From assembly GCA_965200925.1 (NCBI GenBank), contig OZ241738.1, positions 585,774 through 649,773 on the forward strand: a stretch of 64,000 bases of DNA. The letters run 5' to 3'. A program made the position numbers and the translations under genes. Below, piece after piece: positions 1 to 64,000 of the stretch. Under the pieces are notes generated by a model. It saw only the letters and a list, made by a program, of their open reading frames with translations. It searched no databases and was not told where the DNA came from. How positions within the stretch are numbered: position 1 is the stretch's first letter; every line of letters begins with the position of its first letter. The stretch comes from Alphaproteobacteria bacterium. GTDB taxonomy: Bacteria > Pseudomonadota > Alphaproteobacteria > UBA828.

Positions 1-147
1 CCAGGTCGTCGCGACGCCCACGATGGGCCGGCTCATCGCCTGTCGGGAGACCCCCATCGCGTAGAAGAACGACCGGTGGGCGGCACTCTTCGGCCCCTCG
101 GTGATGTGCCTGCTCGGCAGCTTCGACTTGTCGAACTTCGCGCTCAT
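1..147 (-). CDS. IlvD/Edd-family dehydratase, N-terminal 49 codons (gene continues past the left edge)
   Basis: Reverse-strand ATG at 147 is preceded by a GGGGAG Shine-Dalgarno. Translation MSAKFDKSKLPSRHITEGPKSAAHRSFFYAMGVSRQAMSRPIVGVATTW resembles the conserved N-terminus of dihydroxy-acid/phosphogluconate dehydratases. It is absent from the ORF track because the window edge truncates it. Confidence 0.6.
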   Translation of the reverse strand, partial: MSAKFDKSKLPSRHITEGPKSAAHRSFFYAMGVSRQAMSRPIVGVATTW

Positions 148-223
148 CACAATCTCCCCCGGCCCGCCGCCGCCCCGCTTACCCGCCCCGGCCGGTGCCG
201 GTCAAGCCGCGCGCGGGGCCGCC

Positions 224-2887
224 TCACGAAGACGCGGCGATTCGCGCCAGGGCTTCCTCCAGGCGCGCCCGCGCGTCCTGCGCCTCTTGCAAGCGCCCCC
301 GCTGCTCGTCCACGACATGGGCCGGCGCCCGCTCGAGGAAGCGTTCGTCGTCGAGCTTCCTCTCGATGCCGGCCATCCTCCCGTCGAGCCGGCCGATCTC
401 CTTCTCGAGCCGCGCGCGCTCCTTCTCGAATTCGACCACGCCGGCCAGCGGCAGAACGACCGTCGCCTCGTCCAGCACGGCCTGGACGGCGCCGGGCGGC
501 ACGGCGCCGTCCAGCGCCGCGGCTTCGCTCAGGCGGGCGAGCCGCATAATGGCCTCGCGGTGCCGCCGCAGCCGGTCCAGTGTTTCCGGTGCGGCGCCGC
601 GCAGGCCGAGGGCGATGCGCGCTCCCGCCGGCACGTTCATCTCCGCCCGCACGGCGCGGATCGTCGAAATCAGCCGCACAACCCAATCCATCTCGCGGTC
701 GGCCGCGGAGTCGGCGACGCCGGCGCCCGGCGCGGGCCAGGGCGCCGCGACCAAGCTGCCGGCCCGGCTTTCGTCGAGTCTGCCCCACAGCTCCTCGGTG
801 ACGAACGGCATGAACGGATGGAGCAGGCCGAGGATGGTGTCCAGCACCCAGCCGGCGACGGCGCGGGCCTCCCGCCTCTCCGGCCCGTCGGCGCCGCCCA
901 GCGGCGCCTTCGCGAACTCGAGATACCAGTCGCAGAACACGCCCCAGGCGAAGCGATAGACCGCGCCCGCCGCCTCGTTGAATCGATAGGCGTCGAGTGC
1001 GTCGGTGACGGCAGCGGCAGCCCGCGCCGTCTCGCCGACGATCCACCGGTTCGTGACGCTCCGGCAGCCTGCCGGATCGAAGCCGGCGGCGGCTCGGCAT
1101 TCGTTGGCCTCGCAGAACCGCGCGGCGTTCCACAGCTTGGTCGCGAAATTGCGGTAGCCGGCGACGCGGCTCTCGGAGAGCTTGATGTCGCGGCCTTGCG
1201 CCTCCATCACGGCGAGGGTGAAGCGCAGCGCGTCGGCGCCGTATTCGTCCATGAGCGCCAGCGGGTCGATGACGTTGCCCTGGCTCTTGGACATCTTCCG
1301 TCCCGCTTCGTCCCGCACCAGCGCGTGGATGTAGACGGTGCGGAAGGGGACTTCGCCCATGAAGTGGATGCCGAGCATGACCATCCGCGCGACCCAGAAG
1401 AAGATGATGTCGAAGCCGGTGATCATGTCGTCGTTGGGATAGTAGGTCGCCAGCGCCTCCGTGCGCTCCGGCCAGCCGAGGGTGGAGAACGGCCAGAGGG
1501 CGGAGCTGAACCAGGTGTCCAGCACGTCGGGGTCGCGGGCGAGCGCCACCGGCTCGCCGTAATGGCGCGCCGCCGCTTCCTGCGCGCCGGCCTCGTCGGC
1601 GGCGACGAACACCTGGCCGTCGGGGCCGTACCAGGCCGGGATGCGATGGCCCCACCAGAGCTGGCGGGAGATGCACCAGGGCTGGATGTTGCGCATCCAC
1701 TCGAAATAGGTATTCGCCCACCGTTCGGGAACGAAGCGGATGCGGCCGGATTCGACGGCCTCGATTGCGGGGCCGGCGAGGGTCGCGGCGTCGACGTACC
1801 ATTGGTCGGTAAGCCAGGGTTCGATGACCGCGCCCGAACGGTCGCCGACGGGCACCGTGTGCGTGTGGGGCTCGATCTTCTCGATCAGGCCGAGACCCTG
1901 GAGATCGGCGACGATGCGCTCGCGCGCGGCGAAGCGGTCGAGGCCGCGATAGGCTTCGGGCGCGTTCTCGTTCAGCTGGGCGTTCTCGTCGAACAGGTTG
2001 ACGACCTCGAGGTCGTGCCGACGGCCCACCTCGAAATCGTTGAAGTCGTGGGCGGGGGTGATCTTCACCGCGCCCGATCCCTGCTCCGGGTCGGCGTGGG
2101 TGTCGGCCACGATCGGCAGGCGGCGCCCGACCAGCGGCAGGACGGCCGCGCCGCCGACGAGGCCGCTGAGGCGCGGGTCCTCCGGGTGGACGGCCACGGC
2201 GGTGTCGCCCAGCATGGTCTCGGGCCGGGTGGTGGCGACCACGACATGGGCACCCGGCCGGTCTGCGAGGGGATAGCGGATGTGCCAGAGCCTGCCGTCC
2301 GCGACCTCGCGCTGGACGACCTCCAGGTCGGAGATCGCGGTGCGCAGCGCCGGGTCCCAATTGACGAGGCGCTTGTCCCGGTAGATCAGGCCCTGCCGGT
2401 GGAGGGCGACGAAGACCTCGACCACCGCCCGGCTCAGCCCTTCGTCCATGGTGAAGCGGTCTCGCGGCCAGTCGGGCGAGGCGCCGAGGCGGCGCAGCTG
2501 GTGCTGGATCGCGCCGCCCGATTCCGCCTTCCAGGCCCAGATCCGCTCGACGAACGCCTCGCGGCCCATGCGCCGGCGGTCGCTGCCCTCTTCCGCGAGT
2601 TGGCGTTCGACGACCATCTGGGTCGCGATTCCGGCGTGGTCCATGCCGGGCTGCCAGAGCGCGCGGCGGCCGGTCTTGCGGCGGTAGCGGGTCAGCACGT
2701 CCTGCAAGGTGTTGTTGAGCGCGTGGCCCATGTGGAGGCTGCCGGTGACGTTGGGCGGCGGCATCATGACGCAGTAGGGTCGCGCCCCGCCCGCCCCGCC
2801 GGGACGCGCGGCGAACGCGCCGTCGTGCTCCCAGGCTTCGTAGAGTCGGCCTTCGAACTCGGCGGGCCGATAGGTCTTGTCCAGCAT
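224..2887 (-). CDS. valS: Valine--tRNA ligase
   Basis: 887-aa ORF with class I synthetase motifs ([14 protein letters not shown] for HIGH, KMSKS) and a C-terminal coiled-coil typical of ValS. Confidence 0.95.
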
Positions 2888-2944
2888 CGTCGTCCGGGAT
2901 TTCGTTCCGTGGGACAGGCGCCGGCTCGGCGGCGGCCGTGCGCC

Positions 2945-3385
2945 CTATCCGGAGCCGGGGCGACGCGCGATACGCGCGATCTCGCCTTGCACGAGGCGCT
3001 CGACGATCCCTGGCAGGTGCGTATCCAGCCATTCCCGAAGCATCGGTCGCAGCATCGCGCGCAGGTGGTCCTCGATGGCCCGATCGTCCGCGTCTGCCGG
3101 CGGCGCGTCCGGGTCCGCGCGCCGGAGCGCCCGGGCGACCTCGGCCTTGACGGAGGGCGACACCAGCGGCGCATCCGGCCAGGGGATCGGCGGCGCGGGG
3201 CTTGCGGGCTGTCCGCTCGCGGCGCTTTCCAACGCGATGACGTTACCTTTTTCGTCCACGACGTCGGTCAGGTCGAGCACGTCATCGTCCCTGGCGGGCG
3301 CACTTCTCTCCTCCGAGACGATCTCGCGAATGGAGGCCATGATTTCCTCCATCGAGGGGTTTTCTCGGGATCCGAGATCAGCCAT
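2945..3385 (-). CDS. popZ: DUF2497 / PopZ-like polar organising protein
   Basis: 146 aa with an acidic, Pro-rich middle. The N-terminal MEEIMASIREIV and C-terminal LRPMLREWLDTHLPGIVERLVQGEIARIAR match the conserved ends of PopZ/DUF2497 proteins. Confidence 0.6.
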   Translation of the reverse strand: MADLGSRENPSMEEIMASIREIVSEERSAPARDDDVLDLTDVVDEKGNVIALESAASGQPASPAPPIPWPDAPLVSPSVKAEVARALRRADPDAPPADADDRAIEDHLRAMLRPMLREWLDTHLPGIVERLVQGEIARIARRPGSG

Positions 3386-3568
3386 GGCCCATCACCACCA
3401 GCCTCGACGTTCGACCTCCGCGCATCCCGCACCCTAGGCCAATCGGTGCACCATTGCCAACCCGCCCTCGGAGAAGGCGCGCGGGCGAGTGTCGTCGCCA
3501 CGGCCTCCCGGCCGAGAGCACATGGAAAACGTCGGACTTCATCGGCGGATTTTCGTGGACGAGCAAGA

Positions 3569-5653
3569 TCACGAAACCGGGGGGGTGGCCCCAGCGGCGG
3601 CCTTTTCCATACGCTCGCGGATGTCGGCCGCGACTTCGAGCACCTCGGCCGGCGCTCGGACGCTCTCGCCGGCGCGCTGGCGCAGGGCGACGACGAGCGG
3701 CGCCAAGGCGTCGGCTTTCTCGTCGTCTTCCGAGAGTATTTCGAGGAGGACGCGCTCGGGAATCCCACCAGCGATCAACGCTGGCACGGTTTCCTGCATG
3801 GCACCCAGCATCGCCCGATCGTCGGGAGCGAACGCAGCGTACGCGAGGCGAAAAGTCTCCAGGGCGTCTTCCGCACGGCCGCTTCTTATTTGCGCCGCGC
3901 CCTTGTTGATGAGCGCCTTGGCGACCAATGCCTGAACTTCCGGTGTATCGTCGTCGCCGAAGTGTTCGATCACTTGGTCGTATGTCGCAACCTCCGCTTC
4001 AGGCTCGCCAAGCTGGCCTTGCGTGAGGCCTTTGAAGATTAATGTCCAGGCGACCTGTGCCCGAGCTTCCGGTGTGCCGTCGCCGCTGAAGCGTTCGATC
4101 ACTTGGTCGTATATCGCGACCGCTGCCTCGGGATCGCCAAGCTGGGCTCGCGCAATGCCCTTGTTGACCAGCGCCCAGGCGACCTGTGCTCGGACTTCCG
4201 GCGTGTTGTCGTCGCCGAAGCGTTCGATCACTTGGTCGTATGTCTCGATCGCCGCTTCGGACTCGCCGCGCTTCACATGCGAAGCCGCCTCTGCCATAAG
4301 CGCCTCGATGTCGATCTCGCTCGTTTCGGCCAAGCTGGGCGGGTGGGCGGTGTTCAGCCGTGCCCCGCCAGGAAAAAAGCCTCCGATGTCCGGCGCCTCG
4401 GCGATCGCCCGCTCGATTCCCTCGCGAATGGTTGCAGACCGTATCGCCTCGGCCCGGAGTGTGCCGGACAGGTCCGCCAGTTCGTCGCGGCCGTAGAAAA
4501 CCGTCATGAAGCGGATCAGAGTTTGCACGACGGCCGCCGCGTCGCGTTCGCGTCGCAGCTTGTAGTAGATGCAATAGAGCCGCTCGGCGGCGGCGTAGCG
4601 CCGCTTGCGGCCGGTTCCTTCCACGGCGATTGCGCCGCGGTCGACGAGCCTGCCGAGCATGGTCGAGACGGTGCGGACGTCCATCCCGGCGCGCGCCGCG
4701 ATCTCGCCGGTGCTCGACGGCCGCCAGAGATCGACCGCCGCCAGATAGACCCGGCGCTCGGTCCTGGCCAGACTCTCCAGATGACCGCGAAAATACTCCG
4801 TGTGGTCATCGATGAGCGTCACCAGCTCTTCCATCAGGCGGCCCAGGGAGCGGTGCCGCGCGAATCCCGCGACGATGACCAGCAGGCGGGGGCTGCCGCC
4901 CGTGAGGATTTGCAAGGCCCTGATTTCGCCGTCGCTCCTCTCGTCGCTGGCGACCGCGTGCCACAGGCGCCGGCAGGCTTCTCTGTCCAGAGGCTCCAGG
5001 GAGATATGCCAGAACAGTTCGAAGAAAGGTTGGCGTGCATCGTCCAGCGCCGCGAAGCGGCTGGTGGCGGTGGCCAGCAGCATGATCCCGGCCTCCGACT
5101 GCAACGCTTGGCGCAGCCCCCAGCCGAAATCGGCATCCGCGGGATCGCAGAGTGCCTGAAGGTTCTCGACCATGAGGACCAGCCGCCTGTCGAGGAGCTC
5201 GGCCGCTTCGAGGACGGCGGCGCGCGCGCGCTCGGACAATTCGCGCTCGCGCCAGCGGGATTTCAGGTCGGCATGGGTATCGCGCAGTTCCTGCGAGAGA
5301 GCCGGGTCGTCGATCTCCTGCGCCAAGTGGAACAGCGCTTCGAGCCAGAAGTCGGCGAGACCGAGGATCTCGTGACTTTCCTCCATGAACCGCACCGGCA
5401 ACAGGTGCTGGGAGAGCGCTTCGTCGGTCCGGATCTCGGCCGCGGCGCGCGCCAGCAGCATGGTCTTGCCCCGGCCGCGTGGCGCGACGACCAGGACATG
5501 CTGGCAGGATGGTGAATCGACGTTTCCCTGGAGAATCTCGATCACCGTCTTGAGTTCGCGGCGCCGGACAACGAATTGTTCGATCACCTCACGGTCGGAC
5601 TGGAACAGCCCGGGATTGAACTTGCGAAGCGTCCGGGCGTTCGGGGCGGTCAT
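3569..5653 (-). CDS. STAND-like AAA+ ATPase with winged-helix and C-terminal TPR repeats (694 aa)
   Basis: Walker A is VVAPRGRGKTML and Walker B-like is RLVLMVENL. A MarR-like wHTH is present (VRTVSTMLGRLVDRGAIAVEGTGRKRRY), followed by three ~43-aa TPR-like repeats. I chose the ATG at 5653 because it overlaps the upstream stop as ATGA; the track ORF begins 19 codons earlier. Confidence 0.75.
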   Translation of the reverse strand: MTAPNARTLRKFNPGLFQSDREVIEQFVVRRRELKTVIEILQGNVDSPSCQHVLVVAPRGRGKTMLLARAAAEIRTDEALSQHLLPVRFMEESHEILGLADFWLEALFHLAQEIDDPALSQELRDTHADLKSRWRERELSERARAAVLEAAELLDRRLVLMVENLQALCDPADADFGWGLRQALQSEAGIMLLATATSRFAALDDARQPFFELFWHISLEPLDREACRRLWHAVASDERSDGEIRALQILTGGSPRLLVIVAGFARHRSLGRLMEELVTLIDDHTEYFRGHLESLARTERRVYLAAVDLWRPSSTGEIAARAGMDVRTVSTMLGRLVDRGAIAVEGTGRKRRYAAAERLYCIYYKLRRERDAAAVVQTLIRFMTVFYGRDELADLSGTLRAEAIRSATIREGIERAIAEAPDIGGFFPGGARLNTAHPPSLAETSEIDIEALMAEAASHVKRGESEAAIETYDQVIERFGDDNTPEVRAQVAWALVNKGIARAQLGDPEAAVAIYDQVIERFSGDGTPEARAQVAWTLIFKGLTQGQLGEPEAEVATYDQVIEHFGDDDTPEVQALVAKALINKGAAQIRSGRAEDALETFRLAYAAFAPDDRAMLGAMQETVPALIAGGIPERVLLEILSEDDEKADALAPLVVALRQRAGESVRAPAEVLEVAADIRERMEKAAAGATPPVS
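3936..4322. repeat. Three tandem ~129-bp coding repeats (TPR units) inside the STAND ATPase
   Basis: The string ttcgatcacttggtcgta recurs at 3965, 4094 and 4223 (period 129 bp). The encoded units are YDQVIERFGDD.TPE.RAQVAW.L..KG......LG.PEA. Confidence 0.8.
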
Positions 5654-6870
5654 CGGGCGGCGTCCCGGCCGGCGAGCGGCACATGGTGATCGCGAAAGCG
5701 CGCCGCCCACCAGTCCTTCAGCAGGCGCGACGGGAAACGATAGCCGTCGGCGCCGGGTTCGAGATAGCCGTCGTGCTCCAGCACGTCGAGCGCCTCCGCG
5801 ACGCGGGCGGGCGCATCCTGGACCAGCGGCGCGTAAGACCGTTCGAGGGCGCGCCGCGCATCGGCGCCGAACACGCCCAGGAGCGCGGCTTCTGCGAGAA
5901 TTTCCATCGCGATCCTGCGGCTTTCGTCGTCCAGAGCGTCCTCCAGGCGGGTCGCGTAATGCAGGAGATCGCTCTGCCCCGACGGCCCGAGGAGCTCCGT
6001 GCGGTAGACCTCGTCAACCTCCGCCGTCGTCACCCGGTCGCGCCCCTGCATCGCGGCGGCTTCCCGCAAACGCGCGAAGAAGGACTGTACGTGGTGCGGA
6101 ATGCCGATGCCGAGAGCGTCGTAGGCTGCTTCGGCAACGCCGTCCTCGACCTGCAAGTCACAACGCGCGGCGAGCCGCTCGAAACAGGCGATGCTCGCGT
6201 CGCGGCTCCAGGGCCCCAGGCGGAAGGGGTCGAGGTAGTTGACGCGGTCGGGAATGCCGAGCCGGGTCACCAGGGGCATGAGCCCGATGCTGCCGGAGAG
6301 GATGACGACCGGAGAGCCGCCTTCCAGCCCCTGGAGCGCGCGTCGCAACCAGCTCAGGAAGTCGTCGACGCGCCGCGCTCCGTCTTTTTCGCGAAGCATG
6401 CGCGTGAGAAGGATCGGCAGTTCGTCGATGACGAGGAGAACCGGCCGCTCGTGCTCGGCGCAGGCGCGGATCAGGCCATCCCCGTGGCGGCGCCAGTTTC
6501 CGGCGTCCAGGCAGGCGCGGAACTTCACACGAAAGTCGAGTACCCCGACCTCCTCGACGCTCCCCCGAACGCCCCTCAGGCCGGCGGTGACACGCGCTGC
6601 GATGGAGCGAACCGGGTGCGCCGCCCGGGCGAGCTCGGCGATCGCGTCCTCCGCGCACGTCGCGTCCTCGACGTCGGCGAAGAGCGTGGTCCAGCCGTCG
6701 CCCGCCAGCCTCCGCCCGAGTTCACGGGCGATGCTGGTCTTCCCCATGCGCCGCTGCCCGGTGAGCAGCGTATGGTTGCCCTCGCGGACTCGCGTTTCCA
6801 GGATGCCCAATTCGGTTTCGCGATCGAAGAAGTCGGCGCCGCTCACCCAGCGGCCGGTGGCCGGTTTCAT
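5650..6870 (-). CDS. ATP-binding protein of the archaeal-type ATPase / DUF234-like family (406 aa)
   Basis: Contains FFDRETELGILE...LLTGQRRMGKTSIAREL (Walker A) and PVLLVIDELPILL (Walker B). The ATG at 6870 is preceded by GAGG. The stop overlaps the start of the next gene (ATGA). Confidence 0.7.
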   Translation of the reverse strand: MKPATGRWVSGADFFDRETELGILETRVREGNHTLLTGQRRMGKTSIARELGRRLAGDGWTTLFADVEDATCAEDAIAELARAAHPVRSIAARVTAGLRGVRGSVEEVGVLDFRVKFRACLDAGNWRRHGDGLIRACAEHERPVLLVIDELPILLTRMLREKDGARRVDDFLSWLRRALQGLEGGSPVVILSGSIGLMPLVTRLGIPDRVNYLDPFRLGPWSRDASIACFERLAARCDLQVEDGVAEAAYDALGIGIPHHVQSFFARLREAAAMQGRDRVTTAEVDEVYRTELLGPSGQSDLLHYATRLEDALDDESRRIAMEILAEAALLGVFGADARRALERSYAPLVQDAPARVAEALDVLEHDGYLEPGADGYRFPSRLLKDWWAARFRDHHVPLAGRDAAR

Positions 6871-6901
6871 GGCCCGCCTCGGAATCAACGGATTTGTCGT
6901 A

Positions 6902-6947
6902 TGATTAGGTATCAACAAATAAGTTGTCAACTATATTGTTGACGACA
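6902..6947 (-). promoter_or_regulatory. Putative promoter plus inverted-repeat operator of the two-ATPase operon
   Basis: This is a sharply AT-rich ~60-bp patch. The minus strand reads GTTGAC(A)-N17-CTAATC (TTGACA at 6930..6925). The arms gttgtcaac (6923-6931) and gttgacgac (6937-6945) form an 8/9 inverted repeat around tatat and overlap the -35. Confidence 0.35.
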
Positions 6948-6993
6948 ATTTTGTGTCGTGCAGGCGGTGCCTCTCTGTTCCCTCCGATTGGCG

Positions 6994-8337
6994 CTAGCGG
7001 GGGCGGAGGGGCGGGAGGCCCAGATTCTCGCGCAGGGTGGGGCCGGCGTAGTCGCGGTGGAAGAGGCCGCGGCGCTGGAGTTCGGGGACGACGAGGCGCG
7101 TCATGTCCTCGTAGGAACCCGGCACGTGGGTCGCGGCGATGACGAAGCCGTCGCAGGCACCGCCTTCGAACCATTCGGCCATGCGGTCGGCGACGGCCGC
7201 CGGCGTGCCCACGAAATGGGGCATTTCGTCCACCGTTCCCCGGCGGCTGTAGGTGACGAAATCCTCGACCGTCGGGTGGGGGTTGCCGCTCAGTGCGACG
7301 ACGCGGTCGCGGATCGCCTGAAGGCCGCCGATGGACGCCATCTCCGCGTCGGTGAAGGGCTCGCCCGCCGGCTTGGCCGCAAAGTCGTAATTGAGCGCTT
7401 CGGACAGCAGCGCCAGGGTGTCGATCGGGCGGGCGAGGCCGGCGACGAACGCGGCCTTGTCCTCTGCCGCCGCCTGCGTCTCCGCCACCGTCACGTAGAT
7501 CGCCGGGGTCAGGCGCCAGGCGTCGGGGTCGCGCCCGGCTTCCACGGCGGCTGTGCGGGTCGCCGCGTAGGCGCGTTGGCCGAATTCGAGGGTCGGGAAG
7601 ATCGCGAAGATCACCTCGGCCCAGCGCGCCGCGAAGCGCCGCCCCCGCCCGCTCTGGCCCGCCTGGATCACCACCGGCCGCCCCTGGGGCGTGCGCGGCA
7701 CGGTGAACGGCCCGCGCGAGCGCAGGAAGCGGCCCCGGTGGTCGAGGCGGCGCACCTTGGCCGGGTCGGCGAAGACCCCGCCCTCCCTGTCGAGGAGGAT
7801 CGCGTCGTCGTCCCACGAATCCCAGTGGCCCAGCACCACCTCCATGAACTCGTCGGCGCGGTCGTAGCGTTCGTCATGCGCGCCCGCCGACTCGGCGCCG
7901 TAATTCGCGGCCTCGGAATCGTTGAGCGAGGTGACGACGTTCCAGGCCGCCCGCCCGCCGCTCATGTGGTCGAGGGTCGAGAAGGTGCGGGCGACGTGGA
8001 ACGGCGGGTAATAGGTGGTGGAGCAGGTGGCGCCGAGGCCGATCCGCCCGGTCGCCGCGGCCATGATCGACAGCACCGGAATCGGGTCCATCTTCACCAC
8101 CCGCACGCCGTTCCGCACTGCCTCCGCGTGGGTGCCGCCGTAGATGTCCGGCAGCGCCAGCCTGTCGTCGAAGAAGGCGAGATGGAACTTGCCGGCCTCC
8201 AGGACCTCGGCGATCCGCCGGTAGTAGCCGGCGGAGAGGAAGTCGCCGGCCGCTTCCGGATGGCGCCAGGAGGCGGTGTAGTTGGAGCAGTTCTGCGCCT
8301 GGAGGAAGCCCACCAGCACCATGCGCCGCTCGCTCAT
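6994..8337 (-). CDS. LLM-class flavin-dependent monooxygenase (NtaA/SnaA/DszA family)
   Basis: 447 aa. The N-terminus MVLVGFLQAQNCSNYTASWRHPE and overall layout are typical of the nitrilotriacetate-monooxygenase component A family. Confidence 0.85.
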   Translation of the reverse strand: MSERRMVLVGFLQAQNCSNYTASWRHPEAAGDFLSAGYYRRIAEVLEAGKFHLAFFDDRLALPDIYGGTHAEAVRNGVRVVKMDPIPVLSIMAAATGRIGLGATCSTTYYPPFHVARTFSTLDHMSGGRAAWNVVTSLNDSEAANYGAESAGAHDERYDRADEFMEVVLGHWDSWDDDAILLDREGGVFADPAKVRRLDHRGRFLRSRGPFTVPRTPQGRPVVIQAGQSGRGRRFAARWAEVIFAIFPTLEFGQRAYAATRTAAVEAGRDPDAWRLTPAIYVTVAETQAAAEDKAAFVAGLARPIDTLALLSEALNYDFAAKPAGEPFTDAEMASIGGLQAIRDRVVALSGNPHPTVEDFVTYSRRGTVDEMPHFVGTPAAVADRMAEWFEGGACDGFVIAATHVPGSYEDMTRLVVPELQRRGLFHRDYAGPTLRENLGLPPLRPR

Positions 8338-8362
8338 GCCGTCCTCCGCCGCCGTGCCGCCG

Positions 8363-9529
8363 TCATTTGTACGGGTCCGCCGCGTCGCGCAACCCGTCGC
8401 CCAGGAAGTTGAAGGCGAGGACCACCAGGATCACCGGGACCACGGGCAGCATGAGCCACGGGTAGAGCGCGACGGCGTTGATGTTCTGCGCCTCGTTCAG
8501 CAGTACTCCCCAGCTGGTGATCGGCGGCCGCAGGCCGAGCCCGAGGAAGGAGAGCGCCGTCTCCCCCAGGATCATCGAGGGGATGGACAGCGTGGCCGAG
8601 GCGATGAGGTGGCTCATGAAGCTCGGCACCAGATGGCGCCCGACGATGCGGGCGGGGCGGGCGCCCATGAGCATCGCGGCGGTCGCGAAATCCTCCTCGC
8701 GCAGCGCCAGCAGCTTCGAGCGCACGGCGCGGGCGAGGCCGGTCCAGTCGATCAGCCCGAGGATGATGGTGATCCCGAAATAGACCACGATCGGCGACCA
8801 CGTGACCGGCAGGGCCGCCGACAGCGCCATCCACAGCGGCAGTTCGGGGAAGGACCGGATCACCTCGATGACGCGCTGCACGATCGCGTCCACCCAGCCG
8901 CCATAATAGCCGGAGAGGCCGCCCAGCACGAGGCCGAGAAGGAAGCTGATGGCGATGCCGAACAGCCCCACCGTGAGCGAGATGCGCGCACCGTAGATGA
9001 TGCGCGAGAGGATGTCGCGGCCGAGCCGGTCCGTCCCCAGCAGGAAGAGCGTCCCGCCCTCCGCGGGGCAGACGAAATGGAAGCGCAGCTCCACGAGGCC
9101 CCAGAACTCGTAGGCATCGCCCAAGCAGAACCAGCGGAGGGTATGGATACGGCTTTCGTCCCGGACGTAGACCCGTTGCAGCGTGTCCATGTCGAGCGCG
9201 TAGGAGAAGCCGTAGACGAAGGGCGCACGCAATTCGCCGTCGTGGAAGAGCTGGACGGCCTGCGGCGGGGCGTAGATCGAATCCGTATGGCGGGAGTGGA
9301 GGCCGTAGGGCGCCAGAAACTCACTGACGAGGATGGTGGCGTAGAGGACGAGCAGAAAAATCCCGGCGGCGACGGCGACGCGGTGGCGCTTGAGCTTCCA
9401 CCACATCATGCGCCACTGGGACGCCATGTAGAAGCGCTCCTGCTCGGGCGTGAGCGCCTCCGCCGCACCGGGGTCGAACGGCGCGCGCGAGACGTAGTGC
9501 TTGAGCCGCCCGCCTTCCCGTTCCGTCAT
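8363..9529 (-). CDS. ABC peptide-type transporter permease (YejE/DppC-like, 388 aa)
   Basis: The C-terminal part of the 744-aa track ORF holds the real product from MTEREGG. It has a BPD-transporter EAA region (LGARPARIVGRHLVPS) and multiple TM segments. The ATG at 9529 overlaps the upstream stop (ATGA). Confidence 0.85.
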   Translation of the reverse strand: MTEREGGRLKHYVSRAPFDPGAAEALTPEQERFYMASQWRMMWWKLKRHRVAVAAGIFLLVLYATILVSEFLAPYGLHSRHTDSIYAPPQAVQLFHDGELRAPFVYGFSYALDMDTLQRVYVRDESRIHTLRWFCLGDAYEFWGLVELRFHFVCPAEGGTLFLLGTDRLGRDILSRIIYGARISLTVGLFGIAISFLLGLVLGGLSGYYGGWVDAIVQRVIEVIRSFPELPLWMALSAALPVTWSPIVVYFGITIILGLIDWTGLARAVRSKLLALREEDFATAAMLMGARPARIVGRHLVPSFMSHLIASATLSIPSMILGETALSFLGLGLRPPITSWGVLLNEAQNINAVALYPWLMLPVVPVILVVLAFNFLGDGLRDAADPYK

Positions 9530-10524
9530 CGGGTCACGCCGCCGCTCAGCCGGATGCGCGGGTCGAGGGCGGCCAGCGCGATGTCGGAGACGAAGACGCC
9601 GATCACCGTCAGGAACGCCATGAACATCAGGAACGAGCCCGCGAGATACATGTCTTGCGTACGCAGCGCGTCCAGCAGCATCGGCCCGGTGGTCGGCAGG
9701 GACAGCACGACGGAAACGATCGCCGCGCCGGAGATCACCTGCGGCAGCAGGTTGCCGATGTCCCCGATAAACGGGTTGAGCGCCATGCGCAGCGGGTATT
9801 TGAACAAGAGCCGCCCGGGCGGCAGCCCCTTCGCCCGGGCCGTGACGACGTATTGCTTCTGCAACTCGTCCAGCAGGTTGGCGCGCAGCCGGCGGATCAT
9901 GCCGGCGGTGCCCGAGGTGCCGATGACCACCACCGGCACCCACAGATGTTCGAGCACCGAGAGCAGCTTGCCGCCGCTCCAGGGCTGGCCCAGATATTCC
10001 GGGTCCATCAGGCCGCCGATGGAGGTGCCGAAGGCGACGTTGGCGACGTAGAGGAGGACGAGGGCGAGCAGGAAGTTCGGCGTCGCCAGGCCGAGGAAGC
10101 CGATGAAGGTGAGCCCGTGGTCGCCCCAGCTGTATTGATGGGTCGCCGAATAGACGCCGATGGGGAAGGACACCACCCAGGTGAAGAGGATCGTCACGAA
10201 GGAGACGATGAAGGTGAGCAGCAGGCGGTCCTCGACGACCTCGTTCACCGGCAGGTTGTATTCGAAGGAATAGCCCATGTCCCCCTGGAGCAGGCCGAAC
10301 AGCCAGATGCCGTATTGCTCGACCAGGGGGCGGTCGAGGCCGTAAGCTCGGCGCAGGAATTCGATCTTCTCGGCGTTCGCGCCCTCGCCCTGGGCCTCGA
10401 GCTCGGCGATGTGGACGCTGAGATAATCGCCGGGCGGCAGCTGGATGATGATGAAGACGAGGGCGCTGATCGCGAGCAGCGTCGGGATCATGATCAGCAG
10501 GCGCCGGACGAGGAAGGTCAGCAT
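9526..10524 (-). CDS. ABC peptide-type transporter permease (YejB/DppB-like)
   Basis: 332 aa. MLTFLVRRLLIMIPTLLAISALVFIIIQLPPGDY is the canonical DppB/OppB N-terminus, and the TARAKGL motif is present. Confidence 0.9.
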   Translation of the reverse strand: MLTFLVRRLLIMIPTLLAISALVFIIIQLPPGDYLSVHIAELEAQGEGANAEKIEFLRRAYGLDRPLVEQYGIWLFGLLQGDMGYSFEYNLPVNEVVEDRLLLTFIVSFVTILFTWVVSFPIGVYSATHQYSWGDHGLTFIGFLGLATPNFLLALVLLYVANVAFGTSIGGLMDPEYLGQPWSGGKLLSVLEHLWVPVVVIGTSGTAGMIRRLRANLLDELQKQYVVTARAKGLPPGRLLFKYPLRMALNPFIGDIGNLLPQVISGAAIVSVVLSLPTTGPMLLDALRTQDMYLAGSFLMFMAFLTVIGVFVSDIALAALDPRIRLSGGVTR

Positions 10525-10595
10525 GGGGTTTCCCTGCGCCCGATTGTGTGCACCCCGCCCCCGAGCGGCAAGCCGGGGCGCCTGAGCCTGTCCGC

Positions 10596-10889
10596 ATGAA
10601 GGGCGCGTTTCCGACCCATTACCTGGTGGTCGAAGGGCTGGCGGGCGAGCAATCGACCTGGCGCGTGGTCCGGGCCGAGGAGCCCGCCCGCGGGCGGCGG
10701 CTCTACGCCTTCGTCGGCACCTGCCAGACCCGGCGCGCGGCGCTCTCCCTGGCGCGGGCGCTCAACGAGAAGCGCGCCGTCGGCCAGGAGACGCTCCGCG
10801 CGGCGGCGCGAGAGCGGGCATCGCGGCCCGCGAGCGTGGTCGGCGGCCCGCCGGCGCCCGATCCCTGCCGGCTCAGGCCCTCCTGCTGA
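10596..10889 (+). CDS. Hypothetical small protein (weak call)
   Basis: ORF 10548..10889 with an internal ATG giving MKGAFPTHYLVVEG... No recognisable motif. It lies in an otherwise empty 300-bp gap. Confidence 0.25.
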   Translation: MKGAFPTHYLVVEGLAGEQSTWRVVRAEEPARGRRLYAFVGTCQTRRAALSLARALNEKRAVGQETLRAAARERASRPASVVGGPPAPDPCRLRPSC

Positions 10890-10901
10890 CGCGGCGCGCC
10901 G

Positions 10902-11534
10902 TCAGGCGTTCCGCTTGCGGATATCCTCGATGTGATCGAGAACCCGCCCGGCGGAGACGATGTCGGCGTAGCGGCGGCCCACGTCCCGCAGGTTGTCCCG
11001 GTGCGGTCCTTCCTCCGCATCGCCGACGCAATCCTCCGGCACCATCGTGCGGTAGCCGTTGGAGAACGAATCCACCACCGACGCGCGGATGCAGCCGCTG
11101 GTCATGCAGCCCATGACGATCGTCGTATCCACGCGATTCCTGGTGAGGAAGCTGGCGACCGGCGTCTGGAAGAAGATCGACGGCGCCGATTTGCGCAGGA
11201 TGTAGTCGTAGTCCGCATCCGCCGTCCGCGGTTCCATTTCGGTGCAGGGATCGCCCTCGTAGAAGGACTCGCGGACCGGTCCGATCTTCCAATAGGGCTT
11301 GTCCCGCTCGGAGCCGTAGGCGGTGTAGCAGTTGGCGACCGGGAGGTTCGCGCGCCGGGCGGCCGCCAGCACGCGCGCGGCGTTGTCCACCGCGCGGCGG
11401 ACCAGCGGGCGGCCGCCGAGGGGGAAGCGCGGATCCGTGAAGCCGACCTGGAGGTCGACGACGAGGATACCGGGCCGTTCGCCGAAGCCGATCTCCGTCG
11501 CCTCGTAACCGATGTCCCGGTAGGTATCGGTCAT
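10902..11534 (-). CDS. Isochorismatase-family cysteine hydrolase (N-carbamoylsarcosine amidase-like)
   Basis: 210 aa. Contains LVVDLQVGF (Asp), a Lys region and the catalytic Cys context VMGCMTSGCIRAS, typical of the isochorismatase family. Confidence 0.85.
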   Translation of the reverse strand: MTDTYRDIGYEATEIGFGERPGILVVDLQVGFTDPRFPLGGRPLVRRAVDNAARVLAAARRANLPVANCYTAYGSERDKPYWKIGPVRESFYEGDPCTEMEPRTADADYDYILRKSAPSIFFQTPVASFLTRNRVDTTIVMGCMTSGCIRASVVDSFSNGYRTMVPEDCVGDAEEGPHRDNLRDVGRRYADIVSAGRVLDHIEDIRKRNA

Positions 11535-11573
11535 GTCGGGGCCTCCGCGCCGCGCGCCGTCCGGCGAAGCCTA

Positions 11574-11590
11574 CCGGAAAACGAGGCCCG
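11574..11590. repeat. Left copy of the island-flanking 17-bp direct repeat
   Basis: ccggaaaacgaggcccg, identical to 19067-19083. Confidence 0.6.
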
Positions 11591-11595
11591 GAACA

Positions 11596-11642
11596 GCCCG
11601 TCACCCCTCGATCGCCGCGTCCGGGGCGCCGGCGGCGAGGGC
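11596..11642 (-). pseudogene. Relic 3' end (last ~14 codons plus stop) of a type IIG restriction-methylase gene
   Basis: 41/47 nt are identical to 14965-15011, the true 3' end of the upstream type IIG gene. This copy encodes ...ALAAGAPDAAIEG* against ...ALAAGKPDAKIEG* there. It lies 10 nt after the stop of the 319-aa gene. Confidence 0.7.
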
Positions 11643-11652
11643 CACTTCGACT

Positions 11653-12612
11653 TCAGCGGCGGGTGATCTTCGGCCCGACGTAGACGATGCAGACCGGCTC
11701 CCCGGGGCGGAACGACCACCAGAAATGCAGGCGCAAAGTGGGGCTTCGTACCTTGCCGTGCCACGAGCAGAACAAGGTGCCGCCGGCATCGCCGGGGTCG
11801 GGGAACGTCATTTCGTTGCGAAAATCGCGCCTCTCCGTGGGGGACGAATCGGAAAACAGCGCATTGCGACCCCTGAAGTGGTCCTGATGGATCCGGTTTC
11901 CTTCGGGCGTCCGCCTGCCGGACCGGTCGAAAGCACCCGCGAGACGGTCCAGGATGTTCAGCAGTATCAGGATGCGCTCTGACGCGCTCGCGGAGAACGG
12001 ACTCCCGTCGAGGGGTTGGAAGGCGTTGTCGGCGAAGGTCAGGCGTGTGAAGCGGCGCACCGAGGCGTTTCGCAAATCTCCCCACGACCGGACCGGTGGC
12101 GCCGCGGCGCGCAGCCCGTTTTCCAAAGCGGCGGGGGCGCGCCAGTTTTCGAGGGCTGCCTGCCGGTCTTCCAGTCCCTCGGCCTCCCGCCGCCACGCCA
12201 CCTCCACAGGCGAGAAGTCCCAGTCGGAAGGGACGACCCCGACGAGACCGCATTCGATTCCGTGAAGTTTCCGGTACGCGGCTTCGCCGACGACGGAATC
12301 GGTGACGACGTCGCCCCGGCACTCCAGCCAGTCGTCGGACCCGTGCCGGCGAAGATCGTCCCAGAACGGACCGCCTTTCGTCAGCCAGCGCATTGCGGAA
12401 CGGCGCTCGCTTTCCGACAGACACCCGATCGCCTGCTGCATCGAAACGCCCGGCAACGGTTCGACGGCCAGCAGCGCGCGGTGGCAATGAACGTCGCGCT
12501 CGTGGTGCCGGGCAACCGCGCGCATCGTCATCAGCCTGCCGAATGCGCCGCGAAACGATTGCAGGTCGTGGAATTGCCCGTGGATCGACAGGTCGTTGAC
12601 GAAAAGCTCCAC
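11653..12612 (-). CDS. Hypothetical protein, third gene of the DUF262/DUF3696 cassette (319 aa)
   Basis: GTG start with a GGAG SD, 1 nt after the ATPase stop. I recognise no family motif. The C-terminus reads FCSWHGKVRSPTLRLHFWWSFRPGEPVCIVYVGPKITRR. Confidence 0.6.
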   Translation of the reverse strand: MELFVNDLSIHGQFHDLQSFRGAFGRLMTMRAVARHHERDVHCHRALLAVEPLPGVSMQQAIGCLSESERRSAMRWLTKGGPFWDDLRRHGSDDWLECRGDVVTDSVVGEAAYRKLHGIECGLVGVVPSDWDFSPVEVAWRREAEGLEDRQAALENWRAPAALENGLRAAAPPVRSWGDLRNASVRRFTRLTFADNAFQPLDGSPFSASASERILILLNILDRLAGAFDRSGRRTPEGNRIHQDHFRGRNALFSDSSPTERRDFRNEMTFPDPGDAGGTLFCSWHGKVRSPTLRLHFWWSFRPGEPVCIVYVGPKITRR

Positions 12613-12613
12613 G

Positions 12614-13756
12614 TCAACTCCAGCCGGCGAAGTAGTTCATGTCCTTGTCGAACTGATCGAAGAACCCGTCTGGCCAGGAGTCGAGGTTGCCGGCTTCGTC
12701 CAGGGCCGGGCTCTGCACTTGGGCGCCGCCGCCCCGGGCGTCGTCGCGGCACGGCCGGAAGAAGTGCACCGCAGCGTCGCCGGCGGACAGCGTCCCGTCC
12801 CTGACCGCCCGGCGAATGCCGTTCAGGACGTGGTCGCTGTGCGTCTCGAGGAGGACCTGAACGCCGGCCGCGGCGACCTCGGTCAGGAACTTCCCCATCG
12901 CCGCCTGTCCGGCGGGGTGGAGATGCACTTCCGGGTTCTCGATCAGCAGCAAGCCGTCCCGGTCCGCGGACAAGGCCGCAACGACGATGGGAAGCACCTG
13001 GGTGAGGCCGAAACCGGTGTGAGCCGGGCGGTGAAAGTCCATATCGCTGGAGGTGCGAAGCCCCAGCAGCGCCGCATTGGCGCCGACGACCTCCCTGACC
13101 TCCAGTCCGCAGCCGGGGAAGAACCGGGCCATCCGCGCCTCGACCTGCCGCAGCCGGGTGCCGGGCACGCCTGGAAGCCGCAGGCGGTCCGGCACGTCGT
13201 CGTCGCGGCCGGCATGAAGAACGCTGACGGTATGCTCTCCTCGCGGGCCGACGACCGGCGCGCCTTGCGGATCTTCCAGAGGATAAGTTTCGCGCGGACC
13301 CAGCCGTTCCGCCGTCAGGTAGGTCAGCGTCCGAAGCCGTTGCGCCAACCGCCCATCCCCGTGCGGAGATGGCAACAAGTGGCGAAGACCGGTCGGACGG
13401 TCATGCTCGGTGCCGGCGACGGCGAGGCGGGCGACGTCCATCGACATGCCTTCGCGTTCACCCGCAAACGTCCATCGAAAGACCGTATCGCCATCCAGCA
13501 GGCCGATTTCGCACTCGCGGCGTCCCTGGACCTGATCGATCACGTCGGCGACGGTGCCGAGGCGGACGGCCGCGCCGTTCAGCATCAGCCGCGGCGACCA
13601 TTCATGCTCGCGCATCGTCTGGTGCAGGAGCGCCAGCCCCTGCAGGACCGTCGATTTCCCCGAGGCGTTGGCGCCGGAAAGAAGGGTCAGCGGGCGGAGG
13701 GGCAGCTTCAGCCCGCCGAAACACTTGAAATGACGGAAATCAATTCGTGTGAGCAC
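12614..13756 (-). CDS. DUF3696-type AAA/ABC-like ATPase
   Basis: 380 aa. N-terminal FRHFKCFGGLKLPLRPLTLLSGANASGKSTVLQ (Walker A), GFGLTQVLPIVVA, Walker B/D-loop LLLIENPEVHLHP and ETHSDH are present. The C-terminal WPDGFFDQF is characteristic of the DUF3696 tail. GTG start with a GGGGAG SD. Confidence 0.85.
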   Translation of the reverse strand: MLTRIDFRHFKCFGGLKLPLRPLTLLSGANASGKSTVLQGLALLHQTMREHEWSPRLMLNGAAVRLGTVADVIDQVQGRRECEIGLLDGDTVFRWTFAGEREGMSMDVARLAVAGTEHDRPTGLRHLLPSPHGDGRLAQRLRTLTYLTAERLGPRETYPLEDPQGAPVVGPRGEHTVSVLHAGRDDDVPDRLRLPGVPGTRLRQVEARMARFFPGCGLEVREVVGANAALLGLRTSSDMDFHRPAHTGFGLTQVLPIVVAALSADRDGLLLIENPEVHLHPAGQAAMGKFLTEVAAAGVQVLLETHSDHVLNGIRRAVRDGTLSAGDAAVHFFRPCRDDARGGGAQVQSPALDEAGNLDSWPDGFFDQFDKDMNYFAGWS

Positions 13757-14846
13757 TCAGAACTCCCCTGAACACGTCCCGAGCCTTTTGGAACCGATAC
13801 TTCACCTTTCTGGCGTCGTTGGGGCCGTAGGTGATTGCGGTATTGAACTCCTCGTCGTCGAGAAGCCGGTGGACGGCATCGCGAAGAGCGTCGGCACGCG
13901 CTTCGACCCTGTCCCGGGCGTAACGGCACAGGCCGGTGGACATCACGTCCCAGAACGAGGCGTTGAGAACGCTGCGCCGGTGAGGTTCCCTGGATTTCCT
14001 GAAGGCGTGTTCTCCGAACAGCATGTGATTGTTCTCGAGGCCTCGGCGGAACCGGCGGGACAGCTGCGAGAGTTCGGCTTCGTCCATCTCGTTCATGCGG
14101 CGCAGGCATTTGGCGAGAAAGTCGTCCATGTCGCCGCGGTAGTCGTCGCGATCGAGAAGGCGAAAGGCACAAAATCGATTGACGAACTCCCGGTCGCGCA
14201 TGGTCTTCCTGTTCAGGCTTCCACCGGTCGACAATACAAAAATCTCGGTTTGCGATTCCTCCTTGAGGAACTTCGTTGCCGCGCCCATGAACAGGCAATT
14301 ACGCATCTGCTGCCTCGTGAGCGGCACGCCGCTGTTCACCCTTTCGAAGATGTCCAGACGGGCGCGCTCGGGCACCTTCGAGTCGATGATGTAGAACGTG
14401 AGGTTGCAATCCTCGACGCGGTTCTTGAGCTTGGGTGGTAGATCCGAGAATTTTTTCCGGTGCAATTCGCCTCGATCTGGAAGATCAAGCGGCAATTCAT
14501 CTTTCACGAACCGCCGAAACGTGGACAGGCGCTGCAAACCGTCCACCACCACCATCCGCCCTTCTTCGTCCTCCGCCATGTAGAACACCGGCAGCGGAAT
14601 ACGCAAGATGACGGATTCGATCAGCTTGCTCTGCTTGTCGGGAGGCCAGAGGAATTCGCGCTGAAAATCAGGGTCCAGGATGTAGGTGTTCCGGTCGATC
14701 CGCCGCATGACGCCGTGAATCGTCCGGTTTTCCTGCCGGATCAGAAGCTCGTCGATGGGATACGTGCCCCACGATCCGCTCTCGGGATCCAGGCCCTCGA
14801 TTTTCTCCGGCGGGTCGACGTCCCCTGTCGTCTCGTGCGCGCTCAC
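13740..14846 (-). CDS. DUF262 (ParB/Srx-fold, GmrS-like) protein
   Basis: 368 aa. Contains DPDFQREFLWPPDKQSKLIESV and VVDGLQRLSTF (a DGQQR-type motif). GTG start with a GGAGG SD. The 3' end overlaps the ATPase start by 17 nt. The gene is visibly more AT-rich than its surroundings. Confidence 0.85.
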   Translation of the reverse strand: MSAHETTGDVDPPEKIEGLDPESGSWGTYPIDELLIRQENRTIHGVMRRIDRNTYILDPDFQREFLWPPDKQSKLIESVILRIPLPVFYMAEDEEGRMVVVDGLQRLSTFRRFVKDELPLDLPDRGELHRKKFSDLPPKLKNRVEDCNLTFYIIDSKVPERARLDIFERVNSGVPLTRQQMRNCLFMGAATKFLKEESQTEIFVLSTGGSLNRKTMRDREFVNRFCAFRLLDRDDYRGDMDDFLAKCLRRMNEMDEAELSQLSRRFRRGLENNHMLFGEHAFRKSREPHRRSVLNASFWDVMSTGLCRYARDRVEARADALRDAVHRLLDDEEFNTAITYGPNDARKVKYRFQKARDVFRGVLSAHTN

Positions 14847-14865
14847 CGTCTGGCCTCCACCGGAA

Positions 14866-14908
14866 GGAAGCGTCCGTGCCGACGGTAGCCGATGGCACGG
14901 ACTCTTCC
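14866..14908. other. Strong hairpin between the type IIG gene and the DUF262 gene
   Basis: The arms ggaagcgtccgtgcc (14866-14880) and ggcacggactcttcc (14894-14908) are complementary at 14/15 positions with a 13-nt loop. There is no U-run, so it is not a canonical terminator. Confidence 0.5.
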
Positions 14909-14969
14909 AGAGTCATCACACGGCGAATCGGGAGTCAATTAATTTCGCTTCCCGACCAGCCGCGGCCCG

Positions 14970-17900
14970 TTACCCCTCGATCTTCGCGTCCGGTTTGCCG
15001 GCGGCGAGGGCGTTGAGCCAGGCGAGGCAGAGGTCGCGGGAGCGGTAGCGGCCGTGGGAGGCGCGCTCCTGGCGTTCGACGATGGGGAAGGTGGAATAGA
15101 CGTAGCGGACGTCGTCGCGGTCGGTCACGCCGTAGAGGTGGAAGAAGAGGGCGTCGAGGCGGGCGCGCAGCCGCAAGCGGCGGTCCTCGTCCCAGGGAGG
15201 TGAGTTCCAGCACCGATTCGCGGACGATCTCGGCGGCCGTCTTCGGCCCGAAACGGACGGCGTCGTAGCGCGCGGGCGGGACCACGGGGAGTTGCTCCAG
15301 GACGAACCAGGTGAAGTGCGTCGCCGGAACCTTCTGCCTGGCGACGAAATCGAACACCAGGGCATTCAGGTTCGCGACGATCGAACAAGCCAGAGCGGCC
15401 CGATCCGTCGCGGCGTCTTCCAGCGGGAGCAAGGGAAGGGTGTGCCCGGCTCCGGCGCGCGGCACGATTGCCGCAATCATGGTGCGCATGTTGGTGGAAG
15501 CGGTGATGTCCTTGAAGGCGACGGCCCACCGGTCGCTCCAACGCCAGCGCTCGGGATCGTCCATGACGTAGTAGCGGGGGGTCGGGAAATGGTCGGGGTC
15601 TCGTTTCCGTGAGGCTTCGGCGGTTTCCTGTTGGCCGGGCCGGAACAGATTGTCCGGGTTCACGACGATGTCCGCCGCGCGGTGGTCGAAGGCTTGCACC
15701 ATCTTGCCTTCGTAGAGCGGCACCCACGCGCCTGCGGGGCTGGCGAAGCGGTTGCCGCCGACGGGCCACGCGCCTTCCTTCTCCTCCAGTTCCGCGCGGG
15801 TGCGGAAGAGGGCGGAGTCGTTGGCCATGTCGAACATGCGCGTGTAGCGCACCGGCCACGCCTTCGCTTCATCGCCTGCCGAGCGGTCCACCAGCACCGG
15901 CAGCCGTTCGTAGATCGCCACGGTCAATTCGGCGTCGCGGCGGGTGCGGAAGACGGGCGCGGTGCCGGTGTTGGGGTTGACGCGGGCGAAATCCGCCGCC
16001 GCCAGGGGGAAGCGGCGTTCCGGGTCCTCGCTCTCGGCCACGGCTTGCAGGAAGAAGGCGCAGCGCGCAGGCGCGCCCGCCGGTGCTCGGCCGGCGACGA
16101 AGGCGCAGAACTTGAAGCTTCGATGAACCTCCGGGAAGAAGGGCGGCGCCGCGTGGCGCGTGCGTCGGTTCTCGAAATCGTAGAGCGCGCGCAGCCGGCC
16201 TTCCGTCGCCACGCCTCTGAAGAAGCGGGCCGCCGTCTTGTCGGAGGCGATGCCGGAGGGCACCAGCAGGCCGACCACGCCTTCCGGCTTCGCCAGCGCC
16301 AGGGCGCGCTCGACGAACAGGCTGTAGAGGTTCACGTCGCCGCCGGAGAGCAGCGGGTAATCGCCGCAGGTCCGCGCCATGCGGGCCCTGTCCGCCGCCC
16401 GGGCGCCGGCCCGCGCGAAATCGCGGGCGAGCGGGTCCCCGGCCCTTTCCAGCGCGGCGACCAGGCGCCGGCGGTCGGCGGCGCGCGGGGCGTTCGCGAT
16501 CTCGGGCCGGCGGGCCGCGAACCATTCGACCTGTTGCAGCTTCACCCTGTCCCAGGGCGGGTTGCCGATCACGGCGTCGAAGCCGCCCTCGGGCGCGTCG
16601 CTCTCCCACTGCGACCAGACGCCGGGGAAGGCGACCTGCCAGTTCAGGAAGCGCTCCTCGGCGGCGAGCGCCCGCGCCTGGGCGAGGAGGCCGGCGAAGC
16701 GCTTTCCCTCAGCCCCGCGCGCGGCCGGTGCGCATGCGCCGCACACGATGGCGACGGGGTCGCCGAAGCGGCCCGCGAAGAAGGATTGGAGCGCCGTCCG
16801 GTCCTCGGGCGCCCGCAGGCCGAGCCAGTCGAAGGCGTGGACCAGGGCGAGAATCCGGTCGAGCGGTGCGGTCATCGCCTCGACCTCGGCGAAGGTTTCG
16901 GCGGAGCGGTGCGCCTCGGCGATTTCCGCGTCCGTGAGCGCCTCGATGGCCGCCATGCCCCGCGCCGCACCGGCGGCGCGGGTGATCGAATCGTGCAGCA
17001 GGAGCGGCGTTCCGTGTTCCGCCGCCTTGTCGATGCCGGCGCGCACCCGGGCGCCGAACAGGCTGTCGCCGCAGCGCAGATGGTGGTCGAGGAAGGAGAG
17101 CGGCGCGCCGACGGTGAAGGTATGCAGCCAGAGCGAGACCTTGGCGAGCTCCACCGCCATCGGGTTCTTGTCCACGCCGTAGACGCAGCGCTTGAGCACC
17201 ATGCGCCGCACGACGTGGCGGTCGTCGAGGCGTTCGGGAGCGACGGCCCAGCCGTTCGCCTCGGCGTTGGCGCGGACGGTGGCGCGGGTGGCCTCGATGC
17301 GGTCGGCGAGCGGCGAACGGTATGCGCCCCAGTCGACCGCCGCCTCCGCTTCGGCCATGGCGGCGATGGTCCGGTCGGCGAGCCAGTCCACCAGATTGAC
17401 CAGGAAATGCCCGGAGCCCATGGCCGGGTCGCAGACCTTGAGCGCCAGCAGGCGTTCGGCCGGGTCGAGCGCGCGCAATTCGGCGAGGCGAAGCGCGGCG
17501 TCGCGCCGGTCCCCGAGTTCCTCGGCGCGGGCGCGGAACGCCGCCATGGGCGCGGCGGCGAGCGGCCCCAGAGTCTCGTCGAGGATCAGGCCGACCAGAT
17601 CGTCCGGCGTGTAGTAGCTGCCGGAGTCCTTGCGCGCGAAGACGTCGGGGCGGACGGCGATGCTCCCGCCCTCCGCCGCGAGCGCGCGCTCCAGCAGGCG
17701 TTCGTAGACGGAGCCCAGCTGGCGGACGCCGAGATCGCGGTAGTTGATGTACTTGCGGCGCCCGTCCGCCGTCCGTTCGAAGGAGAGCGCGTCGATGACG
17801 TCGGCCATGACCGCATCGCCCAGCCGGACGCGGCCGAGCAGCGGCGTGCGGGCGCGGTCGAACAGGCCGCCGTCGTAGGGCGGCAGGCCGATGGAGGCGT

Positions 17901-18981
17901 CGCCGGCGTCGATGGCGCGGCAGAGGTCGTCGACGGCCGACCAGTAACGGGCGGCGCTCTCGGAGAAGACGTCGCCCTCGTCCTTGCGCCGCCCGACGTC
18001 GCCGCGCACCTTCGCGCGCAGGGCGTAATCGTCGTAGCGCGAGTCGCGGACGGGCAGCAGGTCGCGGTCCTCGGCATAGAGGATGAAGAGGAGGCGGTAG
18101 AGCAGGACAAGCCCGGCCTCGCGCACCTCCGCCAGCGGCGCGTCCGGCGCGGCGGCGGCGATGGCGCGGGCGAGCTGCGGGAAGACCCGCTCGAAGACCT
18201 TGGCGGAGAGATCGCCGGCGACGCGCTCCTCGTGGAAGCGGCCTTCGTCGACGGCGTAGCGGTGGAAACTCGCCGCCCGTTCCGCGCCGGGCAGGAAGGC
18301 CGCGCGCCGGAAGACCAGCGCGAAGACCTTGAGCCAGTGGCGGCGGGCCTCCGATGCCGGGGCGAACAGGTCGCCGCCCGCCGCCGCGGGGGTGAGGAGC
18401 GCCGCCAGGTCGATCTCGAAGAACTGCTCGGAGACGGAGCGCGCGCCCTGCCAGTAGAGCCGCCAGCAGGCGCCGTTGGTGAGGATGCCCCAGCGCAGCC
18501 CGCCTTGCGTCAGGTCCTCCACCCGGCGCAGGTAGCGGAGCATCTGGGTCGACGGCGCGGTCTCCTCGCCGTGCACGCCTGAGCGGCGGTCGAGCGGGCG
18601 CCGCCAGCGCTTGGATTCGACCAGCGCCGCGCCCAGCGCGTAGCGCCGCCACTCCTCCGGCAAGGCGTTGGCGCGGGCCTTCGCGGCTGCGTCGGCGAAG
18701 AGCAGGCCGTCCGGCACGTGGTCGCGCCCGCGGGCGCTCAGGTTCTGCTGCCGCAGGCTCTGCGTCCAGCCGAGGCGCCGGAGGACGGGCCAGATCAGGT
18801 CGTCCTCGGTCTGGCTTTCGTTGGGGGTGCCTTCGCTGGGGAAGCGGGCGAGGAGCGCGCCGAGGTCGCGTTCGAGGGCGTCGAGCGCCGCGTCGTCGAG
18901 CGCCTTCCAATCCGCCGAGCCGGCGATCGTGTCGCACAGGAAGCCGTCGGCGAACAGGCCGCCGCGGGAAAGGTTCTCCAT
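14970..18981 (-). pseudogene. Type IIG (Eco57I/MmeI-like) fused restriction endonuclease-N6-adenine methyltransferase, frameshifted near the 3' end
   Basis: ATG at 18981 with a GGAG SD (MENLSRGGLF...). N-terminal PD-ExK-like motif (VPDGLLF...LVESKRW), methyltransferase motif I VCDPAMGSGHFLV and motif IV GNPPW are present. After ...RESVLELT (about 15199) the conserved tail PPWDEDRRLRLRARLDALFFHLYGVTDRDDVRYVYSTFPIVERQ...KIEG* continues in another frame (track ORF 14970..15365). The 4012-nt span is not a multiple of 3. Confidence 0.8.
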
Positions 18982-19020
18982 ACGCGCTCCGGCGGGAGGT
19001 CCCCGTTCCATAGCCCCGGT

Positions 19021-19063
19021 GCGCGCCGCGCGGAAGTGTTTTTCGCGCGCCCGCGCGGCGCGC
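19021..19063. other. Perfect 13-bp GC-rich inverted repeat just inside the right island boundary
   Basis: gcgcgccgcgcgg (19021-19033) and ccgcgcggcgcgc (19051-19063) are separated by aagtgtttttcgcgcgc. It lies between the coxS-like stop and the type IIG start, so it may be a terminator/insulator or an operator. Confidence 0.45.
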
Positions 19064-19066
19064 GCC

Positions 19067-19083
19067 CCGGAAAACGAGGCCCG
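19067..19083. repeat. Right copy of the island-flanking 17-bp direct repeat
   Basis: ccggaaaacgaggcccg, identical to 11574-11590, 15 nt from the coxS-like stop. Confidence 0.6.
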
Positions 19084-19097
19084 CCGGCGGGGGGCGG

Positions 19098-19607
19098 TCA
19101 CGCCTCCGTTTCCGCCGGCGGCGGTGCGGGCTTCAACCCGTGGCGCATGGCGGACGCCGCGAGGACCGCGGCGACGATCCGCGCCTCGTCGCCGCAGCGG
19201 CACGGATTGCCGCGCAGCGCGCGGCGCACGTCCGCCGCGCTCGGGTCGATGTTCTCCTCCAGGAAATCCACCATGTTCGTCAGGATGCCGCCCGTACAAT
19301 CGCCGCACCGGGCGGCGCGATAGCGGCGGAACGCCTCGCGCAAATGGCGCGGCGTGCCGCGGCGGGCGAGCCCTTCGGCGGTGGTCACGGCCTTGCCGTC
19401 GAGCTGCACCGCGAGCTTCAGGCAGGATTTGTACGCCCTGCCCTCGATCAACACCGTGCAGGCCCCGCATCGTCCCGCGTTCGCGCAGCCGGCGAGCGTC
19501 CCCGCGTGCCCGCCCGCGTCGCGGATGAAATCGACCAGGAGGAGGCTCAAGGGCACGGTCCGCGCGTGCGCCGCGCCGTCGATCGTCACCGTGACGGTCT
19601 TGCGCAT
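19098..19607 (-). CDS. (2Fe-2S)-binding small subunit of a xanthine dehydrogenase/CO dehydrogenase-family enzyme (CoxS-like)
   Basis: From MRKTVTVTIDG. The Cys patterns GCANAGRCGACTV...SCL and RCGDCTGG...NPCRCG correspond to the two [2Fe-2S] sites. Confidence 0.8.
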   Translation of the reverse strand: MRKTVTVTIDGAAHARTVPLSLLLVDFIRDAGGHAGTLAGCANAGRCGACTVLIEGRAYKSCLKLAVQLDGKAVTTAEGLARRGTPRHLREAFRRYRAARCGDCTGGILTNMVDFLEENIDPSAADVRRALRGNPCRCGDEARIVAAVLAASAMRHGLKPAPPPAETEA

Positions 19608-19611
19608 GGCC

Positions 19612-20565
19612 TTATCTCTTCGCCGCGCGGGCGCAGGCCGCGGCCAGGGCATCGCGGCCGAGGGTGCGGATCAGCGCCTTGCGGCGCTCGCCGCTCGCCG
19701 CGGCGTCCGACTGCGCCTCGATGGCGTCGGCGGCCGCGGCGGCGGTTTCGGCAAAAACCGCCCGCCCGCCCGGCCGGCCGCGCAGCAGGTCGTCGATCTC
19801 GTCGAAGCGCCGGGCCGTCGGCGCAAGGCCGCCCACGGCGAAGCGGGCGCCGGTGCAGCGCCCCGCCTCGTCGATCTCGACGGCGGCTGCGACCCCGACG
19901 ACCGGCGGGCCGCCCGGCGTGGCGTCGTCCGGCGTGGCGCTGTCCGGCGTGGCGCCGTGCTTGCGATAGGCGCTGCCGACGCCCCGGTATTTCGGTGGGG
20001 GGAAGATGATCTCGACCAGGAGCTCGTCGTCCTGCCGCACCGTTTCGTCCGGCCCGGTGAGGAAGGCGTCGATCGGCACGGCCCGCGTGCCGCCGGCGGC
20101 CGAGGCGAGCACCAGCGTCGCGCCGAGGCAGAGGCAGACAGCGGGCATACAGGAGGCGACGGCGTTCCAGCACAGGCCGCCGCCGATGGTGGCGGCGTTG
20201 CGCAGCTGCCGGTCGCCCAGCGCCGCCGCCGCGTCGCCGACGGCCTGCAAGGCGCCGTGCAGGCCCGAGGTGGCGGCGAGCGCGCGACAGCGCGTCATCG
20301 GGCGCACGGTCAGGCCGCGCGGCCCCCGCGCGAGGCCGCTCAATTCCTCCACCCCGTTCAGGTCGATGAAGGCGCGCGGCGCGACCGGCTGCGCGCCCGC
20401 GTTCACGCAAGACCGCGCCGGCATCAGACTCGTGCCGCCGGCAAGAAACGCCGCCCCGCCCCCGGCGAGGCACCCGAGCGCCTCGTCGATGGTCCGCGGC
20501 GCGTGGAATGCCTCGAGTGTCGTCGAACAGGGCGGGCGTGAAGACAGGGGGGCCGTCGGCGGCAT
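19612..20565 (-). CDS. FAD-binding medium subunit of a molybdopterin dehydrogenase (CoxM-like)
   Basis: 317 aa. The FLAGGTSLMP motif and RNAATIGGGL are typical of the FAD_binding_5/CO-dehydrogenase flavoprotein fold. The start codon is uncertain. Confidence 0.8.
   Translation of the reverse strand: MPPTAPLSSRPPCSTTLEAFHAPRTIDEALGCLAGGGAAFLAGGTSLMPARSCVNAGAQPVAPRAFIDLNGVEELSGLARGPRGLTVRPMTRCRALAATSGLHGALQAVGDAAAALGDRQLRNAATIGGGLCWNAVASCMPAVCLCLGATLVLASAAGGTRAVPIDAFLTGPDETVRQDDELLVEIIFPPPKYRGVGSAYRKHGATPDSATPDDATPGGPPVVGVAAAVEIDEAGRCTGARFAVGGLAPTARRFDEIDDLLRGRPGGRAVFAETAAAAADAIEAQSDAAASGERRKALIRTLGRDALAAACARAAKR
19914..19958. repeat. 15-bp x3 in-frame tandem repeat inside the coxM-like gene
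   Basis: ccggcgtggcgtcgt / ccggcgtggcgctgt / ccggcgtggcgccgt, encoding ATPDS-ATPDD-ATPGG on the minus strand. Confidence 0.8.
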
Positions 20566-20618
20566 GTCGGACGTCTCATCCCGATCCGCGCGCCTGCGTC
20601 CCCCTCACCGGCGTGACG

Positions 20619-21173
20619 CTACCGGTTGGCGCCGGGGACCCAGAGCACGTCGGCGGCGCCGTCTTCGTTGAGGTGGCGGGCCAGGACGAAGAGGTGGTCG
20701 GAGAGGCGGTTGGCGTAGGTCAGGGCCAGCGGGTTCACCGGCTCGGCCGCCGCCAGCGCGGCGATCAGCCGCTCCGCGCGACGCACCGTCGTCCGCGCGA
20801 GGTGAAGGGCGGCGGCGGCGCGGGAGCCGCCGGGCAGGACGAAGGAATCGAGCGGGCGGAGACGCGCGTTCATGGCGTCGATCTCGCCTTCGAGCCGGTC
20901 GATCTGGGATCGGGCGATGCACAGCCCCTCTTCGAGCGGCCCCGGGCGGCAGAGGTCGGCGCCGAGATCGAACAGGTCGTTCTGGATGCGGGCGAGCATC
21001 GCGTCCGCCGCGCCGCCGGTCTCGGTCCGCGCCATGCCGATCGCGGCGTTCGCCTCGTCGACCGTCCCGTAAGCCTCCACCCGCCGGTCGTGCTTGGCGA
21101 CCCTGGCCCCGCCGCCGAGGGAGGTCTCGCCGGCGTCGCCGCCGCCGGTGTAGATGCGGGTCAGCTTGACCAT
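20619..21173 (-). CDS. ATP:cob(I)alamin adenosyltransferase, PduO type
   Basis: 184 aa. MVKLTRIYTGGGDAGETSL...RVEAYGTVDEANAAIG is the canonical PduO-type N-terminus. Confidence 0.9.
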   Translation of the reverse strand: MVKLTRIYTGGGDAGETSLGGGARVAKHDRRVEAYGTVDEANAAIGMARTETGGAADAMLARIQNDLFDLGADLCRPGPLEEGLCIARSQIDRLEGEIDAMNARLRPLDSFVLPGGSRAAAALHLARTTVRRAERLIAALAAAEPVNPLALTYANRLSDHLFVLARHLNEDGAADVLWVPGANR

Positions 21174-21371
21174 CTATTCCCGGATGACGAACACCAGCAG
21201 CGCGAGGAGCGCGATCGCCGCGAACTGGAGGCCGACCCGCCAGCGCATGAAGAGATTGCTCTTCTTCCCGCCGCCGTACATCGCGCCGAGACCGAGCGCG
21301 AGCACGACCACGACACCCCCCATGAGCACGTAGACCGCGATCTCGACGACGTCGGCGACGGTGCCGGTCAT
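21174..21371 (-). CDS. Twin-transmembrane-helix small protein (HIG1-like)
   Basis: From MTGTVADV. It has two hydrophobic helices separated by YGGGKKSNLFMRWRV, as in alphaproteobacterial HIG1-domain proteins. Confidence 0.6.
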   Translation of the reverse strand: MTGTVADVVEIAVYVLMGGVVVVLALGLGAMYGGGKKSNLFMRWRVGLQFAAIALLALLVFVIRE

Positions 21372-21529
21372 GCTCCCCTCCGAACCGCCTGTCGGGAGTC
21401 GCGCCAACGGGCGCGCGGAATGTGACTACGCCGACAGGCGCGCGGGATTCTAGCCCGCCGCGTCTTGCGCCGGAAGGGCGCCGCGGCCATCATCGCCGCC
21501 GGCCCGTCACCGGCGGTGGAGCAGGCGGC

Positions 21530-22270
21530 ATGAGCGGCACGGGCTTCGCGCCGAAGGCGCGGGTGGATGACCCGAAGGCGCGGGTGGATGACCTGGACGG
21601 CCCAGAGCGCCCGCCGGCGAACGGCGGCCCGGCGCGCAAGCTCGTCCTCCTGCTGCACGGCTTGGGGGCGGACGGCAACGACCTGATCGGCCTCGCCGAA
21701 GCCTGGGGGCGGGCGGTGCCCGACGCCCTCTTCGCCGCGCCCGACGCGCCCGAACCCTGCGACATGATGCCCGTGGGTATGGTGCCCGAGGGTATGGCGC
21801 CCGCGGGCCGGCAATGGTTCGGCTTGGGCGACCGCGCGCCCGAACGGATGCTGGCCGGAGTCGCGCGCGCGGCCGCGGCACTCGACGCCTATGCCGACGC
21901 CAGGCTGCGGGCGCTTGGCCTGGACGATGGCGACCTGGCGCTGGTCGGCTTCAGCCAGGGCACGATGACGGCGCTCCATGCCGCCTACCGCCGCGCCGCG
22001 CCGTGCGCCGGCGTGCTCGGCTTCTCGGGCTCCCTGATCGGCGGCGAGCGCCTGGCCGGGGAACTGCGCGCCCGGCCGCCGGCGTTCCTGATCCACGGCG
22101 AGGCCGACGATCTGATCCCGCCGCACGCGCTCTTCGAGGCCGCCGCCGCGCTCGGTGCCTGCCAAGTCTCCGTGCAATGGCACGTCAGCCGCGGCGTCGG
22201 CCACGGCATCGCGCCGGACGGAATCGAGATCGGCGGCCGCTTCCTGCACGACGTGCTCGCCGGCCCGTAA
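21530..22270 (+). CDS. Alpha/beta hydrolase, phospholipase/carboxylesterase family
   Basis: Contains LVLLLHGLGADGNDL, the nucleophile elbow GFSQGT, and GEADDLIP...GHGI (Asp/His). I chose the ATG at 21530 rather than the longer track ORF. Confidence 0.8.
   Translation: MSGTGFAPKARVDDPKARVDDLDGPERPPANGGPARKLVLLLHGLGADGNDLIGLAEAWGRAVPDALFAAPDAPEPCDMMPVGMVPEGMAPAGRQWFGLGDRAPERMLAGVARAAAALDAYADARLRALGLDDGDLALVGFSQGTMTALHAAYRRAAPCAGVLGFSGSLIGGERLAGELRARPPAFLIHGEADDLIPPHALFEAAAALGACQVSVQWHVSRGVGHGIAPDGIEIGGRFLHDVLAGP
21551..21592. repeat. Perfect 21-bp tandem duplication
   Basis: ccgaaggcgcgggtggatgac occurs twice, encoding PKARVDD-PKARVDD at the N-terminus of the esterase. Confidence 0.9.
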
Positions 22271-22337
22271 CCCGGGCGTTGCGCACCCGGTCGGCGGCCT
22301 TGATGGAGGCTTCCCTGGTGATCTTCACTCTCGAGCC

Positions 22338-22499
22338 ATGAATGACGATGCGCGGCGCTGCCGCCGTTGCGGCGCGGTGATCGAAGAAGAGCCTCCATTG
22401 CGCGCCCTGTCGCGCACCGCCGATAAGCTCGTGCGCGAGGCGGCAATGGCGGCGGTAATAGTGGTTGCCATCGTGATGTTGGTCTGGGCGCTGGCGTGA
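22338..22499 (+). CDS. Hypothetical 53-aa tail-anchored protein (weak call)
   Basis: MNDDARRCRRCGAVIEEEPP... followed by the hydrophobic AMAAVIVVAIVMLVWALA. No homology recognised. Confidence 0.25.
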   Translation: MNDDARRCRRCGAVIEEEPPLRALSRTADKLVREAAMAAVIVVAIVMLVWALA

Positions 22500-22841
22500 A
22501 TGGCGCATCCCAGGCTTGGCGCCCTTGATACGCACCAAGCTGGTGCCAGCGTGAACGCGATTCGCCCGGGCGGGCGCAATCGGTGGATGCCAAGAAAGTC
22601 CACAACCGGAAGGAACCGCCCATGCCCGCTCAAGGCGGCGGAACGTGGGACTGCTTCCGAAGTGAAGGCCGTGCTATTCGCCGGCGCGGACCCCGGCGCG
22701 CGCTGAAGACGGCAAGCTTCCCTTCAATTATGCGAAAGACAACGCTGCGCTGCGGGGAACCGACGCCTACTGGTGGTTGAATGAGGTCCGGTTCGAGTAA
22801 GGCTCGCCCCTGTCGTACCGGGAGGGGCGCCATAGCTGCAA

Positions 22842-24095
22842 TCAGACGACCCCGTCTTCGCGAAGGGCGTCGAGGGCGGCGGCGTCGAGGGCGAGCCAGT
22901 CGCGCAGGATGTCGGCCGCGTCCGCGCCGAGCAGGGGGGCGGCGCGCGGGTAGTCCACCGGGGTTTCGGAGAACTTGACCGGGTTGGCCGGGTGGTCCAC
23001 CGCGACGCCCGCGCCGTGCGGGATCGTCACCCGCATGGCCCGCGCCGCGATCTGCGGGTCGGCGAACACCCGGTCGATGGTGTTGATCGGCCCGCAAGGC
23101 ACGCCGGCGGGCTCGAGGGCGGCGATCCAGGCGTCCATCGTCCGCGCGCGGGTGACGTCGTTCAGCAGCGGGATCAGCGCTTCGCGGTTGCCGACGCGGC
23201 CGGCGTTGGTGGCGAAGCGTGCGTCCTCGGCGAGCTCCGGCCGCCCGGCCACCGCGCAGAATTTGCGGAACTGGCCGTCATTGCCGATCGCCAGGGCGAC
23301 ATGCCCGTCGCGCGTCGGGAACACGCCGTAGGGCACGATGTTGTGATGCTCGTTGCCCGTGCGCGAAGGCACCATCCCGCCGACCAGATAATTCATGGCC
23401 TGGTTGGCGAGCCACGCCACCTGGGTGTCGAGCAGCGCGAGGTCGATGTGCTGGCCGCGGCCCGTCCGCGCGCGGCTCGCCAGCGCGGCGAGGACGGCCG
23501 TCGCCGCGTACATGCCGGTCATCAGGTCGGCGGCAGCGACGCCCACCTTCTGCGGGCCGCCGCCCGGCAGGTCGTCGCGCTCGCCGGTGACGCTCATGAG
23601 GCCGCCCGCGCCCTGGGCGATCAGGTCATAGCCGGTGCGCGCGGCGTAAGGCCCGGTCTGGCCGAAGCCCGTGATCGAGCAATAGATCAGGCGCGGGTTG
23701 ATCGCGCGCGTCGAAGCGTAGTCGAGGCCGTATTTCGCGAGGCCGCCGACCTTGTAGTTCTCGATCAGGACGTCGGCGCAGCGGGCGAGCCGGCGGACGA
23801 GGCCTTGGCCGGGCGGGGCCGACAGGTCGAGGGTGATCGAGCGCTTCGCCCGGTTGGCAGAGAGGAAATAGGCGGCGTCGGCCGTCTCCGCGCCCGCCGC
23901 GTCGCGCAGGAAGGGCGGCCCCCAGGAACGGGTGTCGTCGCCGCTGCCGGGGCGCTCGACCTTGACCACGTCGGCGCCGAAATCGGCCAGCAGCTGCGCG
24001 GCCCACGGACCGGCCAGGATGCGGCTCAGATCGAGCACCTTGAGGCCGGCCAGGGGGCCGCTCCGCGCCCGCGGCATGGGGACCCGCTTGGTCAC
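22842..24095 (-). CDS. Family III CoA-transferase (CaiB/BaiF-like)
   Basis: 417 aa. GLKVLDLSRILAGPWAAQLLADFGADVVKVERPG.GDDTR is the family signature. Confidence 0.9.
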   Translation of the reverse strand: MTKRVPMPRARSGPLAGLKVLDLSRILAGPWAAQLLADFGADVVKVERPGSGDDTRSWGPPFLRDAAGAETADAAYFLSANRAKRSITLDLSAPPGQGLVRRLARCADVLIENYKVGGLAKYGLDYASTRAINPRLIYCSITGFGQTGPYAARTGYDLIAQGAGGLMSVTGERDDLPGGGPQKVGVAAADLMTGMYAATAVLAALASRARTGRGQHIDLALLDTQVAWLANQAMNYLVGGMVPSRTGNEHHNIVPYGVFPTRDGHVALAIGNDGQFRKFCAVAGRPELAEDARFATNAGRVGNREALIPLLNDVTRARTMDAWIAALEPAGVPCGPINTIDRVFADPQIAARAMRVTIPHGAGVAVDHPANPVKFSETPVDYPRAAPLLGADAADILRDWLALDAAALDALREDGVV

Positions 24096-24107
24096 GACCC
24101 GCCCGGC

Positions 24108-25961
24108 CTACGCGGCGGCCCGGACGAAATGCCCCGCCTCCCGCTCGACCAGGCCGGGGCGCGCCTCCTGGTCGACCGTGAACGGCGCCGGCCAGGCGGC
24201 GGGCTCCGAGGCCTTGCCGGCCATCAGCGCCGTCAGATCGAGCTTCGAATCGAGTGACGGCTCGGGCACCGCCGCAACCAGGGCCTGGGTGTAGGGATGG
24301 AGCGGGTTGCGGAAGAGGGCCTCCCGGGGGGCGATCTCGACGATGCGGCCGGCGCACATCACGGCGATGCGATGGGCGATGTAATCGACCACCGCGAGAT
24401 TGTGCGAGATGAACAGATAGGTCAGATCGAGTTTCTCCTGGAGGTCCTTCAGGAGGTTCAGGACCTGCGCCTGGATCGAGACGTCGAGGGCCGAGACCGG
24501 CTCGTCGCAGATCAGCAGCGCCGGTTTCAGCGCGAGCGCGCGGGCGATTCCGATGCGCTGGCGCTGGCCGCCGGAGAAACTGTGCGGGTAGCGCCGGAGG
24601 AAGCGCGGGTCGAGGCCGACCAGCCGCATCAGCTCCCGCACGATCGCGCGCCGCTCGGCGGGCGTGCCGACGCGGTGGATGACCAGCGGCTCGGCGATGA
24701 TGTCGAAGACGGTCATGCGCGGGTTGAGGGAGCCGAACGGGTCCTGGAAGATGAACTGGATCTTGCGCCGGAAGGAAACGAGCCGGCGGGCCGGGAGCGC
24801 CCGCACGTCGATTTCCTCCGCGCCGTCGCGGAAGACGATGGCGCCCCGGTCGGCCTGGATCGCGCGCAGGATGAGCTTGCTCAGGGTCGTCTTGCCGCAA
24901 CCGCTCTCCCCCACCAGCCCGACGCACTCGCCGCGCCGCACGTCGAGGCTCACGTCGTCCACCGCGTCCACCCGCACCGCCGGCCCGCCGCCGAACAGGC
25001 CCTGCTTGCGGATGGCGAAGCTCTTCCCCAGGCCGCGCACGCTGAGCAGGGGCGCCGCGCTCCGCACTGGGCGTGTCCCGCCGGCGGAGAGGAAGGGGCC
25101 GGTCTCCGCCTTGATCTCGCGGAGCGGCACCAGACGCTCGCCGGGCGCCATGTGGAAGCGCGGCACCGCGTGCAGCAAGGCGTCGAGATAGGGGTGCCCG
25201 GGGGCGCGGTAGATGTCTTCGACCGTGCCGCGCTCCATCACCTTGCCGCGGTACAGGACGACCACCTCGTCGGCCATGTTGGCGACCACGCCGAGATCGT
25301 GGGTGATCATCAGGATGGCCATGCCGAGCCGGGCCTGGAGGTCCTTCATCAGCTTGAGAATCTGCGCCTGGATGGTGACGTCGAGCGCGGTGGTCGGTTC
25401 GTCGGCGATCAGCAGCGCCGGCCGGCAGACCAGCGCCATGGCGATGGTCGCCCGCTGCCGGAGGCCGCCGGAGAGCTCGAACGGATAGGTGCGCAGCGCC
25501 TTGCCGGGATCGGGAAAGCCCACCAGCCCCAGCATCTCCGCCGTGGCCTGGCGGCTTTCCTCCCGGCCGCCGCCCCGGTGCAGCCGGTAGGCCTCGCCGA
25601 TCTGGTTGCCGATGGTGTGGAGCGGCGAGAGCGCGGTCATCGGCTCCTGGAAGACGATCGAGATGCGCCTGCCCCGGATCGCCCGCATCGCCCTGCCGTC
25701 GGCCTTCAGGGCGGTGATCTCGACCGGCGGGCCGTGGGCCGGATCGTTCAGCGTCACCCGCCCGCCTGCGATATGGGCCACCTTGGGCAGGATGCGCATG
25801 ATGGTCTGGGAGATCACCGACTTGCCGGAGCCCGATTCCCCGACCAGGGCCACGGTGCGCCCGGCGGGGACCGAGAACGAGACGCCGTCGACGGCGCGAA
25901 TCGTCCCCTCGGCGACGCGGAAACGGACCTCCAGGTTCTCGACGGTGAGAAGCGCGCTCAC
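24108..25961 (-). CDS. ABC transporter ATP-binding protein with two fused NBDs (YejF/GsiA-like)
   Basis: 617 aa with two Walker A motifs ([16 protein letters not shown]), two signatures ([16 protein letters not shown]) and two Walker B motifs. Confidence 0.9.
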
Positions 25962-25979
25962 GAGGGGGGTACGGGTCCG

Positions 25980-26516
25980 TCAACCGGCGTCCGGCGCGGC
26001 CCCGGGGATGCCGAGGGCGCGGAGGTTCTCGACGGTGGCGGGGTCGAAGGCGAGGCCGCGCGCCCGTGCCGCGTCGGCGGCGCGGCGCACGATCGTCTCG
26101 AAGCCCTCGATCCGCGAATCGACCCGCAGGCGCCGAGCCTGCGCCTCGAGCTTGAGCTGCATCCACCCGCCCTGACGGTCCCGTCTGGTCGAATAATAGC
26201 CGAGGGAACAGCGAGTCAACCGCGCCCACGGCAGGTGTCGGGGGAGCGGTCCGTCGACGGTGAGGCCGCGTGCGGAAAGGCGCAGGCAGGTGCGGTGCCG
26301 CAGCAGCGCCCGCCCGCCGAACGCCGCGAACAGCGCGGCGAGGGCGGCGAGAACGCCGGCAACCGGCGCCAGCGGCGGGGCCACCGCGAACGGACCGAGG
26401 GCGAAGAGGAGCCCCAGCGCGGCGCAGGCGCATTCCGAGAAAACCGCGCGCGGCGGGTAGCGGTGGCGGCTCTCGCCCGCGTGCGGCGCGCTGCCGTGCG
26501 GCGCGCCGTCGTTCAC
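25980..26516 (-). CDS. Hypothetical membrane protein (178 aa)
   Basis: The GTG start overlaps the ligase stop (GTGA). Hydrophobic stretches ACAALGLLFALGPFAVAPPLAPVAGVLAALAALFAAF are followed by a soluble tail. No family recognised. Confidence 0.45.
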   Translation of the reverse strand: MNDGAPHGSAPHAGESRHRYPPRAVFSECACAALGLLFALGPFAVAPPLAPVAGVLAALAALFAAFGGRALLRHRTCLRLSARGLTVDGPLPRHLPWARLTRCSLGYYSTRRDRQGGWMQLKLEAQARRLRVDSRIEGFETIVRRAADAARARGLAFDPATVENLRALGIPGAAPDAG

Positions 26517-28150
26517 CGCGCCCGCCCCAGCCGCTCGCGCCTGACGCGGATGCCCGCGGCCTCCCGGTCCCAGCTCTCCGCGCCGATTCCTTCCGCGCGC
26601 AATCTGTGTTTCTCGACCTTTTCGGTCGGAGTCTTCGGCAGCGCATCGACGATGCGCACGTAGCGCGGGAGCATGAAATGGGCGAGGCGCGGCTGGAGGA
26701 ACGCCAGCAGCGCCGCCGGGTCGAGCCGCCGTCCCGGGCGCAGCGAGACCACGGCCATCACCTCGTCTTCCCCCAATTCGCTCGGCACCGGGATCACGGC
26801 GGCCTCGCGCACCGCCGGGTGGGCCGCGACCTCGATTTCGACCTCCAGGGAGGAGATGTTCTCGCCGCGCCGGCGGATCGTGTCCTTCAGGCGGTCGATG
26901 AAATAGAGATTGCCGTCCGCGTCCGCGCGGCCCGCGTCGCCGGTGTGGAACCAGCCGTTGCGCCAGGCGCGCGCGGTCGCCTCCGGCTCCTTGTAGTAGC
27001 CGTGGTTCATGGCCCAGGGCGTGTCCGAGCGGACGACGAACTGGCCGACGGCGCCGGTCGGCACCTCGCAATCGTTCTCATCGACGAGCCTGAGCTCGCA
27101 GCCCGGCCGCACCCGCCCGCAGCTGCCGGGCACCGTCATGGGGACGGTCGTCATGACCGGGCAACAGAGCTCGGTCATGTTGTAAATCGAATAGACCGAG
27201 ACGCCGAAGCGCGCCATGAACCCGTCCACGTCGTCCACCAGAGGCACCATGCCGACGGTGCGCAAGGGGTGGTCGCGATCGTCCGGGGCGGGCGGCTCGG
27301 CCGCCAGGAACGACGCCATGACGCCGAGCAGGAACGCCGACGTGACTCCCGTCTCGCGCACGGTCTTCCAGAACGAATCCGTCCTGAAGGATTCGATCAC
27401 CGTGATCGAGGCGTGCTGGCACAACATGCCGTAGGCGATGGTGGCACCGCCGAGATGGAAGAGCGGCAGGCTGATCAGATAGCGGTCCTCCGGCGTGATG
27501 AACCGCCAGGTGTCCGGCCCGAAATTGGAGAAGGCGTGGACGTAGGAGCTGAGCACCGCCTTGGAGGGCCCCGTGGTCCCGGAGGTGAAGATGATGGACT
27601 GGGTGTCCCAGGGGGCTATGGGGCGCTCCAGGGGGCGCAGCGCGCGGCCTTCGGGGCGGAGTGCCGATTCGGGCAGGACGGCGAGGCCCTCGATGGCGGG
27701 CGGGGCGCCGCCCGTCGCCACCAGCGTTTCGAGGGAGGCGCGGTCGATGGCGGCGAGGCGGGGCGCCAGCGCCGCGTGGGCGACGATCACACGGGCGTCG
27801 GAGCTGGCGACGACATGCGCCAGGAGGCGGCCCTTGTAGGCGATGTTGATGGGGACGTAGACGGCGCCCATGTAGTTGGCGCCGAAGAACACGCGCAGCG
27901 CGGCGGCACCGTTGGGCAGCCAGGAGAGAACGTGATCCCCCTGGCGGACGCCGAGCGCCTGCAAGCCGGTCGCGGTCCGGATCGCCTCCTCCCTGGTGCG
28001 CGCATAGCTCCATTCGGTGCCGTCCTCGAAGACGCAGAAGGTCTTGTCGGGCGTCGCCGCGGCCAGCCGGTCGAGCAGGGCGCGCAACACGCACCGCTCC
28101 GCCGCCGGGATTCGCGGATCGCTATGGGAAGCCGCCATGAGACACTCCAT
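26513..28150 (-). CDS. AMP-dependent acyl-CoA synthetase/ligase (CaiC-like)
   Basis: 545 aa. Contains the AMP-binding motif IIFTSGTTGPSKAV, WFHTGD and KDTIRRRGENIS. Confidence 0.9.
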   Translation of the reverse strand: MECLMAASHSDPRIPAAERCVLRALLDRLAAATPDKTFCVFEDGTEWSYARTREEAIRTATGLQALGVRQGDHVLSWLPNGAAALRVFFGANYMGAVYVPINIAYKGRLLAHVVASSDARVIVAHAALAPRLAAIDRASLETLVATGGAPPAIEGLAVLPESALRPEGRALRPLERPIAPWDTQSIIFTSGTTGPSKAVLSSYVHAFSNFGPDTWRFITPEDRYLISLPLFHLGGATIAYGMLCQHASITVIESFRTDSFWKTVRETGVTSAFLLGVMASFLAAEPPAPDDRDHPLRTVGMVPLVDDVDGFMARFGVSVYSIYNMTELCCPVMTTVPMTVPGSCGRVRPGCELRLVDENDCEVPTGAVGQFVVRSDTPWAMNHGYYKEPEATARAWRNGWFHTGDAGRADADGNLYFIDRLKDTIRRRGENISSLEVEIEVAAHPAVREAAVIPVPSELGEDEVMAVVSLRPGRRLDPAALLAFLQPRLAHFMLPRYVRIVDALPKTPTEKVEKHRLRAEGIGAESWDREAAGIRVRRERLGRAR

Positions 28151-28232
28151 GCGCCGCCGCCGGCGCGACTATAGCCCACGTGCCGCCGGGTCGATGCCCC
28201 GTTTTCGGTGCGCGGCTTACGGCGGGAACGCT

Positions 28233-29072
28233 CTACGCCGGCCGGGTGCGATCGGAGGCTGCTCGGTCCTCGGGCGCCGGCGCCGGTTCGCCGTCCGCGA
28301 ACAGCGCCGTGATCGGGGGCCAGGTGGCGGCCGGGTGGGCGGTCGTGGCGCGCAGGCAGGCGTCGATGAAGCGCCAGGCGGGCGCGTCGTGCACCGCGTG
28401 ATGGGTCAGGAGGCCGGTCGGCTCGGCCGGGTCGACATGGCCCAGGCGCCGCCGGCGCAGGTGGGAGACGAGCAGGCCGAGTGCCGTCCGTTCGCCGACG
28501 AAGCCGCGGGTCCCGCGCCAGTCGACGATGTCCACATGGGCGTTGACCTGGATCAGGCCGGGCGCCGGCCGCCGCGCCGGCCGCGCCCCGCAGGTCGACA
28601 GGCCGGTGAGCCCGATGGCCGCGAGGCGCGGCACGAGGGGCGCGGCGATGGCATTCCAAGGTGGTACCAGGATCGGCAGTGCCCCGGCGCCGAGGGACGC
28701 GAGCGCCGCGGACGCGAGCGCCGCCCGGCCCGCGCGCAGGTCGGCGAGGGCGGCGGCTTCCTCCCGCGACGGGCCGAACTCCGCCTTCTTGCGCCCGGCG
28801 GGCGCGTGGTTCCGGTGGGCGTGGCCATGCTGGAGGATCGCCGCCGCCGGGTAACGGAGGATTCGGGCGACCGCCGCGCCGGTGAGTCGCGTCGGCACCG
28901 CGGCGAGGGCGACGGGAACACGCCGCGCCGCCGCCAGTGCCAGGAGGCGCGCGAGGGCCTCCGAATCCGCGCCGGCGTCGTCGTCCCGCCACCAGAAGGT
29001 CGCCCGCCGGCCCGCCGCGCGCCAAGCGTCGAGCTCGCAGTCGAGCGCCGCCCAGTCGGCGTTGCCGCTCAC
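28233..29072 (-). CDS. Polysaccharide-deacetylase-like protein (putative)
   Basis: 279 aa. FWWRDDDAG...LQHGHAHRNHAP...LVPPWN resembles deacetylase-like proteins found in alphaproteobacterial glycosylation clusters. Its start overlaps the upstream gene by 4 nt. Confidence 0.55.
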   Translation of the reverse strand: MSGNADWAALDCELDAWRAAGRRATFWWRDDDAGADSEALARLLALAAARRVPVALAAVPTRLTGAAVARILRYPAAAILQHGHAHRNHAPAGRKKAEFGPSREEAAALADLRAGRAALASAALASLGAGALPILVPPWNAIAAPLVPRLAAIGLTGLSTCGARPARRPAPGLIQVNAHVDIVDWRGTRGFVGERTALGLLVSHLRRRRLGHVDPAEPTGLLTHHAVHDAPAWRFIDACLRATTAHPAATWPPITALFADGEPAPAPEDRAASDRTRPA

Positions 29073-30211
29073 TTGGCGAGCGCCTCGTGCAGGAGGCGCA
29101 CGGCGGTCGCGGCGCCATCGAGCCTCACGCCGCTCTCCGCCGGTGGGCCGGCCGCGAGGGCGTCATCGACAGCGACCGCCAGGCGCGCCGGGGACAGCCG
29201 CTCCGGGGCCACGACGCGGGCGAGGCCGCGGGCCGCGAGGGCCTGGGCGCGAACCGTCTGTTCCGTCTCGCGCGCCTCGGCGAAGGGCACGAGGACGGTG
29301 GGCACGCGGGCGCGCAACAGGTCGGCGACCGTGTTGTAGCCCGCCTGGGAGATCGAAAGCGCGGCGCCCGCCAGCAGCGCCGGGAAGTCGGGACGCGCCC
29401 GTTCGACCGTGACGCCGGCCGGTGCTCGCGCCCGCAAGCGGGCGAACGCCGCGGGGCCGAGCGCTTCCCCGGCGAGCAGGCGCCACGGCGCCTCCGCGAG
29501 CCGCGACAGCGGCCGCGCCGCCAGGGCCGTTTCCAGAAGCCGCTGGCCGACGGCGCCGCCGCCGGTGGAGACCACGACCGCGCCCGCCGTTCCCGCGGGG
29601 TGCCCGGCAGGCGGGGGCGGCGCCACATAGCCGGTGTAGTGGAGGCGTCCGGCGATGCGGGCGGTTTCCGGAAAGGTCGCGTCGAAGGGAATCAGCGCCC
29701 GGTCGCCGTGGACCATGACGCAATCGAAGCGTGCGTGCGCCAGGGCGGCCATCTCCCGATGGCGTTCGGGCGCCGCCTTCGCGGTGAGCACGTCGCGGAC
29801 CGAGCAGAAGACAGCGGGCCGCGGCCGCCGCCGGGCGGCGTCGAGCAGGGGAAGCAGCTCGGCGCGGAACCGGCGGCGGCCGAAAGGGAACATCTCGGTG
29901 ATCACCGCGTCCGGTCGGTGGCCGTGGAACAAGTCCATCAGGCGGCGCCGGCGCGCGGCGTCGAAGGCCGCATCGAGCGGCCGGCCGGCGCCGTCGACCA
30001 GGGCCGAGAAACGCCGGTCGGCGGCCTTCACCGGCGGCAGTTGGGCGAAGCGGGCACGGCCCGGGTCGAGATGGCGGACGGGAAGGCCGCCGGACACCAG
30101 CAGGACGTCGAAACCCGATTCCGCCATCGCGGCGGCCAGCAGCGCGGCGCGCCGGAGATGGCCGATGCCGAGCAGGTGCTGAACCCAGAAAAAGACTCGC
30201 GCGCCGGTCAT
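29069..30211 (-). CDS. Glycosyltransferase (GT28/MurG-like C-terminal domain, 380 aa)
   Basis: The real product starts at MTGARVFFWVQHLLGIGHLRR, an ATG overlapping the upstream stop as ATGA. The C-terminal ISQAGYNTVADLL is typical of the GT-B UDP-glycosyltransferase fold. Confidence 0.8.
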   Translation of the reverse strand: MTGARVFFWVQHLLGIGHLRRAALLAAAMAESGFDVLLVSGGLPVRHLDPGRARFAQLPPVKAADRRFSALVDGAGRPLDAAFDAARRRRLMDLFHGHRPDAVITEMFPFGRRRFRAELLPLLDAARRRPRPAVFCSVRDVLTAKAAPERHREMAALAHARFDCVMVHGDRALIPFDATFPETARIAGRLHYTGYVAPPPPAGHPAGTAGAVVVSTGGGAVGQRLLETALAARPLSRLAEAPWRLLAGEALGPAAFARLRARAPAGVTVERARPDFPALLAGAALSISQAGYNTVADLLRARVPTVLVPFAEARETEQTVRAQALAARGLARVVAPERLSPARLAVAVDDALAAGPPAESGVRLDGAATAVRLLHEALAK

Positions 30212-30807
30212 CGCGCGTCGCGGGCGAGGCCGATGTTGAGCCGCTCGACCAGCGGACTCCCGTCCGCCTCCAGCCGGAAGAGGTGCGCGGAGGCCCAATC
30301 CAGGGCCACCGGCATCGCACCCGTCATGTCCCAGTCCAGCGCCCGCGCCAGCACGGCGCGGATGACCCCCTTGTGGGTGACGGCGGCGAGGGTGCCGCCA
30401 TCGTCGGCGGTTTCGGCGAGCCAGGGGGCGAGGCGGGCTTGCAGCGCCCGCGGGCTCTCGCCGCCCGGCGGCCGGAAATCCAGGCCGCGGGCCTCGCTCG
30501 CCGCGAGACCCGCCGGATCCGCCGCCCGCAGCGCGGCGACGGTTCTGCCCTCCCAGGCGCCCCAGTTCATTTCCACGAGACGCGGCTCGAACGTCACCCC
30601 GCCGGGGGCGAGCAGCGCCGCGGTGTGGGCGGCCCGCAGCAGCGGGCTCGATACCCAGGCGGCGCCGCGCAGCGCCGCCGGCAGGCGCCAGGCCGCCACC
30701 ACCGCGCGACCGCGGGCGCCGAGGCCGATATCGGTCCGACCCTGGATGCGGCCCTCGTCGTTCCACCGGGTCGGCCCGTGGCGAATCAGGGCCAGACGGC
30801 GCGCCAT
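30208..30807 (-). CDS. Histidine phosphatase family protein (phosphoglycerate mutase/CobC-like)
   Basis: 199 aa with the catalytic motif LIRHGPTRWN and a downstream H in VTHKGVIRA. Confidence 0.85.
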   Translation of the reverse strand: MARRLALIRHGPTRWNDEGRIQGRTDIGLGARGRAVVAAWRLPAALRGAAWVSSPLLRAAHTAALLAPGGVTFEPRLVEMNWGAWEGRTVAALRAADPAGLAASEARGLDFRPPGGESPRALQARLAPWLAETADDGGTLAAVTHKGVIRAVLARALDWDMTGAMPVALDWASAHLFRLEADGSPLVERLNIGLARDAR

Positions 30808-30813
30808 GGGCGG

Positions 30814-31956
30814 TTACGGGCCGGCGCAGGCGGCGTCGAGCGCCCGCCGCAAGGTGCTGGCGGCGGCGTCCAGGCCGTGCCGCGCGCGCACCCGGGCCGC
30901 CGCCGCCGCGCCCATCGCCCGCCGTTTGTCGGCCTGCGCGCAGAGTTCGACCACCGCGCCGGCGAAGGCCACGTCGTCGTGACGGGGCGCGAGCACGCCG
31001 GTCTCGCCGTCGGCGACCACCTCGCGCACGCCCCGCCAGTCGCCGGCCACCACCGGCAGGCCGGCGACCTGGGCCTCCAGCATCGCCATGCCGAAGGCTT
31101 CGTTCCAGGCGGGCCAGACGTAAAGATCACAGGCGGCGTAGAAGCGGGGCAGGGCGCTCCCCTCGCGCGCGCCGGCGAAGATCGCCCGGCCCGCGCCGAG
31201 CGGCGCCAGCGCGTCTTCGACCGCGCCCCGGGCCGGGCCGTCGCCGACGACCAGCAGCTGCCACGGCGGCGCGGCGATCAGGCCGAGCGCGCGGCCCAGC
31301 AGCCGATAGGACGCGAGCTTGTCGCCGGGCCGCATCATCGCGACCGTCAGGAGCCACGGCCGCGCGGGATCGAGCGGCAGGGACGCCGCCAGGGCGCGCC
31401 GGGCGGCGGCGCGGTCGAGCGACCGGTAGGGCGCGGGATCGAGGAACGGCGCGAGCCGGTAAAGAGCCGTTCTGCGGCCGACCAGGGGCCTGATCCCCTC
31501 CTCGTCCTCGGCCGTGAACGAGAGCACCGCGCGGGCGCGGGCGATGGCGCGGGCGGTCTCGGCAAGCCAGCCGGCGAACGGGCCGCCGGCCTGCTTGCGC
31601 GCGTAGGACGCCTCGACCAGGAGATAGGGAATGGCGAGCGCCTCGGCCGCCGCGGGCCCCAGCCAGTCCGGGGCCTTGTGGTAGAGGTGGTAGGTGAGCC
31701 AGGCGTCCGGCCACTCGGCGGCCGGCAGCGCCCGGTATTCTTCCAGGATGCGCGCCGCCGCCGCGGCCCCCTCGCGCTCCAGCGCACGCTGCCGCTCGCG
31801 GTTTCCCTCTCCCTCGTAGCTGCGGAAGTCCGAGGCGAGGACCGGCGTGTGGCCGGCGGCCTCGAGCGCGTGCCAGAGAAGCCGCGCCACGCGCCGGTCG
31901 CCCGATGGCGCCGGGTGGCCGGGCGGCTTGAGCGGCGCGTAGAAGGCGATGCGCAT
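30814..31956 (-). CDS. Glycosyltransferase family 4/1 (380 aa)
   Basis: From MRIAFYAPLKPPGHPAPSGDR. The C-terminal EAFGMAMLEAQVAGLPVVA is the E-x7-E region of GT4 enzymes. Confidence 0.85.
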   Translation of the reverse strand: MRIAFYAPLKPPGHPAPSGDRRVARLLWHALEAAGHTPVLASDFRSYEGEGNRERQRALEREGAAAAARILEEYRALPAAEWPDAWLTYHLYHKAPDWLGPAAAEALAIPYLLVEASYARKQAGGPFAGWLAETARAIARARAVLSFTAEDEEGIRPLVGRRTALYRLAPFLDPAPYRSLDRAAARRALAASLPLDPARPWLLTVAMMRPGDKLASYRLLGRALGLIAAPPWQLLVVGDGPARGAVEDALAPLGAGRAIFAGAREGSALPRFYAACDLYVWPAWNEAFGMAMLEAQVAGLPVVAGDWRGVREVVADGETGVLAPRHDDVAFAGAVVELCAQADKRRAMGAAAAARVRARHGLDAAASTLRRALDAACAGP

Positions 31957-31957
31957 C

Positions 31958-33274
31958 TCAGGCGGCGGCGCGGGCGAGTCCGAAGCGGGCGGCGAGTGGC
32001 TCGATGCAGGCGTCGAGGGCGAAGCGGGCGTGGACCCGTTCCCGCCCGGCGCGGCCGAGGCGGGCGCGCAGGTCCGGCGCGGCGGCGAGCGCCGCGATTG
32101 CCCTGGCGAGACTCGGCCTGTCGCCGGGTTCGACCAGACGACCGGTCGCGCCGTCCCGCACCAGTTCCGGGATTGCCGAGAAGCGGGTCGAGACGACGGC
32201 GAGCGCCTGGCTCTGCGCCTCCATGAGGACGTTCGGCAGGCCGTCGCGGTCGCCGTCCGCGGCCGCGCGGCAGGCGAGCAGGAACAGGTCGGCGTCACGC
32301 AAGGCCCGAAGCACGAAGCCCTGGGGCCGGGGGCCGTGCCAGACGATGCGCCCGCCGATGCCGAGTCCCTGGGCGACGGCCCGCAGGCGGCCGAGAAGCG
32401 CGCCGCCGCCGATGTGGTCGAGGCGCCAGGCGAGGGTTTCGGGCAGCGCAGCCAGCGCCGCGAGCAGGTCGTCGTAGCCCTTCTTCTCCACCGCGCGGCC
32501 CACCGAGAGGAAGCGTACCGGATCGGCAGGGTCGCTCCCGTCGCGCGACAGGCGCGGTTCGGGCGGCGGCGGGAAGCGCTCCAGGTCGAGGCCATGATAG
32601 ACGCGCGTGACCCGGCCGGGCGGGGCGAGGCCGGCGAGATGGCGCCGGTTGGCCTCCGTGCAGGTCGTGGCCCAGGCGCAATCCGCGAGCTTTTCCGAAA
32701 GTTCCCACGCGGGCGAGGTCCAGATGTCCTTGGCGTGCGCGGAGACCGACCAGGGGATGCGGCGGAGCGCCGCCGCGTAGCGCGCAACCGATGCCGGCGT
32801 GTGCAGGAAGTGGGCGTGAAGCCGGCCCGTGTCGGGGTCCAGCTCATGGGCGAGGACGAGCGCCTGACCGAACCGGCGGACGCGCCCGCGCGTGCGGTCC
32901 CGGGCGAAGTCGGCGCGCCAAAGCCGGCGGGCGTCCGCGTAGCCCGCCGTGCCGCGGAGAGCACGCCAGGCGCGGAGGACCCGCACGGGCTCCCGGTGCA
33001 GATATTCGGGCAGGTAGCGGATCGGCGCGGCGATGGCGTCGTGGACCGGATGGGTGGCGGTCTCGGCGGGGCGGCGCAGCGCATGGAGGCGGATGGCGAG
33101 GCCGCGCCGCTCGAGCGCCAGGATCTCCTGCGCGATGAAACTCTCCGACAGCCGCGGATAGCCCTTGAGGACGAAGCCGACGGCGCTAGCCACGGGGAAC
33201 CGCGGGCCGTCGGCGCCCCGGCCCGGGCGGGCCCGGTTTCCCCGCGGGGGGTGCTCCTTTAGGGTGCGCGTCAC
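31958..33274 (-). CDS. Glycosyltransferase family 4 (WcaL-like)
   Basis: Contains FVLKGYPRLSESFIAQEILALE and GLPNVLMEAQSQALAVVST. The start codon is uncertain and the N-terminal ~25 codons may not be translated. Confidence 0.8.
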   Translation of the reverse strand: MTRTLKEHPPRGNRARPGRGADGPRFPVASAVGFVLKGYPRLSESFIAQEILALERRGLAIRLHALRRPAETATHPVHDAIAAPIRYLPEYLHREPVRVLRAWRALRGTAGYADARRLWRADFARDRTRGRVRRFGQALVLAHELDPDTGRLHAHFLHTPASVARYAAALRRIPWSVSAHAKDIWTSPAWELSEKLADCAWATTCTEANRRHLAGLAPPGRVTRVYHGLDLERFPPPPEPRLSRDGSDPADPVRFLSVGRAVEKKGYDDLLAALAALPETLAWRLDHIGGGALLGRLRAVAQGLGIGGRIVWHGPRPQGFVLRALRDADLFLLACRAAADGDRDGLPNVLMEAQSQALAVVSTRFSAIPELVRDGATGRLVEPGDRPSLARAIAALAAAPDLRARLGRAGRERVHARFALDACIEPLAARFGLARAAA

Positions 33275-33309
33275 CCTTTCCTGGCGGCAGCAGGAAGCCG
33301 GTTCGCTTC

Positions 33310-35973
33310 ATGGACAAGAGCATCTTCAGGTTCACCTTTCGCCATACCAAGGCGCAGCAGATCTACATCCTGCTGGTCACCGCATGTTCGCTCCCGTTCT
33401 ACTACGTTTCCCTCGAAATCCCGAAGCTCATCGTCAACCACGCGCTCAGCGCCGACGATCCGGCAGTCCAGGGGGACGAGTTTCCCCGGCCGTTGACGAT
33501 CTTCGGGTTCGAACTGTTCGCGTTGGAGCAGATATGGCTCCTGTTGTCTCTGTGCATTCTTTTTCTGGCGCTGGTGTTCGTCAACGGCGGCTTCAAGCTG
33601 TACATCAACATCTACAAGGGTCGCCTGGGCGAGCGCATGCTGCGCCGCCTGCGCTACATGCTCTACGCGCGCATCCTGCGCTTTCCCCTGCCGCATTTCC
33701 GCAAGGTCAGCCAGGGCGAGCTGATCCCCATGATCACCGCCGAGGTCGAGCCGCTCGGCGGCTTCATCGGCGACGCCTTCGCCCTGCCGGCGTTGCAGGG
33801 GGGCCTCCTGCTGACGGCGATCTTCTTCATCTTCGCCCAGGATCCGCTCATGGGCGCGGCCGCGATCGCCCTCTATCCCGTCCAGGGCTACATCATCCCG
33901 AAGCTCCAGCGGCGGGTGAACGCGCTCGCCAAGGCGCGCGTCCGGGCGGTGCGCCGGCTGTCGGACCGGATCGGCGAGTCGGTCGCGGGCGTCCGCGAGA
34001 TACACGCCCATGGCGCCTCGCGCTATGCGCTTTCCGATTTCTCGCAACGCCTGAGCGAGATCTTCGATATCCGCTACCAGATCTACAACAAGAAGTTCTT
34101 CATCAAGTTCCTCAACAACTTCCTGGCCCAGCTCACGCCGTTCTTCTTCTTCACGATCGGCGGCGTCCTCGTCATCGAAGGCGATCTGACGCTCGGCGCG
34201 CTGGTCGCCATTCTCGCCGCCTACAAGGATCTGGCGCCGCCCTGGAAGGAGCTCCTCGCCTTCTACCAGATCAAGGAGGACTCGCGAATCAAGTACGAGC
34301 AGGTGATCGCCCAGTTCGAACCGCAAGGGATGCTCGACGAGGAGAAGCAGGCGGCCGACCCTGGCCTGGACAAGCTCGACGGCGATCTGGTCGCGGCCAA
34401 CCTTTCCCTCCAGGACGACGATCAGGTCGGCATCGTGAGCGGGGTCAGCTTCACGCTGCCGCTGAACGAGCGCATCGCCGTGGTGGGGAGCGCCGGCAGC
34501 GGCAAGGAAGAGCTGATGCTGATGCTGGCGCGGCTGATCGCGCCCACCGGCGGGCGCCTGAGCGTCGGCGCCGCCGACTTCGCCGGCCTGCCCGAGTCCG
34601 TGACCGGGCGACGTATCGGTTTCGTGGCGCAGAACGGTTTCGTGTTCCAGGCCTCGCTCAGGGACAACCTCTTCTACGGGCTCAAGCACCGCCCGCCCGC
34701 CGCGGCGGGGGAGGCGGCGCGCGCGGACTGGCGGGCGGAGTCGCAACGCGCCGGCAACTCCGTCGACGACGCCTTCGCCGACTGGGTGGATTATCGCGCG
34801 GCGGGCGCGAGCGGGCCCGAAGACGTGATCGGCCCGGCACTCCGCGCCCTCGACATCGCGGACATGACCGAGGACGTCTACCGGCTCGGCCTTCGCGGCT
34901 CCCTCGACCCCGCCGCCCGCCCGGATGCGGCGCGGCGCATCCTCGAGGTCCGCCGCGCCCTCGCCGAGCGGCTGGAGGAGCCCCGGTATCGCGCCCTGGT
35001 CGAGGCCTTCGACCCCGAGCGCTACAACACCAACGCGACGCTGGCCGAGAACCTCATCTTCGGCACGCCGACCGACGAGACGCTGGAAATGGACCGCTTG
35101 GCGGAGAACGCGCACGTTCTGGCCGTTCTCGAAGAGGCCGATCTGATCGAGGATCTGGTCTCGCGGGGCTACCGGCTCGCCGCGACCATGATCGAGATAT
35201 TCGCCGATCTGCCGCCCGACCACGAGCTGTTTCAGCGCTTCAGCTTCATCGACGCCGACGACCTGCCCGACTACCAGGCGCTCGTCGCGCGCGTGGACAA
35301 GGAGAGGCTGGACGCGCTGGACGGGGCCGACCGGACGAAGCTCCTGTCCCTGCCGTTCCGGCTGATCCCGGCGCGCCATCGCTTGGGCTTGCTCGACGAA
35401 GGGGTGCAGAAGAAGGTTCTGGTGGCCCGCAAGCGCTTCGTGGAAACGCTGCCGGCGGCGCTCGCGGGCGCGGTCGGGTTCTTCGACCCCGAGGCGTACA
35501 ACGCGGCGGCGACCGTGCAGGACAACGTCCTCTTCGGCAAGGTGGCCTATGGGCAGGCGCAGGCGGCCGAAAAGATCGGCCGCCTCGTCTCCGACGTGAT
35601 CGACGACCGCGGGCTGCGGCCAACCGTGATGGAAGTCGGCCTCGACTATCAGGCGGGCATCGCCGGCTCCCGGCTCTCGAGCGCCCAGCGGCAGAAGCTC
35701 GCCGTCGCGCGGTCGGTCATGAAGGCGCCCGATGTGCTGATCGTGTCGGAGGCCACGGCGGCGCTCGAAGCGGCGTCCCAGAACCGCATCCTCGGCAACG
35801 TCCTGAAGGCGTTCGAGGGCCGGGGCGTGATCTGGTCCCTGCACCGCGCGGCTCTCGCCGCGCGCTTCGACCGCGTCCTCGTCATGAAGAACGGTCGCGT
35901 CGTCGAGCAGGGCCGTTACGACGAAATCGATGCGGAGGGGACGGCCCTTCGCGAATTGACGGCGAACGAATAG
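33310..35973 (+). CDS. ABC exporter (fused TMD-NBD) with a greatly expanded NBD
   Basis: 887 aa with an N-terminal six-helix TMD. Walker A is GSAGSGKE, Q-loop FVAQNGFVF, signature LSSAQRQKLAVAR and Walker B VLIVSEAT. About 330 aa separate the Q-loop from the signature, against ~60 in canonical NBDs. Confidence 0.85.
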   Translation: MDKSIFRFTFRHTKAQQIYILLVTACSLPFYYVSLEIPKLIVNHALSADDPAVQGDEFPRPLTIFGFELFALEQIWLLLSLCILFLALVFVNGGFKLYINIYKGRLGERMLRRLRYMLYARILRFPLPHFRKVSQGELIPMITAEVEPLGGFIGDAFALPALQGGLLLTAIFFIFAQDPLMGAAAIALYPVQGYIIPKLQRRVNALAKARVRAVRRLSDRIGESVAGVREIHAHGASRYALSDFSQRLSEIFDIRYQIYNKKFFIKFLNNFLAQLTPFFFFTIGGVLVIEGDLTLGALVAILAAYKDLAPPWKELLAFYQIKEDSRIKYEQVIAQFEPQGMLDEEKQAADPGLDKLDGDLVAANLSLQDDDQVGIVSGVSFTLPLNERIAVVGSAGSGKEELMLMLARLIAPTGGRLSVGAADFAGLPESVTGRRIGFVAQNGFVFQASLRDNLFYGLKHRPPAAAGEAARADWRAESQRAGNSVDDAFADWVDYRAAGASGPEDVIGPALRALDIADMTEDVYRLGLRGSLDPAARPDAARRILEVRRALAERLEEPRYRALVEAFDPERYNTNATLAENLIFGTPTDETLEMDRLAENAHVLAVLEEADLIEDLVSRGYRLAATMIEIFADLPPDHELFQRFSFIDADDLPDYQALVARVDKERLDALDGADRTKLLSLPFRLIPARHRLGLLDEGVQKKVLVARKRFVETLPAALAGAVGFFDPEAYNAAATVQDNVLFGKVAYGQAQAAEKIGRLVSDVIDDRGLRPTVMEVGLDYQAGIAGSRLSSAQRQKLAVARSVMKAPDVLIVSEATAALEAASQNRILGNVLKAFEGRGVIWSLHRAALAARFDRVLVMKNGRVVEQGRYDEIDAEGTALRELTANE

Positions 35974-36001
35974 GGGCGGGGCCCCGTGGGGGAGGCAGGT
36001 C

Positions 36002-36490
36002 ATGGATCTGCAACAGGACGTCGATTTGCTGCGGAACATCCCGCTGTTCCGGAACATCGATTCGGCGAAGCTCAAGCTGCTGGCCTTCACCAGCGAGCGG
36101 CTCGTCTTCGCGCCCGGGGACGCGCTCTTCCACCAGGGCGACGTGGGCGACGCCGCCTACATCATCGTCGACGGCGAAGCCGAGGTGACGATCGAAACCA
36201 CCGCCGGGCCGCTCATCGTCGCCACGGTGAAGCGCAACGATTTCATCGGCGAGATCGCGATCCTGTGCGACGTGCCGCGCACCGCGACGATCACGGCGAC
36301 CGAAGAGCTGGTGACCTTGCGTATCGCGAAGGACGTGTTCTTCCAGCTGATCACTCAGTTCCCGCAGATATCGGTAGAGATCCTGCGCGAGCTCGCCGGC
36401 CGTCTGGAGCGGACCAACCAGCGGCTTCGGGAGACCGCCGGGCGACTCAAGGCGCTGGAGGGATCGGCAGGGGAGACCGCGCCTGCATGA
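36002..36490 (+). CDS. Stand-alone cyclic-nucleotide-binding domain protein
   Basis: 162 aa. LFRNIDSAKLKLLAF...GDVGDAAYIIVDGEAEV...FIGEIAILCDVPRTATITA is a classical cNMP-binding (Crp/PKA-type) fold with no DNA-binding domain. Confidence 0.85.
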   Translation: MDLQQDVDLLRNIPLFRNIDSAKLKLLAFTSERLVFAPGDALFHQGDVGDAAYIIVDGEAEVTIETTAGPLIVATVKRNDFIGEIAILCDVPRTATITATEELVTLRIAKDVFFQLITQFPQISVEILRELAGRLERTNQRLRETAGRLKALEGSAGETAPA

Positions 36491-37272
36491 GCCGTCGCGG
36501 CTTTCGTTTGCCCGGCTCCTCTCCATCGGCGATGATCCGGCGCTTTCAGCAAGGGAGACCGTCGGTGACCGATCGCCCCCTCGACGAGAACGAGCTCGCC
36601 GCCCTGCGCGCCTTCGACACCCCGACCATCTGCAACGCCCTCGAGATCGTGTGTCCCGAGCGCCGGGCCCTCGGTTTCACGACCGGGATGCTCCTCTGCG
36701 CGTTCCCGGCGCTGGCGCCGATGGTGGGCTACGCCCGCACCGCGACGATCCGCGCGATGGAGCGCCCGGCGGCGGACGACGACGCCGTTATCGCCGACCG
36801 TATCGCCTATTACCGGTACGTGGAGGAGGGCCCCAGGCCGTCGATCATGGTGATCCAGGACATCGATTCGCGACCCGGCGCGGCCTCCTGGTGGGGGGAA
36901 GTGCAATCCAACGTGCATCAGGCCCTCGGCTCGCTCGGCGTGGTGACCAACGGCGCGGTGCGCGATCTCGACGCCATCGCCGACGGCTTCCAGTTCCTGT
37001 CCGGCACCGTCGTGCCGTCGCATGCCTGGGTCCACGTGATCTCCCACGGCGGCCCTGTCGATGTCTGCGGCATGGTGACGAACGGCGGCGATCTCGTGCA
37101 CGCGGACCGCCACGGCGCGGTCGTCGTTCCGCACGAAGCGGCGCGCGAGGTCCCGGCTGCGGCCGCGCTCTGCCAGCGTCGGGAGGCGCCGATCCTCGAC
37201 GCCTGCAAGGAGCCGGGCTTCTCCGCCGAGACGATGGCCCGGCTCTTGCGCGAGGTGCGGGAGATTCACTGA
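36487..37272 (+). CDS. RraA-family protein (RNase E regulator / HMG-aldolase-like)
   Basis: Contains TPTICNALE...IMVIQDIDSRPGAASWWGEVQSNVHQALGSLGVVTNGAVRDLD. The ATG at 36487 overlaps the upstream stop (ATGA); an alternative start lies at 36532. Confidence 0.8.
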   Translation: MSRRGFRLPGSSPSAMIRRFQQGRPSVTDRPLDENELAALRAFDTPTICNALEIVCPERRALGFTTGMLLCAFPALAPMVGYARTATIRAMERPAADDDAVIADRIAYYRYVEEGPRPSIMVIQDIDSRPGAASWWGEVQSNVHQALGSLGVVTNGAVRDLDAIADGFQFLSGTVVPSHAWVHVISHGGPVDVCGMVTNGGDLVHADRHGAVVVPHEAAREVPAAAALCQRREAPILDACKEPGFSAETMARLLREVREIH

Positions 37273-37311
37273 GCCGCGCCTCGGGCGAACGGTCGGGCGC
37301 GGCATCCGCCG

Positions 37312-38118
37312 CTATTGGAACGCGAGTTCGGCGGTGACGGGTGCGTGGTCCGAAGGCTTGGGCCAGCCGCGGGCGTCGCGGAGGATGAAGGCGCCGCGGA
37401 GCGCCGTTTCCAGTGCCGGCGTGACCCAGATGTGATCGAGCCTGCGGCCGCGGTCGGAGGCCGCCCAGTCGCGGGCGCGGTAGCTCCACCAGGAATAGAG
37501 CTTGCGCTTCGGCGGCACGAAGCGCCGCACGGCGTCGACCCAGCCATGCGACGCCGCGACCGCGGCGAGGGCGGCGGTCTCGACGGGCGTGTGGCTGACC
37601 ACCGACAGCAGCTGCCTGTGCGACCAGACGTCGGTCTCCAGCGGCGCGACGTTGAGATCCCCGACCAGGACGAAGCGGTTTTCCGGGCGGCGCCGGGCGG
37701 AAAACCAGCGCGCCATCTCGTCGAGGAAGGCGAGCTTGTGGGCGAATTTCTCGTTGACCGCCGGGTCCGGTTCGTCGCCGCCGGACGGCACGTAGAAGCA
37801 GTGGAGCTCGATGGCCTTTCCGCCCGGTGCGCCGATCGTCACATAGCCGTGGCGCGCCTCTGCCCGGCCCGCCCAGTCGCGCGTCTCGGCGCGCTCGAAC
37901 GGCAGGCGGGAGAGGATGGCCACGCCGTGATAGCCCTTCTGGCCGTGGACGAGCCGGTGCGCGTAGCCGAGTTCGTCCGCGATCTCGTGCGGGAAGAGCC
38001 GGTTTTCGACCTTGGTCTCCTGGAGGCAGAGCACGTCGGGAGCCACCGCCGCATCGAGGCGGCGCAACCCCTCCGCCCGCAGGCGGACGGAATTGACGTT
38101 CCAGCTCGTGATCCGCAT
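37312..38118 (-). CDS. xthA: Exodeoxyribonuclease III
   Basis: 268 aa. MRITSWNVNSVRLR...CLQETK...SDHAPV are canonical ExoIII/AP-endonuclease motifs. Confidence 0.9.
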   Translation of the reverse strand: MRITSWNVNSVRLRAEGLRRLDAAVAPDVLCLQETKVENRLFPHEIADELGYAHRLVHGQKGYHGVAILSRLPFERAETRDWAGRAEARHGYVTIGAPGGKAIELHCFYVPSGGDEPDPAVNEKFAHKLAFLDEMARWFSARRRPENRFVLVGDLNVAPLETDVWSHRQLLSVVSHTPVETAALAAVAASHGWVDAVRRFVPPKRKLYSWWSYRARDWAASDRGRRLDHIWVTPALETALRGAFILRDARGWPKPSDHAPVTAELAFQ

Positions 38119-38278
38119 GGCCGCCTGGGCGCGCTCGCTCCGTTAGCCGGTAAGAGGCCGCCGCACTATGTATCCAAACGGTTGGTAAGGCGAGCCGAAC
38201 AATCGCCGAGGTTGGATTTCCTGTGAAGATAAGCTTTCCCCTCGAAAAGACTTCGGAATATGTCGAGAAGATGGGTGC

Positions 38279-39211
38279 TCAATTCGCACCCCGTGCACGC
38301 GCGCACCGTTCCGCGGGGTTGTCGAATTCGACGTGCACGGCACCGGTATCGCGCCGTCGTGCAATCGCTTTTCGGATATTGTCCGCCGCGATCCCCACGT
38401 AGCCAGGATCGATTTCCACGGCCATCGAATTTCGACCGGACGCGACCGCGGCGATGGTCGGGCTGCCGGTTCCGGCGAAGGGGTCGAGAACGACGTCTCC
38501 CGCAAACGAGAACATGCGAATCAGGCGCTCCGCGAGTGCGGGAGGATACGGGGCGGGATGGCCATTGCGCGTCGAGGCGCCGCGAATGTCCGTCCAGACA
38601 GGCCGCCACCACCCTTGCATTTCCTCCCTGGTGAGCATGGATAGCGCCTTCTGTAGTGGGGTCGCTTTCCTGTACTCGCCGCCCTTCCTCAGAAACAGGA
38701 CGTACTCGATGTCGTTCTTCACGATCGCGCCGGGCTGGTACGGCTTCCCGTAGAATCCGGCACCGTTCCCTCGCGCTTCGGTGACGCCGTTCGCGATCTT
38801 GTGCCAGAGTATCGGAGTCAACACGTCGAGCCCGAGGGCACGCGATCGGACCTGGATGTCGGCGTGAAGAGGCATGACGACGTGCCTCCCGAATTTTCTG
38901 CGGGGGATGCACACGTCGCCGACGACGCAACAAACACGCCCTCCCGGCACCAGGACGCGCGCGCATGCGTGCCACACCATGTTGAGTGCGTCGAGGAACG
39001 TCTCGTAAGACTCGATGGTGCCGATCTGACCGGCGATTTCCGGGTATTCCTTGAGCGTCCAGTAGGGCGGAGACGTGACGACCAGATGAACCGTTTCGTC
39101 CTCGATATGGGACAGATCGCGGGCGTCTCCCCGTCGCAGCGCATGCGCGGTCCGGTCGAAGGGAGGCGGCCACGCGGTTTGGCGAAAACGTTCGTTGGCC
39201 GTCCGCAACAT
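38279..39211 (-). CDS. Site-specific DNA methyltransferase, beta-class N4/N6 (SPPY motif), apparently orphan
   Basis: From MLRTANERF. Motif IV is LVVTSPPYW and motif I DVVLDPFAGTGSP lies C-terminal (circularly permuted beta order). No restriction gene is adjacent. Confidence 0.85.
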   Translation of the reverse strand: MLRTANERFRQTAWPPPFDRTAHALRRGDARDLSHIEDETVHLVVTSPPYWTLKEYPEIAGQIGTIESYETFLDALNMVWHACARVLVPGGRVCCVVGDVCIPRRKFGRHVVMPLHADIQVRSRALGLDVLTPILWHKIANGVTEARGNGAGFYGKPYQPGAIVKNDIEYVLFLRKGGEYRKATPLQKALSMLTREEMQGWWRPVWTDIRGASTRNGHPAPYPPALAERLIRMFSFAGDVVLDPFAGTGSPTIAAVASGRNSMAVEIDPGYVGIAADNIRKAIARRRDTGAVHVEFDNPAERCARARGAN

Positions 39212-39376
39212 CTGAAGATCCTCGGACGTGTGTTGTCCCCCTTCGGCAGCGCGATGCCCTCCGGGAACAGCGCAACGACCTCGGAATCCCGTGCTTTGGT
39301 CATGTGGTCTCCGACCAGCCGCGTCTGGATGCGACATTGCAACCCGAATTTCCCATACCCCGTCCGGCGGCGCGCG

Positions 39377-40882
39377 TCACGGTCTTCCTTCCTCTTCTGT
39401 GCGCGAGTCGGGGAAGCGGAGGCTGAAAACCGTGCCCGTCGGGCCGGAGCGGTCGAGGCGGATATCACCACCGTGGTTGTGCATGAGGTCGCGCGCGATG
39501 GCGAGGCCGAGGCCGGTGCTGTCGCTTCGGCCGGCGCCGGCGAACGCTTCGAACAGGTGGTCGCGCGCTTCGGCCGGGAGGCCCGGTCCGGTGTCGGCGA
39601 TGTCGACGATCGTGCCTGCCGCCTCGCGCCGGGCGCCGACGCGCACCGTTCCGCCCGACTCGCAGCCGGCCAGCGCCTCCACCGCGTTCCGCGCGAGGTT
39701 CATGATGATCCGGTAAACCTGATCACGGTCGGCCGAAACGCCGAGGCCGGGCGGCACGTCGTTGCGCCAGACGATGGCGTCGCCGGCGCCGATGGGAAGC
39801 GCACTCCCCACCTCGTCGACGAGCGGCGCCAGAGCGAAGGACGCCCGCCGCGGCTCCGGCGCGCCGGCGGTGGCGTAGGTCAAGGTCTGGGTGCACAGCG
39901 CGGCCGCCCGGTCGATGGCCGAGACCAGGGGGGCCGCCAGCTTCCGCACTTCCGGGTCGCGGGCGGCCGCCAGGCGGTCCGAGAGCAGCGCGGCGGTCGC
40001 CAGCATGTTGCGGAGATCGTGGTTGATCTTGGCGACTCCGGCGCCGACCGCGGCGAGCCGTGCCTTCTGGTGCAGTGCGGCGCGCACGCGCCGCTGCATC
40101 ACGTGCAGCTCCCGCTGCGCGAGGCCGATCTCGTCGCGCCGGCCGCTCACCGAGATCGTGGCGGCAGCGTCTTCCGGCGCCTGCCGGAACGAGATCAGGC
40201 TGTCGGTCATGCGGCCCAGCGGGCGGACCATGAGCCAGTGCAGCGACAGATAGATCAACCCGGCGACGATGAAGGCAAGCACCAGGGAGAGCGCGAGGAT
40301 GCGACCCGAATAGTCGAGCATCGCCGCGTGAAGCGGCGCCTCCGGCAGCAGGATGTCGACCAGAGTGCCCGGCGGATCGCCGGCCACCACCCCCACCACC
40401 CGGATGATCCGGGCGCCGCCGTGGCGGAGCGTGTCGAAGGCGTGGCCGATCAGAGAGAGGGGAGTCGCCTCGCGCAAGTCGAAGCGCGCGTCGGGCGCGG
40501 CCGCCATGCCGTCGCCCAGAATCGTCTTGCGCCCGCCGGGCCGTTCTATTGCCGCCGCCGAGACGCCCGCGCGGGCCGGGAGCGCGGCCCCGAGCGCATC
40601 GGCGACCGCCCGGTCCGGTGCCGCTTCGACGGCGAGCGCCGCGAGGCGCGCGGCCTCGATCCGCTCCTCGAGGAAGACCAGCCTGTAGCGGGCGATCGAG
40701 GGAACGTAGATGAAGACTTCGCCCAAGAGGACGAAGAGCACCGTCAACGCCAGCAGCCGCGCCGACAGGCCGCGGGCGGCCCCCGGAAGGCGGGAGAGGG
40801 GGGAGCTGCGCAAGACGCCTCGAGAGTGGCTACCGGTTGTCCCTCCGCGCCGACTATAGAACCGCCCTCCGGCGCGCGCCAT
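39377..40882 (-). CDS. Membrane sensor histidine kinase
   Basis: Two TM segments are followed by a HisKA H-box (KINHDLRNMLA) and HATPase_c motifs (NLARNAVEAL, DTGPGLP, GLGLAI). The start codon is uncertain. Confidence 0.85.
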   Translation of the reverse strand: MARAGGRFYSRRGGTTGSHSRGVLRSSPLSRLPGAARGLSARLLALTVLFVLLGEVFIYVPSIARYRLVFLEERIEAARLAALAVEAAPDRAVADALGAALPARAGVSAAAIERPGGRKTILGDGMAAAPDARFDLREATPLSLIGHAFDTLRHGGARIIRVVGVVAGDPPGTLVDILLPEAPLHAAMLDYSGRILALSLVLAFIVAGLIYLSLHWLMVRPLGRMTDSLISFRQAPEDAAATISVSGRRDEIGLAQRELHVMQRRVRAALHQKARLAAVGAGVAKINHDLRNMLATAALLSDRLAAARDPEVRKLAAPLVSAIDRAAALCTQTLTYATAGAPEPRRASFALAPLVDEVGSALPIGAGDAIVWRNDVPPGLGVSADRDQVYRIIMNLARNAVEALAGCESGGTVRVGARREAAGTIVDIADTGPGLPAEARDHLFEAFAGAGRSDSTGLGLAIARDLMHNHGGDIRLDRSGPTGTVFSLRFPDSRTEEEGRP

Positions 40883-40894
40883 GCCGGGTGCCGG

Positions 40895-42256
40895 TCACCC
40901 CAGGCGGGCGAGCAGGCGGACGAGACGGCGCGTCCGCGCGCCGAACAGGGCCGGCGCGTAGAAACTTCCGGCTGCTCTGGTGCTGACCTCGCTCAAGGTC
41001 GGGTAGGGCACGACCGCCCGCGCCAGCGCGCCGAGCGCGAGCCGCCGGCGCACGGCGAGTGCCCAGGGGAGAATCAACTCGCCGGCATGGGGGCCGACGA
41101 GGGAGGCGCCGAGCACTCGTCCGCGCGGCGTCGCCACCACCTTGATCAGGCCCTCCGCCGCGCCCTCCGCGAGAGCCCGGTCGTTGTCGCCGAAGGGAAC
41201 GCGCAGGACGCGAATCCGGTGGCCGGCGGCGCGCGCCGCCGCTTCGGCGAGGCCGACATGGGCGAGCTCGGGGTCCGTATAGGTGACCCACGGCACCGCG
41301 TCGTAGCGCATCCGCACCGGGAGCCGGAAGAGCGCGTTCATGAGTACCGCGCGCGCTTGGTGGTCGGCCATATGGGTGAATCGATAAGGCCCGACGACAT
41401 CCCCGATCGCGTAGATCCGCCGGTTGGTGGTCCGCAGGCGGCCGTCCACGACGGGCGCACCGTCGCGCAGGCGGACCCCGGTGCTCTCGAGGCCGAGGCC
41501 GGCGACGTTCGGCTTGCGCCCGGCGGCGATCAGGAGGTGCGAGCCGTGGATGCGGCCCGATTCGCAGGCGAGTGCGATGCCGCTGCTGGCCGCCTCGACG
41601 GCGCTCACCCGCGCGTCCTCGACGATCGCGACGCCTTCCGTGATCAGCCGCGCACGCACGACCGCCGCGAGCTCCGGGTCGTCGCGCCCGAGCAGGCGCG
41701 CCGCCTCGACCACCGTGACCCGGGCGCCGAGCCGGCGATAGGCCTGCGCCATCTCGACTCCCACCGGCCCGCCGCCCAGCACGATCAGGTGCGCGGGCTC
41801 CGGGGCCGCGTCGAACAGCGTCTCGTTGGTGAAGTAAGGGACGGTGTCCAGCCCCGGGATCGGCGGAACGGCGGGCACCGAGCCGGTCGCGATGACGAAC
41901 CGCCGGGCGGTCACGCTCGTGTCGCCCACTTCCAGGAAGCGCGGGGCGACGAAACACGCCTTGCCGCGCAGGACACAGGCGCCGAGCGCGCGGTAGCGCT
42001 CGGCTGAATCCTGCGGCTCGATGGTGCGGATCACCCGCCGCGCGTGGTCGTAGGCGGCGGCGAAACCGTCCCCCCGCGCCGCGGCGGCCAGCAGGGACTT
42101 GGAGGGGACGCAGCCGGTATTGAGGCACTCGCCGCCCATCCGCGCCTGCTCGATCAGGATCACCGACGCGCCCAGCCGGCGGGCGCCGGCGGTGATCGAC
42201 AGGCCGGCGGCGCCGGCGCCGATCACGCAGAGGTCCGCTCTGATCCTGTCCGCCAC
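40895..42256 (-). CDS. FAD-dependent pyridine nucleotide-disulfide oxidoreductase (dihydrolipoamide dehydrogenase/mercuric reductase-like)
   Basis: Contains DLCVIGAGAAGL (FAD) and the redox-active GGECLNTGCVPSK. I chose the GTG at 42256, 13 nt after the holC stop, because the longer track ORF would overlap holC by more than 100 nt. Confidence 0.85.
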   Translation of the reverse strand: MADRIRADLCVIGAGAAGLSITAGARRLGASVILIEQARMGGECLNTGCVPSKSLLAAAARGDGFAAAYDHARRVIRTIEPQDSAERYRALGACVLRGKACFVAPRFLEVGDTSVTARRFVIATGSVPAVPPIPGLDTVPYFTNETLFDAAPEPAHLIVLGGGPVGVEMAQAYRRLGARVTVVEAARLLGRDDPELAAVVRARLITEGVAIVEDARVSAVEAASSGIALACESGRIHGSHLLIAAGRKPNVAGLGLESTGVRLRDGAPVVDGRLRTTNRRIYAIGDVVGPYRFTHMADHQARAVLMNALFRLPVRMRYDAVPWVTYTDPELAHVGLAEAAARAAGHRIRVLRVPFGDNDRALAEGAAEGLIKVVATPRGRVLGASLVGPHAGELILPWALAVRRRLALGALARAVVPYPTLSEVSTRAAGSFYAPALFGARTRRLVRLLARLG

Positions 42257-42269
42257 GTTTCCCGGCCGG

Positions 42270-42725
42270 TCACCCCTGGTCCCGCCGCTCCCATTTGCCG
42301 TCCGCGGTCTGCTCCCAGAAGGTGACGTCGTGGCCGCCGGTGCGGCGTTCCCGCCAGCGCTCGCGCGCGGCTTCGAGAGCGGCCGCATCGGCGCCGTCGA
42401 AGATGTCGAGGCAACGCTCGAAGCGGTCCGGGTCGCCGGGAGCGATGCCGTCCACCATGACCGCGATCCGGGCGCCGTTGGGGTTGTCGTCGCCCGTGGT
42501 CAGGAAGACCGGCTGCCGCTCGCCGCGCCCGTCCCGCGCCGTGCCGTGGGGCAGGAACGAGCCCTGCTCGTAGGTCCAGAGCGCGGCGTTCAACGCCTCG
42601 ATGCGCTCCTCCGAAGCGCCGATCACCACGGCGCGGCGGCCGCTTTCGAGCACCTTCTCCAGAAGCTTCGGGAGCGCTTTCTCCAACGGCGTGCGGCGCA
42701 GCCGGTAGAAGGCGAACGCGGCCAT
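42270..42725 (-). CDS. holC: DNA polymerase III chi subunit
   Basis: From MAAFAFYRL. The length (~150 aa), the motif LWTYEQGSFLPHG and its position just downstream of pepA are typical of holC. Confidence 0.8.
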   Translation of the reverse strand: MAAFAFYRLRRTPLEKALPKLLEKVLESGRRAVVIGASEERIEALNAALWTYEQGSFLPHGTARDGRGERQPVFLTTGDDNPNGARIAVMVDGIAPGDPDRFERCLDIFDGADAAALEAARERWRERRTGGHDVTFWEQTADGKWERRDQG

Positions 42726-42736
42726 CGTGCCGGCGG

Positions 42737-44239
42737 TCAGGCCTCGTAGTGCGCGCGCACCAGCCGGTCGAGAAGCCGGACGCCGTAGCCGGTGGCGCCC
42801 TTGGGAACGATCGGGTCGTCGCCGCGCTTCATCCACGCCATGCCGGCGATGTCGAGATGCGCCCAGGGCACGCCGTTGACGAAGCGTTGCAGGAATTGCG
42901 CGGCGGTCACGCTGCCCGCCTCCCGGCCCTTGCCGACGTTCTTCATGTCGGCGATCGCCGAGTCGATGTCCTTGTCGTAGCGCTTGCCGAGGGGCAGGCG
43001 CCAGACCTCTTCGCCGCTCTCCTCGCCGGCGGCCATGAGCCGGCCCGCGAGTTCGTCATCATTGCTGAACAGCCCGGCCCGGTAGGTGCCGAGGCTGACG
43101 ATGATCGCGCCCGTGAGCGTCGCGAGGTCGATGATGAGGCGCGGTTTGAAGGTCGCCTGCGTGTACCAGAGCGCGTCGGCCAGCACCAGCCGGCCCTCGG
43201 CGTCGGTGTTGACGACCTCGATGGTCTGGCCGGACATCGAGGTCACGACATCGCCCGGGCGCTGCGCCTTGCCGTCAGGCATGTTCTCGACCAGCCCGAC
43301 GACCCCGACGGCGTTCACCCGCGCTCGGCGGCCCGCCAGGCACTTCATCAGGCCGACGACGGTGGCGGCGCCGGCCATGTCGTATTTCATCTCCTCCATG
43401 CCCTGGGACGGTTTGATCGAGATGCCGCCGGTGTCGAAGGTGACGCCCTTGCCGACGAAGGCCACGGGCTTGCGGCCTCTGCCCTGCGGCGCGCCGTTCC
43501 ACCGCATGATCGCGCAATAGGGCGCGCGCGCGCTGCCCTGGGCCACGCCGAGCAGCGACCCCATGCCGAGCGACGCCATCTTCGCGCGGTCGAGCAGTTC
43601 CACCCCGAGCCCGTCCGCGGCCAGGGACTCGATGGCCTTCGCCAGGGTCTCCGGATAGACGACGTTGCTCGGCTCGGAGACCAGATCGCGCGCGAGGAAG
43701 ACGCCGCGTGCCAGGCTGTCGTTGGGCGCGAACGCCTTCCGGGCCGCCTTCGGATCGTCCACCATCACGGTCAGGCGGGCGAGGCTGGGCTTGTCCGCAT
43801 CCTTCTTCTTCGTGCGGTACTTGTCGAAGCGATAGGCGCCGAGGCGCGCGCCGAGGGCGATTTCCGCGGCCATCTCGGCCGGCGTCATGGCGCAGCCTTC
43901 CGCCTCGTCCACGGCGATGGCGCCGGCCTTCGCGCCGAGCGCGTCGAGGCGACCGGCGACGCCGCCGCCGACCGTGCGCAGCCCGCGTGCGCCGAGTCGG
44001 TCCGGCTTGCCGAGCCCCACCAGGAGGACGGCATCGACCGGGAGGCCGTGCGGCGCGACGACGGCGCTCACCGCACCCTCCCTGCCGCGGAAGCGGCCGC
44101 TCGCGAGCGCGCGGGTGAGCGCACCGTCGCTCCCCTCGTCCAGGCGGCGGGCGGTCGCGCCCAGAACGCGATCTTCCGCGACGCCGACGGCGACCGCGCC
44201 CGCGGACGGCACGGCGATTTTGGAAAAGGTGATCTTCAT
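42737..44239 (-). CDS. pepA: Leucyl aminopeptidase
   Basis: 500 aa with the M17 signature NTDAEGRLVLADAL and the VGKGVTFDTGGISIKP motif. Confidence 0.95.
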   Translation of the reverse strand: MKITFSKIAVPSAGAVAVGVAEDRVLGATARRLDEGSDGALTRALASGRFRGREGAVSAVVAPHGLPVDAVLLVGLGKPDRLGARGLRTVGGGVAGRLDALGAKAGAIAVDEAEGCAMTPAEMAAEIALGARLGAYRFDKYRTKKKDADKPSLARLTVMVDDPKAARKAFAPNDSLARGVFLARDLVSEPSNVVYPETLAKAIESLAADGLGVELLDRAKMASLGMGSLLGVAQGSARAPYCAIMRWNGAPQGRGRKPVAFVGKGVTFDTGGISIKPSQGMEEMKYDMAGAATVVGLMKCLAGRRARVNAVGVVGLVENMPDGKAQRPGDVVTSMSGQTIEVVNTDAEGRLVLADALWYTQATFKPRLIIDLATLTGAIIVSLGTYRAGLFSNDDELAGRLMAAGEESGEEVWRLPLGKRYDKDIDSAIADMKNVGKGREAGSVTAAQFLQRFVNGVPWAHLDIAGMAWMKRGDDPIVPKGATGYGVRLLDRLVRAHYEA

Positions 44240-44293
44240 GGCGACCTCGTATCCCTGGCGCGCCGGGCGGGGGGCGGCGCTTCGCCCGCGTCG

Positions 44294-45901
<1,608 letters not shown>

Positions 45902-46114
45902 CCGTCCGCTCGCCGACGCCGCGAATCTCCCGCTTCCACCTCGCCTCTCTCCTTCCCCCGAAACCAGGCATTTGCCGGGCGGGGGAATCCGCTCCGCGGA
46001 CGGGTCGTCGGCGATCCGGCGTGGCAGCGCGACCTCGCCGCGCACATGGGCGAGAACCTCGTTCAGGGCCATTTCGACCTCGCGGCCCGCCTGGGTTCGT
46101 TCCGCTCCGCTCAT
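45902..46114 (-). pseudogene. Truncated NadS/HigA-like antitoxin remnant, in frame with pckA
   Basis: The ATG at 46114 overlaps the toxin stop (ATGA). [43 protein letters not shown] resembles the N-terminal segment of HTH antitoxins partnered with this toxin type. No HTH follows, and there is no stop codon before the pckA ATG (track ORF 44294..46414). Confidence 0.45.
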
Positions 46115-46443
46115 CTGTCCGCCCCCTCCTCCTGGATCCTGGCCACCAGCCGCGAAAGCGCTTTCCTGTCCGTCGAGGTCAGGTCGTCGTGCTCTGCTTT
46201 CGCGTAAGCCGTCAGCAAATAGATGTCTCCAGGGCCGGCATGATGGAAATAGATCGCGCGGATGCCGCCCCGTTTGCCTCGGCCCGAACCTGCCCAGCGC
46301 AGCTTGCGGATGCCTCCCGTACCTCGAATGATCGGAGCACCGTCGGGATCGGTGACGATCGCCGCTTCCATTTCCCGCCGTGCGCCCTCCGAGATCAACT
46401 TGCGAACGGCACATTCATAGGTGCCGGTGACGAAGACCTGCAT
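46111..46443 (-). CDS. RelE/ParE-superfamily (HigB-like) type II toxin
   Basis: 110 aa. [28 protein letters not shown]....[23 protein letters not shown] is the hallmark of this toxin family. Confidence 0.75.
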
Positions 46444-46780
46444 TGATCGCAATATGCGCCATTCATCGGGGACTTGCCACCCCTTATCGGGGCTGTCTCC
46501 CTTGGCGCTTCGGATCTCGGTCTGATTCGCGAATGTCCGAGCCTCGTCGCGCGCGAAGCACACCGCCGAAGCGGCATCCACTCGCGAAGCGCCTCCGGGA
46601 ACGGCATTTCGTGCGGCCCGGAAAGACCGAAAGGTGATCGTCCCGGCCGTTCGGCGATTCGCGCGTTTCGGATAATATCGGCGGCCATCGGTGCCCGCGT
46701 CCCGGGGCCGGGCCGGCGCGGTTCCGGCAAACGACGAGGGGTCCATGGCCATGGGAGGGGAGGCGGTCGGCGGCGCGGCG

Positions 46781-48115
46781 ATGCCGTTCGCCCGCCATCT
46801 CGCGCGCACCGCCCGGCTCGCCGCGCCGGTGATCGCCGCCCGCGCCGGACTCCTGGTGATGGTCGCCATCGATTCGGCGATGCTCGGCCATTACCGGACG
46901 GAGGCGCTCGCCGCCTACGCGGCGGCCAACGCGGCGCAGGTGGTCATGGTCCTGATCGGCGTCGGGCTGCTCCAGGGCACGGTGATCCTCGTCGCCCAGG
47001 CGCGCGGTGCGGGCGACGACGCGGCCTGCGGCGCCTATTGGCGGGTCAGCATGGTCCACGGCGCGGTTCTTGGCCTCGTCATGAGCGCGATCTGCCTGCT
47101 CGGGCGCTGGATTCTGGCGGCGACGGGGCAGGAGACGGCGGTCGCCGCCGACGGCGGGGCCGTGCTCGACATGATCGCCTGGGGAACGCCGCCGCTCATG
47201 ATGTGGGTGGTGTGCACCCATTTCCTCGAAGGGCTCAGCCGGCCGCTTCCCGGCATGGTGGTCATGATCGGTGCCGTCCTTCTCAACGCGCTGCTCAATT
47301 GGGTTTTCATCTTCGGCAATCTCGGCGGGCCGGAGCGCGGGGCGGAGGGCGCGGCGATCGCGACGTCGCTGGTGCGCTGGCTCATGTTCGCCGCTCTCCT
47401 CCTGGTGGTGCTGCGCCTGCCGGACGCCGGCGCCCTTCGCGTGCGCGCGCCGGCGGTGGATTTCCGCGCGGTCTCCCGCCGGTTGCGGCGCATCGGCTAT
47501 CCGCTGGGCGCCGCCCGCGGCCTGGAGACGGCGGCGTTCGCGGCGCTCGTCATGCTGGCGGGCCATCTCGGCACGGAGGCCCTCGCCGCCTACCAGATCG
47601 GCTACAACCTGATCGGCCTCGTCTTCATGTGCGCCATCGGCACCGCCGCCGCCAGCATGGTCCGCGTCGGCAACGCGGTCGGCCGGCGCAATGCCGCCGA
47701 CGTGGCGCGCGCCGGCTGGGCCGGGGTCTTCTTCATCGTCTGCGTGATGGCCTGTTTCGCCGGGCCGTTCCTGGGGCTGGATACGGCGCTGGCTACGCTT
47801 TACACCGACGATCCCGCGGTGATCCCGGCGGCCGCGTCGCTGATCGCGATCTGCGGCGTGATCCTGGTCTTCGACGGTGTCCAGGCGGTGCTCATGGGCG
47901 CGCTGCGCGGCGTCGCCGACGTCTGGGTGCCGCCGGGGCTCCAGCTGGTCTCCTGGTGGTGCGTCTCGGTGCCGCTGGGCTACGTGCTGGCCTTCGCCTT
48001 CGGCGTCGGCGTGGACGGCCTCATGTGGGGCATCCTGGCGGGAGCACTGACCGCGAGCGGCCTCCTCGCCCTGCGCTTCCTGTCCGTAGCCCGTCGCCCC
48101 ATCGCGCGCTATTGA
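46781..48115 (+). CDS. MATE-family efflux transporter
   Basis: 12-TM profile with a MATE-like N-terminus FARHLARTARLAAPVIAARAGLLVM. Upstream in-frame ATGs at 46691 and 46745 are possible alternative starts. Confidence 0.85.
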   Translation: MPFARHLARTARLAAPVIAARAGLLVMVAIDSAMLGHYRTEALAAYAAANAAQVVMVLIGVGLLQGTVILVAQARGAGDDAACGAYWRVSMVHGAVLGLVMSAICLLGRWILAATGQETAVAADGGAVLDMIAWGTPPLMMWVVCTHFLEGLSRPLPGMVVMIGAVLLNALLNWVFIFGNLGGPERGAEGAAIATSLVRWLMFAALLLVVLRLPDAGALRVRAPAVDFRAVSRRLRRIGYPLGAARGLETAAFAALVMLAGHLGTEALAAYQIGYNLIGLVFMCAIGTAAASMVRVGNAVGRRNAADVARAGWAGVFFIVCVMACFAGPFLGLDTALATLYTDDPAVIPAAASLIAICGVILVFDGVQAVLMGALRGVADVWVPPGLQLVSWWCVSVPLGYVLAFAFGVGVDGLMWGILAGALTASGLLALRFLSVARRPIARY

Positions 48116-48203
48116 GCCGCCGCTTCCGGCTTCTCCTGAGGCGCCCGGCGCAGCGCGTTCTTCCGCGAGGGCTGCACTCGCATGGAGTGGACCAAGACAA
48201 GAA

Positions 48204-48232
48204 CTTGACGGGGGGGGGGGGGGGTATAGAAA
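48204..48232 (+). promoter_or_regulatory. Putative autotransporter promoter with a homopolymeric spacer
   Basis: CTTGAC(G) lies at 48204-48210 and TATAGA at 48225-48230 (or TAGAAA at 48227-48232), and the whole spacer is G. It sits 55 nt upstream of the ATG at 48286, which has a GAGGTGAGG SD. Confidence 0.55.
48210..48224. repeat. G15 homopolymer
   Basis: Fifteen consecutive G read directly from the sequence (1 + 10 + 4 across the printed blocks). Confidence 0.95.
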
Positions 48233-48285
48233 ATCCCGATTCGGCGTGTCGAGTCGCGCGGGAGTTTGAGGTGAGGTATCCACCG

Positions 48286-51200
48286 ATGCACATCGAGGGG
48301 CGGACGGCTCGTATGTCGGGCCGGTTTTTTTGTGTGCTGGCGCTTCTGGCGACGGCGGTTCTTCTTGCGCCGGGCGAGGCGCGGGCGCAGACGCCGGCGG
48401 ACCCCCGGAATCAATGCGGGGCGCTCGTCTCGGGCGCGGCCACCTGTTCGAACCAAGCCTATGCCACCGGCATCCGCTACGACGAGAACGATGGCTGGCC
48501 CGGCGGCGTCGTCGGCCCCGTCACGCTCACCGTCACCGGCGGGATGGCGACGACGGTCTCCGCCCCGGCATCGCCCCCCAACGGCTGGACGGATGGCGCC
48601 ATCGTCATCCGCACCGCCGTCCAGGGGGCAGGCGACAGCACGTCGCGCGCCATCGCCCTCACGGTCGGCTCCGACGGCAACGCCGTGGCGATCACCGAAC
48701 ATGCCACCGAGACCAACCACGGCATCCTCGTCCATCAGTTCGGCAACGCCGCCGACGCGGCGACGGTGACGGTCGGCAGCGGCGTCACCATCGGCACGGC
48801 TTCCGCCCCGATGAAGCATTACGGCGTCACCGTGCTCGTGACCGAGAGCGGCAACACCGCCGACCACGGCATCGCCAGCGCCGCCACCATCCATTCCACG
48901 GGCTTCGGCCTGCTGATGGACGCCAGAGGCTCGGGCAGCACCACCGTCACCAACTCCGGCTCCATCACCACCGCGGCGACCGGTGGCACCGCCGGCCAGC
49001 AGTCCGGCATCCGCGTCCTGGACTGGAGCGGAGGCTTCGGCGACGACCGCGCCGCCGAAACCACCACCACCGTCACCAACTCCGGCTCCATCGCGGTGAG
49101 CGCCGCGCAAGCCCACGGCATCCACGTGGACGCCGACGGCCTGGGCCTCTACAGGACCGTCCACAGCGGCACCGTCTCGGCGTCGGGCGCCGGCGGCCAC
49201 GGCATCTACGTCCAGGCGAGCCGTCACGCCGGCGCCGCCGGCTCCGAGGCCGTCGCGGTCCAGAGCTCGGGCGTCATCACGGCCACCGGCGCGGGCGGCC
49301 ACGGCATCCTGGTCGACGCCTCCAGCGCCCCCGACCCCGGGAACGGCAACATCGCCGTCACCACCACCGGCGGCACCATCTCGGCCACCGGCGAAGGTGC
49401 CCTCGGCATCCTGGCCGCCAACGCCGGCGACGGCGCCATCACCGTCACCAACGCCGCCGCCATCGAGGCCGCCGCCGACGGCATCCATGTGGGCAAGAAC
49501 CCCGCCAACAAGGGCGCCATCCGCATCGTCAACACCGCCGCCATCGAGGCGAAGCGCTACGGCATCGTGGTCTGGCACGGGGGCCGCAGCGACGTCCGCA
49601 TCGAGAACAGCGGCGCCATCGCCCCGGCATCGGGCGCCAGCCCGGCGAGGGTCGGCATTCTCGCCGACCAGGCCGCCGCCGGCGACATCGTGATCGTGAA
49701 CGGCGCCGACGTCACCGGCAGGGAGCAGGGCATCTTCGCGCGCAATACGGAGGGCGGCACGGGCGGCGGCGGCGCCGTCACCGTCACCCACAGCGCGGGC
49801 GAAGTCAGCGGTGGGACGGGGGAAGGCATCCTCGCCGTGATCGGCCGATGGCGGGACGAGGACGGCGCCGAATCTCCCGCCCCCAACAGCACGGCGACCG
49901 TCAGGGTCGAGGTCACGGGTGGTTCGGTCAAGGCCTCGGAAACCCACAACAGGGTCGCCATCGCGGCGTTGAACCACGAGGGCGGCTCCGTCGAGGTGAG
50001 CGTCTCGCAAGGCGCCACGCTGACGGCGAGGCACAATGCCGGCATCTACGCCCAGCTGGCGGACCGCCAGAACACCGGCGGGCGCATCGCGATCACCCAG
50101 GCGGGGGCGATCACGGCCGAGAAGGGCATCTATGCCACCGTGCCCCGCGCCAGCGCGGCCGGCGAGACGCGCACCCAGCCGCTGATCGACGTCGCCTGGA
50201 CGGGAACCTTCACGCAGGCCGAGCGCGCCGCCGGCAGCTGGAACAACGTCGCCCACGCCATCGAAGGCGCGCAGGAGGGCCAGGCGGGCGCGGCCTTCCG
50301 CGGCGCGGCGGCATGGGCCGGCATCGACGCCGAAGTGCTGTCCTGGCGGGTGTTGAACCGGATCGCGACCACCGGCGACGACCCGGGCGAGATCGCCGAC
50401 GCCGCGGCCCAGGCGGCGCTGCTCGACACCGCCTCGACCGACGCGGCGGTGAAGGCGCGGGCGGAGGCGATCCTGACGCGCTTCCGCGCGGTGCTCACCG
50501 CCGGGGGGCCGGCCATTCCCGGCGCCGACGACATCGACGCCGACGGCGACGGCAGCTACTCCGACGCCGAGCTCACGGCGTATCTGAGCGCCGACAGCGA
50601 CGCCCGCAGGGTGTTGCTGCGCGACATTCTGGCGCGGAGTCTCTCGGCGGCGGAACAGGCGGTGCTGGAGGCGGTGGCGACGGGCGGCGACGTGAACGCC
50701 GCCCTCGACGACGCCAGCTTCTCCGCCGGCTACAAGGCGGCGGTGCGGGCGCTGCTGGACCGCTACAACGCGGGCGACATCCGCGTCGCCATGAACGCGG
50801 GTTCCATCGCCTCGAGCGGCGACGGCATCCGTGCCTGGTACGCGGCACCCCACGCCAGCAACGGCGCCATCGACGTGACCGTGGCCGGGGGTGCCAGCGT
50901 CACCGGTGGCAGGGCGGGCATCTATGCCGCCAACGCCGGCACCATTTCCGTCACCGTCGCCGCCGGCACCACCGTCAGCGGCGGCGAGGAGGGCATTTAT
51001 GCCGCCAACGCCGGCGGTATCGCCGTCACCGTCGCCGAGGGCGCCAGCGTCACCGGCGGCGAGGCGGGCATCTATGTCGCCAACGCCGGCGAGGGCCTGC
51101 GCATCGAGAAGAAATACACCTCCACGGCCATCCAGGACGCGAACGAGGAACTGGGCCCCGACGACCTCGTGACCCTTTCGGACCATCTCGATCAGGTGGT

Positions 51201-52797
51201 TCGGGTGCAGGGCACGGTGACGGGCGGGACGGACGCGGCCGTTCATCTCGACGGCGGCGGCGGGTTGATCGTCACCGGTGCCGGCAAGCTGGTGGCCGGT
51301 TCTTCGGGCCGTGCGGTGCTGGTGAACGATCCGGGGCCGGCGGTCATCTACATCGAGGGCGAGGTGACGGGCGGTGCTGGCCCGGAAGACAAGCCCGCGC
51401 CGGCGGCGGTGCGTCTGACCGGCGGCGGCAGCGTCACCGTCGGCCTCAACGGGCGGGTGCGGGCCAACGGTGCCGACAGCGCCATCCGGAGCGACAACGA
51501 GCCGACCGCGGTCTACATCGAGGGCGAGGCGACGGGCGACGAGGGCGCCACGGCGGCGGTGCATCTGACCGGCGGCGGCAGCGTCACCGTCGGCCTCAAC
51601 GGGCGGGTGCGGGCCAACGGCGCCGACAGCGCCATCCGGCGCGACAACGAGCCGACTGCGGTAGTGTTCCTCACCGACAGGACCGTCGGCGATCTGACCC
51701 GGGGCGGCGCCCGGGAGGTGCTGGCTCGGGTGGAGGGCGGAATCGTCGGCGACGGGGGCGGGGACAACGTCACCATCGCCGAGGTCCGGGACGGTGTCAC
51801 CACCGGTCACGAGAGAAAGAACCTGCCCGTGGGCGACGACGGCAACGTGGTGCTCGACGAGCTTCCGCCCGACACCTTCAGTTGCGACAGGGCGATGGAC
51901 GGCCGCTGCCGGCTGTACGAGGCGCTGCCTTCGGTGCTGCTGTCGATGAACGGCCTAGCGACCCGGGCGGACCGCCTGTCGGCGGCGCAGGACGGGCACG
52001 GCGGCTGGGCGCGGGTGGAGACCGCGCGTGGCGAGTGGAAGGCGGACAGTTCGACGCAGCCGGGCATCGCCTACGACCATTCCCGTCACGGGGTGCGCGC
52101 CGGCGTGGATTTCCCGGTGGACGAGAGCAGCCGCCTCGGCGCGTCGGTGCACGGCCTTCAAGGTTCGGCGAAGATGTGGGCGACGGCCGCGGGCCAGCAG
52201 GGCGAGGTCGAGCTTTCGGGCATGGGCGTGGGCGTGAACGCCACGACGATGGCTGACGATGTCTATCTCGACGCCCAGGCGACGGTGACGTGGTACGAAG
52301 CGGATCTCACGTCATCGACCCACGCCGCCCCACTGAAGGACAGGGTCAAGGGTCTGGGCTGGGCGCTGGGCGTTGAGGTTGGGCATCGTATGCCGTTGGG
52401 GGGCGGTGCGTTTGTGATGCCGCGTGCCGGTCTGGTGTGGTCGGAGGTGACGCTCGACGACTTCACGGACGAGGTGGGCAGCGGCGCGCGTGTGTCGGTT
52501 GAGGACGCGCGGAGCATGACGGGCCGCGCGGGATTGAGGGTTGAGGCTCCTGTGGGGTCAGGGGTGCTTCTGCATAGCTCGTTGGATGCGGTGCACGAGT
52601 TTTCGGAAGAGACGAGCACGTCGGTGTCGGATACGTTGCTGACGTCGTCTGTTGCGTCGACGTCGGTTCGTGTTGGCGTGGGCGGCGCGTTTGTTCTGGG
52701 TGAGAACACGTCGCTGCGTGCGGCGGCTGACTACACGGCGGGGGGCAGCGACATCCGCGCCTGGGGCGGCAGCCTGAACCTCGCCGTGCGCTTCTGA
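48286..52797 (+). CDS. Autotransporter (type Va) with a repetitive beta-helical passenger and C-terminal beta-barrel (1503 aa)
   Basis: Signal peptide MHIEGRTARMSGRFFCVLALLATAVLLAPGEARA. The passenger is Gly/Ala/Thr-rich with repeated GGHGI and GIYAANAG motifs. The C-terminal ~270 aa have alternating-residue barrel strands ending in LNLAVRF. The upstream 600 aa of the 2107-aa track ORF are an out-of-frame readthrough of the MATE gene. Confidence 0.9.
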   Translation: MHIEGRTARMSGRFFCVLALLATAVLLAPGEARAQTPADPRNQCGALVSGAATCSNQAYATGIRYDENDGWPGGVVGPVTLTVTGGMATTVSAPASPPNGWTDGAIVIRTAVQGAGDSTSRAIALTVGSDGNAVAITEHATETNHGILVHQFGNAADAATVTVGSGVTIGTASAPMKHYGVTVLVTESGNTADHGIASAATIHSTGFGLLMDARGSGSTTVTNSGSITTAATGGTAGQQSGIRVLDWSGGFGDDRAAETTTTVTNSGSIAVSAAQAHGIHVDADGLGLYRTVHSGTVSASGAGGHGIYVQASRHAGAAGSEAVAVQSSGVITATGAGGHGILVDASSAPDPGNGNIAVTTTGGTISATGEGALGILAANAGDGAITVTNAAAIEAAADGIHVGKNPANKGAIRIVNTAAIEAKRYGIVVWHGGRSDVRIENSGAIAPASGASPARVGILADQAAAGDIVIVNGADVTGREQGIFARNTEGGTGGGGAVTVTHSAGEVSGGTGEGILAVIGRWRDEDGAESPAPNSTATVRVEVTGGSVKASETHNRVAIAALNHEGGSVEVSVSQGATLTARHNAGIYAQLADRQNTGGRIAITQAGAITAEKGIYATVPRASAAGETRTQPLIDVAWTGTFTQAERAAGSWNNVAHAIEGAQEGQAGAAFRGAAAWAGIDAEVLSWRVLNRIATTGDDPGEIADAAAQAALLDTASTDAAVKARAEAILTRFRAVLTAGGPAIPGADDIDADGDGSYSDAELTAYLSADSDARRVLLRDILARSLSAAEQAVLEAVATGGDVNAALDDASFSAGYKAAVRALLDRYNAGDIRVAMNAGSIASSGDGIRAWYAAPHASNGAIDVTVAGGASVTGGRAGIYAANAGTISVTVAAGTTVSGGEEGIYAANAGGIAVTVAEGASVTGGEAGIYVANAGEGLRIEKKYTSTAIQDANEELGPDDLVTLSDHLDQVVRVQGTVTGGTDAAVHLDGGGGLIVTGAGKLVAGSSGRAVLVNDPGPAVIYIEGEVTGGAGPEDKPAPAAVRLTGGGSVTVGLNGRVRANGADSAIRSDNEPTAVYIEGEATGDEGATAAVHLTGGGSVTVGLNGRVRANGADSAIRRDNEPTAVVFLTDRTVGDLTRGGAREVLARVEGGIVGDGGGDNVTIAEVRDGVTTGHERKNLPVGDDGNVVLDELPPDTFSCDRAMDGRCRLYEALPSVLLSMNGLATRADRLSAAQDGHGGWARVETARGEWKADSSTQPGIAYDHSRHGVRAGVDFPVDESSRLGASVHGLQGSAKMWATAAGQQGEVELSGMGVGVNATTMADDVYLDAQATVTWYEADLTSSTHAAPLKDRVKGLGWALGVEVGHRMPLGGGAFVMPRAGLVWSEVTLDDFTDEVGSGARVSVEDARSMTGRAGLRVEAPVGSGVLLHSSLDAVHEFSEETSTSVSDTLLTSSVASTSVRVGVGGAFVLGENTSLRAAADYTAGGSDIRAWGGSLNLAVRF
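50891..51093. repeat. 75-bp coding tandem repeat, ~2.7 copies, in the passenger domain
   Basis: The tat of GIYAANAG recurs at 50923, 50998 and 51073. The unit is GG(E/R)xGIYAANAG.I.VTVA.G..V.G. Confidence 0.8.
51343..51662. repeat. 150-bp coding tandem repeat, ~2.1 copies, in the passenger domain
   Basis: The ~112-nt block cggcggcggtgc.tctgaccggcggcggcagcgtcaccgtcggcctcaacgggcgggtgcgggccaacgg... occurs at 51401 and 51551 with only a few mismatches. The unit is LTGGGSVTVGLNGRVRANGADSAIR.DNEPTAV. Confidence 0.85.
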
Positions 52798-53094
52798 CCG
52801 CTCCCGGGAGTTGCGGGCCTCCGGGTCCGCGTTCTTTCCCTCCCGCCTCCTGCGCGCGCAGGCGCGCAAGGCCGGCCTGCTGGCGGTGGCCCTCGGCAAG
52901 CACGGGGGCATCGGAATCGACCGCGCCGCAGCCGCCACGCTCATCCACCGGCTGAACCTGCCGGCCACACCCGCGCCTTGCTCTTCAACACCGACGGTAC
53001 GCTGGCGGCGCCCGTCCGCACGACCGCCCGGGCAGCGGGACGAGATCGGTGCCTCCCGGTAAGGCCGCCTGGTGGTGCCCGGTCGGTGCGCGGG

Positions 53095-53718
53095 TCAGTG
53101 CGGGCGCCAGTCGAAGGGGGCGAAATGGCCGTTGTGGCCGCCGGTCGCGTCGTCCCAGTCGATGCCGAAGGCGTGGAGGTGGCTGTGCGTGCCCCTGGCG
53201 AGGGCGAGCCGCTTGTTCGCCGGGTGCCCCGTATCGTCGATGTGGATCGGCCGCGCCGGGTCGGGCAGGCTGGGGACGCCTTCCGCCCCGTGGCGCAGCA
53301 GACCGCCGGCGGTGATCGAGAAGCCCATCGGCCGCCGCTCGATCGCGATCGGCGCCCGCTCGATGCCGGCGAAGGTGTCGATCAGCGGTGCCATCAGCGC
53401 CATCGGCCCGCCCTCCTCGCCGGAGCAGATGCGGCCGATGGCCTCGACCTGCGCATCACTCGCCTCGTCGTCGACGATCAGGCCGGCCGTCCAGCCGCCG
53501 TCGGCCATGGCCCCTTCGACCATCGCCGCGGTGACGAAGGCGACGCCATCGAGCCGGACGTCGCCGTAATGCCCCTCCGCCACGTCCATCACGATCGCGA
53601 CCTTGCAGACGCCGTCGGTCGGCATGGCGGTCATGTTGGTGTAGATGCAGGGGCAGAGGTAATCGCAGCTGCAGGTCTCGAAGTAGTCGCCCTTGATGCG
53701 CCAGTCCGTCCCGCTCAT
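53095..53718 (-). CDS. DUF1326 domain-containing protein
   Basis: 207 aa. The N-terminal WRIKGDYFETCSCDYLCPC matches the DUF1326 signature. Confidence 0.85.
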   Translation of the reverse strand: MSGTDWRIKGDYFETCSCDYLCPCIYTNMTAMPTDGVCKVAIVMDVAEGHYGDVRLDGVAFVTAAMVEGAMADGGWTAGLIVDDEASDAQVEAIGRICSGEEGGPMALMAPLIDTFAGIERAPIAIERRPMGFSITAGGLLRHGAEGVPSLPDPARPIHIDDTGHPANKRLALARGTHSHLHAFGIDWDDATGGHNGHFAPFDWRPH

Positions 53719-53772
53719 GGCCCGGTCCTCCTGCCGCGAACGCCGCGCCCCGAGCGTAGCACGGAACGGCGG

Positions 53773-54207
53773 CTATCGGAGAAGGCCGAGTTCGCGGAGT
53801 TCCGCGGCCATCTCCGGCGGACACGCTTCCTCCGGCGGCCCGCCGGCGCCGACTGGGCCGAGATCGCGCGGCGCATCGGCGTCCTCCAGATAGCGCCAGC
53901 CCTGATGCGGGCGCCGTCGCACTGGATCGGTCGCGACCAGTTCGGGATCCAGCACGATCGCGCATTTGGCCTTGCCGGCGGCGGTGCTCTCGTGCCGGTC
54001 GAAGCGGAGGATGCGCTGGCGCACGCGGATGCGGTGCTTGATCACCCAGTAGAGCGAGCCGCCGTCCAGGACCTCCCCCGCGCGGCGCGGCGTGAAGCGG
54101 GTGACGTGCACCAGACGGCCCGCGCGCTGCAACCGCGCCGCCTGGACCGTCCGCAGATGGTCCACGCCCTCGATGCCGACGGCGAGCTTCAGGAGGTGCA
54201 GCGGCAC
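53773..54207 (-). CDS. DUF1489 family protein
   Basis: 144 aa. MPLHLLKLAVGIEGVDHL...GGSLYWVIK matches the conserved DUF1489 N-terminus. Confidence 0.8.
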   Translation of the reverse strand: MPLHLLKLAVGIEGVDHLRTVQAARLQRAGRLVHVTRFTPRRAGEVLDGGSLYWVIKHRIRVRQRILRFDRHESTAAGKAKCAIVLDPELVATDPVRRRPHQGWRYLEDADAPRDLGPVGAGGPPEEACPPEMAAELRELGLLR

Positions 54208-54229
54208 GGTGCCTCCGCTCCGTGCGCGG

Positions 54230-55015
54230 TCACGCGCGCCATCGGGGCGGGCGCTTCTCGAGGAAGGCGGCGATGCCTTCCCGTCCGTCCTCCGAGGCGC
54301 GCGCCTCGGCGATGCGCCGGGCCGTATCGCCGGCCAGGGCCTCGTCGATCGGCTTGCCGGACACGGCGCGGACCAGCGCCTTGGCGCGGCGATGGGCGGC
54401 GGGCGCGCCGCGCAGCAGCATCGCGGCGACCGCCTCGCTCCGTTCGGCGAGCGCCCCGGCGGGGACGACCTCGTGCACCAGGCCGATGCGGGCGGCCGTC
54501 CCGGCGTCGAAGCGCGCGCCGGTCAGGATGAAGCGCCGGCTTTGAGACTCGCCGATCGCCCTGATCACGAACGGCGCGATCACGGCCGGGATCAGGCCGA
54601 GGCGCACTTCGGTCAGCGCGAAGGAGGCGGTCTCGGCCGCCAATGCCACGTCGCAGGCGGCGACCAGCCCGACGCCGCCGCCATAGGCCGGCCCGTGAAC
54701 GCGCGCCACGGTCGGTTGCGGCAGCCGGTCGAGCGCGAAGAGGAGGCGCGCCAGCGCCCGTGCGTCCTCTTCGTTCTCCGCCGGGGAGAACTCGGCGCAT
54801 CGCTTCATGTAGGCCAGGTCGGCGCCGGCGCAGAGGGATTCGCCCTGCCCGGCGAGCACGACGACGCGGACGTCGCGGCGGCGGCCGATGTCGTCGAAGG
54901 CCCGGGTCAGGAGGCCGATCGTCGCGTCGTCGAAGGCGTTGTGGACCCGCGGCCGGTTCAGCGTGACCGTGGCGACGGCCCGCTCGACGGAGAGAAGGAC
55001 GCTTTCCTCCGCCAC
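54230..55015 (-). CDS. Enoyl-CoA hydratase/isomerase family (methylglutaconyl-CoA hydratase-like)
   Basis: 261 aa with a crotonase fold (LNRPRVHNAFD, CAGADL, GGGVGLVAACD), immediately downstream of the carboxyltransferase gene. Confidence 0.9.
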   Translation of the reverse strand: MAEESVLLSVERAVATVTLNRPRVHNAFDDATIGLLTRAFDDIGRRRDVRVVVLAGQGESLCAGADLAYMKRCAEFSPAENEEDARALARLLFALDRLPQPTVARVHGPAYGGGVGLVAACDVALAAETASFALTEVRLGLIPAVIAPFVIRAIGESQSRRFILTGARFDAGTAARIGLVHEVVPAGALAERSEAVAAMLLRGAPAAHRRAKALVRAVSGKPIDEALAGDTARRIAEARASEDGREGIAAFLEKRPPRWRA

Positions 55016-55019
55016 GCCG

Positions 55020-56624
55020 TCACATCCGGAAAACGCCGAATCGCGTCGGCGCGTCCGGGCCTTCGGCGGCCACCGCGAGGCACCGCGCCAGCACCGTTCG
55101 CGTCTCCGCCGGGTCGATCACCCCGTCGTGCCAGAGGCGCGCCGCGGCGTAAAAGGGATGCCCCTGCGCCTCGTACTGGGCAAGGATCGGCGCCTTGAAG
55201 GACTCTTCCTCCGCCTCGGTCCATTCCTTGCCCTCCGCTTGCGCGCGGTCGCGGCGGACGCGGGCGAGCACGCCCGCCGCCTGCGCGCCGCCCATCACCG
55301 AGATGCGGGCGTTGGGCCACATCCAGAGGAAGCGCGGGCCGAAGGCGCGCCCGCACATGCCGTAATTGCCGGCGCCGAAACTGCCGCCCGTGATCACGGT
55401 GAGCTTCGGCACTTCGGCGCAGGAGACGGCGGCGACGAGCTTGGCGCCGTCCTTGGCGATGCCGCCCCGTTCGTAGCGCTTGCCGACCATGAAGCCGACG
55501 ACGTTCTGGAGGAAGAGCAGCGGGATGCCGCGCTGGCAGCAGAGCGCGACGAAATGCGCGCCCTTGAGCGCCGATTCCGAGAACAGGATGCCGTTGTTGG
55601 CGAGGATGCCGACGAGATGCCCGCCGATGCGCGCGAAGCCCGTGACGAGCGTGGTTCCATAGCGCGCCTTGAACTCGTCGAAGCGGCTGCCGTCCACGAT
55701 CCGCGCCACGATCTCGCGCGGGTCGCAGGCCTTGCGCAGGGACTGCGGCACGATCCCGTAGAGGCCGGCCGGATCGCAGGCCGGCGCTTCGGCCGGAACG
55801 GGCGGCGGCGGCAGCGGCGGCCGGCCCAACCGAGCCACGATGGCGCGGGCGCGGGCGATGGCGTCCGCGTCGTCCGCAGCCAGATGGTCGGCGACGCCGG
55901 AGAGCCGCGTATGCACGTCACCGCCGCCGAGCGCCTCGGCGCTCACCTCCTCCCCGGTCGCCGCCTTGACCAGGGGCGGGCCGCCCAGGAAGATCGTCCC
56001 CTGATTCTTGACGATGATCGCCTCGTCGGACATCGCCGGGACGTAGGCGCCGCCCGCGGTGCAGGAGCCCATCACCACGGCGATCTGCGGGATTCCCTTC
56101 GCCGACATGCGTGCCTGGTTGTAGAAGATGCGGCCGAAATGCTCGCGGTCGGGGAAGACCTCGTCCTGGTGCGGCAGGTTCGCCCCGCCGGAGTCCACCA
56201 GATAGAGACAGGGAAGCCGGTTCTCCTCCGCGATCTCCTGGGCGCGGAGATGCTTCTTGACGGTCATCGGGTAATAGGTGCCGCCCTTGACCGTCGCGTC
56301 GTTGGCGACGACGACGCAGTCGCGCCCCTCGATCCGGGCGATCCCGGTGACGATGCCGGCGGCCGGGATTTCCTCACCGTAGATCCCGTGGGCGGCGAGC
56401 GGCGACAGTTCCAGGACGTCGGAGTCCGGGTCGATCAGCGCCGCCAGCCGCTCGCGCGGCAGCATCTTGCCCCGCGCCCGGTGCCTCTCGCGCGCCGCCG
56501 CCGGGCCGCCTTCCCGCGCCCGCGCGTGGCGCCCGTCCAAGTCTGCGACCAGCGCCCGCATCGCCGCCTCGTTGTCCTTGAATTCGTCCGAGGCGGGATC
56601 GACCCGCGAGCGCAGAACCTCCAT
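55020..56624 (-). CDS. Acyl-CoA carboxylase carboxyltransferase (beta) subunit, methylcrotonoyl-CoA carboxylase-like
   Basis: From [10 protein letters not shown]. Contains [24 protein letters not shown] and [13 protein letters not shown]. 534 aa. Confidence 0.9.
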
Positions 56625-56728
56625 CGACTCCTCTCCGGCCGGTGCCGACAGCCTACAGGGCACTGCCCGCGATGCAACGGCCGGTGCCTGCTATGCTGCG
56701 CGCCCCGCCGATACCGAGGAGCGCCGCC

Positions 56729-57706
56729 ATGCCCTTGCCGACACGGGCCGCGTTCGAGGACGCCGCCGCGTTCGTCCACGGGATTCTCGACCCGACGCCG
56801 CAGATCGCCTGGCCCCTTCTGGCCGAGCGGACCGGCGCTAAAGTCTGGGTCAAGCACGAGAACCACACGCCCATCGGCGCCTTCAAGGTGCGGGGCGGCC
56901 TCGTCTTCCTGGACGACCTGCACCGGCATGGCCCGGTCAAGGGGGTGGTCGGCGCGACGCGGGGCAATCACGGCCAGAGCGTCGCCTTCGCCGCCGCCCG
57001 CCTCGGCATCGCCGCGACCCTGGTGGTGCCGGAAGGCAACGCCGCCGGGAAGAACGCCGCGATGCGCGGCTTCGGCGCCGACCTGGTGGTCCACGGAAGC
57101 GATTTCGAGGCCGCGCTGGAGCGCGCGCGCGCGCTGGCGGCGGACGAGGGACTCGTCTTCGTGCCCTCCTTCGACATGCGCCTGGTGTGCGGGGTGGGGA
57201 GCTACGCGCTGGAACTGTTCACGGCCGTGCCCGACCTGGATGCGGTCTATGCGCCGGTCGGGCTGGGCTCCGGCCTCTGCGGGCTGATGGGGGTGCGCGA
57301 CGCCCTCGGCCTCCGGACGGAGATCGTGGGCGTCGTCGCCGAAGGCGCCCCCTGCTATGCGCTCAGCGTCGAGGCCGGGCGGCCGGTCTCGACCAACCGC
57401 TCGGCGACCGAGGTGGGCGACGGGATCGCCACCCGGGTGCCGGCGCCCGAGGCCCTGGAGGCGATCCTCGCCGGTTGCGCCCGGATCGTCACCGTCTCCG
57501 ACGATGAGATGCTCGACGCCATGGCCGCCTACCACGTCGACACCCACAATCTCGCCGAGGGCGCCGGCGCCGCCCCGCTCGCCGCCCTGCTGAAGGAGCG
57601 CGCCGCCATGGCCGGCCGGAAGGTCGGGCTGATCCTCACCGGCGGCAACGTCGACCCCGCCCTCTACGAACGGGCCCTGGCGCGGTTGCCCGGCGCCGAC
57701 ACTTGA
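56729..57706 (+). CDS. PLP-dependent threonine/serine dehydratase family enzyme
   Basis: From MPLPTRAAFEDA. Contains the Lys motif HENHTPIGAFKVRGG and GATRGNHGQSVA. 325 aa. Confidence 0.85.
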   Translation: MPLPTRAAFEDAAAFVHGILDPTPQIAWPLLAERTGAKVWVKHENHTPIGAFKVRGGLVFLDDLHRHGPVKGVVGATRGNHGQSVAFAAARLGIAATLVVPEGNAAGKNAAMRGFGADLVVHGSDFEAALERARALAADEGLVFVPSFDMRLVCGVGSYALELFTAVPDLDAVYAPVGLGSGLCGLMGVRDALGLRTEIVGVVAEGAPCYALSVEAGRPVSTNRSATEVGDGIATRVPAPEALEAILAGCARIVTVSDDEMLDAMAAYHVDTHNLAEGAGAAPLAALLKERAAMAGRKVGLILTGGNVDPALYERALARLPGADT

Positions 57707-57708
57707 GG

Positions 57709-57782
57709 TGCGCGGGTCTCGTCGCGCACGAAGTGCGCGCTTTCCGGCGCGACGCCTGCATTCGCGCGAAGCGCGAACCTTT
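57709..57782. repeat. Left copy of the ~74-bp direct repeat flanking the brnTA remnant
   Basis: tgcgcgggtctcgtcgcgcacgaagtgcgcgc ... cgcgaaccttt. The first 32 nt match 58318-58349 at 30/32, the last 11 nt are identical, and the internal spacing is identical (63 nt). Confidence 0.7.
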
Positions 57783-57981
57783 AGCTCTTGCTCGGCGCTC
57801 TGAAATGGGCGAGCACGGAGCGCTTGGCGTGCCGGGTGATCGGCTCGGTGCGGTCCGGTTCGATGAGGTTCGCTTGCCGCCAGAAGGCGTCGTCCATCTC
57901 GGGAACGTCGCTGAAATCGATACTCTCGTCCTTGACGGCTGCGATTTCTGCGGGGGTGAGGGGCCTATCGTGTCCGCTCAT
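57781..57981 (-). CDS. BrnA-like antitoxin, probably C-terminally truncated (66 aa)
   Basis: IDFSDVPEMDDAFWRQANLIEPDRTEPITRHAKRSVLAHFRA matches the BrnA/DUF4415 core. It ends before the usual C-terminal ribbon-helix-helix-like segment. Confidence 0.6.
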   Translation of the reverse strand: MSGHDRPLTPAEIAAVKDESIDFSDVPEMDDAFWRQANLIEPDRTEPITRHAKRSVLAHFRAPSKS

Positions 57982-58241
57982 GGTAAGCCTGCCTTTCCTT
58001 GCGCGACGCCGGGCGAGCGAAGATCAGGCGGATGCGGCCATCCCGTTCGGTATAGGCGACCACGATCACCGCCGCGCGGTCTAATACGACCGATGCTGAT
58101 GGAGCGTTCCTCGCCGTACTCCCTGCGCCGGTCGATCCGGGTCAGGACCGGTCCCTCGAAGATGCGTTAGGCAGTTTCGAATTCGACGCCGTGTTTGCGG
58201 ATGTTGACCCGATTCTTGACCTCGTCCCATTCGAATACCAT
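57964..58241 (-). pseudogene. BrnT (DUF497) toxin pseudogene
   Basis: The minus-strand ATG at 58241 gives MVFEWDEVKNRVNIRKHGVEFETA, then an in-frame TAA (58169-58167). Homology then continues as RIFEGPVLTRIDRRREYGEERSISIG, followed by a frameshift into LDRAAVIVVAYTERDGRIRLIFARPASRKERQAY. The end overlaps the brnA start. Confidence 0.7.
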
Positions 58242-58317
58242 CGTCGTTCATACTTGCAATTCGTCGTTATGACGAGGAAGGCGAGAAACTCCGCGGGAAG
58301 GCTTCGATGATCTCGGT

Positions 58318-58391
58318 TGCGCGGGTCTCGTTGCGCGCGAAGTGCGCGCCCGCCAGTGTGACGCTCGCGGGCAAGTGGAACGCGAACCTTT
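58318..58391. repeat. Right copy of the ~74-bp direct repeat flanking the brnTA remnant
   Basis: tgcgcgggtctcgttgcgcgcgaagtgcgcgc ... cgcgaaccttt, 609 bp from the left copy. Confidence 0.7.
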
Positions 58392-58434
58392 GGCTGGCGG
58401 CGCGCACACCTGGGAGCAGGGCGCGCCATTCCTG

Positions 58435-59331
58435 CTATTGGCGCTTCGCGCCGAACGCGCCGACGATGCCGCTCTGTTCGACTATCCCCGCCGCCTCCGC
58501 GTGGCCCGGCCCATAGAAGCCGCCCTGGATGCGGTTGCCGGTCAGACCGGCTTCGTAAGTGCCGTCATGGGCGACAGGTACGTCGTCGAAGCGCAGAGTC
58601 GACGTCGAGTGCGCCGCGCCGGTGTCGAGATTCCCGATGTCCGTGAAGGCCGCGTTGAGCGCGCCGCTGCCCAGCGTGTAGGTCAGGGCGGCGTCGCCTT
58701 GCAGGACGTTTCCGCGCAGCGCGCCGTCACGCGGGGTGCCGACCATGAGCCCGCGCCATGTGGCTGCCATGTCGGGCTGGATGCCGGTCAGATCACCACC
58801 GGCGATCCCGTAACGACCGGTGACGGCGATGCCTTGGGACGTTGTCCGTTCGCTTTGCACCGCGAACGCGGCGTGGTTCATCCAGGCGCCGTAGGCTTCG
58901 ATATCCTCTGCTTGGTCTTCCAGCACGGTAATCCCGTTCTTGGTGAGAATGGCTCGCGAGCTGCCCGACGAAAACTCGAGGTCATTCAGGCTGAGGGAGC
59001 CGGAAACTCCGGTCGTCGATTCTCTCCACGTGCACCGCGTTCCGGCGCAGTTCGTCCGAAACTGGATCGTCGGGAGGTCCGCATGCGATGTCTCCCCGAC
59101 GATGGTCGAGACGATGAGCGAGTCGGTGCGTTCCACGATCCCGGGCGCGCGTGCGGTCTGGTCCGCCGGAGTCTCGGCGGGGGTCTGCGAGCCGGTCAGG
59201 GCGCGCGCTCTCGCCGGGTCGGATATGGGGCGGGAACTCGCGTCGTCTCCGCCGCCCCCGCCGCACGCGGCGAGCGTGAGGAGTGTGGACGCGGCGGTGA
59301 GGGCCATGAAGAGTCTTCCAGTTTCGTGCAT
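58435..59331 (-). CDS. Lipoprotein with a TbpB/fHbp-like C-terminal beta-barrel (surface-lipoprotein type)
   Basis: From MHETGRLFMALTAASTLLTLAAC (lipobox LAAC) followed by a GGGGGDD linker. The C-terminus GNRIQGGFYGPGHAEAAGIVEQSGIVGAFGAKRQ is the hallmark ending of TbpB/HpuA/fHbp-type lipoproteins. Confidence 0.7.
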   Translation of the reverse strand: MHETGRLFMALTAASTLLTLAACGGGGGDDASSRPISDPARARALTGSQTPAETPADQTARAPGIVERTDSLIVSTIVGETSHADLPTIQFRTNCAGTRCTWRESTTGVSGSLSLNDLEFSSGSSRAILTKNGITVLEDQAEDIEAYGAWMNHAAFAVQSERTTSQGIAVTGRYGIAGGDLTGIQPDMAATWRGLMVGTPRDGALRGNVLQGDAALTYTLGSGALNAAFTDIGNLDTGAAHSTSTLRFDDVPVAHDGTYEAGLTGNRIQGGFYGPGHAEAAGIVEQSGIVGAFGAKRQ

Positions 59332-59706
59332 TTCATCCTCCGTGCGGTCGCTGCGACACCGGCATGTGCCGGGCCGTTGCAAACGCCGCACGGGTTATGT
59401 GCAGAGACCCCGCCTATTCGCCGGGCGCAGGGAGCTACCCCAAGCCGGGTCAAGGGCTGTTCTATTCAGCGGGCGACCCGACTCAGCGGGACAACCCGAA
59501 ACGACGTTTGCAAAGAGGACTTTGGCGGGGGAGGGGCGGCCAGTCAACAGAATTTCCTCGTTCAATATGTATGAGACATCCGGTGGGGCTGCGAGGAGCG
59601 GCGCGTCAAGCCGTTTCGCGGTGCCTTTGCCGCGCTCCGTCCCCGGGTGGTTCGCCGTTCCCCGAAGCTCCAGGGGCAGCCATGGCTGGAAGCGGTTTTC
59701 CAGTGT

Positions 59707-59725
59707 TCAGGACCATAAGTCCTGA
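59707..59725. terminator. Perfect 7-bp hairpin right after the permease stop (possible terminator)
   Basis: tcaggac-cataa-gtcctga, 3 nt after the TAG at 59731-59729. There is no U-run, so the assignment is tentative. Confidence 0.3.
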
Positions 59726-59728
59726 AAT

Positions 59729-60778
59729 CTAACGTTCCCGCTGTGCTTGTGCTCTACCAAGCCGGCGCCAGAGGGCGCGGGCGCGGGGGGCGACGCCTTC
59801 GGGGACAGCGAGGACGAAGAGGACGAGGATGACGCCCAGGATCAGGTTCACGTCGACGCTCTGCTGCGTGCCGAGCTCGATGGTCACGAAGCCGAGCAGC
59901 ATGGCGCCGATCAGGGGGCCGGCCAGAGTGCCCAGGCCGCCCACGACCACCCAGATGATGATCTGTGCGCTGAAGCCCAGATCGAACACGGTCGGGCTGA
60001 CATAGGCGTTCCAGTTGGCGTAGAGGACGCCGGCCAAGCCGGCCACGGCGCCGCCGATGCCGAAGGTGGCCGTCTTGTAGAATCGGGTGTCGTAACCCAG
60101 AAGCTCCGCCCGCAGCTCGTTTTCGCGCACCGCCGCCACCGCCCGCCCGAAGCGCGAGCGCATCAGCAGGCGCAGCCCGGCATAGACCAGCAGCAGGCAG
60201 ATGCCGGTGATCAGAAACATGTCTTCCGGATAGACGAACTTCGCCGGATCGCCCGGCAGGTTGATCGGTGGCAGGGCGGGCATGCCGTTGAAGCCGCCGA
60301 GATGGGCGGTGCCGATCGTGTATTCGTAGCCCGCCGTGTGGCCCAGGAACTTGTAGAAGATCAGCGAAACGACGAGGGTGATCACGGCGACGTAAACGGT
60401 GCTGATCCGCCCGTAGAACATGAAGTAGCCGAGGAAGAGGGCGAAGGCCGCCGGCAGGCCGACGCCGGCGACGAGCGCCGTCGTGCTGCCGCCCATGTTG
60501 ATGGAGACCACGGCGTAGGTGTAGCCGCCCAGGCCGTAGAACGCCGCCTGGCCGAAGCTGAAGATGCCGCCGTAGCCCCAGACCCAGCCCAAGCTCATGG
60601 CCAGGATGCCGTAGGCCATGAAGAGCGTCAGTTGCAGCAGGATGAAGATGTCGGAGACGGCGAAGGGCAGCACGGCGACGGCGAGCGCGATGGCCGCGCA
60701 GACCGCCGCCGGGCCGGCCGCGGCCGACGGAAATCGCCCCGGCGCGAGGAGACCACCGGCGGCGCGCCTCAGAGCCAT
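59729..60778 (-). CDS. Branched-chain amino acid/amide-type ABC transporter permease (LivM-like)
   Basis: 349 aa, multi-TM, with LivM-type motifs (GQAAFYGLGGY, VLYANWNAYVSP). Confidence 0.9.
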   Translation of the reverse strand: MALRRAAGGLLAPGRFPSAAAGPAAVCAAIALAVAVLPFAVSDIFILLQLTLFMAYGILAMSLGWVWGYGGIFSFGQAAFYGLGGYTYAVVSINMGGSTTALVAGVGLPAAFALFLGYFMFYGRISTVYVAVITLVVSLIFYKFLGHTAGYEYTIGTAHLGGFNGMPALPPINLPGDPAKFVYPEDMFLITGICLLLVYAGLRLLMRSRFGRAVAAVRENELRAELLGYDTRFYKTATFGIGGAVAGLAGVLYANWNAYVSPTVFDLGFSAQIIIWVVVGGLGTLAGPLIGAMLLGFVTIELGTQQSVDVNLILGVILVLFVLAVPEGVAPRARALWRRLGRAQAQRER

Positions 60779-61635
60779 CGGCGGAAGAAGCGGCCGGTGA
60801 TGCCCTGCGGCAGCAGCCGGAGCAGGACGACGGCGGCGATCAGCAGGGCGACGTCGCCCATGACCGGCGTCGCCAGGAAGGTGGTGGCCTGGTTCACGGT
60901 GCCGAACAGGGCGGCCGCCGACGAGGTGCCGGCGACGATCGCCTCGCCGCCGCCGATGACGGTGATGAATGCCTTGGCGATGAAGGCGACGCCCATGGTC
61001 GGCAGCAGGCCGGTCACCGGTGCGAGCGCGGCGCCGGCCAGGCCGGTGAGCGCGGCGCCGACGCCGAAGGTGATGGTGTAGACGCGCTGCGGGCTGATCC
61101 CGAGCGCCGCCGCCATGTCGGCGTTCTGCATCGTGCCGCGGGCGATCAACCCGGCGCGCGACCAGCGCAGCACCACGAAGATGGCTGCGACCACGAGGAC
61201 GCCCAGGAAGATGACGAACAGCCGGTACTGGCTCTCCGCGAATTCGCCGATCTCGAAGCTGCCGAGCGGCGACACCACGCTCTCGGTGGCGTTGCCGAAG
61301 ATCGTGGTGACGATGCCGATGAAGAGCAGGCTCAGGCCCCAGGTGGCGATGAGCGTGTCCATCATGCGGCCGTAGAGGAAGCGGACGATGAAACGCTCGA
61401 CGATCACGCCCACGAGGCCGACGAAGAGCGGGGCGATGACCAGCATGGAGACCCAGAAGTCGATGCCCGCCTTGGTCGAGACGACGACCGCATAGGCGCC
61501 GAGCATCAGGAACTCGCCATGGGCCAGGTTGATGACCCGCATCATGCCGAAGATGACCGCCAACCCCGCGCTGATCAGCGCGAGACTGGCGACCGTGTAG
61601 CCGATCTGGACGGCGATGATGCCGACCAGGTCCAT
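60769..61635 (-). CDS. Branched-chain amino acid/amide-type ABC transporter permease (LivH-like)
   Basis: 288 aa. GMMRVINLAHGEFLMLGAY is the LivH signature region. It overlaps livM-like by 10 nt. Confidence 0.9.
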   Translation of the reverse strand: MDLVGIIAVQIGYTVASLALISAGLAVIFGMMRVINLAHGEFLMLGAYAVVVSTKAGIDFWVSMLVIAPLFVGLVGVIVERFIVRFLYGRMMDTLIATWGLSLLFIGIVTTIFGNATESVVSPLGSFEIGEFAESQYRLFVIFLGVLVVAAIFVVLRWSRAGLIARGTMQNADMAAALGISPQRVYTITFGVGAALTGLAGAALAPVTGLLPTMGVAFIAKAFITVIGGGEAIVAGTSSAAALFGTVNQATTFLATPVMGDVALLIAAVVLLRLLPQGITGRFFRRWL

Positions 61636-61658
61636 GGCTGGACCGGAGTCGGTCGAGG

Positions 61659-62900
61659 TCAGTCGACCTCGATCCGGTATTGCGTGGCCTGGTCCGGGTT
61701 GGCGATCAGGTCGCAGACCGTGGCCGTGTCGTCGGGGGTGCGGTTTTCGGCGACCTCAACGATGTCGAACCGGCCGTCGCGAACTTCGGCGATCGCCGCG
61801 CTCATCACCGTGTGGTGGGTGGGCGGATCGACGGTGACCGTCCCGCCCGGCCCGTCGGTCGAGATGCCGGTTTCCAGAGCCTCGATCACCGGCATCCGGT
61901 CGATCGTGCCGGCCGCCTCCACGGCCTTCTTCCAGAGATGGACCGAGTTGTAGGTGCAGATCGCCAGCGTGCCGATCTCCTGGGCGTCGGCGCCGAAGCG
62001 GGCCCGCCACTTCTCCAGGAAGGCCGCGTTCGCCGGCGTGTCGATGGTCTGGAAGTAGTGGTAGGAACACATGATGCCCTCGGCCTCCTCGGCCGAGACG
62101 AAGGCCTTCTCCCACGGCCCGAAGACGGTCGAGGCGACCGGAATCTTGTCCTGCATCCCCGCCGCCGGCCATTGCCGGTAGAAGCCGATGTGGTTGCCGC
62201 CGACCAGGGCGGAGACCACCAGGTCCGGGTCCGCCTGCTGGATCTTGGTGATGGTGGAGGCGAAGTCGCCCACGTCGAGCGGGAAGAACTCCTCGGCGAT
62301 CACCTCGCCGCCGAAGTCCTTGGCGTATTTCTTGATCCAGTCGGCGGTGATCTGGCCGTAGATGTAGTCGGCGGCGATGGTGTAGACGGTCTTCGCGCCG
62401 AACTTGTCCATCGCGTATTTCAGCAGTGGGCCGTTGATCTGAGCCGGGGTCTCGGCGTTGCAGAAGCAGGTCCTGTCGCAGACGCCGCCTTCGTAGAAGG
62501 TGCTGTAGAAATAGAGTTTCCTGAAGCGGTCGAAGACCGGTCGGATGGATTCGCGGGAGGCGCTGGTGATGCCGCCGAAGACCACGTCTACCCGGTCGCT
62601 CGTCGACAGGCGCTGCGCGTATTGCGAGTAGTTCGCCATGGTCGACTGGGCGTCGTATTCGATCAGCTCGAGCTGCTGCCCGAGGACGCCGCCGGCGGCG
62701 TTGATCTCCTCCACCGCGAACACCAGGGCGTCCGCCATTTCGTTGCCGTAGATGCCGATCACGCCGGTGCGGTCGTGCAGGCCGCCGACCTTGATGGTGT
62801 CGGCCCGCGCGGGGCGGGCGATCATCGCCGGTGCCGCGACGGCGGCCGCGCCACCGATGCCGGCCGCCTTGAGGAACGTGCGGCGGTTGACTCTGCTCAT
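61659..62900 (-). CDS. Periplasmic substrate-binding protein, AmiC/FmdD (urea/short-chain amide)-like, Tat signal
   Basis: Twin-arginine signal MSRVNRRTFLKAAGIGGAAAVAAPAMIARPARA. IKVGGLHDRTGVIGIYG...AVEEINAAGGVLG...YFYSTFYEGGVCD resembles the amide/urea-binding subgroup of type I PBPs. Confidence 0.85.
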   Translation of the reverse strand: MSRVNRRTFLKAAGIGGAAAVAAPAMIARPARADTIKVGGLHDRTGVIGIYGNEMADALVFAVEEINAAGGVLGQQLELIEYDAQSTMANYSQYAQRLSTSDRVDVVFGGITSASRESIRPVFDRFRKLYFYSTFYEGGVCDRTCFCNAETPAQINGPLLKYAMDKFGAKTVYTIAADYIYGQITADWIKKYAKDFGGEVIAEEFFPLDVGDFASTITKIQQADPDLVVSALVGGNHIGFYRQWPAAGMQDKIPVASTVFGPWEKAFVSAEEAEGIMCSYHYFQTIDTPANAAFLEKWRARFGADAQEIGTLAICTYNSVHLWKKAVEAAGTIDRMPVIEALETGISTDGPGGTVTVDPPTHHTVMSAAIAEVRDGRFDIVEVAENRTPDDTATVCDLIANPDQATQYRIEVD

Positions 62901-63019
62901 GGCTGTTCTCCCTGGCTGGTATGCCGCCGATGGTAGCCGCCCCCGCCGCCGGCGACAATCGCACCGGGCCGGCCGGGGCCGCTTGCCCGCCGGCGCGGGC
63001 TCTGGGAGGATCGGGCACG

Positions 63020-63625
63020 GTGGCGGCGAGCGACAGAAAGCGCAGGGACGACCGGCGCGCGCGCATCATCGACGCGGCCGCGGTCCGCTTCGCAAGAGCG
63101 GGCTACAGCGCCACGTCGGTGCGCGACATCGCGACCGCGGCGGGCATCCTGCCAGGCTCCCTGTACTACCACTTCTCTTCCAAGGAAGACCTGCTGGCGG
63201 CCGTTCACGAGAGCGGCATCCAGCGCATCAAGGAGAAGGTGCTGGCGGCCGTGGAGACGGCGGGCGATCCGTGGTCCAGGCTGGAGGCCGCCTGTGCCGC
63301 CCATGTCGAGGCGTTGCACCGGGCGGGGGACTACGGCTCCGTCATCGCCACCGAGTTCCCGCGCCGCCACTCGCCGAAGCTCCGCGCCCGCATGATCGCC
63401 GAGCGCGACGACTACGAGGAAGTCTTCCGCCGCCTGATCGATGCGCTCCCTCTGCCGCCCGGAAAGAGCCGCAAATATCTCCGCCTCTCGCTGATCGGCG
63501 CCATGGCCTGGTCGATCGCGTGGTACGCGCCCGGCGAGGATTCGGCGCGGGAGATCGCGCGGCAGATCGTCAACCTGTTCCGCCCGGCGGAGAAAGGCGG
63601 GCCCGCGGCGGTCGACGGCGCGTAG
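63020..63625 (+). CDS. TetR-family transcriptional regulator
   Basis: HTH region RIIDAAAVRFARAGYSATSVRDIATAAGILPGSLYYHFSSKEDLL. I chose the GTG at 63020 (GGAGGA SD) because the track start at 62921 would leave only 20 nt to the divergent SBP gene. Confidence 0.8.
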   Translation: MAASDRKRRDDRRARIIDAAAVRFARAGYSATSVRDIATAAGILPGSLYYHFSSKEDLLAAVHESGIQRIKEKVLAAVETAGDPWSRLEAACAAHVEALHRAGDYGSVIATEFPRRHSPKLRARMIAERDDYEEVFRRLIDALPLPPGKSRKYLRLSLIGAMAWSIAWYAPGEDSAREIARQIVNLFRPAEKGGPAAVDGA

Positions 63626-63670
63626 CGGACGGGCGATGATCGAACGCCGCGGCAGGGGGAGGGTGCCATC

Positions 63671-64000
63671 ATGGCGGATGGACAACGGACGTTGATCCTC
63701 ACCGGCGCGAGCCAGGGGATCGGCCACGCGACGGTCAAGCGCTTCAGCGCCGCCGGCTGGCGCGTGATCACCGGCTCCCGCCGGGCCTTCTCCGAGGATT
63801 GCCCGTGGGAGGCGGGGCCGGAGGACCACATCCAGATCGACCTGTCCGACCCGCGGGACGTGGAGCGCGGCATCGGCGAGATGCGCGCCCGCCTCGCCGG
63901 CGCGCCGCTCAGCGCCCTGGTCAACAACGCCGGGATTTCACCGAAGGGGCCGGACGGCGTGCGGCTCGACAGCCTGAACACCGAACTCGACCTGTGGCGC
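63671..64000 (+). CDS. Short-chain dehydrogenase/reductase (partial, runs off the right edge)
   Basis: The ATG at 63671 gives MADGQRTLILTGASQGIGHATVKRF... with TGxxxGIG and NNAG motifs. There is no stop within the window, so it is absent from the ORF track. Confidence 0.75.
   Translation, partial: MADGQRTLILTGASQGIGHATVKRFSAAGWRVITGSRRAFSEDCPWEAGPEDHIQIDLSDPRDVERGIGEMRARLAGAPLSALVNNAGISPKGPDGVRLDSLNTELDLWR

Follow-up and report, generated by a model that had tools for sequence, protein, structure and literature searches.

A relic of a type IIG gene end behind a Menshen operon in an alphaproteobacterial lineage

Menshen, or NsnABC, is an anti-phage system that was reportedly described by Millman et al. 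in 2022. Genomic islands offer another comparison: where an integrase inserts them at the ends of genes for tRNA, tmRNA or proteins, gene 3' ends are duplicated, and the target gene remains whole since its new end comes with the incoming DNA. Small gene sets that occupy one position between conserved genes, often for restriction-modification or defence, have been described in Neisseria as 'minimal mobile elements' (Saunders & Snyder 2002 as cited in PMC1797815; PMC3787668). They have no recombinase and are exchanged by recombination in their flanks (PMC1797815; PMC3787668).

Here we analyse a 64-kb window (the whole stretch of DNA presented above) in which a copy of a type IIG gene end lies behind a Menshen operon. 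This relic is a real but ordinary recombination scar, which belongs with an isochorismatase module and is not a record of defence-gene capture. The locus resembles minimal mobile elements in that the interval from the type IIG end to a permease gene holds Menshen or an isochorismatase module, in three upstream contexts. Unlike minimal mobile elements, two alternative cargos are stacked here with a flanking-gene fragment between them, and the left anchor is a defence gene that is mobile in its own right. As in islands at gene 3' ends, repeats derived from a gene 3' end bracket the cargo, the clear case being the Binatia genome L039 described below. Unlike integrase islands, there is no integrase or excisionase, the core is not identical and the duplication differs between the cases (47 versus 345 nt). 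Since the relic decays, it is not a maintained attachment site.

The Menshen operon and the type IIG gene

The following features make up the defence part of the locus.

14970..18981, minus strand: type IIG restriction-methylase gene (Eco57I/DrmMI-like; Pfam, PADLOC), a pseudogene here
15195..15198, minus strand: scar of a 59-nt deletion (ACC-TCCC-TGG); relatives have 63 nt encoding YTAHDMAPFARALGH..PFP; the two flanks match L090 at 99-100% identity
14847..14969, minus strand: leader that separates the type IIG gene from NsnA and carries a -35-like TTGACT as well as two hairpins; kept in all relatives
13740..14846, minus strand: NsnA (ParB/DUF262, GmrSD_N); PADLOC NsnA E=7.6e-115, Pfam GmrSD_N E=8.1e-22
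12614..13756, minus strand: NsnB (ABC-type ATPase with C-terminal DUF3696); PADLOC NsnB E=1.2e-98, Pfam AAA_15, AAA_21 and DUF3696 E=4e-12
11653..12612, minus strand: NsnC (effector); PADLOC NsnC E=2.4e-105, residues 1-319 of 319

The triad behind the type IIG gene is the already known Menshen system NsnABC. The NsnA, NsnB and NsnC domains are all present, the genes overlap or abut in the order A-B-C on one strand, and phage protection is predicted. With the three Menshen genes in Menshen order, the system itself is ordinary. The NsnA gene has a GC content of 0.589. NsnC homologues in syntenic relatives are 82-97% identical, and the window and L090 differ by 14 amino-acid changes in NsnC against 0/175 fourfold-site changes. 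NsnC evolves fast in Menshen systems according to a comparative analysis (PMC12065111).

Menshen placed immediately behind a type IIG gene is a peculiarity of the window's lineage. We compared the window with metagenome relatives including L081, L083, L084, L086, L088, L090, L091 and L174. Wherever a relative spans that side (L083, L084, L088 and L090), the triad lies immediately 3' of the type IIG gene. Nsn genes were found at none of 80 type IIG homologue loci, 69 of which had at least 3.5 kb of downstream sequence, and none of 80 Menshen loci had a member of this type IIG family nearby or a tail-like peptide after NsnC. The preliminary description of this DNA had proposed that the triad moves in physical linkage with the ends of type IIG genes. 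Adjacency holds within the lineage, whereas general linkage fails as a rule from either side.

The type IIG product matches Pfam Eco57I (E=1.4e-19) and the PADLOC models DrmMI (E=1e-79) and REase_MTase_IIG (E=9e-55), and holds an Eco57I-type gamma-class N6-adenine methylase domain inside one large polypeptide. No nuclease-domain model matched it in profile searches, and an N-terminal endonuclease domain with cleavage activity is putative. With type IIG enzymes of the Eco57I/MmeI kind and the DrmMI methylases of DISARM it has in common the Eco57I domain, a length of ~1350 aa and a conserved C-terminal module of ~110 aa, which is common to homologues in many phyla. Unlike in DISARM, the window's DrmMI-like gene has no DISARM partner genes nearby. 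Unlike Eco57I/MmeI-kind enzymes, the window's copy is broken by the 59-nt deletion; enzyme activity and specificity are putative. The leader between this gene and NsnA has a folding z-score of -3.2.

The reading frame through the conserved C-terminal module is interrupted in the window. Near 15197 the long ORF at 14935-19470 departs from the conserved frame; from there the frame of ORF 14970-15365 encodes the conserved C-terminus, as had been remarked from the sequence at first sight. Position 15197 had also been taken for the junction between foreign and resident DNA. Instead, it is a deletion private to the window, with 4 nt there versus 63 nt in L088, L090 and L174, and on either side of it the window and L090 are 97-100% identical. 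L083, L084, L088 and L090 have an intact frame (1350-1375 aa). Because the 59-nt deletion shifts the frame, the window's type IIG gene is a pseudogene.

The relic and the states of the slot

The relic and the genes to its right comprise the following features.

14965..15011, minus strand: gene-linked copy, the type IIG gene's last 13 codons (ALAAGKPDAKIEG), TAA stop and CGGGC
11643..11652, minus strand: 10-nt spacer after the NsnC stop (AGTCGAAGTG), common to relatives with and without the relic
11596..11642, minus strand: relic of the type IIG gene end, its last 13 codons (ALAAGAPDAAIEG), TGA stop and 5 nt (CGGGC)
11535..11595, minus strand: leader of the isochorismatase gene, invariant among relic-bearing relatives
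10902..11534, minus strand: isochorismatase-family hydrolase gene (Pfam Isochorismatase E=3e-28), first gene of a 1.05-kb module
10596..10889, plus strand: orf97, an uncharacterised convergent ORF that accompanies the isochorismatase gene, also in L091
10567..10580, minus strand: right joint of the extra module (CGCCCCGGCTTGCC), the permease leader start common to relic-free relatives
9526..10524, minus strand: ABC-transporter permease gene, the right-hand flank kept in all relatives

Pairwise alignment within the window confirmed that 11596-11642 and 14965-15011 are direct repeats with 41/47 identity, and no other copy occurs in the 64 kb. The pair is the top-ranked direct repeat in a search of 9000-21000; its longest identical run is 15 nt, and its edges are sharp (17/56 and 13/58 identity just outside both copies). 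Allowing up to 3 mismatches, a degenerate 39-nt pattern hit only the two copies in the window, and 100 shuffles gave 0 hits. Read on the minus strand, the gene-linked copy is ALAAGKPDAKIEG-TAA-CGGGC and the relic, which begins 10 nt past the NsnC stop codon (11653-11655), is ALAAGAPDAAIEG-TGA-CGGGC. Both encode the family-wide C-terminus of Eco57I-like type IIG proteins, ALAAGxPDAxIEG-stop. Since the motif ...LCLAWLNALAAGxPDAxIxG/L-stop ends nearly all 80 homologues, across many phyla, the relic truly derives from the end of a type IIG gene. The gene ends of the 79 other family members match it at 36/47 positions at most (mean 29.4), so that 41/47 stands above the family background. Between the coding part of the relic and the live type IIG end of L084, 41/42 bases agree.

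The gene-linked copy has T on the plus strand at each of the six mismatches, as first noticed, which had suggested an AT-rich foreign tail. The gene-linked tail is not AT-rich, with a GC content of 0.706 and a GC3 of 0.947. The mismatches are confined to the stop codon and two codons (K/E/A and K/P/A) at which close strains are hypervariable, and the live tails depart from the relic stepwise: L084 by 1 coding base, L090 and L088 by 5 bases each and the window by 6. The live tails read EPDAK (L088, L090), KPDAP (L174), APDAA (L084) and EPDAA (L083).

The relic shows no sign of function. Neither 47-nt copy has a terminator-like site in a terminator scan or an Rfam match, and they fold no better than shuffled sequence (z = -0.8 and -0.4). 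Together with the copy number and the motif in the 80 homologues, this upholds the initial view that the relic derives from a type IIG 3' end and is not an intergenic or terminator element. Relic variants in L081, L088 and L090 carry 1-3 changes each. All six of these changes are GC-to-AT transitions, and they represent at least five events, since one G-to-A change is common to L081 and L090. The 61-nt isochorismatase leader beside the relic is invariant in the window and these three relatives. The relic is non-coding and decays neutrally.

At least three states were observed for the slot that runs from the type IIG end to the permease leader. In L083, L084 and L086, the type IIG gene is followed by Menshen and the permease gene, and the relic is absent. 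In the window, L088 and L090, the order is type IIG, Menshen, relic, isochorismatase, orf97 and permease; L081, which is covered from NsnA onward and excludes the type IIG gene, shows part of this order. In L174, the type IIG gene is followed by the isochorismatase gene. The type IIG-NsnA leader is fused to the isochorismatase gene there, and L174 is a secondary deletion form that lost Menshen and the relic.

The relic was found only together with the isochorismatase-orf97 module between NsnC and the permease gene (window, L081, L088 and L090), and it lies at the upstream edge of this 1.05-kb module. In an alignment (A1) of the window, L081, L083, L084 and L086, the NsnC stop, the 10-nt spacer and GGCCCT are common to all five. 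Relative to the other three, the window and L081 carry ~1057 extra nt that start inside the relic and end at the permease leader, where the right joint CGCCCCGGCTTGCC is similar to CGCCGCCGGC within the relic. The proximal ~55 nt of the isochorismatase leader are homologous to the corresponding leader in L091, in another genomic context, and isochorismatase homologues of 80-84% identity sit in unrelated contexts. Since L091 has the leader and orf97 (which has no Pfam match) without the relic, the module is a translocated unit.

The distribution of these states bears on age. The flanking genes give the tree ((window clade, L084/L086), L083), with fourfold-site divergences of 0.065-0.084 versus 0.22-0.33, which places the relic-free state in both the sister lineage and the outgroup. 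The preliminary description had taken the relic as the mark of triad capture, and the relic-free loci of L083, L084 and L086 speak against this. All relatives have in common both the leader from the type IIG gene to NsnA and the junction 3' of NsnC, and thus the linkage of type IIG and Menshen is older than they are. With 41/42 identity to the live L084 end, the relic is preserved too well to be as old as that linkage and is younger, an argument that draws on few substitutions at 47 sites. Because genes are exchanged at the locus, the flank tree reflects the history of the joint imperfectly. Divergence is discordant between block and flanks (Fisher p=0.008 and 7e-6), and L088 holds a ~550-nt type IIG segment with 92% identity to L083 and 75% to L090; both point to exchange between strains. 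Together with the L174 deletion, they suggest that the locus is recombinogenic.

A parallel occurs in the Binatia genome L039, where the resident type IIG tail has left a relic of 345 nt behind a low-GC insert of 4.5 kb, for which L044 represents the empty site. This is an independent and clean parallel with a different cargo.

Origin of the relic

Recombination at the C-terminal end of the type IIG gene, as proposed at the outset, is the likely cause of the relic. We favour, with a probability of roughly 55%, that the relic is the scar of a Menshen-type and an isochorismatase-type allele stacked by microhomology-guided unequal recombination. It would mark the joint of two cargo modules that use one slot, from the type IIG gene to the ABC-permease gene. 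The stacked form would most likely stem from a single event between a Menshen-type allele and a presumed, unsampled allele with the isochorismatase module directly after its type IIG gene. GTG-GCCCTC-C.. after NsnC may have paired with GCCCTCGCCGC in the type IIG tail of the other allele, and the second crossover would have fallen in homologous flanking DNA. The relic would then be the type IIG end of the isochorismatase-type allele, drifting neutrally since the stacking. Exact 11-mer matches to the type IIG tail region occur ~0.09 times per 80 nt in this GC-rich DNA, which is enough for chance microhomology. Against this proposal, no full-length type IIG gene directly before TGACGGGC-TGTTCCGGGCC-isochorismatase was found among the alleles examined, the only type IIG-isochorismatase adjacency being the secondary deletion in L174. 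Moreover, relic-free relatives retain GCCCTC and 3-5 further tail-like bases after NsnC, which could be the remnant of a longer, older relic instead of chance microhomology. As to capture by recombination, the import of a type IIG-Menshen block into a resident type IIG-isochorismatase allele would fit, and the opposite polarity would fit equally.

The rival closest to the preliminary description takes its model literally. The relic would have been made at the first capture of the triad, when a foreign type IIG 3' part and Menshen replaced the resident C-terminal region in an ancestor with the isochorismatase module after its type IIG gene; the relic-free relatives would later have lost the rest of the relic, the isochorismatase gene and orf97 by deletion between short CGCC(G)CCGGC repeats. 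The extra segment is indeed bounded by an imperfect direct repeat, CGCCGCCGGC in the relic and CGCCCCGGC at 10572-10580, and L174 attests kilobase-scale microhomology-guided deletions at the locus. L083 and L084 keep GCCCTCGCTGC and GCCCTCACCAC after NsnC, which differ from the tail GCCCTCGCCGC only by GC-to-AT transitions. The relic has the A/A state seen in L084, the sister lineage, which is what a resident tail would show, and L039, from another lineage, has the same polarity, with the cargo beside the gene and the resident tail behind. However, the same deletion would be needed twice (in L083 and in L084/L086), or once followed by spread through recombination. A neutral 47-mer as old as the coalescence of the block (fourfold divergence 0.10-0.21) predicts ~4-10 changes, whereas 1/42 is observed against the live allele, and within the clade the relic mutates at or above the fourfold-site rate. 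With no junction at 15197 and no AT-rich foreign signature in the tail, we consider the combined scenario unlikely. A templated filler would dispense with the isochorismatase-type allele altogether: the module would have been inserted behind NsnC from elsewhere in the same genome by replicative or template-switching repair, which would first have copied 47 nt of the type IIG end 3.3 kb upstream. Short microhomologies at all three joints (GCCCTC, GGC and CGCC.CCGGC) agree with this, as do the missing isochorismatase-type parent among the relatives and the relic's likely earlier local tail state, seen in L084. Yet the live tail must then have changed 4-6 bases in two codons fast, or been replaced, and the model gives no reason for the copy to end exactly 5 nt after the stop codon, the point at which relatives have other cargo starting. 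To our knowledge, multi-template insertions of this type have seldom been documented in bacteria, and we regard this origin as quite improbable.

That the 47-mer is a functional or generic element (a terminator, REP-like sequence, attachment site or transposon target duplication) or a chance match has a negligible probability. It is intergenic, directly behind an operon, and the direct repeats bracket cargo, but two copies occur in 64 kb versus 0 by chance, relatives have the same operon without it, and it varies among near-identical strains beside an invariant leader. The terminator, Rfam and folding results given above also speak against it, and only NsnABC lies between the copies, with no integrase, transposase or tRNA gene. 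An integrative element with attL and attR was rejected: there is no recombinase, NsnABC alone is inside, the neighbours are the isochorismatase gene and a 2Fe-2S subunit gene, and the 6 mismatches in 47 nt and the variable relic leave no identical core. A transposon or IS target duplication was likewise rejected, with no transposase, no terminal inverted repeats reported and an imperfect duplication of 47 nt, and so was an intrinsic terminator, REP-like or RNA element, with no terminator-like site, no Rfam match and two copies only.

More broadly, the strongly conserved ~110-codon C-terminal module of this type IIG family might act as a recombinase-free docking handle. Through recombination in the common tail, defence cargo 3' of one family member could enter any genome that has another member, sometimes leaving tail relics of 47-345 nt. 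The two independent relics, in the alphaproteobacterial lineage and the Binatia genome, are compatible with this idea, as are five sampled type IIG 3' neighbours with HEPN, SIR2-like, TIR, PLD-like or ApeA-HEPN domains. We think it doubtful that the idea holds.

The practical content of the locus is modest, namely a known Menshen triad, a dead restriction gene and a relic without sign of function. Presence and absence among relatives reversed the obvious reading from the sequence alone, and a duplicated gene end beside a defence operon does not necessarily date that operon's capture or account for it, a caution for annotation. The slot behind the restriction gene varies within one population, and defence loci can thus grow and shrink without dedicated mobility genes, while short gene-end fossils preserve the order of events at a locus.

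A type IIG gene end behind a Menshen system

The direct repeats at 11596-11642 and 14965-15011 are identical at 41 of 47 positions, and just outside both of them identity falls to about 25-30%. They form the top-ranked direct repeat of their region, and a degenerate 39-nt pattern matched only these two sites in the window and none in 100 shuffles. On the minus strand, the gene-linked copy reads ALAAGKPDAKIEG-TAA-CGGGC and the relic (11596-11642) reads ALAAGAPDAAIEG-TGA-CGGGC, beginning 10 nt past the stop codon of a 319-aa gene, NsnC. At all six differences, the gene-linked copy has T on the plus strand. The preliminary description had reported this pair, and its identity, frame, spacing and six T were confirmed in every detail.

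Genes of the locus (window positions)
14970-18981, minus strand (start codon 18981-18979): Eco57I-like type IIG gene (Pfam Eco57I, E=1.4e-19; PADLOC REase_MTase_IIG, E=9e-55; DrmMI, E=1e-79)
Minus strand: NsnA (PADLOC NsnA, E=7.6e-115)
Minus strand: NsnB (PADLOC NsnB, 1.2e-98)
11653-12612, minus strand: NsnC (PADLOC NsnC, 2.4e-105)
10902-11534, minus strand: isochorismatase-family gene, downstream of the relic
10596-10889, plus strand: convergent 97-aa ORF (orf97)
9526-10524, minus strand: ABC permease gene

Judged by its profile matches, the triad NsnA-NsnB-NsnC is the already known Menshen defence system. Its architecture is as described for Menshen (PMC12065111), and the triad has every sequence feature that defines the system. 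The type IIG gene has those of its class, save that the window copy is frameshifted.

We compared the relic with the ends of 80 type IIG homologues (56-69% amino-acid identity) from Binatia, Alpha- and Gammaproteobacteria, Gemmatimonadota and others. Nearly all of them end in ...YRSRDLCLAWLNALAAGxPDAxIxG/L-stop. Over their last 47 nt, agreement with the relic reaches 36 of 47 positions at most (mean 29.4), so the 41/47 found in the window lies above the family background. By sequence, the relic is a genuine type IIG gene end. A terminator, a REP or other dispersed repeat and a known RNA were ruled out, given two copies in the window and negative terminator, RNA-family and folding checks. An attachment site or transposon duplication was likewise rejected, as there is no recombinase and the repeat is imperfect and decaying.

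Two further observations concern the Menshen genes. NsnC differs between the window and the relative L090 at 17 nt, which cause 14 amino-acid changes with none at 175 fourfold sites, and the NsnC genes of two other relatives (L084 and L086) differ by 14.5% where their flanks differ by 3-5%. This pattern fits the strong diversifying selection or allele exchange that has been reported for Menshen NsnC (PMC12065111). On the minus strand at 14847-14969, and above all at ~14871-14903 and 14914-14940, the leader between the type IIG gene and NsnA has a more stable predicted fold than its shuffled versions (z=-3.2). It includes a 9-bp hairpin just 5' of the NsnA ribosome-binding site, with a compensatory change in L084 (GUCCGUGCC/GGCACGGAC to GUCCGCGCC/GGCGCGGAC); there is a -35-like TTGACT upstream. 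The leader may be a regulatory element of Menshen.

Relatives with and without the relic

Exact-sequence look-ups of the window isochorismatase and NsnC proteins gave no match; syntenic metagenomic contigs were reached via homologue searches with the same two proteins. Two of these, L088 and L090, have the full window layout with an isochorismatase 98-99% identical. The 5.1-kb contig L081 has this layout from NsnA onward (NsnC 97% identical) and ends short of the type IIG gene. L083 and L084 carry the type IIG gene, NsnA, NsnB and NsnC with the same permease gene directly behind, and lack both the isochorismatase module (the 1.05-kb isochorismatase-orf97 unit) and the relic. L086, which starts inside NsnA, has the same NsnC-permease junction as these two. 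In an alignment of such junctions from the window, L081, L083, L084 and L086, the NsnC stop, the 10-nt spacer and GGCCCT are common to all five sequences, while the window and L081 have ~1057 extra nt, from inside the relic (after GGCCCT) to CGCCCCGGCTTGCC in the permease leader. Since this extra segment starts in the relic, and relatives without the relic also lack the module, the relic is tied to the module and not, as had been proposed, to the triad: L083, L084 and L086 have Menshen without it. The live type IIG end of L084 is ALAAGAPDAAIEG-TGA, which encodes the same peptide as the relic and differs at one of 42 coding bases.

The preliminary description had also placed a junction between foreign and resident sequence near 15197. 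Homologues there read ELT-YTAHDMAPFAR...PF-xWDEERR, whereas the window reads ELT and then PWDEDRR out of frame. Between ACC and TGG, L088, L090 and a further relative, L174, have 63 nt against 4 nt in the window (15195-15198). This is a frameshifting 59-nt deletion private to the window, with codons YTAHDMAPFARALGH..PF lost, and its flanks are 99-100% identical to L090 on each side. The gene is intact in L088 and L090, strains 98-99% identical to the window, and the window Menshen is also intact. Because the break is a private deletion with L090-like flanks, the window copy of the type IIG gene became a pseudogene only recently, and there is no such junction at 15197.

The relatives show other differences as well. 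In L088, the last third of the type IIG gene contains a segment of ~400-550 nt (5701-6250; window ~15300-15700) that is 92% identical to the distant L083, ~75% identical to L090, L084 and L174 and 63% identical to the window (200-nt windows), among strains that are otherwise 97-100% identical. It resembles a specificity-determining segment that has been swapped. After a luciferase-like gene, L090 carries two additional genes (L090 14735-19713; window ~3889-4281), absent from the window and L088, which encode a 407-aa AAA_16 ATPase and a 1252-aa protein of ~129-nt tandem repeats. The window clade, L084 and L083 lose synteny 16-38 nt before the start codon of the type IIG gene (window ~18981-19020; L084 3475; L083 3557). 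Beyond this point, each of the three lineages has wholly different genes, namely 2Fe-2S/FAD dehydrogenase subunits, an esterase with RadC, and a DUF433-DUF5615 pair. As only type IIG-Menshen-permease-OppC is shared by L083, the whole four-to-six-gene block may itself move.

Timing and origin of the relic

In the flanking permease genes, the window diverges at fourfold-degenerate sites by 0.065-0.084 from L084 and by 0.22-0.33 from L083, which makes L083 the outgroup. The relic-free state is thus present in sister and outgroup alike. The linkage of type IIG and Menshen predates these splits, because every relative shares the leader between type IIG and NsnA as well as the junction 3' of NsnC. 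The relic varies inside the window clade (fourfold divergence 0.01-0.03) by six base changes, two in L081, one in L088 and three in L090. All are GC-to-AT transitions, and they represent at least five events since L081 and L090 have one G-to-A change in common. The 61-nt isochorismatase leader beside the relic is invariant in the four relic-bearing loci. The relic is unconstrained, and its rate of mutation equals or exceeds that of fourfold sites. If it were as old as the Menshen linkage, it should be far more degraded than 1/42 relative to a live allele, so the relic arose near or after the window-L084 split.

The live type IIG tails end in EPDAK (L088 and L090), KPDAK (window), KPDAP (L174), APDAA (L084) and EPDAA (L083), and their stop codons vary between TGA and TAA. 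The six differences between relic and gene-linked copy fall in two codons that are hypervariable among strains a few percent apart and in the stop codon, and they built up stepwise. The last 228 nt of the type IIG gene (GC 0.706, GC3 0.947) are not GC-poor like the triad (0.59-0.68, against a window average of 0.706). The foreign AT-rich type IIG allele that had been invoked to explain the differences is rejected.

Isochorismatase homologues 80-84% identical occur in unrelated contexts without a type IIG gene. One locus, L091, has about 55 nt of isochorismatase leader and orf97 in common with the window and no tail-like sequence upstream. The module is a translocated unit, its left edge joined 5 nt past a type IIG stop codon (joint between tail and module, GAGGGGTGACGGGCTGTTCCGGGCC). 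We considered L174 as a Menshen-free type IIG-isochorismatase parent allele and ruled this out, because an NsnA leader is fused to a truncated isochorismatase leader. In its 259-nt spacer (2887-3145), the NsnA leader (AATTGACTCC..GTGTGATG..GCGCCGCATGCC) is joined to the proximal isochorismatase leader. The retained leader makes L174 a deletion derivative, which lost ~3.3 kb with Menshen and the relic at a GCC microhomology. The relic originated before L174 branched off (fourfold divergence 0.04-0.06). The L174 spacer also contains ~170 inserted nt; with their long inverted repeats (GCCGGCGTCCCGCCGG...CCGGCGGGACGCCG), they resemble a small mobile element of palindromic type.

The layout is explained most economically if two alleles of one slot (the position between the type IIG gene end and the ABC permease gene), one of Menshen type and one of isochorismatase type, recombined unequally. 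With the left joint at GCCCTC(GCCGC) and the second crossover in the homologous flank, the two cargos would end up stacked and a 47-nt piece of the type IIG end from the second allele would be trapped. An 11-nt match (GCCCTCGCCGC) is weakened as proof of an older relic: chance alone yields about 0.09 such 11-base matches for every 80 nt of this DNA, so older homology at the left joint is not required. Either polarity of the exchange fits. Import of type IIG and Menshen into an isochorismatase-type resident, the direction first proposed, agrees with the L084-like A/A state of the relic and with the window-L084 block being more diverged than its flanks (111/897 vs 32/426 fourfold sites, p=0.008). 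The opposite direction, in which the isochorismatase module entered a Menshen-type resident, agrees with the relic-free Menshen allele found in both sister and outgroup. From its sequence, the locus is clearly recombinogenic, as seen in the mosaic type IIG segment of L088 and the loss of synteny 16-38 nt upstream of the type IIG start in three lineages. Between the window and L083, the block is less diverged than its flanks (p=7e-6).

The slot resembles the minimal mobile elements of Neisseria, which often hold restriction-modification genes, in having alternative cargo at one position (PMC1797815; PMC3787668). The repeat pair resembles the flanking gene-end duplications of integrase-borne islands. 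The window locus falls outside these element classes, since it has no recombinase, maintained core repeat or terminal inverted repeats.

Cargo behind type IIG genes in other genomes

None of the 80 type IIG homologue loci has Nsn genes (69 with at least 3.5 kb downstream). Conversely, 80 metagenomic Menshen loci (45 with at least 500 nt upstream of NsnA) showed neither a nearby member of this type IIG family nor a tail-like peptide after NsnC. The preliminary description had inferred that the triad travels with type IIG gene ends; with 0/80 from either side, the Menshen-type IIG linkage is specific to this lineage and not general. What lies 3' of the type IIG genes varies extremely: 210 ORFs form 189 clusters, without a conserved partner gene. 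Five of seven sampled 3' neighbours have domains typical of defence or conflict (HEPN, SIR2-like, TIR, PLD-like and ApeA-HEPN); the other two are a pentapeptide-repeat protein and a protein without a Pfam match. These five are the first ORFs 3' of the type IIG homologues in L007, L013, L023, L030 and L038, from other phyla. The place behind this restriction gene is often taken by other defence-type genes.

A tail relic recurs once, in the Binatia MAG contig CBDESS010000001.1 (L039), where a second copy of the last 345 nt of the type IIG gene lies 4.9 kb downstream.

Type IIG tail copies in L039 (first 300 nt 96% identical)
13601-13945: gene-linked copy
18477-18821: downstream copy

Between the copies lies a 4.5-kb low-GC (0.53) insert encoding a P-loop protein of ~1440 aa, for which Pfam and PADLOC gave no match; the relative L044 is the empty site. 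Over the last 45 nt, the downstream copy matches L044 at 41 positions and the gene-linked copy at 34, and the downstream copy runs on into L044's downstream sequence. As the downstream copy is the L044-like one, the L039 cargo came with its own type IIG end. A ~195-nt segment just upstream of the L039 relic (18284-18479) is repeated at 19732-19905, a layout suggestive of two alternative 'tail-cargo-X' units set one behind the other.

Of the reading in the preliminary description, the identification of the relic as a type IIG gene end stands; the 15197 junction, the AT-rich import, the tie to the triad and the general linkage do not. The defence locus is variable, and the relic in it is a scar of ordinary recombination, informative on local history and no new kind of system. 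The more interesting possibility beyond an ordinary scar, resting on two cases and in our estimate an unlikely one, is that the conserved tail of the type IIG family may be a general docking handle for defence cargo.

What the first reader, a model, noticed from the sequence alone, without database searches (positions are those of the whole stretch)
11653..14846. Overlapping DUF262 / DUF3696-ATPase / unknown 319-aa triad: candidate undescribed defence module riding behind a type IIG restriction-methylase
Seen: three co-directional ORFs each start with GTG behind a good SD. They are packed by a 17-nt overlap (13740-13756) and a 1-nt gap (12613), which implies one translationally coupled operon. 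Gene 1 carries the DUF262 motifs (FQREFLW, DGLQR). Gene 2 is a DUF3696 ATPase (Walker A GANASGKS, LLLIENPEVHLHP, WPDGFFDQF tail). Gene 3 (319 aa) has no motif I can place in any family. Established: DUF262 is the NTPase/DNA-sensing half of the type IV restriction enzymes GmrSD/BrxU and SspE. ABC-like ATPases of this type are the core of several anti-phage systems (Septu-, Gabija- and PARIS-like architectures). Inference: this is a three-component immunity module in which the third protein is an effector or specificity factor. I cannot match this exact gene triad to a named system from memory.
Basis: partly seen in the sequence, partly recalled or inferred. Interest (0 to 1): 0.8.

Follow-up and report, generated by a model that had tools for sequence, protein, structure and literature searches.

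The report
Known Menshen (NsnABC) anti-phage operon
The three overlapping genes are a textbook copy of Menshen (NsnA-NsnB-NsnC), an anti-phage defence system named in 2022 and already present in defence-system catalogues, so the locus is real and probably functional but it is not a new kind of system.

Summary
Three co-directional minus-strand genes (13740-14846, 12614-13756, 11653-12612) start with GTG behind Shine-Dalgarno sequences, overlap by 17 nt, then sit 1 nt apart, and carry the stated DUF262 and DUF3696-ATPase motifs.

The claim that the module is undescribed does not hold. PADLOC-DB v2 models match all three proteins almost end to end:
- NsnA, E = 7.6e-115
- NsnB, E = 1.2e-98
- NsnC, E = 2.4e-105, residues 1-319 of a 319-position model

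NsnABC is Menshen, validated by Millman et al. 2022 as cited in Li et al., NAR 2025 (PMC12065111), which dissects the system. NsnA has no extra N-terminal domain, so this is Type I Menshen.

In 82 related loci from many phyla, nsnB precedes the 319-aa gene in 82. nsnA is present in 81, and the exception is a contig end. The IIG methylase neighbour recurs in only 2 close relatives. About 30% of relatives instead sit inside Hma / DUF499-type methylase systems.

The 319-aa protein models confidently (pLDDT 88.5). Its C-terminal topology and invariant H285/R294/H296 fit the BECR-RNase effector proposed for most NsnC proteins, but fold searches were not significant.

In passing: the IIG gene carries a 77-nt frameshifting deletion.

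Verdict: already known, low interest.

The parts
13740..14846 (-). nsnA: ParB-DUF262 NTPase plus C-terminal DNA-binding (ParBDB) region, the proposed sensor. There is no extra N-terminal domain, so this is Type I Menshen.
   Evidence: PADLOC NsnA E = 7.6e-115, residues 30-363 against model positions 38-383 of 385. Pfam GmrSD_N E = 8.1e-22. Motifs QREFLW 62-67, DGLQR 102-106, FERVN 167-171. dN/dS 0.23-0.28.
12614..13756 (-). nsnB: ABC-type ATPase with a DUF3696 C-terminal helix, the proposed transducer that holds NsnC.
   Evidence: PADLOC NsnB E = 1.2e-98, residues 1-377 against model positions 1-343 of 345. Pfam AAA_15, AAA_21 and DUF3696. Walker A GANASGKS. It also has the NsnB-typical deviations described in PMC12065111: Walker B 'EN' in LLLIENPE and a GxG signature (GFG). 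dN/dS 0.17-0.18.
11653..12612 (-). nsnC: the 319-aa effector, with an N-terminal alpha/beta domain (about 1-170) and a C-terminal domain (about 172-319) carrying invariant H285, K287, R294, H296, Y311, K315.
   Evidence: PADLOC NsnC model PDLC03896 E = 2.4e-105, 1-319 of 319, plus eight further NsnC models. AF2 pLDDT 88.5 for the full chain and 93.4 for the C-terminal domain. Invariant residues from a 40-sequence alignment. dN/dS 0.31-0.46.
14847..14972 (-). Structured spacer between the ancestral stop of the methylase gene and the nsnA start. It probably holds the IIG terminator and/or the nsnA promoter and leader.
   Evidence: MFE -63.1 kcal/mol, z = -4.4 against shuffles. The block TTGACTCCCGATTCGCCGTGTGATG and a hairpin are kept in L001 and L003, with one compensatory change in L003 by my reading. 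The sigma-70 consensus scan found nothing.
14935..18981 (-). Neighbouring type IIG-like restriction-methylase gene. It is not part of Menshen, and it is frameshifted near its 3' end.
   Evidence: Pfam Eco57I E = 1.9e-19. PADLOC REase_MTase_IIG E = 1.3e-54, and DrmMI E = 1.8e-79 over the methylase core only. NPPW and VPDG...VESK motifs found as strings. 77-nt deletion after about 15199 relative to L001 and L003; the last 78 conserved residues are now out of frame. GC3 0.92, against 0.77-0.82 for the nsn genes.

Best explanation
The locus is a Type I Menshen anti-phage system, nsnA-nsnB-nsnC, expressed as one translationally coupled operon.

The working model is taken from the published model for Menshen. 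It is inferred by homology here and was not tested.
1. NsnA (ParB-DUF262 NTPase plus ParBDB DNA-binding domain) recognises invading phage DNA.
2. NsnA then stimulates NsnB. NsnB is an ABC ATPase predicted to form a tetramer whose DUF3696 tails clamp the N-terminal PIN-like domain of NsnC.
3. ATP binding or hydrolysis by NsnB activates or releases NsnC.
4. [quoted passage not shown] This stops phage replication, possibly at the cost of the infected cell.

The adjacent type IIG methylase gene is an independent neighbour in a small two-system defence islet. It is not a component of Menshen.
For: Shown here:
- Full-length, very strong matches of all three proteins to the NsnA, NsnB and NsnC models.
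- The three DUF262 motifs are present in NsnA. NsnB has the deviations described for the family: EN in place of DE in Walker B, GxG in place of SGG, and the DUF3696 tail.
- Gene order and packing are conserved. In 82 related loci from more than 10 phyla, nsnB is adjacent in 82 and nsnA in 81; the one exception is cut by a contig end.
- Neighbours vary between loci: type IIG, type I R-M, Hma/DUF499 systems, transposases, or plain housekeeping genes. The triad therefore moves as a self-contained unit.
- All three genes are under purifying selection.
- NsnC has two confidently modelled domains.
- The NsnC C-terminal domain shows a short helix followed by four beta-strands in the DSSP string, which I read as fitting the BECR core described.
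- The four best PDB matches of that domain are HigB/HigB2-type toxins.
- An H...R.H set is invariant. This parallels the H-R-H triad reported for the PB-BECR1 domain of the archetypal NsnC.

From the literature:
- Menshen from Solibacillus silvestris protects against T2, T4, T6 and Fado.
- Loss of the DUF262 gene abolishes defence.
- The sensor-transducer-effector model and the predicted NsnB4-NsnC2 complex come from PMC12065111.
- Mass photometry shows that Menshen forms higher-order complexes.
Against: - No step of the mechanism has been shown biochemically for any Menshen system, and none was tested here.
- The BECR assignment of this NsnC C-terminal domain is not established. The Foldseek hits to HigB toxins have E = 0.6-1.2. 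The best viral hit is an unannotated 124-aa protein at E = 0.025. A profile search against PDB sequences, Pfam at E <= 10, and hhalign against YafQ all gave nothing significant.
- The PIN-like nature of the N-terminal domain could not be confirmed.
- How NsnA signals to NsnB is unknown.
- Some reviews list the Menshen effector as an OLD/Toprim nuclease. That applies to other NsnC variants and not obviously to this one.
Confidence: 0.9

Rival explanations
1. Menshen here is not autonomous. It acts as a methylation-aware restriction arm or 'backup effector' of the neighbouring methylase. The IIG (or, in relatives, Hma/BREX-related or type I) methylase marks self DNA, NsnA senses unmarked or differently marked DNA, and NsnC is then triggered.
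For: - The triad lies 88-126 nt downstream of a methylase gene on the same strand.
- 30 of 81 related loci have a methylase homologue within 10 kb. Of these, 24-27 are embedded at one fixed position, between DUF7680 and the DUF1156 methylase of Hma/DUF499 systems.
- One further locus abuts a type I R-M system.
- Li et al. report that 27.9% of Menshen operons lie next to BREX, R-M systems or methylases, and they raise this same question.
- DUF262 domains sense DNA modification in GmrSD and SspE.
Against: - Most related loci have no detectable methylase nearby. Two of them (L083, L085) sit among transposases or housekeeping genes.
- The partner methylase type varies (IIG, type I, DUF1156). This is what defence-island clustering predicts, not a dedicated partnership.
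- The IIG homologue recurs in only 2 close relatives.
- The nsn genes differ in GC3 from the IIG gene, 0.77-0.82 against 0.92.
- The S. silvestris system is described as the three components NsnA, NsnB and NsnC.
- The IIG gene is frameshifted here while the nsn genes remain intact.
Confidence: 0.1
2. The module is a type IV-like DNA restriction system. NsnC is a DNase or another non-RNase effector, and the system cuts (modified) phage DNA directly rather than RNA.
For: - The closest characterised DUF262 proteins (GmrSD, BrxU, SspE) drive DNA cleavage or nicking.
- The validated Menshen restricts T2, T4 and T6, which are phages with modified cytosines (the modification is from my own knowledge).
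- Some NsnC variants carry Toprim or PLD nuclease domains.
- The fold of this NsnC C-terminal domain is not significantly matched to any solved structure.
Against: - There is no DUF1524/HNH, Toprim, PLD or PD-(D/E)xK signature in NsnC.
- The topology, the top-ranked HigB toxin matches and the invariant H/R/H and K residues favour a RelE/YafQ-like RNase.
- Li et al. assign PB-BECR1 to the majority of Type I Menshen systems.
Confidence: 0.12
3. The islet is decaying and the Menshen operon is no longer functional in this genome.
For: The adjacent IIG gene has a 77-nt frameshifting deletion. No sigma-70-type promoter was found upstream of nsnA.
Against: - All three nsn ORFs are intact and full length relative to the models, and all catalytic motifs are retained.
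- dN/dS is 0.17-0.46.
- The promoter scan uses an E. coli-type consensus on a genome with 70% G+C.
- The deletion may be an assembly error.
Confidence: 0.05

Closest known systems
Menshen (NsnABC), Type I; archetype Solibacillus silvestris StLB046 (Millman et al. 2022; Li et al. NAR 2025, PMC12065111)
   Same: Same three genes in the same order. NsnA is DUF262 plus a C-terminal DNA-binding region with no extra N-terminal domain. NsnB is an ABC ATPase with EN in Walker B, a GxG signature and a DUF3696 tail. NsnC is a two-domain protein of about 300 aa. All three proteins match the PADLOC Nsn models at E = 1e-98 to 1e-115.
   Different: This is a different sequence subfamily of NsnC. It hits PADLOC model PDLC03896, and other NsnC models only weakly. 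The host is an uncultured, high-G+C alphaproteobacterium-like genome. I could not place it in the inPIN and effector sub-family numbering of Li et al., because the supplementary tables are not held. Nothing differs in kind.
GmrSD / BrxU / SspE (type IV restriction, DUF262-DUF1524)
   Same: N-terminal ParB-DUF262 NTPase with the QRxxxW, DGxQR and FxxxN motifs, followed by a helical DNA-binding region.
   Different: There is no fused DUF1524/HNH nuclease. The effector is a separate protein, linked through an ABC ATPase.
PD-T4-2
   Same: The DUF262 protein has detectable similarity (PD-T4-2_A, E = 3e-35).
   Different: The match is far weaker than the NsnA match, and the partner genes differ.
Septu (PtuAB), Gabija (GajAB), PARIS (AriAB), OLD
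   Same: An ABC/AAA_15-type ATPase that is predicted to hold and regulate a toxic effector. Partial HMM matches to the ATPase core of AriA, GajA, PtuA and Old.
   Different: The matches cover only the Walker and signature segments. There is no HNH (PtuB), Toprim (GajA, AriB) or helicase (GajB) partner. Those systems have no DUF262 sensor.
Hma / DUF499-centred BREX-related systems (PMC12839542)
   Same: Roughly 30% of close relatives of this Menshen subfamily are embedded inside such systems.
   Different: The window has no DUF499, DUF7680, DUF1156 or SNF2 genes next to the triad. Here the neighbour is a type IIG enzyme.

Membership tests
Menshen (NsnABC) | NsnA: ParB-DUF262 domain with motifs QRxxxW, DGxQR and FxxxN | tested here: met
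   QREFLW 62-67, DGLQR 102-106, FERVN 167-171. Pfam GmrSD_N E = 8.1e-22.
Menshen (NsnABC) | NsnA: C-terminal ParBDB region after DUF262, and no DUF1524 nuclease | tested here: met
   The PADLOC NsnA model aligns over residues 30-363 of 368 (model positions 38-383 of 385), E = 7.6e-115. There is no DUF1524 hit. The fold of the C-terminal region was not modelled.
Menshen (NsnABC) | NsnB: ABC ATPase with Walker A, 'EN' Walker B and GxG signature, plus a DUF3696 C-terminal helix | tested here: met
   GANASGKS, LLLIENPE, GFG, THSDH. Pfam DUF3696 E = 4.1e-12. PADLOC NsnB E = 1.2e-98. Feature list.
Menshen (NsnABC) | A third gene immediately downstream encodes NsnC (N-terminal PIN-like domain plus C-terminal effector domain) | tested here: met
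   PADLOC NsnC PDLC03896 E = 2.4e-105, 1-319 of 319, plus 8 other NsnC models that cover either half. The AF2 model has two domains.
Menshen (NsnABC) | Conserved nsnA-nsnB-nsnC operon across genomes | tested here: met
   nsnB adjacent in 82 of 82 loci and nsnA in 81 of 82; the exception is a contig end. The same 17-nt overlap and 1-nt gap appear in five gene-called loci.
Menshen (NsnABC) | Confers anti-phage defence | not testable with these tools
   Shown only for the S. silvestris system (T2, T4, T6, Fado), as cited.
BECR (RelE/YafQ-like) RNase fold, PB-BECR1, for the NsnC C-terminal domain | [quoted passage not shown] | tested here: inconclusive
   In the DSSP string of the model, H258-263 is followed by strands 269-271, 279-288, 293-298 and 307-314; the match to the BECR core is my reading. 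H285, R294 and H296 are invariant. The top four PDB Foldseek hits are HigB/HigB2 toxins, but at E = 0.6-1.2 and TM <= 0.30. The profile search against PDB sequences, Pfam and hhalign against YafQ were all negative.
Inactive PIN-like (inPIN) domain, for the NsnC N-terminal domain | Rossmann-like PIN topology lacking the D-E-D-D catalytic residues | tested here: inconclusive
   The model shows an alpha/beta domain over residues 1-170. Whole-chain Foldseek gave no hit with E < 0.9.
GmrSD/BrxU/SspE type IV restriction enzymes | DUF262 fused to a DUF1524 (HNH) nuclease in one polypeptide | tested here: not met
   Only GmrSD_N is found in the 368-aa protein.
Septu / Gabija / PARIS | Full-length PtuA, GajA or AriA ATPase with its cognate nuclease or helicase partner | tested here: not met
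   Only partial matches of 40-70 residues to the ATPase motifs. NCBIfam PtuA scores 30.6 bits against a cut-off of 500. No partner genes are present.
MADS (methylation-associated defence system) | MAD3 ATPase, MAD2 methylase and the other mad genes | tested here: not met
   NCBIfam MAD3 scores 53 bits against a cut-off of 420. MAD2 scores 18.8 bits against a cut-off of 720.
DISARM (for the neighbouring methylase) | DrmMI together with DrmA, DrmB and DrmC/DrmD | tested here: not met
   The DrmMI match covers the methylase core only. The flanking genes are CoxS/CoxM-like, isochorismatase and Opp permeases, with no PADLOC hits.

The most novel reading that the evidence does not exclude
This abundant 319-aa-NsnC Menshen subfamily may be a plug-in RNA-targeting effector cassette that reads the mark laid down by whichever DNA methylase it lands next to. 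Here that is a type IIG enzyme. In about 30% of relatives it is the DUF1156 methylase of Hma/BREX-related systems, always at the same insertion point, and elsewhere it is a type I R-M system. On this reading NsnA would discriminate self from non-self by methylation state. Menshen would then be a modification-dependent abortive arm rather than a stand-alone system.
Probability: 0.1. Interest if true: 0.5.

Novelty: already known. Interest (0 to 1): 0.12.

Why it matters
For this scan it matters mainly as a negative result. The triad should be annotated as Menshen (NsnABC, Type I) and dropped from the list of candidate new systems.

Three points have some residual value.
- The mechanism of Menshen is still unproven experimentally. 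This NsnC subfamily is unusually uniform (about 319 aa, 50-65% identity across more than 10 phyla) and models with high confidence. It could therefore be a good target for biochemistry, with H285/R294/H296 as candidate catalytic residues.
- The repeated embedding of this subfamily at one position inside Hma/DUF499 methylase systems is a concrete dataset for asking whether Menshen cooperates with methylases.
- The frameshifted IIG gene next to an intact Menshen operon is a small example of differential decay within a defence islet, unless it is an assembly error.

Tried and rejected
Searches aimed at the NsnC folds:
- Whole-chain Foldseek of the NsnC model against PDB gave nothing below E = 0.99.
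- The C-terminal domain model against PDB ranked HigB-type toxins first, but not significantly. Against BFVD the best hit was an unannotated phage protein at E = 0.025.
- A profile of the C-terminal half against all PDB sequences gave one spurious hit at E = 1.8.
- Pfam at E <= 10 on each half of NsnC found nothing meaningful.

Wider architecture search:
- An exhaustive profile search of 1.84 billion representative proteins with the 88-residue C-terminal core found 474 clusters. Among the 150 listed, most have the ~320-aa NsnC architecture or are shorter proteins that look like fragments of it.
- No stand-alone toxin relatives appeared that could bridge to a named family.
- Four of the five longer proteins checked (P0199, P0258, P0224, P0272) have no Pfam domain and P0206 has only a sub-threshold nSTAND3 hit. 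Two of the other proteins checked, P0209 and P0143, carry unrelated domains (UreD, T1RH-like_C), which suggests gene-call fusions.

Literature limits:
- The supplementary tables of Li et al. are not held, so I could not assign the inPIN and effector family numbers.
- A 2026 BECR preprint that mentions Menshen could not be opened.

Alternatives considered and rejected:
- DISARM, MADS, Septu, Gabija, PARIS, PD-T4-2 and GmrSD membership (see the membership tests).
- That the + strand ORFs overlapping the triad (for example 12596-13771) are genes. They are the usual antisense ORFs of a genome with 70% G+C, and the GC3 pattern supports the minus-strand frames.

Other negative results: no tRNA gene and no Rfam family in the window.


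Full report

Yes. The ORF list and translations give three co-directional minus-strand ORFs at exactly the stated coordinates:
- 13740-14846 (368 aa)
- 12614-13756 (380 aa)
- 11653-12612 (319 aa)

Each starts with GTG, 6-7 nt after a GGAG-type Shine-Dalgarno sequence. The first two overlap by 17 nt (13740-13756), and the last two are separated by the single base 12613.

The quoted motifs are all present:
- Gene 1: QREFLW, DGLQR and also FERVN.
- Gene 2: GANASGKS, LLLIENPEVHLHP and WPDGFFDQF.

Pfam confirms GmrSD_N/DUF262 for gene 1 (E = 8e-22) and AAA_15, AAA_21 and DUF3696 for gene 2. It finds nothing for gene 3, and neither does NCBIfam.

These are genes rather than the chance ORFs that a sequence with 70% G+C throws up:
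- Third-position G+C is 0.77-0.82 in the called frames.
- dN/dS against two orthologous loci is 0.17-0.46.
- The 319-aa protein has more than 766 database relatives of almost constant length.

**2. What is it?**

The defence-specific library settles this. Against PADLOC-DB v2.0.0:
- Gene 1 matches NsnA at E = 7.6e-115 (residues 30-363 on model positions 38-383 of 385).
- Gene 2 matches NsnB at E = 1.2e-98 (1-377 on 1-343 of 345).
- Gene 3 matches an NsnC model at E = 2.4e-105 over its whole length (1-319 of 319). Eight further NsnC models hit one or both halves.

NsnA-NsnB-NsnC is the Menshen system. According to Li et al. (NAR 2025, PMC12065111), Millman et al. 2022 discovered it. The Solibacillus silvestris operon protects against T2, T4, T6 and Fado. 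A review notes that removing the DUF262 gene abolishes defence.

Li et al. list the diagnostic features, and the window meets each one that I could test:
- NsnA has the three DUF262 motifs and a C-terminal DNA-binding region, but no DUF1524 nuclease.
- NsnB is an ABC ATPase in which the Walker B 'DE' is replaced by 'EN' (LLLIENPE) and the SGG signature by GxG (GFG). It ends in the DUF3696 helix.
- A third gene of about 300 codons follows immediately.

Only about 37 residues precede the DUF262 domain, so this is 'Type I' Menshen, the majority class.

**3. Conservation and context**

A pattern scan of one genome per species recovered 80 loci encoding relatives of the 319-aa protein at 47-86% identity. 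They come from Alpha- and Gammaproteobacteria, Acidobacteriota, Latescibacterota, Binatia, Gemmatimonadota, Nitrospirales, Spirochaetia, Thermodesulfobacteriota and others.

With two further loci from exact-protein look-ups (one of which duplicates a scan locus), tblastn finds nsnB directly upstream in 82 of 82. It finds nsnA upstream of that in 81 of 82, and the exception is cut off by a contig end. The 17-nt overlap and 1-nt gap recur in five independently gene-called loci.

The neighbours vary between loci:
- The type IIG methylase recurs only in the two closest relatives, L001 and L003.
- One locus abuts a type I R-M system.
- Two loci sit among transposases or housekeeping genes.
- 24-27 of 81 loci are embedded at one fixed place, between the DUF499/DUF7680 genes and the DUF1156 methylase/SNF2 helicase genes. 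These four genes make up the system called Hma, or 'DUF499-centred BREX-related'.

This agrees with the published figure that 27.9% of Menshen operons lie beside BREX, R-M systems or methylases.

In the window the islet is only about 7.3 kb. It is flanked by CoxM/CoxS-like dehydrogenase subunits on one side and by isochorismatase and Opp permease genes on the other. There is no tRNA gene, and none of the ten flanking proteins scanned hits a defence-system model apart from ATPase-core matches of the ABC-transporter protein at 24108-25961. The nsn genes have lower GC3 (0.77-0.82) than both the flanks and the IIG gene (0.89-0.92). This suggests separate and more recent acquisition.

**4. The 319-aa protein**

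An AlphaFold2 model built from 40 homologues is confident (mean pLDDT 88.5, pTM 0.86). It shows an N-terminal alpha/beta domain (about 1-170) and a C-terminal domain. Modelled alone, residues 172-319 reach pLDDT 93.4.

The last ~60 residues form a short helix followed by four beta-strands. This is the core topology that Li et al. give for BECR (Barnase/EndoU/Colicin/RelE) RNases, which make up nine of the fifteen NsnC effector families and, as PB-BECR1, the majority type.

Invariant residues cluster there: C282, H285, G286, K287, R294, H296, W299, Y311, G313, K315, T317. The H285...R294.H296 set parallels the H-R-H triad reported for the archetypal PB-BECR1.

The four best PDB matches of the domain are HigB/HigB2 toxins of the RelE family, but at E = 0.6-1.2 and TM <= 0.30, so they are not significant. 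Sequence-profile routes found nothing.

An exhaustive profile search found the domain in 474 clusters at 50% identity, and almost all of the 150 listed have the same ~320-aa architecture or look like fragments of it.

I therefore treat 'BECR RNase' as the most likely assignment (about 65%) but as unproven. The PIN-like nature of the N-terminal domain could not be tested separately.

**5. How it most likely works**

The model below is inferred from homology and from the published model. Nothing in it was tested here.
1. NsnA binds invading DNA through its ParB-DUF262 NTPase and ParBDB domains.
2. NsnA then stimulates NsnB.
3. NsnB is predicted to be a GajA-like tetramer whose paired DUF3696 tails clamp the N-terminal domain of NsnC, as PtuA holds PtuB and AriA holds AriB.
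4. ATP binding or hydrolysis releases or activates NsnC, which degrades RNA.

Mass photometry in a 2025 preprint supports higher-order complex formation by Menshen. Two things remain unknown for every Menshen system: what NsnA senses, and whether phage or host RNA is cut.

**6. Rivals**

(a) Functional coupling to the neighbouring methylase.
- For: the frequent methylase neighbourhoods, and the fact that DUF262 domains read DNA modification in GmrSD and SspE.
- Against: the variety of methylase types, the many relatives with no methylase detected within 10 kb, the compositional difference between the nsn and IIG genes, the description of the archetype as a three-component system, and the fact that the IIG gene here is broken.
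- My estimate is about 10%.

(b) A DNA-cutting, type IV-like mechanism. No DNase signature is present. My estimate is about 12%.

(c) A dead remnant. The intact ORFs, retained motifs and purifying selection argue against it. My estimate is about 5%.

**7. The neighbouring 'type IIG' gene**

It is an Eco57I-family gamma-class N6-adenine methylase. It has NPPW, and by eye an N-terminal PD...ExK motif (VPDG...VESK). Its strong PADLOC DrmMI score covers only the methylase core, and no other DISARM gene is nearby.

Two corrections to the ORF are needed:
- The ORF as listed (1511 aa) starts too early. The orthologue-supported start is ATG 18981.
- Relative to L001 and L003 there is a 77-nt deletion just after position ~15199. 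It shifts the frame, so the last 78 conserved residues are replaced by a Pro/Arg-rich tail.

The displaced segment still shows dN/dS of 0.23 in its old frame. The deletion is therefore either recent or an assembly error.

**8. Novelty and verdict**

The system, its architecture, its association with methylases, and even an HMM for this NsnC subfamily are all already published or catalogued.

The finding is a correct observation with a broadly correct functional guess, but it is not new. Novelty: already known. Interest: low (0.12).

The most novel reading that remains open is that this subfamily works as a methylation-reading plug-in to methylase systems. I put that at about 10% probability and moderate interest if true.

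Noticed in passing
window 14935-18981 (-), break at about 15199: The type IIG restriction-methylase gene has a 77-nt deletion relative to its orthologues in L001 and L003. The deletion shifts the frame, so the last 78 conserved residues (15197-14973, ancestral stop TAA 14972-14970) are replaced by a Pro/Arg-rich tail. The displaced segment still shows dN/dS of 0.23 in the old frame, so the event is recent or is an assembly error. The listed 1511-aa ORF also over-extends at its 5' end; the true start is ATG 18981.
   Followed up: yes
L004, L005, L007, L008, L011, L016, L018, L022, L024-L026, L028, L030, L033, L034, L039, L041, L044, L046, L053, L058, L059, L076, L077 (around the triad, which in most of these loci lies at about 7.7-11.0 kb): About 30% of relatives of this Menshen subfamily (24-27 of 81 loci) lie between the DUF499/DUF7680 genes and the DUF1156 methylase/SNF2 helicase genes of Hma / DUF499-centred BREX-related systems. 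In about half of them nsnA starts directly after the DUF7680 stop; in the others (for example L004, L016, L022, L046) further genes lie between.
   Followed up: partly
window 14847-14972 (-): The 126-nt spacer between the methylase gene and nsnA folds unusually well (-63.1 kcal/mol, z = -4.4). It forms two hairpins. The second (GTCCGTGCC...GGCACGGAC) is kept in L003 with what I read as a compensatory T-A to C-G change, and a conserved TTGACTCCCGATTCGCCGTGTGATG block lies in the first. It may be a terminator, promoter or leader element, and it has no Rfam match.
   Followed up: partly
window 11653-14846 against the flanks: The nsn genes have GC3 of 0.77-0.82 (nsnA overall G+C is 0.59). The flanking housekeeping genes and the IIG gene have GC3 of 0.89-0.92. 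Menshen therefore looks like a more recent or separate acquisition than the methylase.
   Followed up: yes
L003-L082 (record titles): The 319-aa NsnC subfamily keeps 47-66% identity and an almost constant length across more than 10 bacterial phyla. Nearly all hits are metagenome-assembled genomes. This implies wide horizontal spread of one rather uniform Menshen variant, in contrast with the 'hyper-polymorphic' picture of NsnC overall.
   Followed up: partly
window 3569-5710 (-) and 5650-6930 (-): Two adjacent STAND-like NTPase genes. One has AAA_16 plus wHTH and TPR repeats, and the other has AAA_16/nSTAND1-like matches. Neither hits a PADLOC model. They could be regulators or an uncatalogued NLR-like defence pair.
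   Followed up: no
window 19098-20565 (-): CoxS-like (2Fe-2S) and CoxM-like (FAD-binding) subunits of a molybdopterin dehydrogenase lie immediately upstream of the IIG gene. No large-subunit gene follows them, so the defence islet may have inserted into or beside that operon.
   Followed up: no
L002 5647-7661; L085 11968-13146: Other AAA_15/AAA_21 ATPase genes sit next to Menshen in relatives. In L002 one is paired with an unannotated 251-aa gene inside the same Hma locus. These are possibly further embedded defence cassettes.
   Followed up: no

What the first reader, a model, noticed from the sequence alone, without database searches (positions are those of the whole stretch)
48204..48232. 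G15 tract occupying the entire -35/-10 spacer of the autotransporter promoter: phase-variation candidate
Seen: the sequence is cTTGACg-GGGGGGGGGGGGGG-TATAGAaaat, 55 nt upstream of the SD and ATG of a 1503-aa autotransporter and directly after the MATE gene stop. In E. coli convention the hexamer spacing is 14 nt (16 if TAGAAA is the -10). That is at or below the optimum, so gain or loss of 1-3 G would tune or switch transcription. Established: homopolymeric tracts of this length undergo slipped-strand mispairing. Tracts in promoter spacers drive ON/OFF or graded expression of surface proteins, such as Neisseria porA and opc and Bordetella fim genes. This is unexpected in a high-GC alphaproteobacterium-like background.
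Basis: partly seen in the sequence, partly recalled or inferred. Interest (0 to 1): 0.75.

Follow-up and report, generated by a model that had tools for sequence, protein, structure and literature searches.

The report
Variable poly-G tract in autotransporter promoter
A run of 15 G's sits between the two recognition boxes of the promoter of a large surface-protein (autotransporter) gene and changes length between near-identical strains, so it is very probably a slippage-driven expression switch of a known kind, here in an uncultivated high-GC alphaproteobacterium.

Summary
G15 lies at 48210-48224, flanked by TTGAC and TATAGAAAAT, 61 nt upstream of the ATG of a 1503-aa type Va autotransporter. 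The next longest homopolymer in the 64 kb is 7 nt.

The phase-variation reading is supported by comparison, not by experiment.
- Three syntenic loci from other assemblies have flanking genes 98.5-99.2% identical to the window. They carry G14, G21, or a contig break inside the tract. The -35 box, the AT-rich -10 block and the Shine-Dalgarno (SD) site do not vary.
- A second group of orthologues also varies: TTGACGgc-G14, TTGACGgcgc-G14 and TTGACGgcgc-G13.
- The layout TTGAC, 0-5 nt, G12-25, then TA recurs upstream of homologous autotransporter genes whose promoters otherwise cannot be aligned. Spacers cluster at 17-19 nt.
- Across 842 kb of related loci, 27 of 41 G/C runs of 10 nt or more fall within about 400 nt of autotransporter 5' ends, roughly a 63-fold enrichment.

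The mechanism is the porA/opc/Bordetella fim type, so this is a new member of a known kind. The wider pattern may be unreported: one autotransporter family carries poly-G spacers, poly-C tracts near the start codon and 13-nt leader arrays across several metagenome-assembled genomes (MAGs).

Not shown: the transcription start, any dependence of expression on tract length, variation within a population, or which tract length is ON.

The parts
46691..48115 (+). Upstream MATE-family efflux transporter gene (context only). Its stop lies 89 nt before the -35 box.
   Evidence: Pfam PF01554 and TIGR00797. The order PEPCK / RelE-like / MATE / autotransporter is the same in L001 and L002. No terminator-like site lies between its stop and the promoter.
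48205..48210 (+). Predicted -35 hexamer TTGACG. Its last base is the first G of the tract.
   Evidence: It matches TTGACA at 5 of 6 positions. It is invariant in L001 and L002. TTGAC/TTGAA recurs 0-5 nt upstream of the G tract in six other, otherwise unalignable, autotransporter promoters.
48210..48224 (+). G15 homopolymer tract, the proposed hypermutable element that sets the spacing between the -35 and -10 boxes.
   Evidence: The orthologous tract is G14 in L001 and G21 in L002, and the L004 contig breaks inside it.
48225..48234 (+). AT-rich block TATAGAAAAT holding three overlapping -10 candidates: TATAGA (48225-48230, spacer 14), TAGAAA (48227-48232, spacer 16) and GAAAAT (48229-48234, spacer 18).
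   Evidence: Only GAAAAT has both A at position 2 and T at position 6, and it is the site reported by the promoter scan. The block is invariant in all four strains.
48268..48276 (+). Shine-Dalgarno-like GAGGTGAGG, 9 nt before the ATG.
   Evidence: Read directly from the sequence. Conserved in L001, L002 and L004.
48286..52797 (+). Type Va autotransporter gene of 1503 aa. It has a signal peptide (MHIEGRTARMSGRFFCVLALLATAVLLAPGEARA), a repeat-rich passenger domain and a C-terminal beta-barrel (residues about 1241-1481, nt about 52006-52728).
   Evidence: Translation. PF03797 at E 1.9e-33 and TIGR01414 at E 2.4e-33. A 75-nt tandem repeat lies in the passenger. Between strains the passenger is 93-96% identical, against 98.5-99.2% for flanking genes and 98% for the barrel.

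Best explanation
The G15 tract is a hypermutable simple-sequence repeat that forms the spacer of the sigma-70-type promoter of the autotransporter gene. Slipped-strand mispairing during replication adds or removes G's. That changes the distance and rotational phasing between the -35 box (TTGACG) and the -10 box (inside TATAGAAAAT). Transcription of the surface protein is therefore switched or graded stochastically and heritably, as in transcriptional phase variation of porA, opc and the Bordetella fim genes.

Shown here:
- the tract and its promoter-like flanks;
- length differences between near-identical strains, with invariant flanks;
- the same layout in homologous autotransporter promoters;
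- strong enrichment of long G/C tracts at autotransporter 5' ends.

Inferred:
- that these hexamers are the promoter in use;
- that tract length controls expression;
- that switching is frequent and reversible within a population.

My working assignment takes the -10 box as GAAAAT, the only candidate with A at -11 and T at -7. On that basis the window (spacer 18) and L001 (spacer 17) would be ON, and L002 (spacer 24) would be OFF.
For: 1. Anatomy. TTGACG, 14 G's, then TATAGAAAAT, with the SD site and ATG 51-55 nt downstream. It is the only promoter-like site in 1.3 kb, against 0.1 expected.

2. Length polymorphism in group 1. The tract is G15 (window), G14 (L001) and G21 (L002), and the L004 contig stops in the tract. 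The hexamers and SD site are identical. MATE is 99.1-99.2% identical with 0-1 gapped positions in 1425 nt.

3. Length polymorphism in group 2. L006 has TTGACGgc-G14-TAATGA, L052 has TTGACGgcgc-G14-TAATGG and L053 has TTGACGgcgc-G13-TAATGG. These loci are 94-98% identical.

4. Recurrent layout without flank homology. The window, L006, L009, L015, L049, L020 and L021 all show TTGNNN, 0-5 nt, G12-25, then TA. Using -10 hexamers with A2 and T6, the spacers are 18, 17, 24 (group 1); 17, 19, 18 (group 2); 18; 15; 17. Seven of nine fall at 17-19, even though tract length and the extra bases both vary.

5. Enrichment. 25 of 57 autotransporter 5' ends have a G/C run of 10 nt or more within 400 nt upstream of the signal-peptide core. 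27 of 41 such runs lie in 3% of 842 kb. Run lengths are bimodal: 8-9 nt is rare and a second mode spans 10-34 nt.

6. The passenger domain evolves faster than the flanks, as expected for a surface protein under selection.

7. Precedent in a high-GC proteobacterium. Bordetella fim promoter C-stretches affect transcript abundance and vary between strains (PMC1891110). porA and opc spacer tracts are established knowledge.
Against: - No transcription start is mapped and no expression data exist.
- If the -10 box is TATAGA, which directly abuts the tract as TAAAAT and TAAGGT do in homologues, all three observed lengths give spacers of 13, 14 and 20 nt. None of these is near the optimum.
- Homopolymer lengths in long-read (probably HiFi) MAG consensus sequences can be off by about 1 nt. 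G14 versus G15, and G13 versus G14, are therefore weak evidence. G21 versus G14/G15 and the GC insertion in group 2 are robust.
- Differences between strains show mutability, not reversible high-frequency switching.
- No terminator separates MATE from the promoter, so read-through transcription could blunt an ON/OFF effect.
- Paralogous promoters may share ancestry, so the recurrences are not fully independent.
Confidence: 0.7

Rival explanations
1. The tract mutates readily but serves no function. It would be a run that drifts by slippage in a tolerant intergenic spacer, with no selected switching role, and the autotransporter would be regulated by other means.
For: Only differences between strains are seen, and no expression data exist. 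Under the TATAGA reading, none of the observed lengths gives a good spacer. L021 (G25) and L002 (G21) show that lengths far outside any functional spacing persist in consensus genomes.
Against: Runs of 10 nt or more are about 63-fold concentrated at autotransporter 5' ends, and run lengths are bimodal. The tract always sits between a TTGAC and a TA-initiated AT-rich hexamer in promoters whose flanks are otherwise unalignable. Total spacers cluster at 17-19 nt. Neutral drift would not place tracts so specifically.
Confidence: 0.12
2. The G run acts through DNA structure or a binding protein rather than through its length. It could form a G-quadruplex or i-motif, or an A-form-like rigid segment, on the non-template strand, and this would modulate RNA polymerase or recruit a regulator.
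For: G15 is exactly the minimum for an intramolecular three-tetrad quadruplex (GGG-G-GGG-G-GGG-G-GGG); this is an inference from the sequence. All spacer-type tracts have G on the sense strand. All tracts of the start-codon-proximal type have C on the sense strand. That strand bias is not required by a pure spacing model.
Against: Homologues with G12-G14 cannot form three-tetrad quadruplexes, yet they keep the same layout. The clustering of total spacer length at 17-19 nt points to spacing as the constrained variable. The strand bias could reflect shared ancestry of paralogues. This rival also does not exclude slippage-based switching.
Confidence: 0.1
3. The functional promoter lies elsewhere, or the gene is read through from MATE. 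The tract would then act only as an upstream or insulating element, for example by changing the phasing of an upstream activator or UP element.
For: There is no terminator-like site between the MATE stop and the tract. In L018 a G15 lies immediately upstream of a TTGACG rather than downstream of it, preceded by A8. Tracts in this family can therefore occupy positions other than the spacer.
Against: TTGACG-N18-GAAAAT is the only promoter-like match in 1.3 kb. The hexamers are the only conserved elements among homologous promoters. The distance to the SD site and ATG (about 50 nt) is typical of a leader.
Confidence: 0.06
4. Sequencing or assembly artefact, such as a poly-G no-signal artefact or a homopolymer mis-call.
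For: The L004 contig ends in an implausible G19-AA-G34. That is typical of poly-G read artefacts and shows that assemblers struggle at this site. Long-read consensus can mis-count long homopolymers.
Against: The tract is internal, with both flanks matching, in the window, L001 and L002, which come from different samples and assembly types. Equivalent tracts occur specifically upstream of autotransporter genes in many MAGs. No artefact would target them that way.
Confidence: 0.02

Closest known systems
Neisseria meningitidis porA (poly-G) and opc (poly-C) promoter tracts
   Same: A G/C homopolymer lies between the -35 and -10 regions (porA) or directly upstream of the -10 region (opc) of the promoter of an outer-membrane protein gene. 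Tract length sets expression level by slipped-strand mispairing. This is established knowledge (van der Ende 1995; Sarkari 1994), cited from memory.
   Different: In porA the tract is about 9-11 G's within a 17-nt spacer. Here the tract supplies the whole spacer to TATAGA, or 14 of 18 nt to GAAAAT. The host here is an uncultivated 70%-GC alphaproteobacterial MAG lineage, not a low-GC mucosal pathogen. The gene is an autotransporter, not a porin or Opc. No expression data exist.
Bordetella pertussis / B. bronchiseptica fim2, fim3, fimX and fimN promoter C-stretches
   Same: The host is a high-GC proteobacterium. Long C/G tracts (C7 to C22) in promoters of surface-structure genes differ in length between strains and correlate with transcript abundance (PMC1891110). 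The same genomes also carry tracts in the autotransporter genes tcfA and bapC.
   Different: The fim tract lies between a BvgA activator site (the 'fim box') and the -10 box, and the promoter depends on the activator. Here a near-consensus TTGACG -35 box is present, and no activator site was identified. The Bordetella autotransporter tracts are in coding sequence, not in the promoter.
Moraxella catarrhalis uspA1 poly-G and Haemophilus influenzae hia poly-T
   Same: A homopolymer upstream of an autotransporter-class adhesin gene modulates its transcription. This is established knowledge (Lafontaine 2001; Atack 2015), cited from memory.
   Different: Those are trimeric (type Vc) autotransporters. 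The uspA1 tract is downstream of the transcription start, in the leader, not in the promoter spacer.
Neisseria nalP/mspA, Bordetella tcfA/bapC, and Campylobacter autotransporters with coding-region tracts
   Same: Classical autotransporters under homopolymer-mediated phase variation (PMC3723659, PMC1891110, PMC7168839).
   Different: Those are translational frameshift switches inside the ORF. The window's tract is intergenic. Coding-region tracts do occur in some homologues found here: L036 G11 and L020 G11, in the signal-peptide region.

Membership tests
SSR-mediated transcriptional phase variation, promoter-spacer type (porA/opc-like) | A homopolymer of about 9 nt or more lies between the -35 and -10 elements of a promoter directly upstream of the regulated gene. 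| tested here: met
   TTGACG, G14 in the spacer, then TATAGAAAAT, 51-55 nt before the ATG. The hexamers are predicted, not mapped.
SSR-mediated transcriptional phase variation, promoter-spacer type (porA/opc-like) | Tract length differs between closely related strains while the flanks stay conserved. | tested here: met
   G15, G14 and G21 with invariant hexamers and flanking genes about 99% identical. A second orthologue group has spacers of 17, 19 and 18 nt. Differences of 1 nt are within possible consensus error.
SSR-mediated transcriptional phase variation, promoter-spacer type (porA/opc-like) | Length heterogeneity within a clonal population, with reversible high-frequency switching. | not testable with these tools
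   No read-level data or cultures are available. Only consensus assemblies could be compared.
SSR-mediated transcriptional phase variation, promoter-spacer type (porA/opc-like) | Transcript or protein level depends on tract length. | not testable with these tools
   This needs reporter fusions or metatranscriptomes. The only indirect support is the clustering of spacers at 17-19 nt across homologues.
Type Va (classical) autotransporter | C-terminal 12-stranded beta-barrel translocator domain (PF03797 / TIGR01414). | tested here: met
   PF03797 at E 1.9e-33, residues 1241-1481. TIGR01414 at E 2.4e-33.
Type Va (classical) autotransporter | N-terminal Sec signal peptide and a large repeat-rich passenger domain. 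| tested here: met
   The N-terminus shows a basic stretch, a hydrophobic core and an APGEARA-Q cleavage-like motif. This N-terminal pattern is conserved in 50 or more homologues. The passenger is Gly/Ala/Thr-rich with tandem repeats. The fold was not modelled.
Bordetella fim-type activator-dependent C-stretch promoter | The tract separates an activator (BvgA) binding site from the -10 box, and no functional -35 box is present. | tested here: not met
   A 5/6 TTGACG -35 hexamer directly abuts the tract. No activator-site search was possible.
Promoter G-quadruplex element | Four G-runs able to form stacked tetrads, conserved among homologues. | tested here: inconclusive
   G15 is just long enough for three tetrads. 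Homologues with G12-G14 are not.

The most novel reading that the evidence does not exclude
The window's tract may be one instance of a family-wide contingency-locus system in uncultivated, probably sponge- or invertebrate-associated, Alpha- and Gammaproteobacteria. In this reading one large autotransporter family has repeatedly been placed under at least three different hypermutable repeat devices:
- poly-G promoter spacers;
- perfect 13-nt tandem arrays of 4-32 copies in the leader.

This would give non-pathogenic symbionts a combinatorial repertoire of phase-variable surface proteins. Such a repertoire would resemble that of mucosal pathogens and could serve to evade host recognition or phage.
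Probability: 0.45. Interest if true: 0.75.

Novelty: new member of a known kind. Interest (0 to 1): 0.55.

Why it matters
Phase variation by simple-sequence repeats has been described almost entirely in host-adapted pathogens and commensals of vertebrates. Here the signature, with real length polymorphism between strains, appears at an autotransporter promoter in an uncultivated 70%-GC alphaproteobacterial lineage. It is repeated at dozens of homologous genes in co-occurring MAGs.

If confirmed, stochastic switching of surface proteins would be a general strategy of these bacteria, which are probably invertebrate symbionts. That bears on how symbionts escape host phagocytosis, immunity or phage attack.

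There are also practical consequences:
- these tracts break short-read assemblies, as in L004;
- they are mis-counted in long-read consensus sequences;
- consensus MAG sequences therefore hide population heterogeneity exactly where the biology lies.

Tried and rejected
- Exact-protein look-ups of the window's autotransporter and MATE found nothing on record, and nor did the same-genome paralogue P0032. Other tracts in the same genome could therefore not be examined.
- The JGI metagenome scan with CTTGACGGGGGN{0,30}GGGTATAGAAAA gave 0 hits. A protein-profile scan of the same collection found no relatives. The family seems confined to the ENA/NCBI MAG sets.
- Rfam found no known RNA family anywhere in the window.
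- Folding the putative leader gave z-scores of +0.35 and +0.18. An apparent GUGU/GCGC compensatory change does not define a stable shared hairpin.
- A terminator-like hairpin plus T7 lies just inside the ORF (48305-48331). Its z-score is -1.15, and one stem position is broken in L002. I rejected it as an attenuator; the T-run encodes Phe-Phe of the signal peptide.
- I asked whether the poly-C 'type B' tracts are type A promoters on the opposite strand. They are not: the reverse complements lack TTGAC and TA flanks.
- Loci L003/L006 (second gene), L005, L054 and L055 hold 65-78% homologues in other contexts and have no tract directly upstream. These genes sit second in tandem pairs or behind other promoters.
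- Literature searches for sponge, symbiont, autotransporter and phase variation, and for the sample and accession numbers, found no relevant paper on this.
- The habitat could not be verified. 'PANK22-1' looks like a study code for a sponge-microbiome study, and the MAG titles (Alpha- and Gammaproteobacteria, Latescibacterota) fit a high-microbial-abundance sponge. Both points are inference only.

Full report
**1. The observation**

The sequence at 48200-48234 reads agaacTTGAC-G15-TATAGAAAAT. The G run spans 48210-48224. The next longest homopolymers in the 64 kb are a G7 and a T7. The window is 70.6% GC, and about 0.014 G or C runs of 15 nt or more are expected under independent base draws. 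The observed run-length decay (G5:46, G6:17, G7:1) predicts far fewer.

TTGACG occupies 48205-48210. The AT-rich block after the tract offers three overlapping -10 candidates:
- TATAGA, spacer 14;
- TAGAAA, spacer 16;
- GAAAAT, spacer 18.

A consensus scan of 47600-48900 reports a single promoter-like site, TTGACG-18-GAAAAT, against 0.1 expected from shuffles. A Shine-Dalgarno (SD) site, GAGGTGAGG (48268-48276), precedes the ATG at 48286.

The ORF 48286-52797 encodes 1503 aa. It has a signal peptide, a Gly/Ala/Thr-rich repetitive passenger and a C-terminal autotransporter barrel (PF03797 at E 1.9e-33, TIGR01414 at E 2.4e-33).

The upstream gene is a MATE transporter (46691-48115). Its stop lies 89 nt before the -35 box, with no terminator-like site between them. 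The one loose point is that the tract is not 'directly after' the MATE stop.

**2. Orthologous loci: the tract changes length and its flanks do not**

A protein search found orthologues at 92, 88 and 85% identity. Their contigs show the same gene order: PEPCK, a RelE-like gene, MATE, the autotransporter, then DUF1326.

| Locus | Source | Tract |
|---|---|---|
| window | – | G15 |
| L001 | scaffold-type assembly, sample code PANK22-1 | G14 |
| L002 | long-read-style contig, 11x coverage | G21 |
| L004 | second PANK22-1 sample | contig ends in the tract (G19-AA-G34, then TATAGAAAAT) |

The L004 sequence is the usual signature of an assembler failing on a long G run, with poly-G artefact reads appended.

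In the alignment the -35 box, the AT-rich block, the SD site and the ATG are identical in all strains. The tract length is the main indel.

Identity to the window differs by segment:
- flanking genes, 98.5-99.2%, with 0-1 gapped positions in the 1425-nt MATE gene;
- autotransporter passenger, 93-96% with indels;
- beta-barrel, 98%.

These are strains of one species. The tract is the most length-unstable site in the locus, and the exposed part of the protein evolves faster than its neighbours.

One caveat applies. Consensus homopolymer length from long reads can be wrong by about 1 nt. G14 versus G15 is therefore weak evidence, while G21 versus G14/G15 is robust.

**3. A second orthologue group behaves the same way**

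The 75-77% homologues P0005, P0006 and P0007 lie second in a tandem pair of autotransporter genes. The first gene of each pair has the same kind of promoter:
- L006: cccTTGACGgc-G14-TAATGAT;
- L052: TTGACGgcgc-G14-TAATGGT;
- L053: TTGACGgcgc-G13-TAATGGT.

These loci are 94-98% identical. With AATGAT/AATGGT as the -10 box, the spacers are 17, 19 and 18 nt.

**4. The layout recurs across the protein family**

A profile scan of one genome per species returned 46 loci.

Listing homopolymers in these loci gave an unexpected result. G or C runs of 10-34 nt lie just upstream of the autotransporter match in about 20 of them.

I anchored each gene on the hydrophobic core of its signal peptide. On that basis:
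- 25 of 57 autotransporter 5' ends have a G/C run of 10 nt or more within 400 nt upstream;
- 27 of all 41 such runs fall in that 3% of the 842 kb, roughly a 63-fold enrichment;
- run lengths are bimodal, with 8-9 nt rare and a second mode from 10 to 34 nt.

The window-type layout (type A) appears in the window group, the L006 group, L009, L015, L049, L020 and L021. It consists of TTGAC/TTGAA/TTGCG, 0-5 further bases, G12-G25 on the sense strand, then a hexamer beginning TA.

Outside these elements the promoters cannot be aligned. The hexamers and the tract are what is conserved. Using -10 hexamers with A at position 2 and T at position 6, the spacers are as follows:

| Promoter(s) | Spacer (nt) |
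|---|---|
| window, L001, L002 | 18, 17, 24 |
| L006, L052, L053 | 17, 19, 18 |
| L009 | 18 |
| L015 | 15 |
| L049 | 17 |

Seven of nine fall at 17-19 nt, although tract length (12-21) and the number of extra bases (0-5) both vary. This is what would be expected if the tract sets the spacing of a working sigma-70-type promoter, with some alleles sitting in an OFF state (L002 at 24; L021 with G25).

**5. Mechanism and its uncertainty**

The best-supported model is slipped-strand mispairing in the G tract. It changes the spacing and phasing between the -35 and -10 boxes, and so the transcription of a surface protein.

Which hexamer is the -10 box is unresolved:
- by the A(-11)/T(-7) rule and the scan it is GAAAAT, which makes G14 and G15 ON and G21 OFF;
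- by analogy with homologues whose -10 box abuts the tract (TAAAAT, TAAGGT) it would be TATAGA, which makes all three observed alleles sub-optimal (spacers 13, 14, 20).

Three overlapping -10 candidates at 2-nt steps could also give graded rather than binary output. Read-through from MATE cannot be excluded, because no terminator was found.

A structural role such as a G-quadruplex is a minor rival. G15 is the minimum for three tetrads, and the strand bias is striking: G on the sense strand in all type A tracts, C in all type B tracts. However, homologues with G12-G14 keep the layout, and it is the total spacer length that looks constrained.

**6. Comparison with known systems**

Functionally this works like N. 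meningitidis porA (poly-G in the spacer) and opc (poly-C before the -10 box). It also resembles the Bordetella fim promoters, where C-stretches of 7-22 nt vary between strains and correlate with transcript level in a high-GC proteobacterium (PMC1891110).

Phase-variable autotransporters are well known, but usually through coding-region tracts: nalP/mspA (PMC3723659), tcfA/bapC (PMC1891110) and Campylobacter (PMC7168839), all. Other cases use leader or promoter tracts of trimeric autotransporters (uspA1, hia; cited from memory).

The membership features that can be tested by sequence are met: position in a promoter spacer, and polymorphism between strains. Switching within a population and length-dependent expression cannot be tested here. 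The fim-type definition (activator site, no -35 box) is not met, because a near-consensus -35 box abuts the tract.

I found no relevant paper linking sponge or other invertebrate symbionts with phase-variable autotransporters.

**7. Verdict**

It is a new member of a known kind of switch.

The added value lies in the context. The host is an uncultivated high-GC alphaproteobacterial MAG lineage; its habitat is probably a sponge or other invertebrate, but this is unverified. Its autotransporter family is systematically associated with hypermutable repeats of several designs.

Scores:
- interest: 0.55;
- confidence in the mechanism: 0.7;
- family-wide 'symbiont phasome' reading: probability about 0.45, interest 0.75 if true.

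Noticed in passing
L014 5635-5652 (C18), L024 5901-5912 (C12), L027 5816-5834 (C19), L035 8349-8361 (C13), L042 5874-5888 (C15), L046 1377-1399 (C23), L048 5867-5878 (C12); also L008, L016, L031, L039: A second layout ('type B') has a poly-C tract of 12-23 nt on the sense strand, 20-45 nt upstream of the autotransporter start codon (MKAR...). It often follows a conserved segment, ggttccgaagATGgttGGAAGCACTGACcgCATAAT. The tract could lie at the transcription start or in the leader, after a CATAAT -10-like box. Alternatively it could lie in a short upstream reading frame (M-x-G-S-T-D-R...PPPP) that is in frame with the gene in some loci. Homologues L025, L030 and L051 have the same context with a decayed tract.
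   Followed up: partly
L007 3029-3080, L010 5777-5945, L011 5599-5897, L012 1681-1901, L017 5894-5945, L034 5785-5927 (all MAG OZ241357.1); L050 14304-14719 (OZ251539.1): In another MAG the autotransporter paralogues carry no poly-G. Instead they carry perfect 13-nt tandem arrays (TCTTCACGGGGCC) of 4, 13, 2+20, 17, 4 and 11 copies. The arrays lie between a promoter-like TTGGCA-N17/18-TATGGT and the SD/ATG, so they are in the 5' leader. The same 13-mer occurs as 32 copies upstream of a different signal-peptide gene in a different 6.1-Mb MAG.
   Followed up: partly
L036 2998-3008 (G11) and 2877-2886 (C10); L020 5955-5965 (G11) and 5635-5649 (G15): Some homologues combine an upstream tract with a second G11 tract inside the signal-peptide coding region. 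This would be a translational frameshift switch on top of a transcriptional one.
   Followed up: no
L018 5783-5807: Here A8-TC-G15 lies immediately upstream of a TTGACG -35-like box, not in the spacer. L021 also has an A8 about 20 nt upstream of its -35 box. Tracts in this family may also change the phasing of an upstream A-tract (UP-like element).
   Followed up: no
window 48305-48331: A GC-rich hairpin (7 pairs) followed by T7 lies 20 nt inside the autotransporter ORF. This T7 is the only T run of 7 nt or more in the 64 kb, and it is invariant in all four strains. The terminator scan flagged it, but folding is not significant (z -1.15) and a stem base is broken in L002. It most likely just encodes Phe-Phe of the signal peptide.
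   Followed up: yes
window 50862-51091 and about 51003-51656: The passenger domain contains a 75-nt tandem repeat (3.1 copies) and a larger duplicated segment. Orthologues differ in copy number, giving proteins of 1503, 1495, 1409 and 1408 aa. The protein therefore also varies by repeat expansion and contraction.
   Followed up: partly
L018 10847-10858 and 16610-16619; L025 10090-10099; L040 7950-7961: Shorter G/C tracts (10-12 nt) sit next to copies of a REP-like palindromic element (gtcattcccgcgaaagcgggaatccagg). They lie just downstream of autotransporter stop codons in MAG OZ251446.1.
   Followed up: no
L013 2117-2133 (C17) and 3872-3903 (C32); L048 13243-13259 (C17); L042 2803-2816 (C14): These long C tracts are not next to an autotransporter 5' end. 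The two in L013 share similar right-hand flanks (…gctcccggg…ggtgaccggcg.ccgg(g)aaa..ccgggcttt…), which suggests a repeated element. L048 C17 read on the opposite strand gives TTGCAT-N21-TACGGT.
   Followed up: partly
L001 826-1296, L002 818-1288 (equivalent to window about 46111-46580, minus strand): A 156-aa gene with a weak RelE-family hit lies between PEPCK and MATE in the orthologous loci. It was not examined in the window.
   Followed up: no
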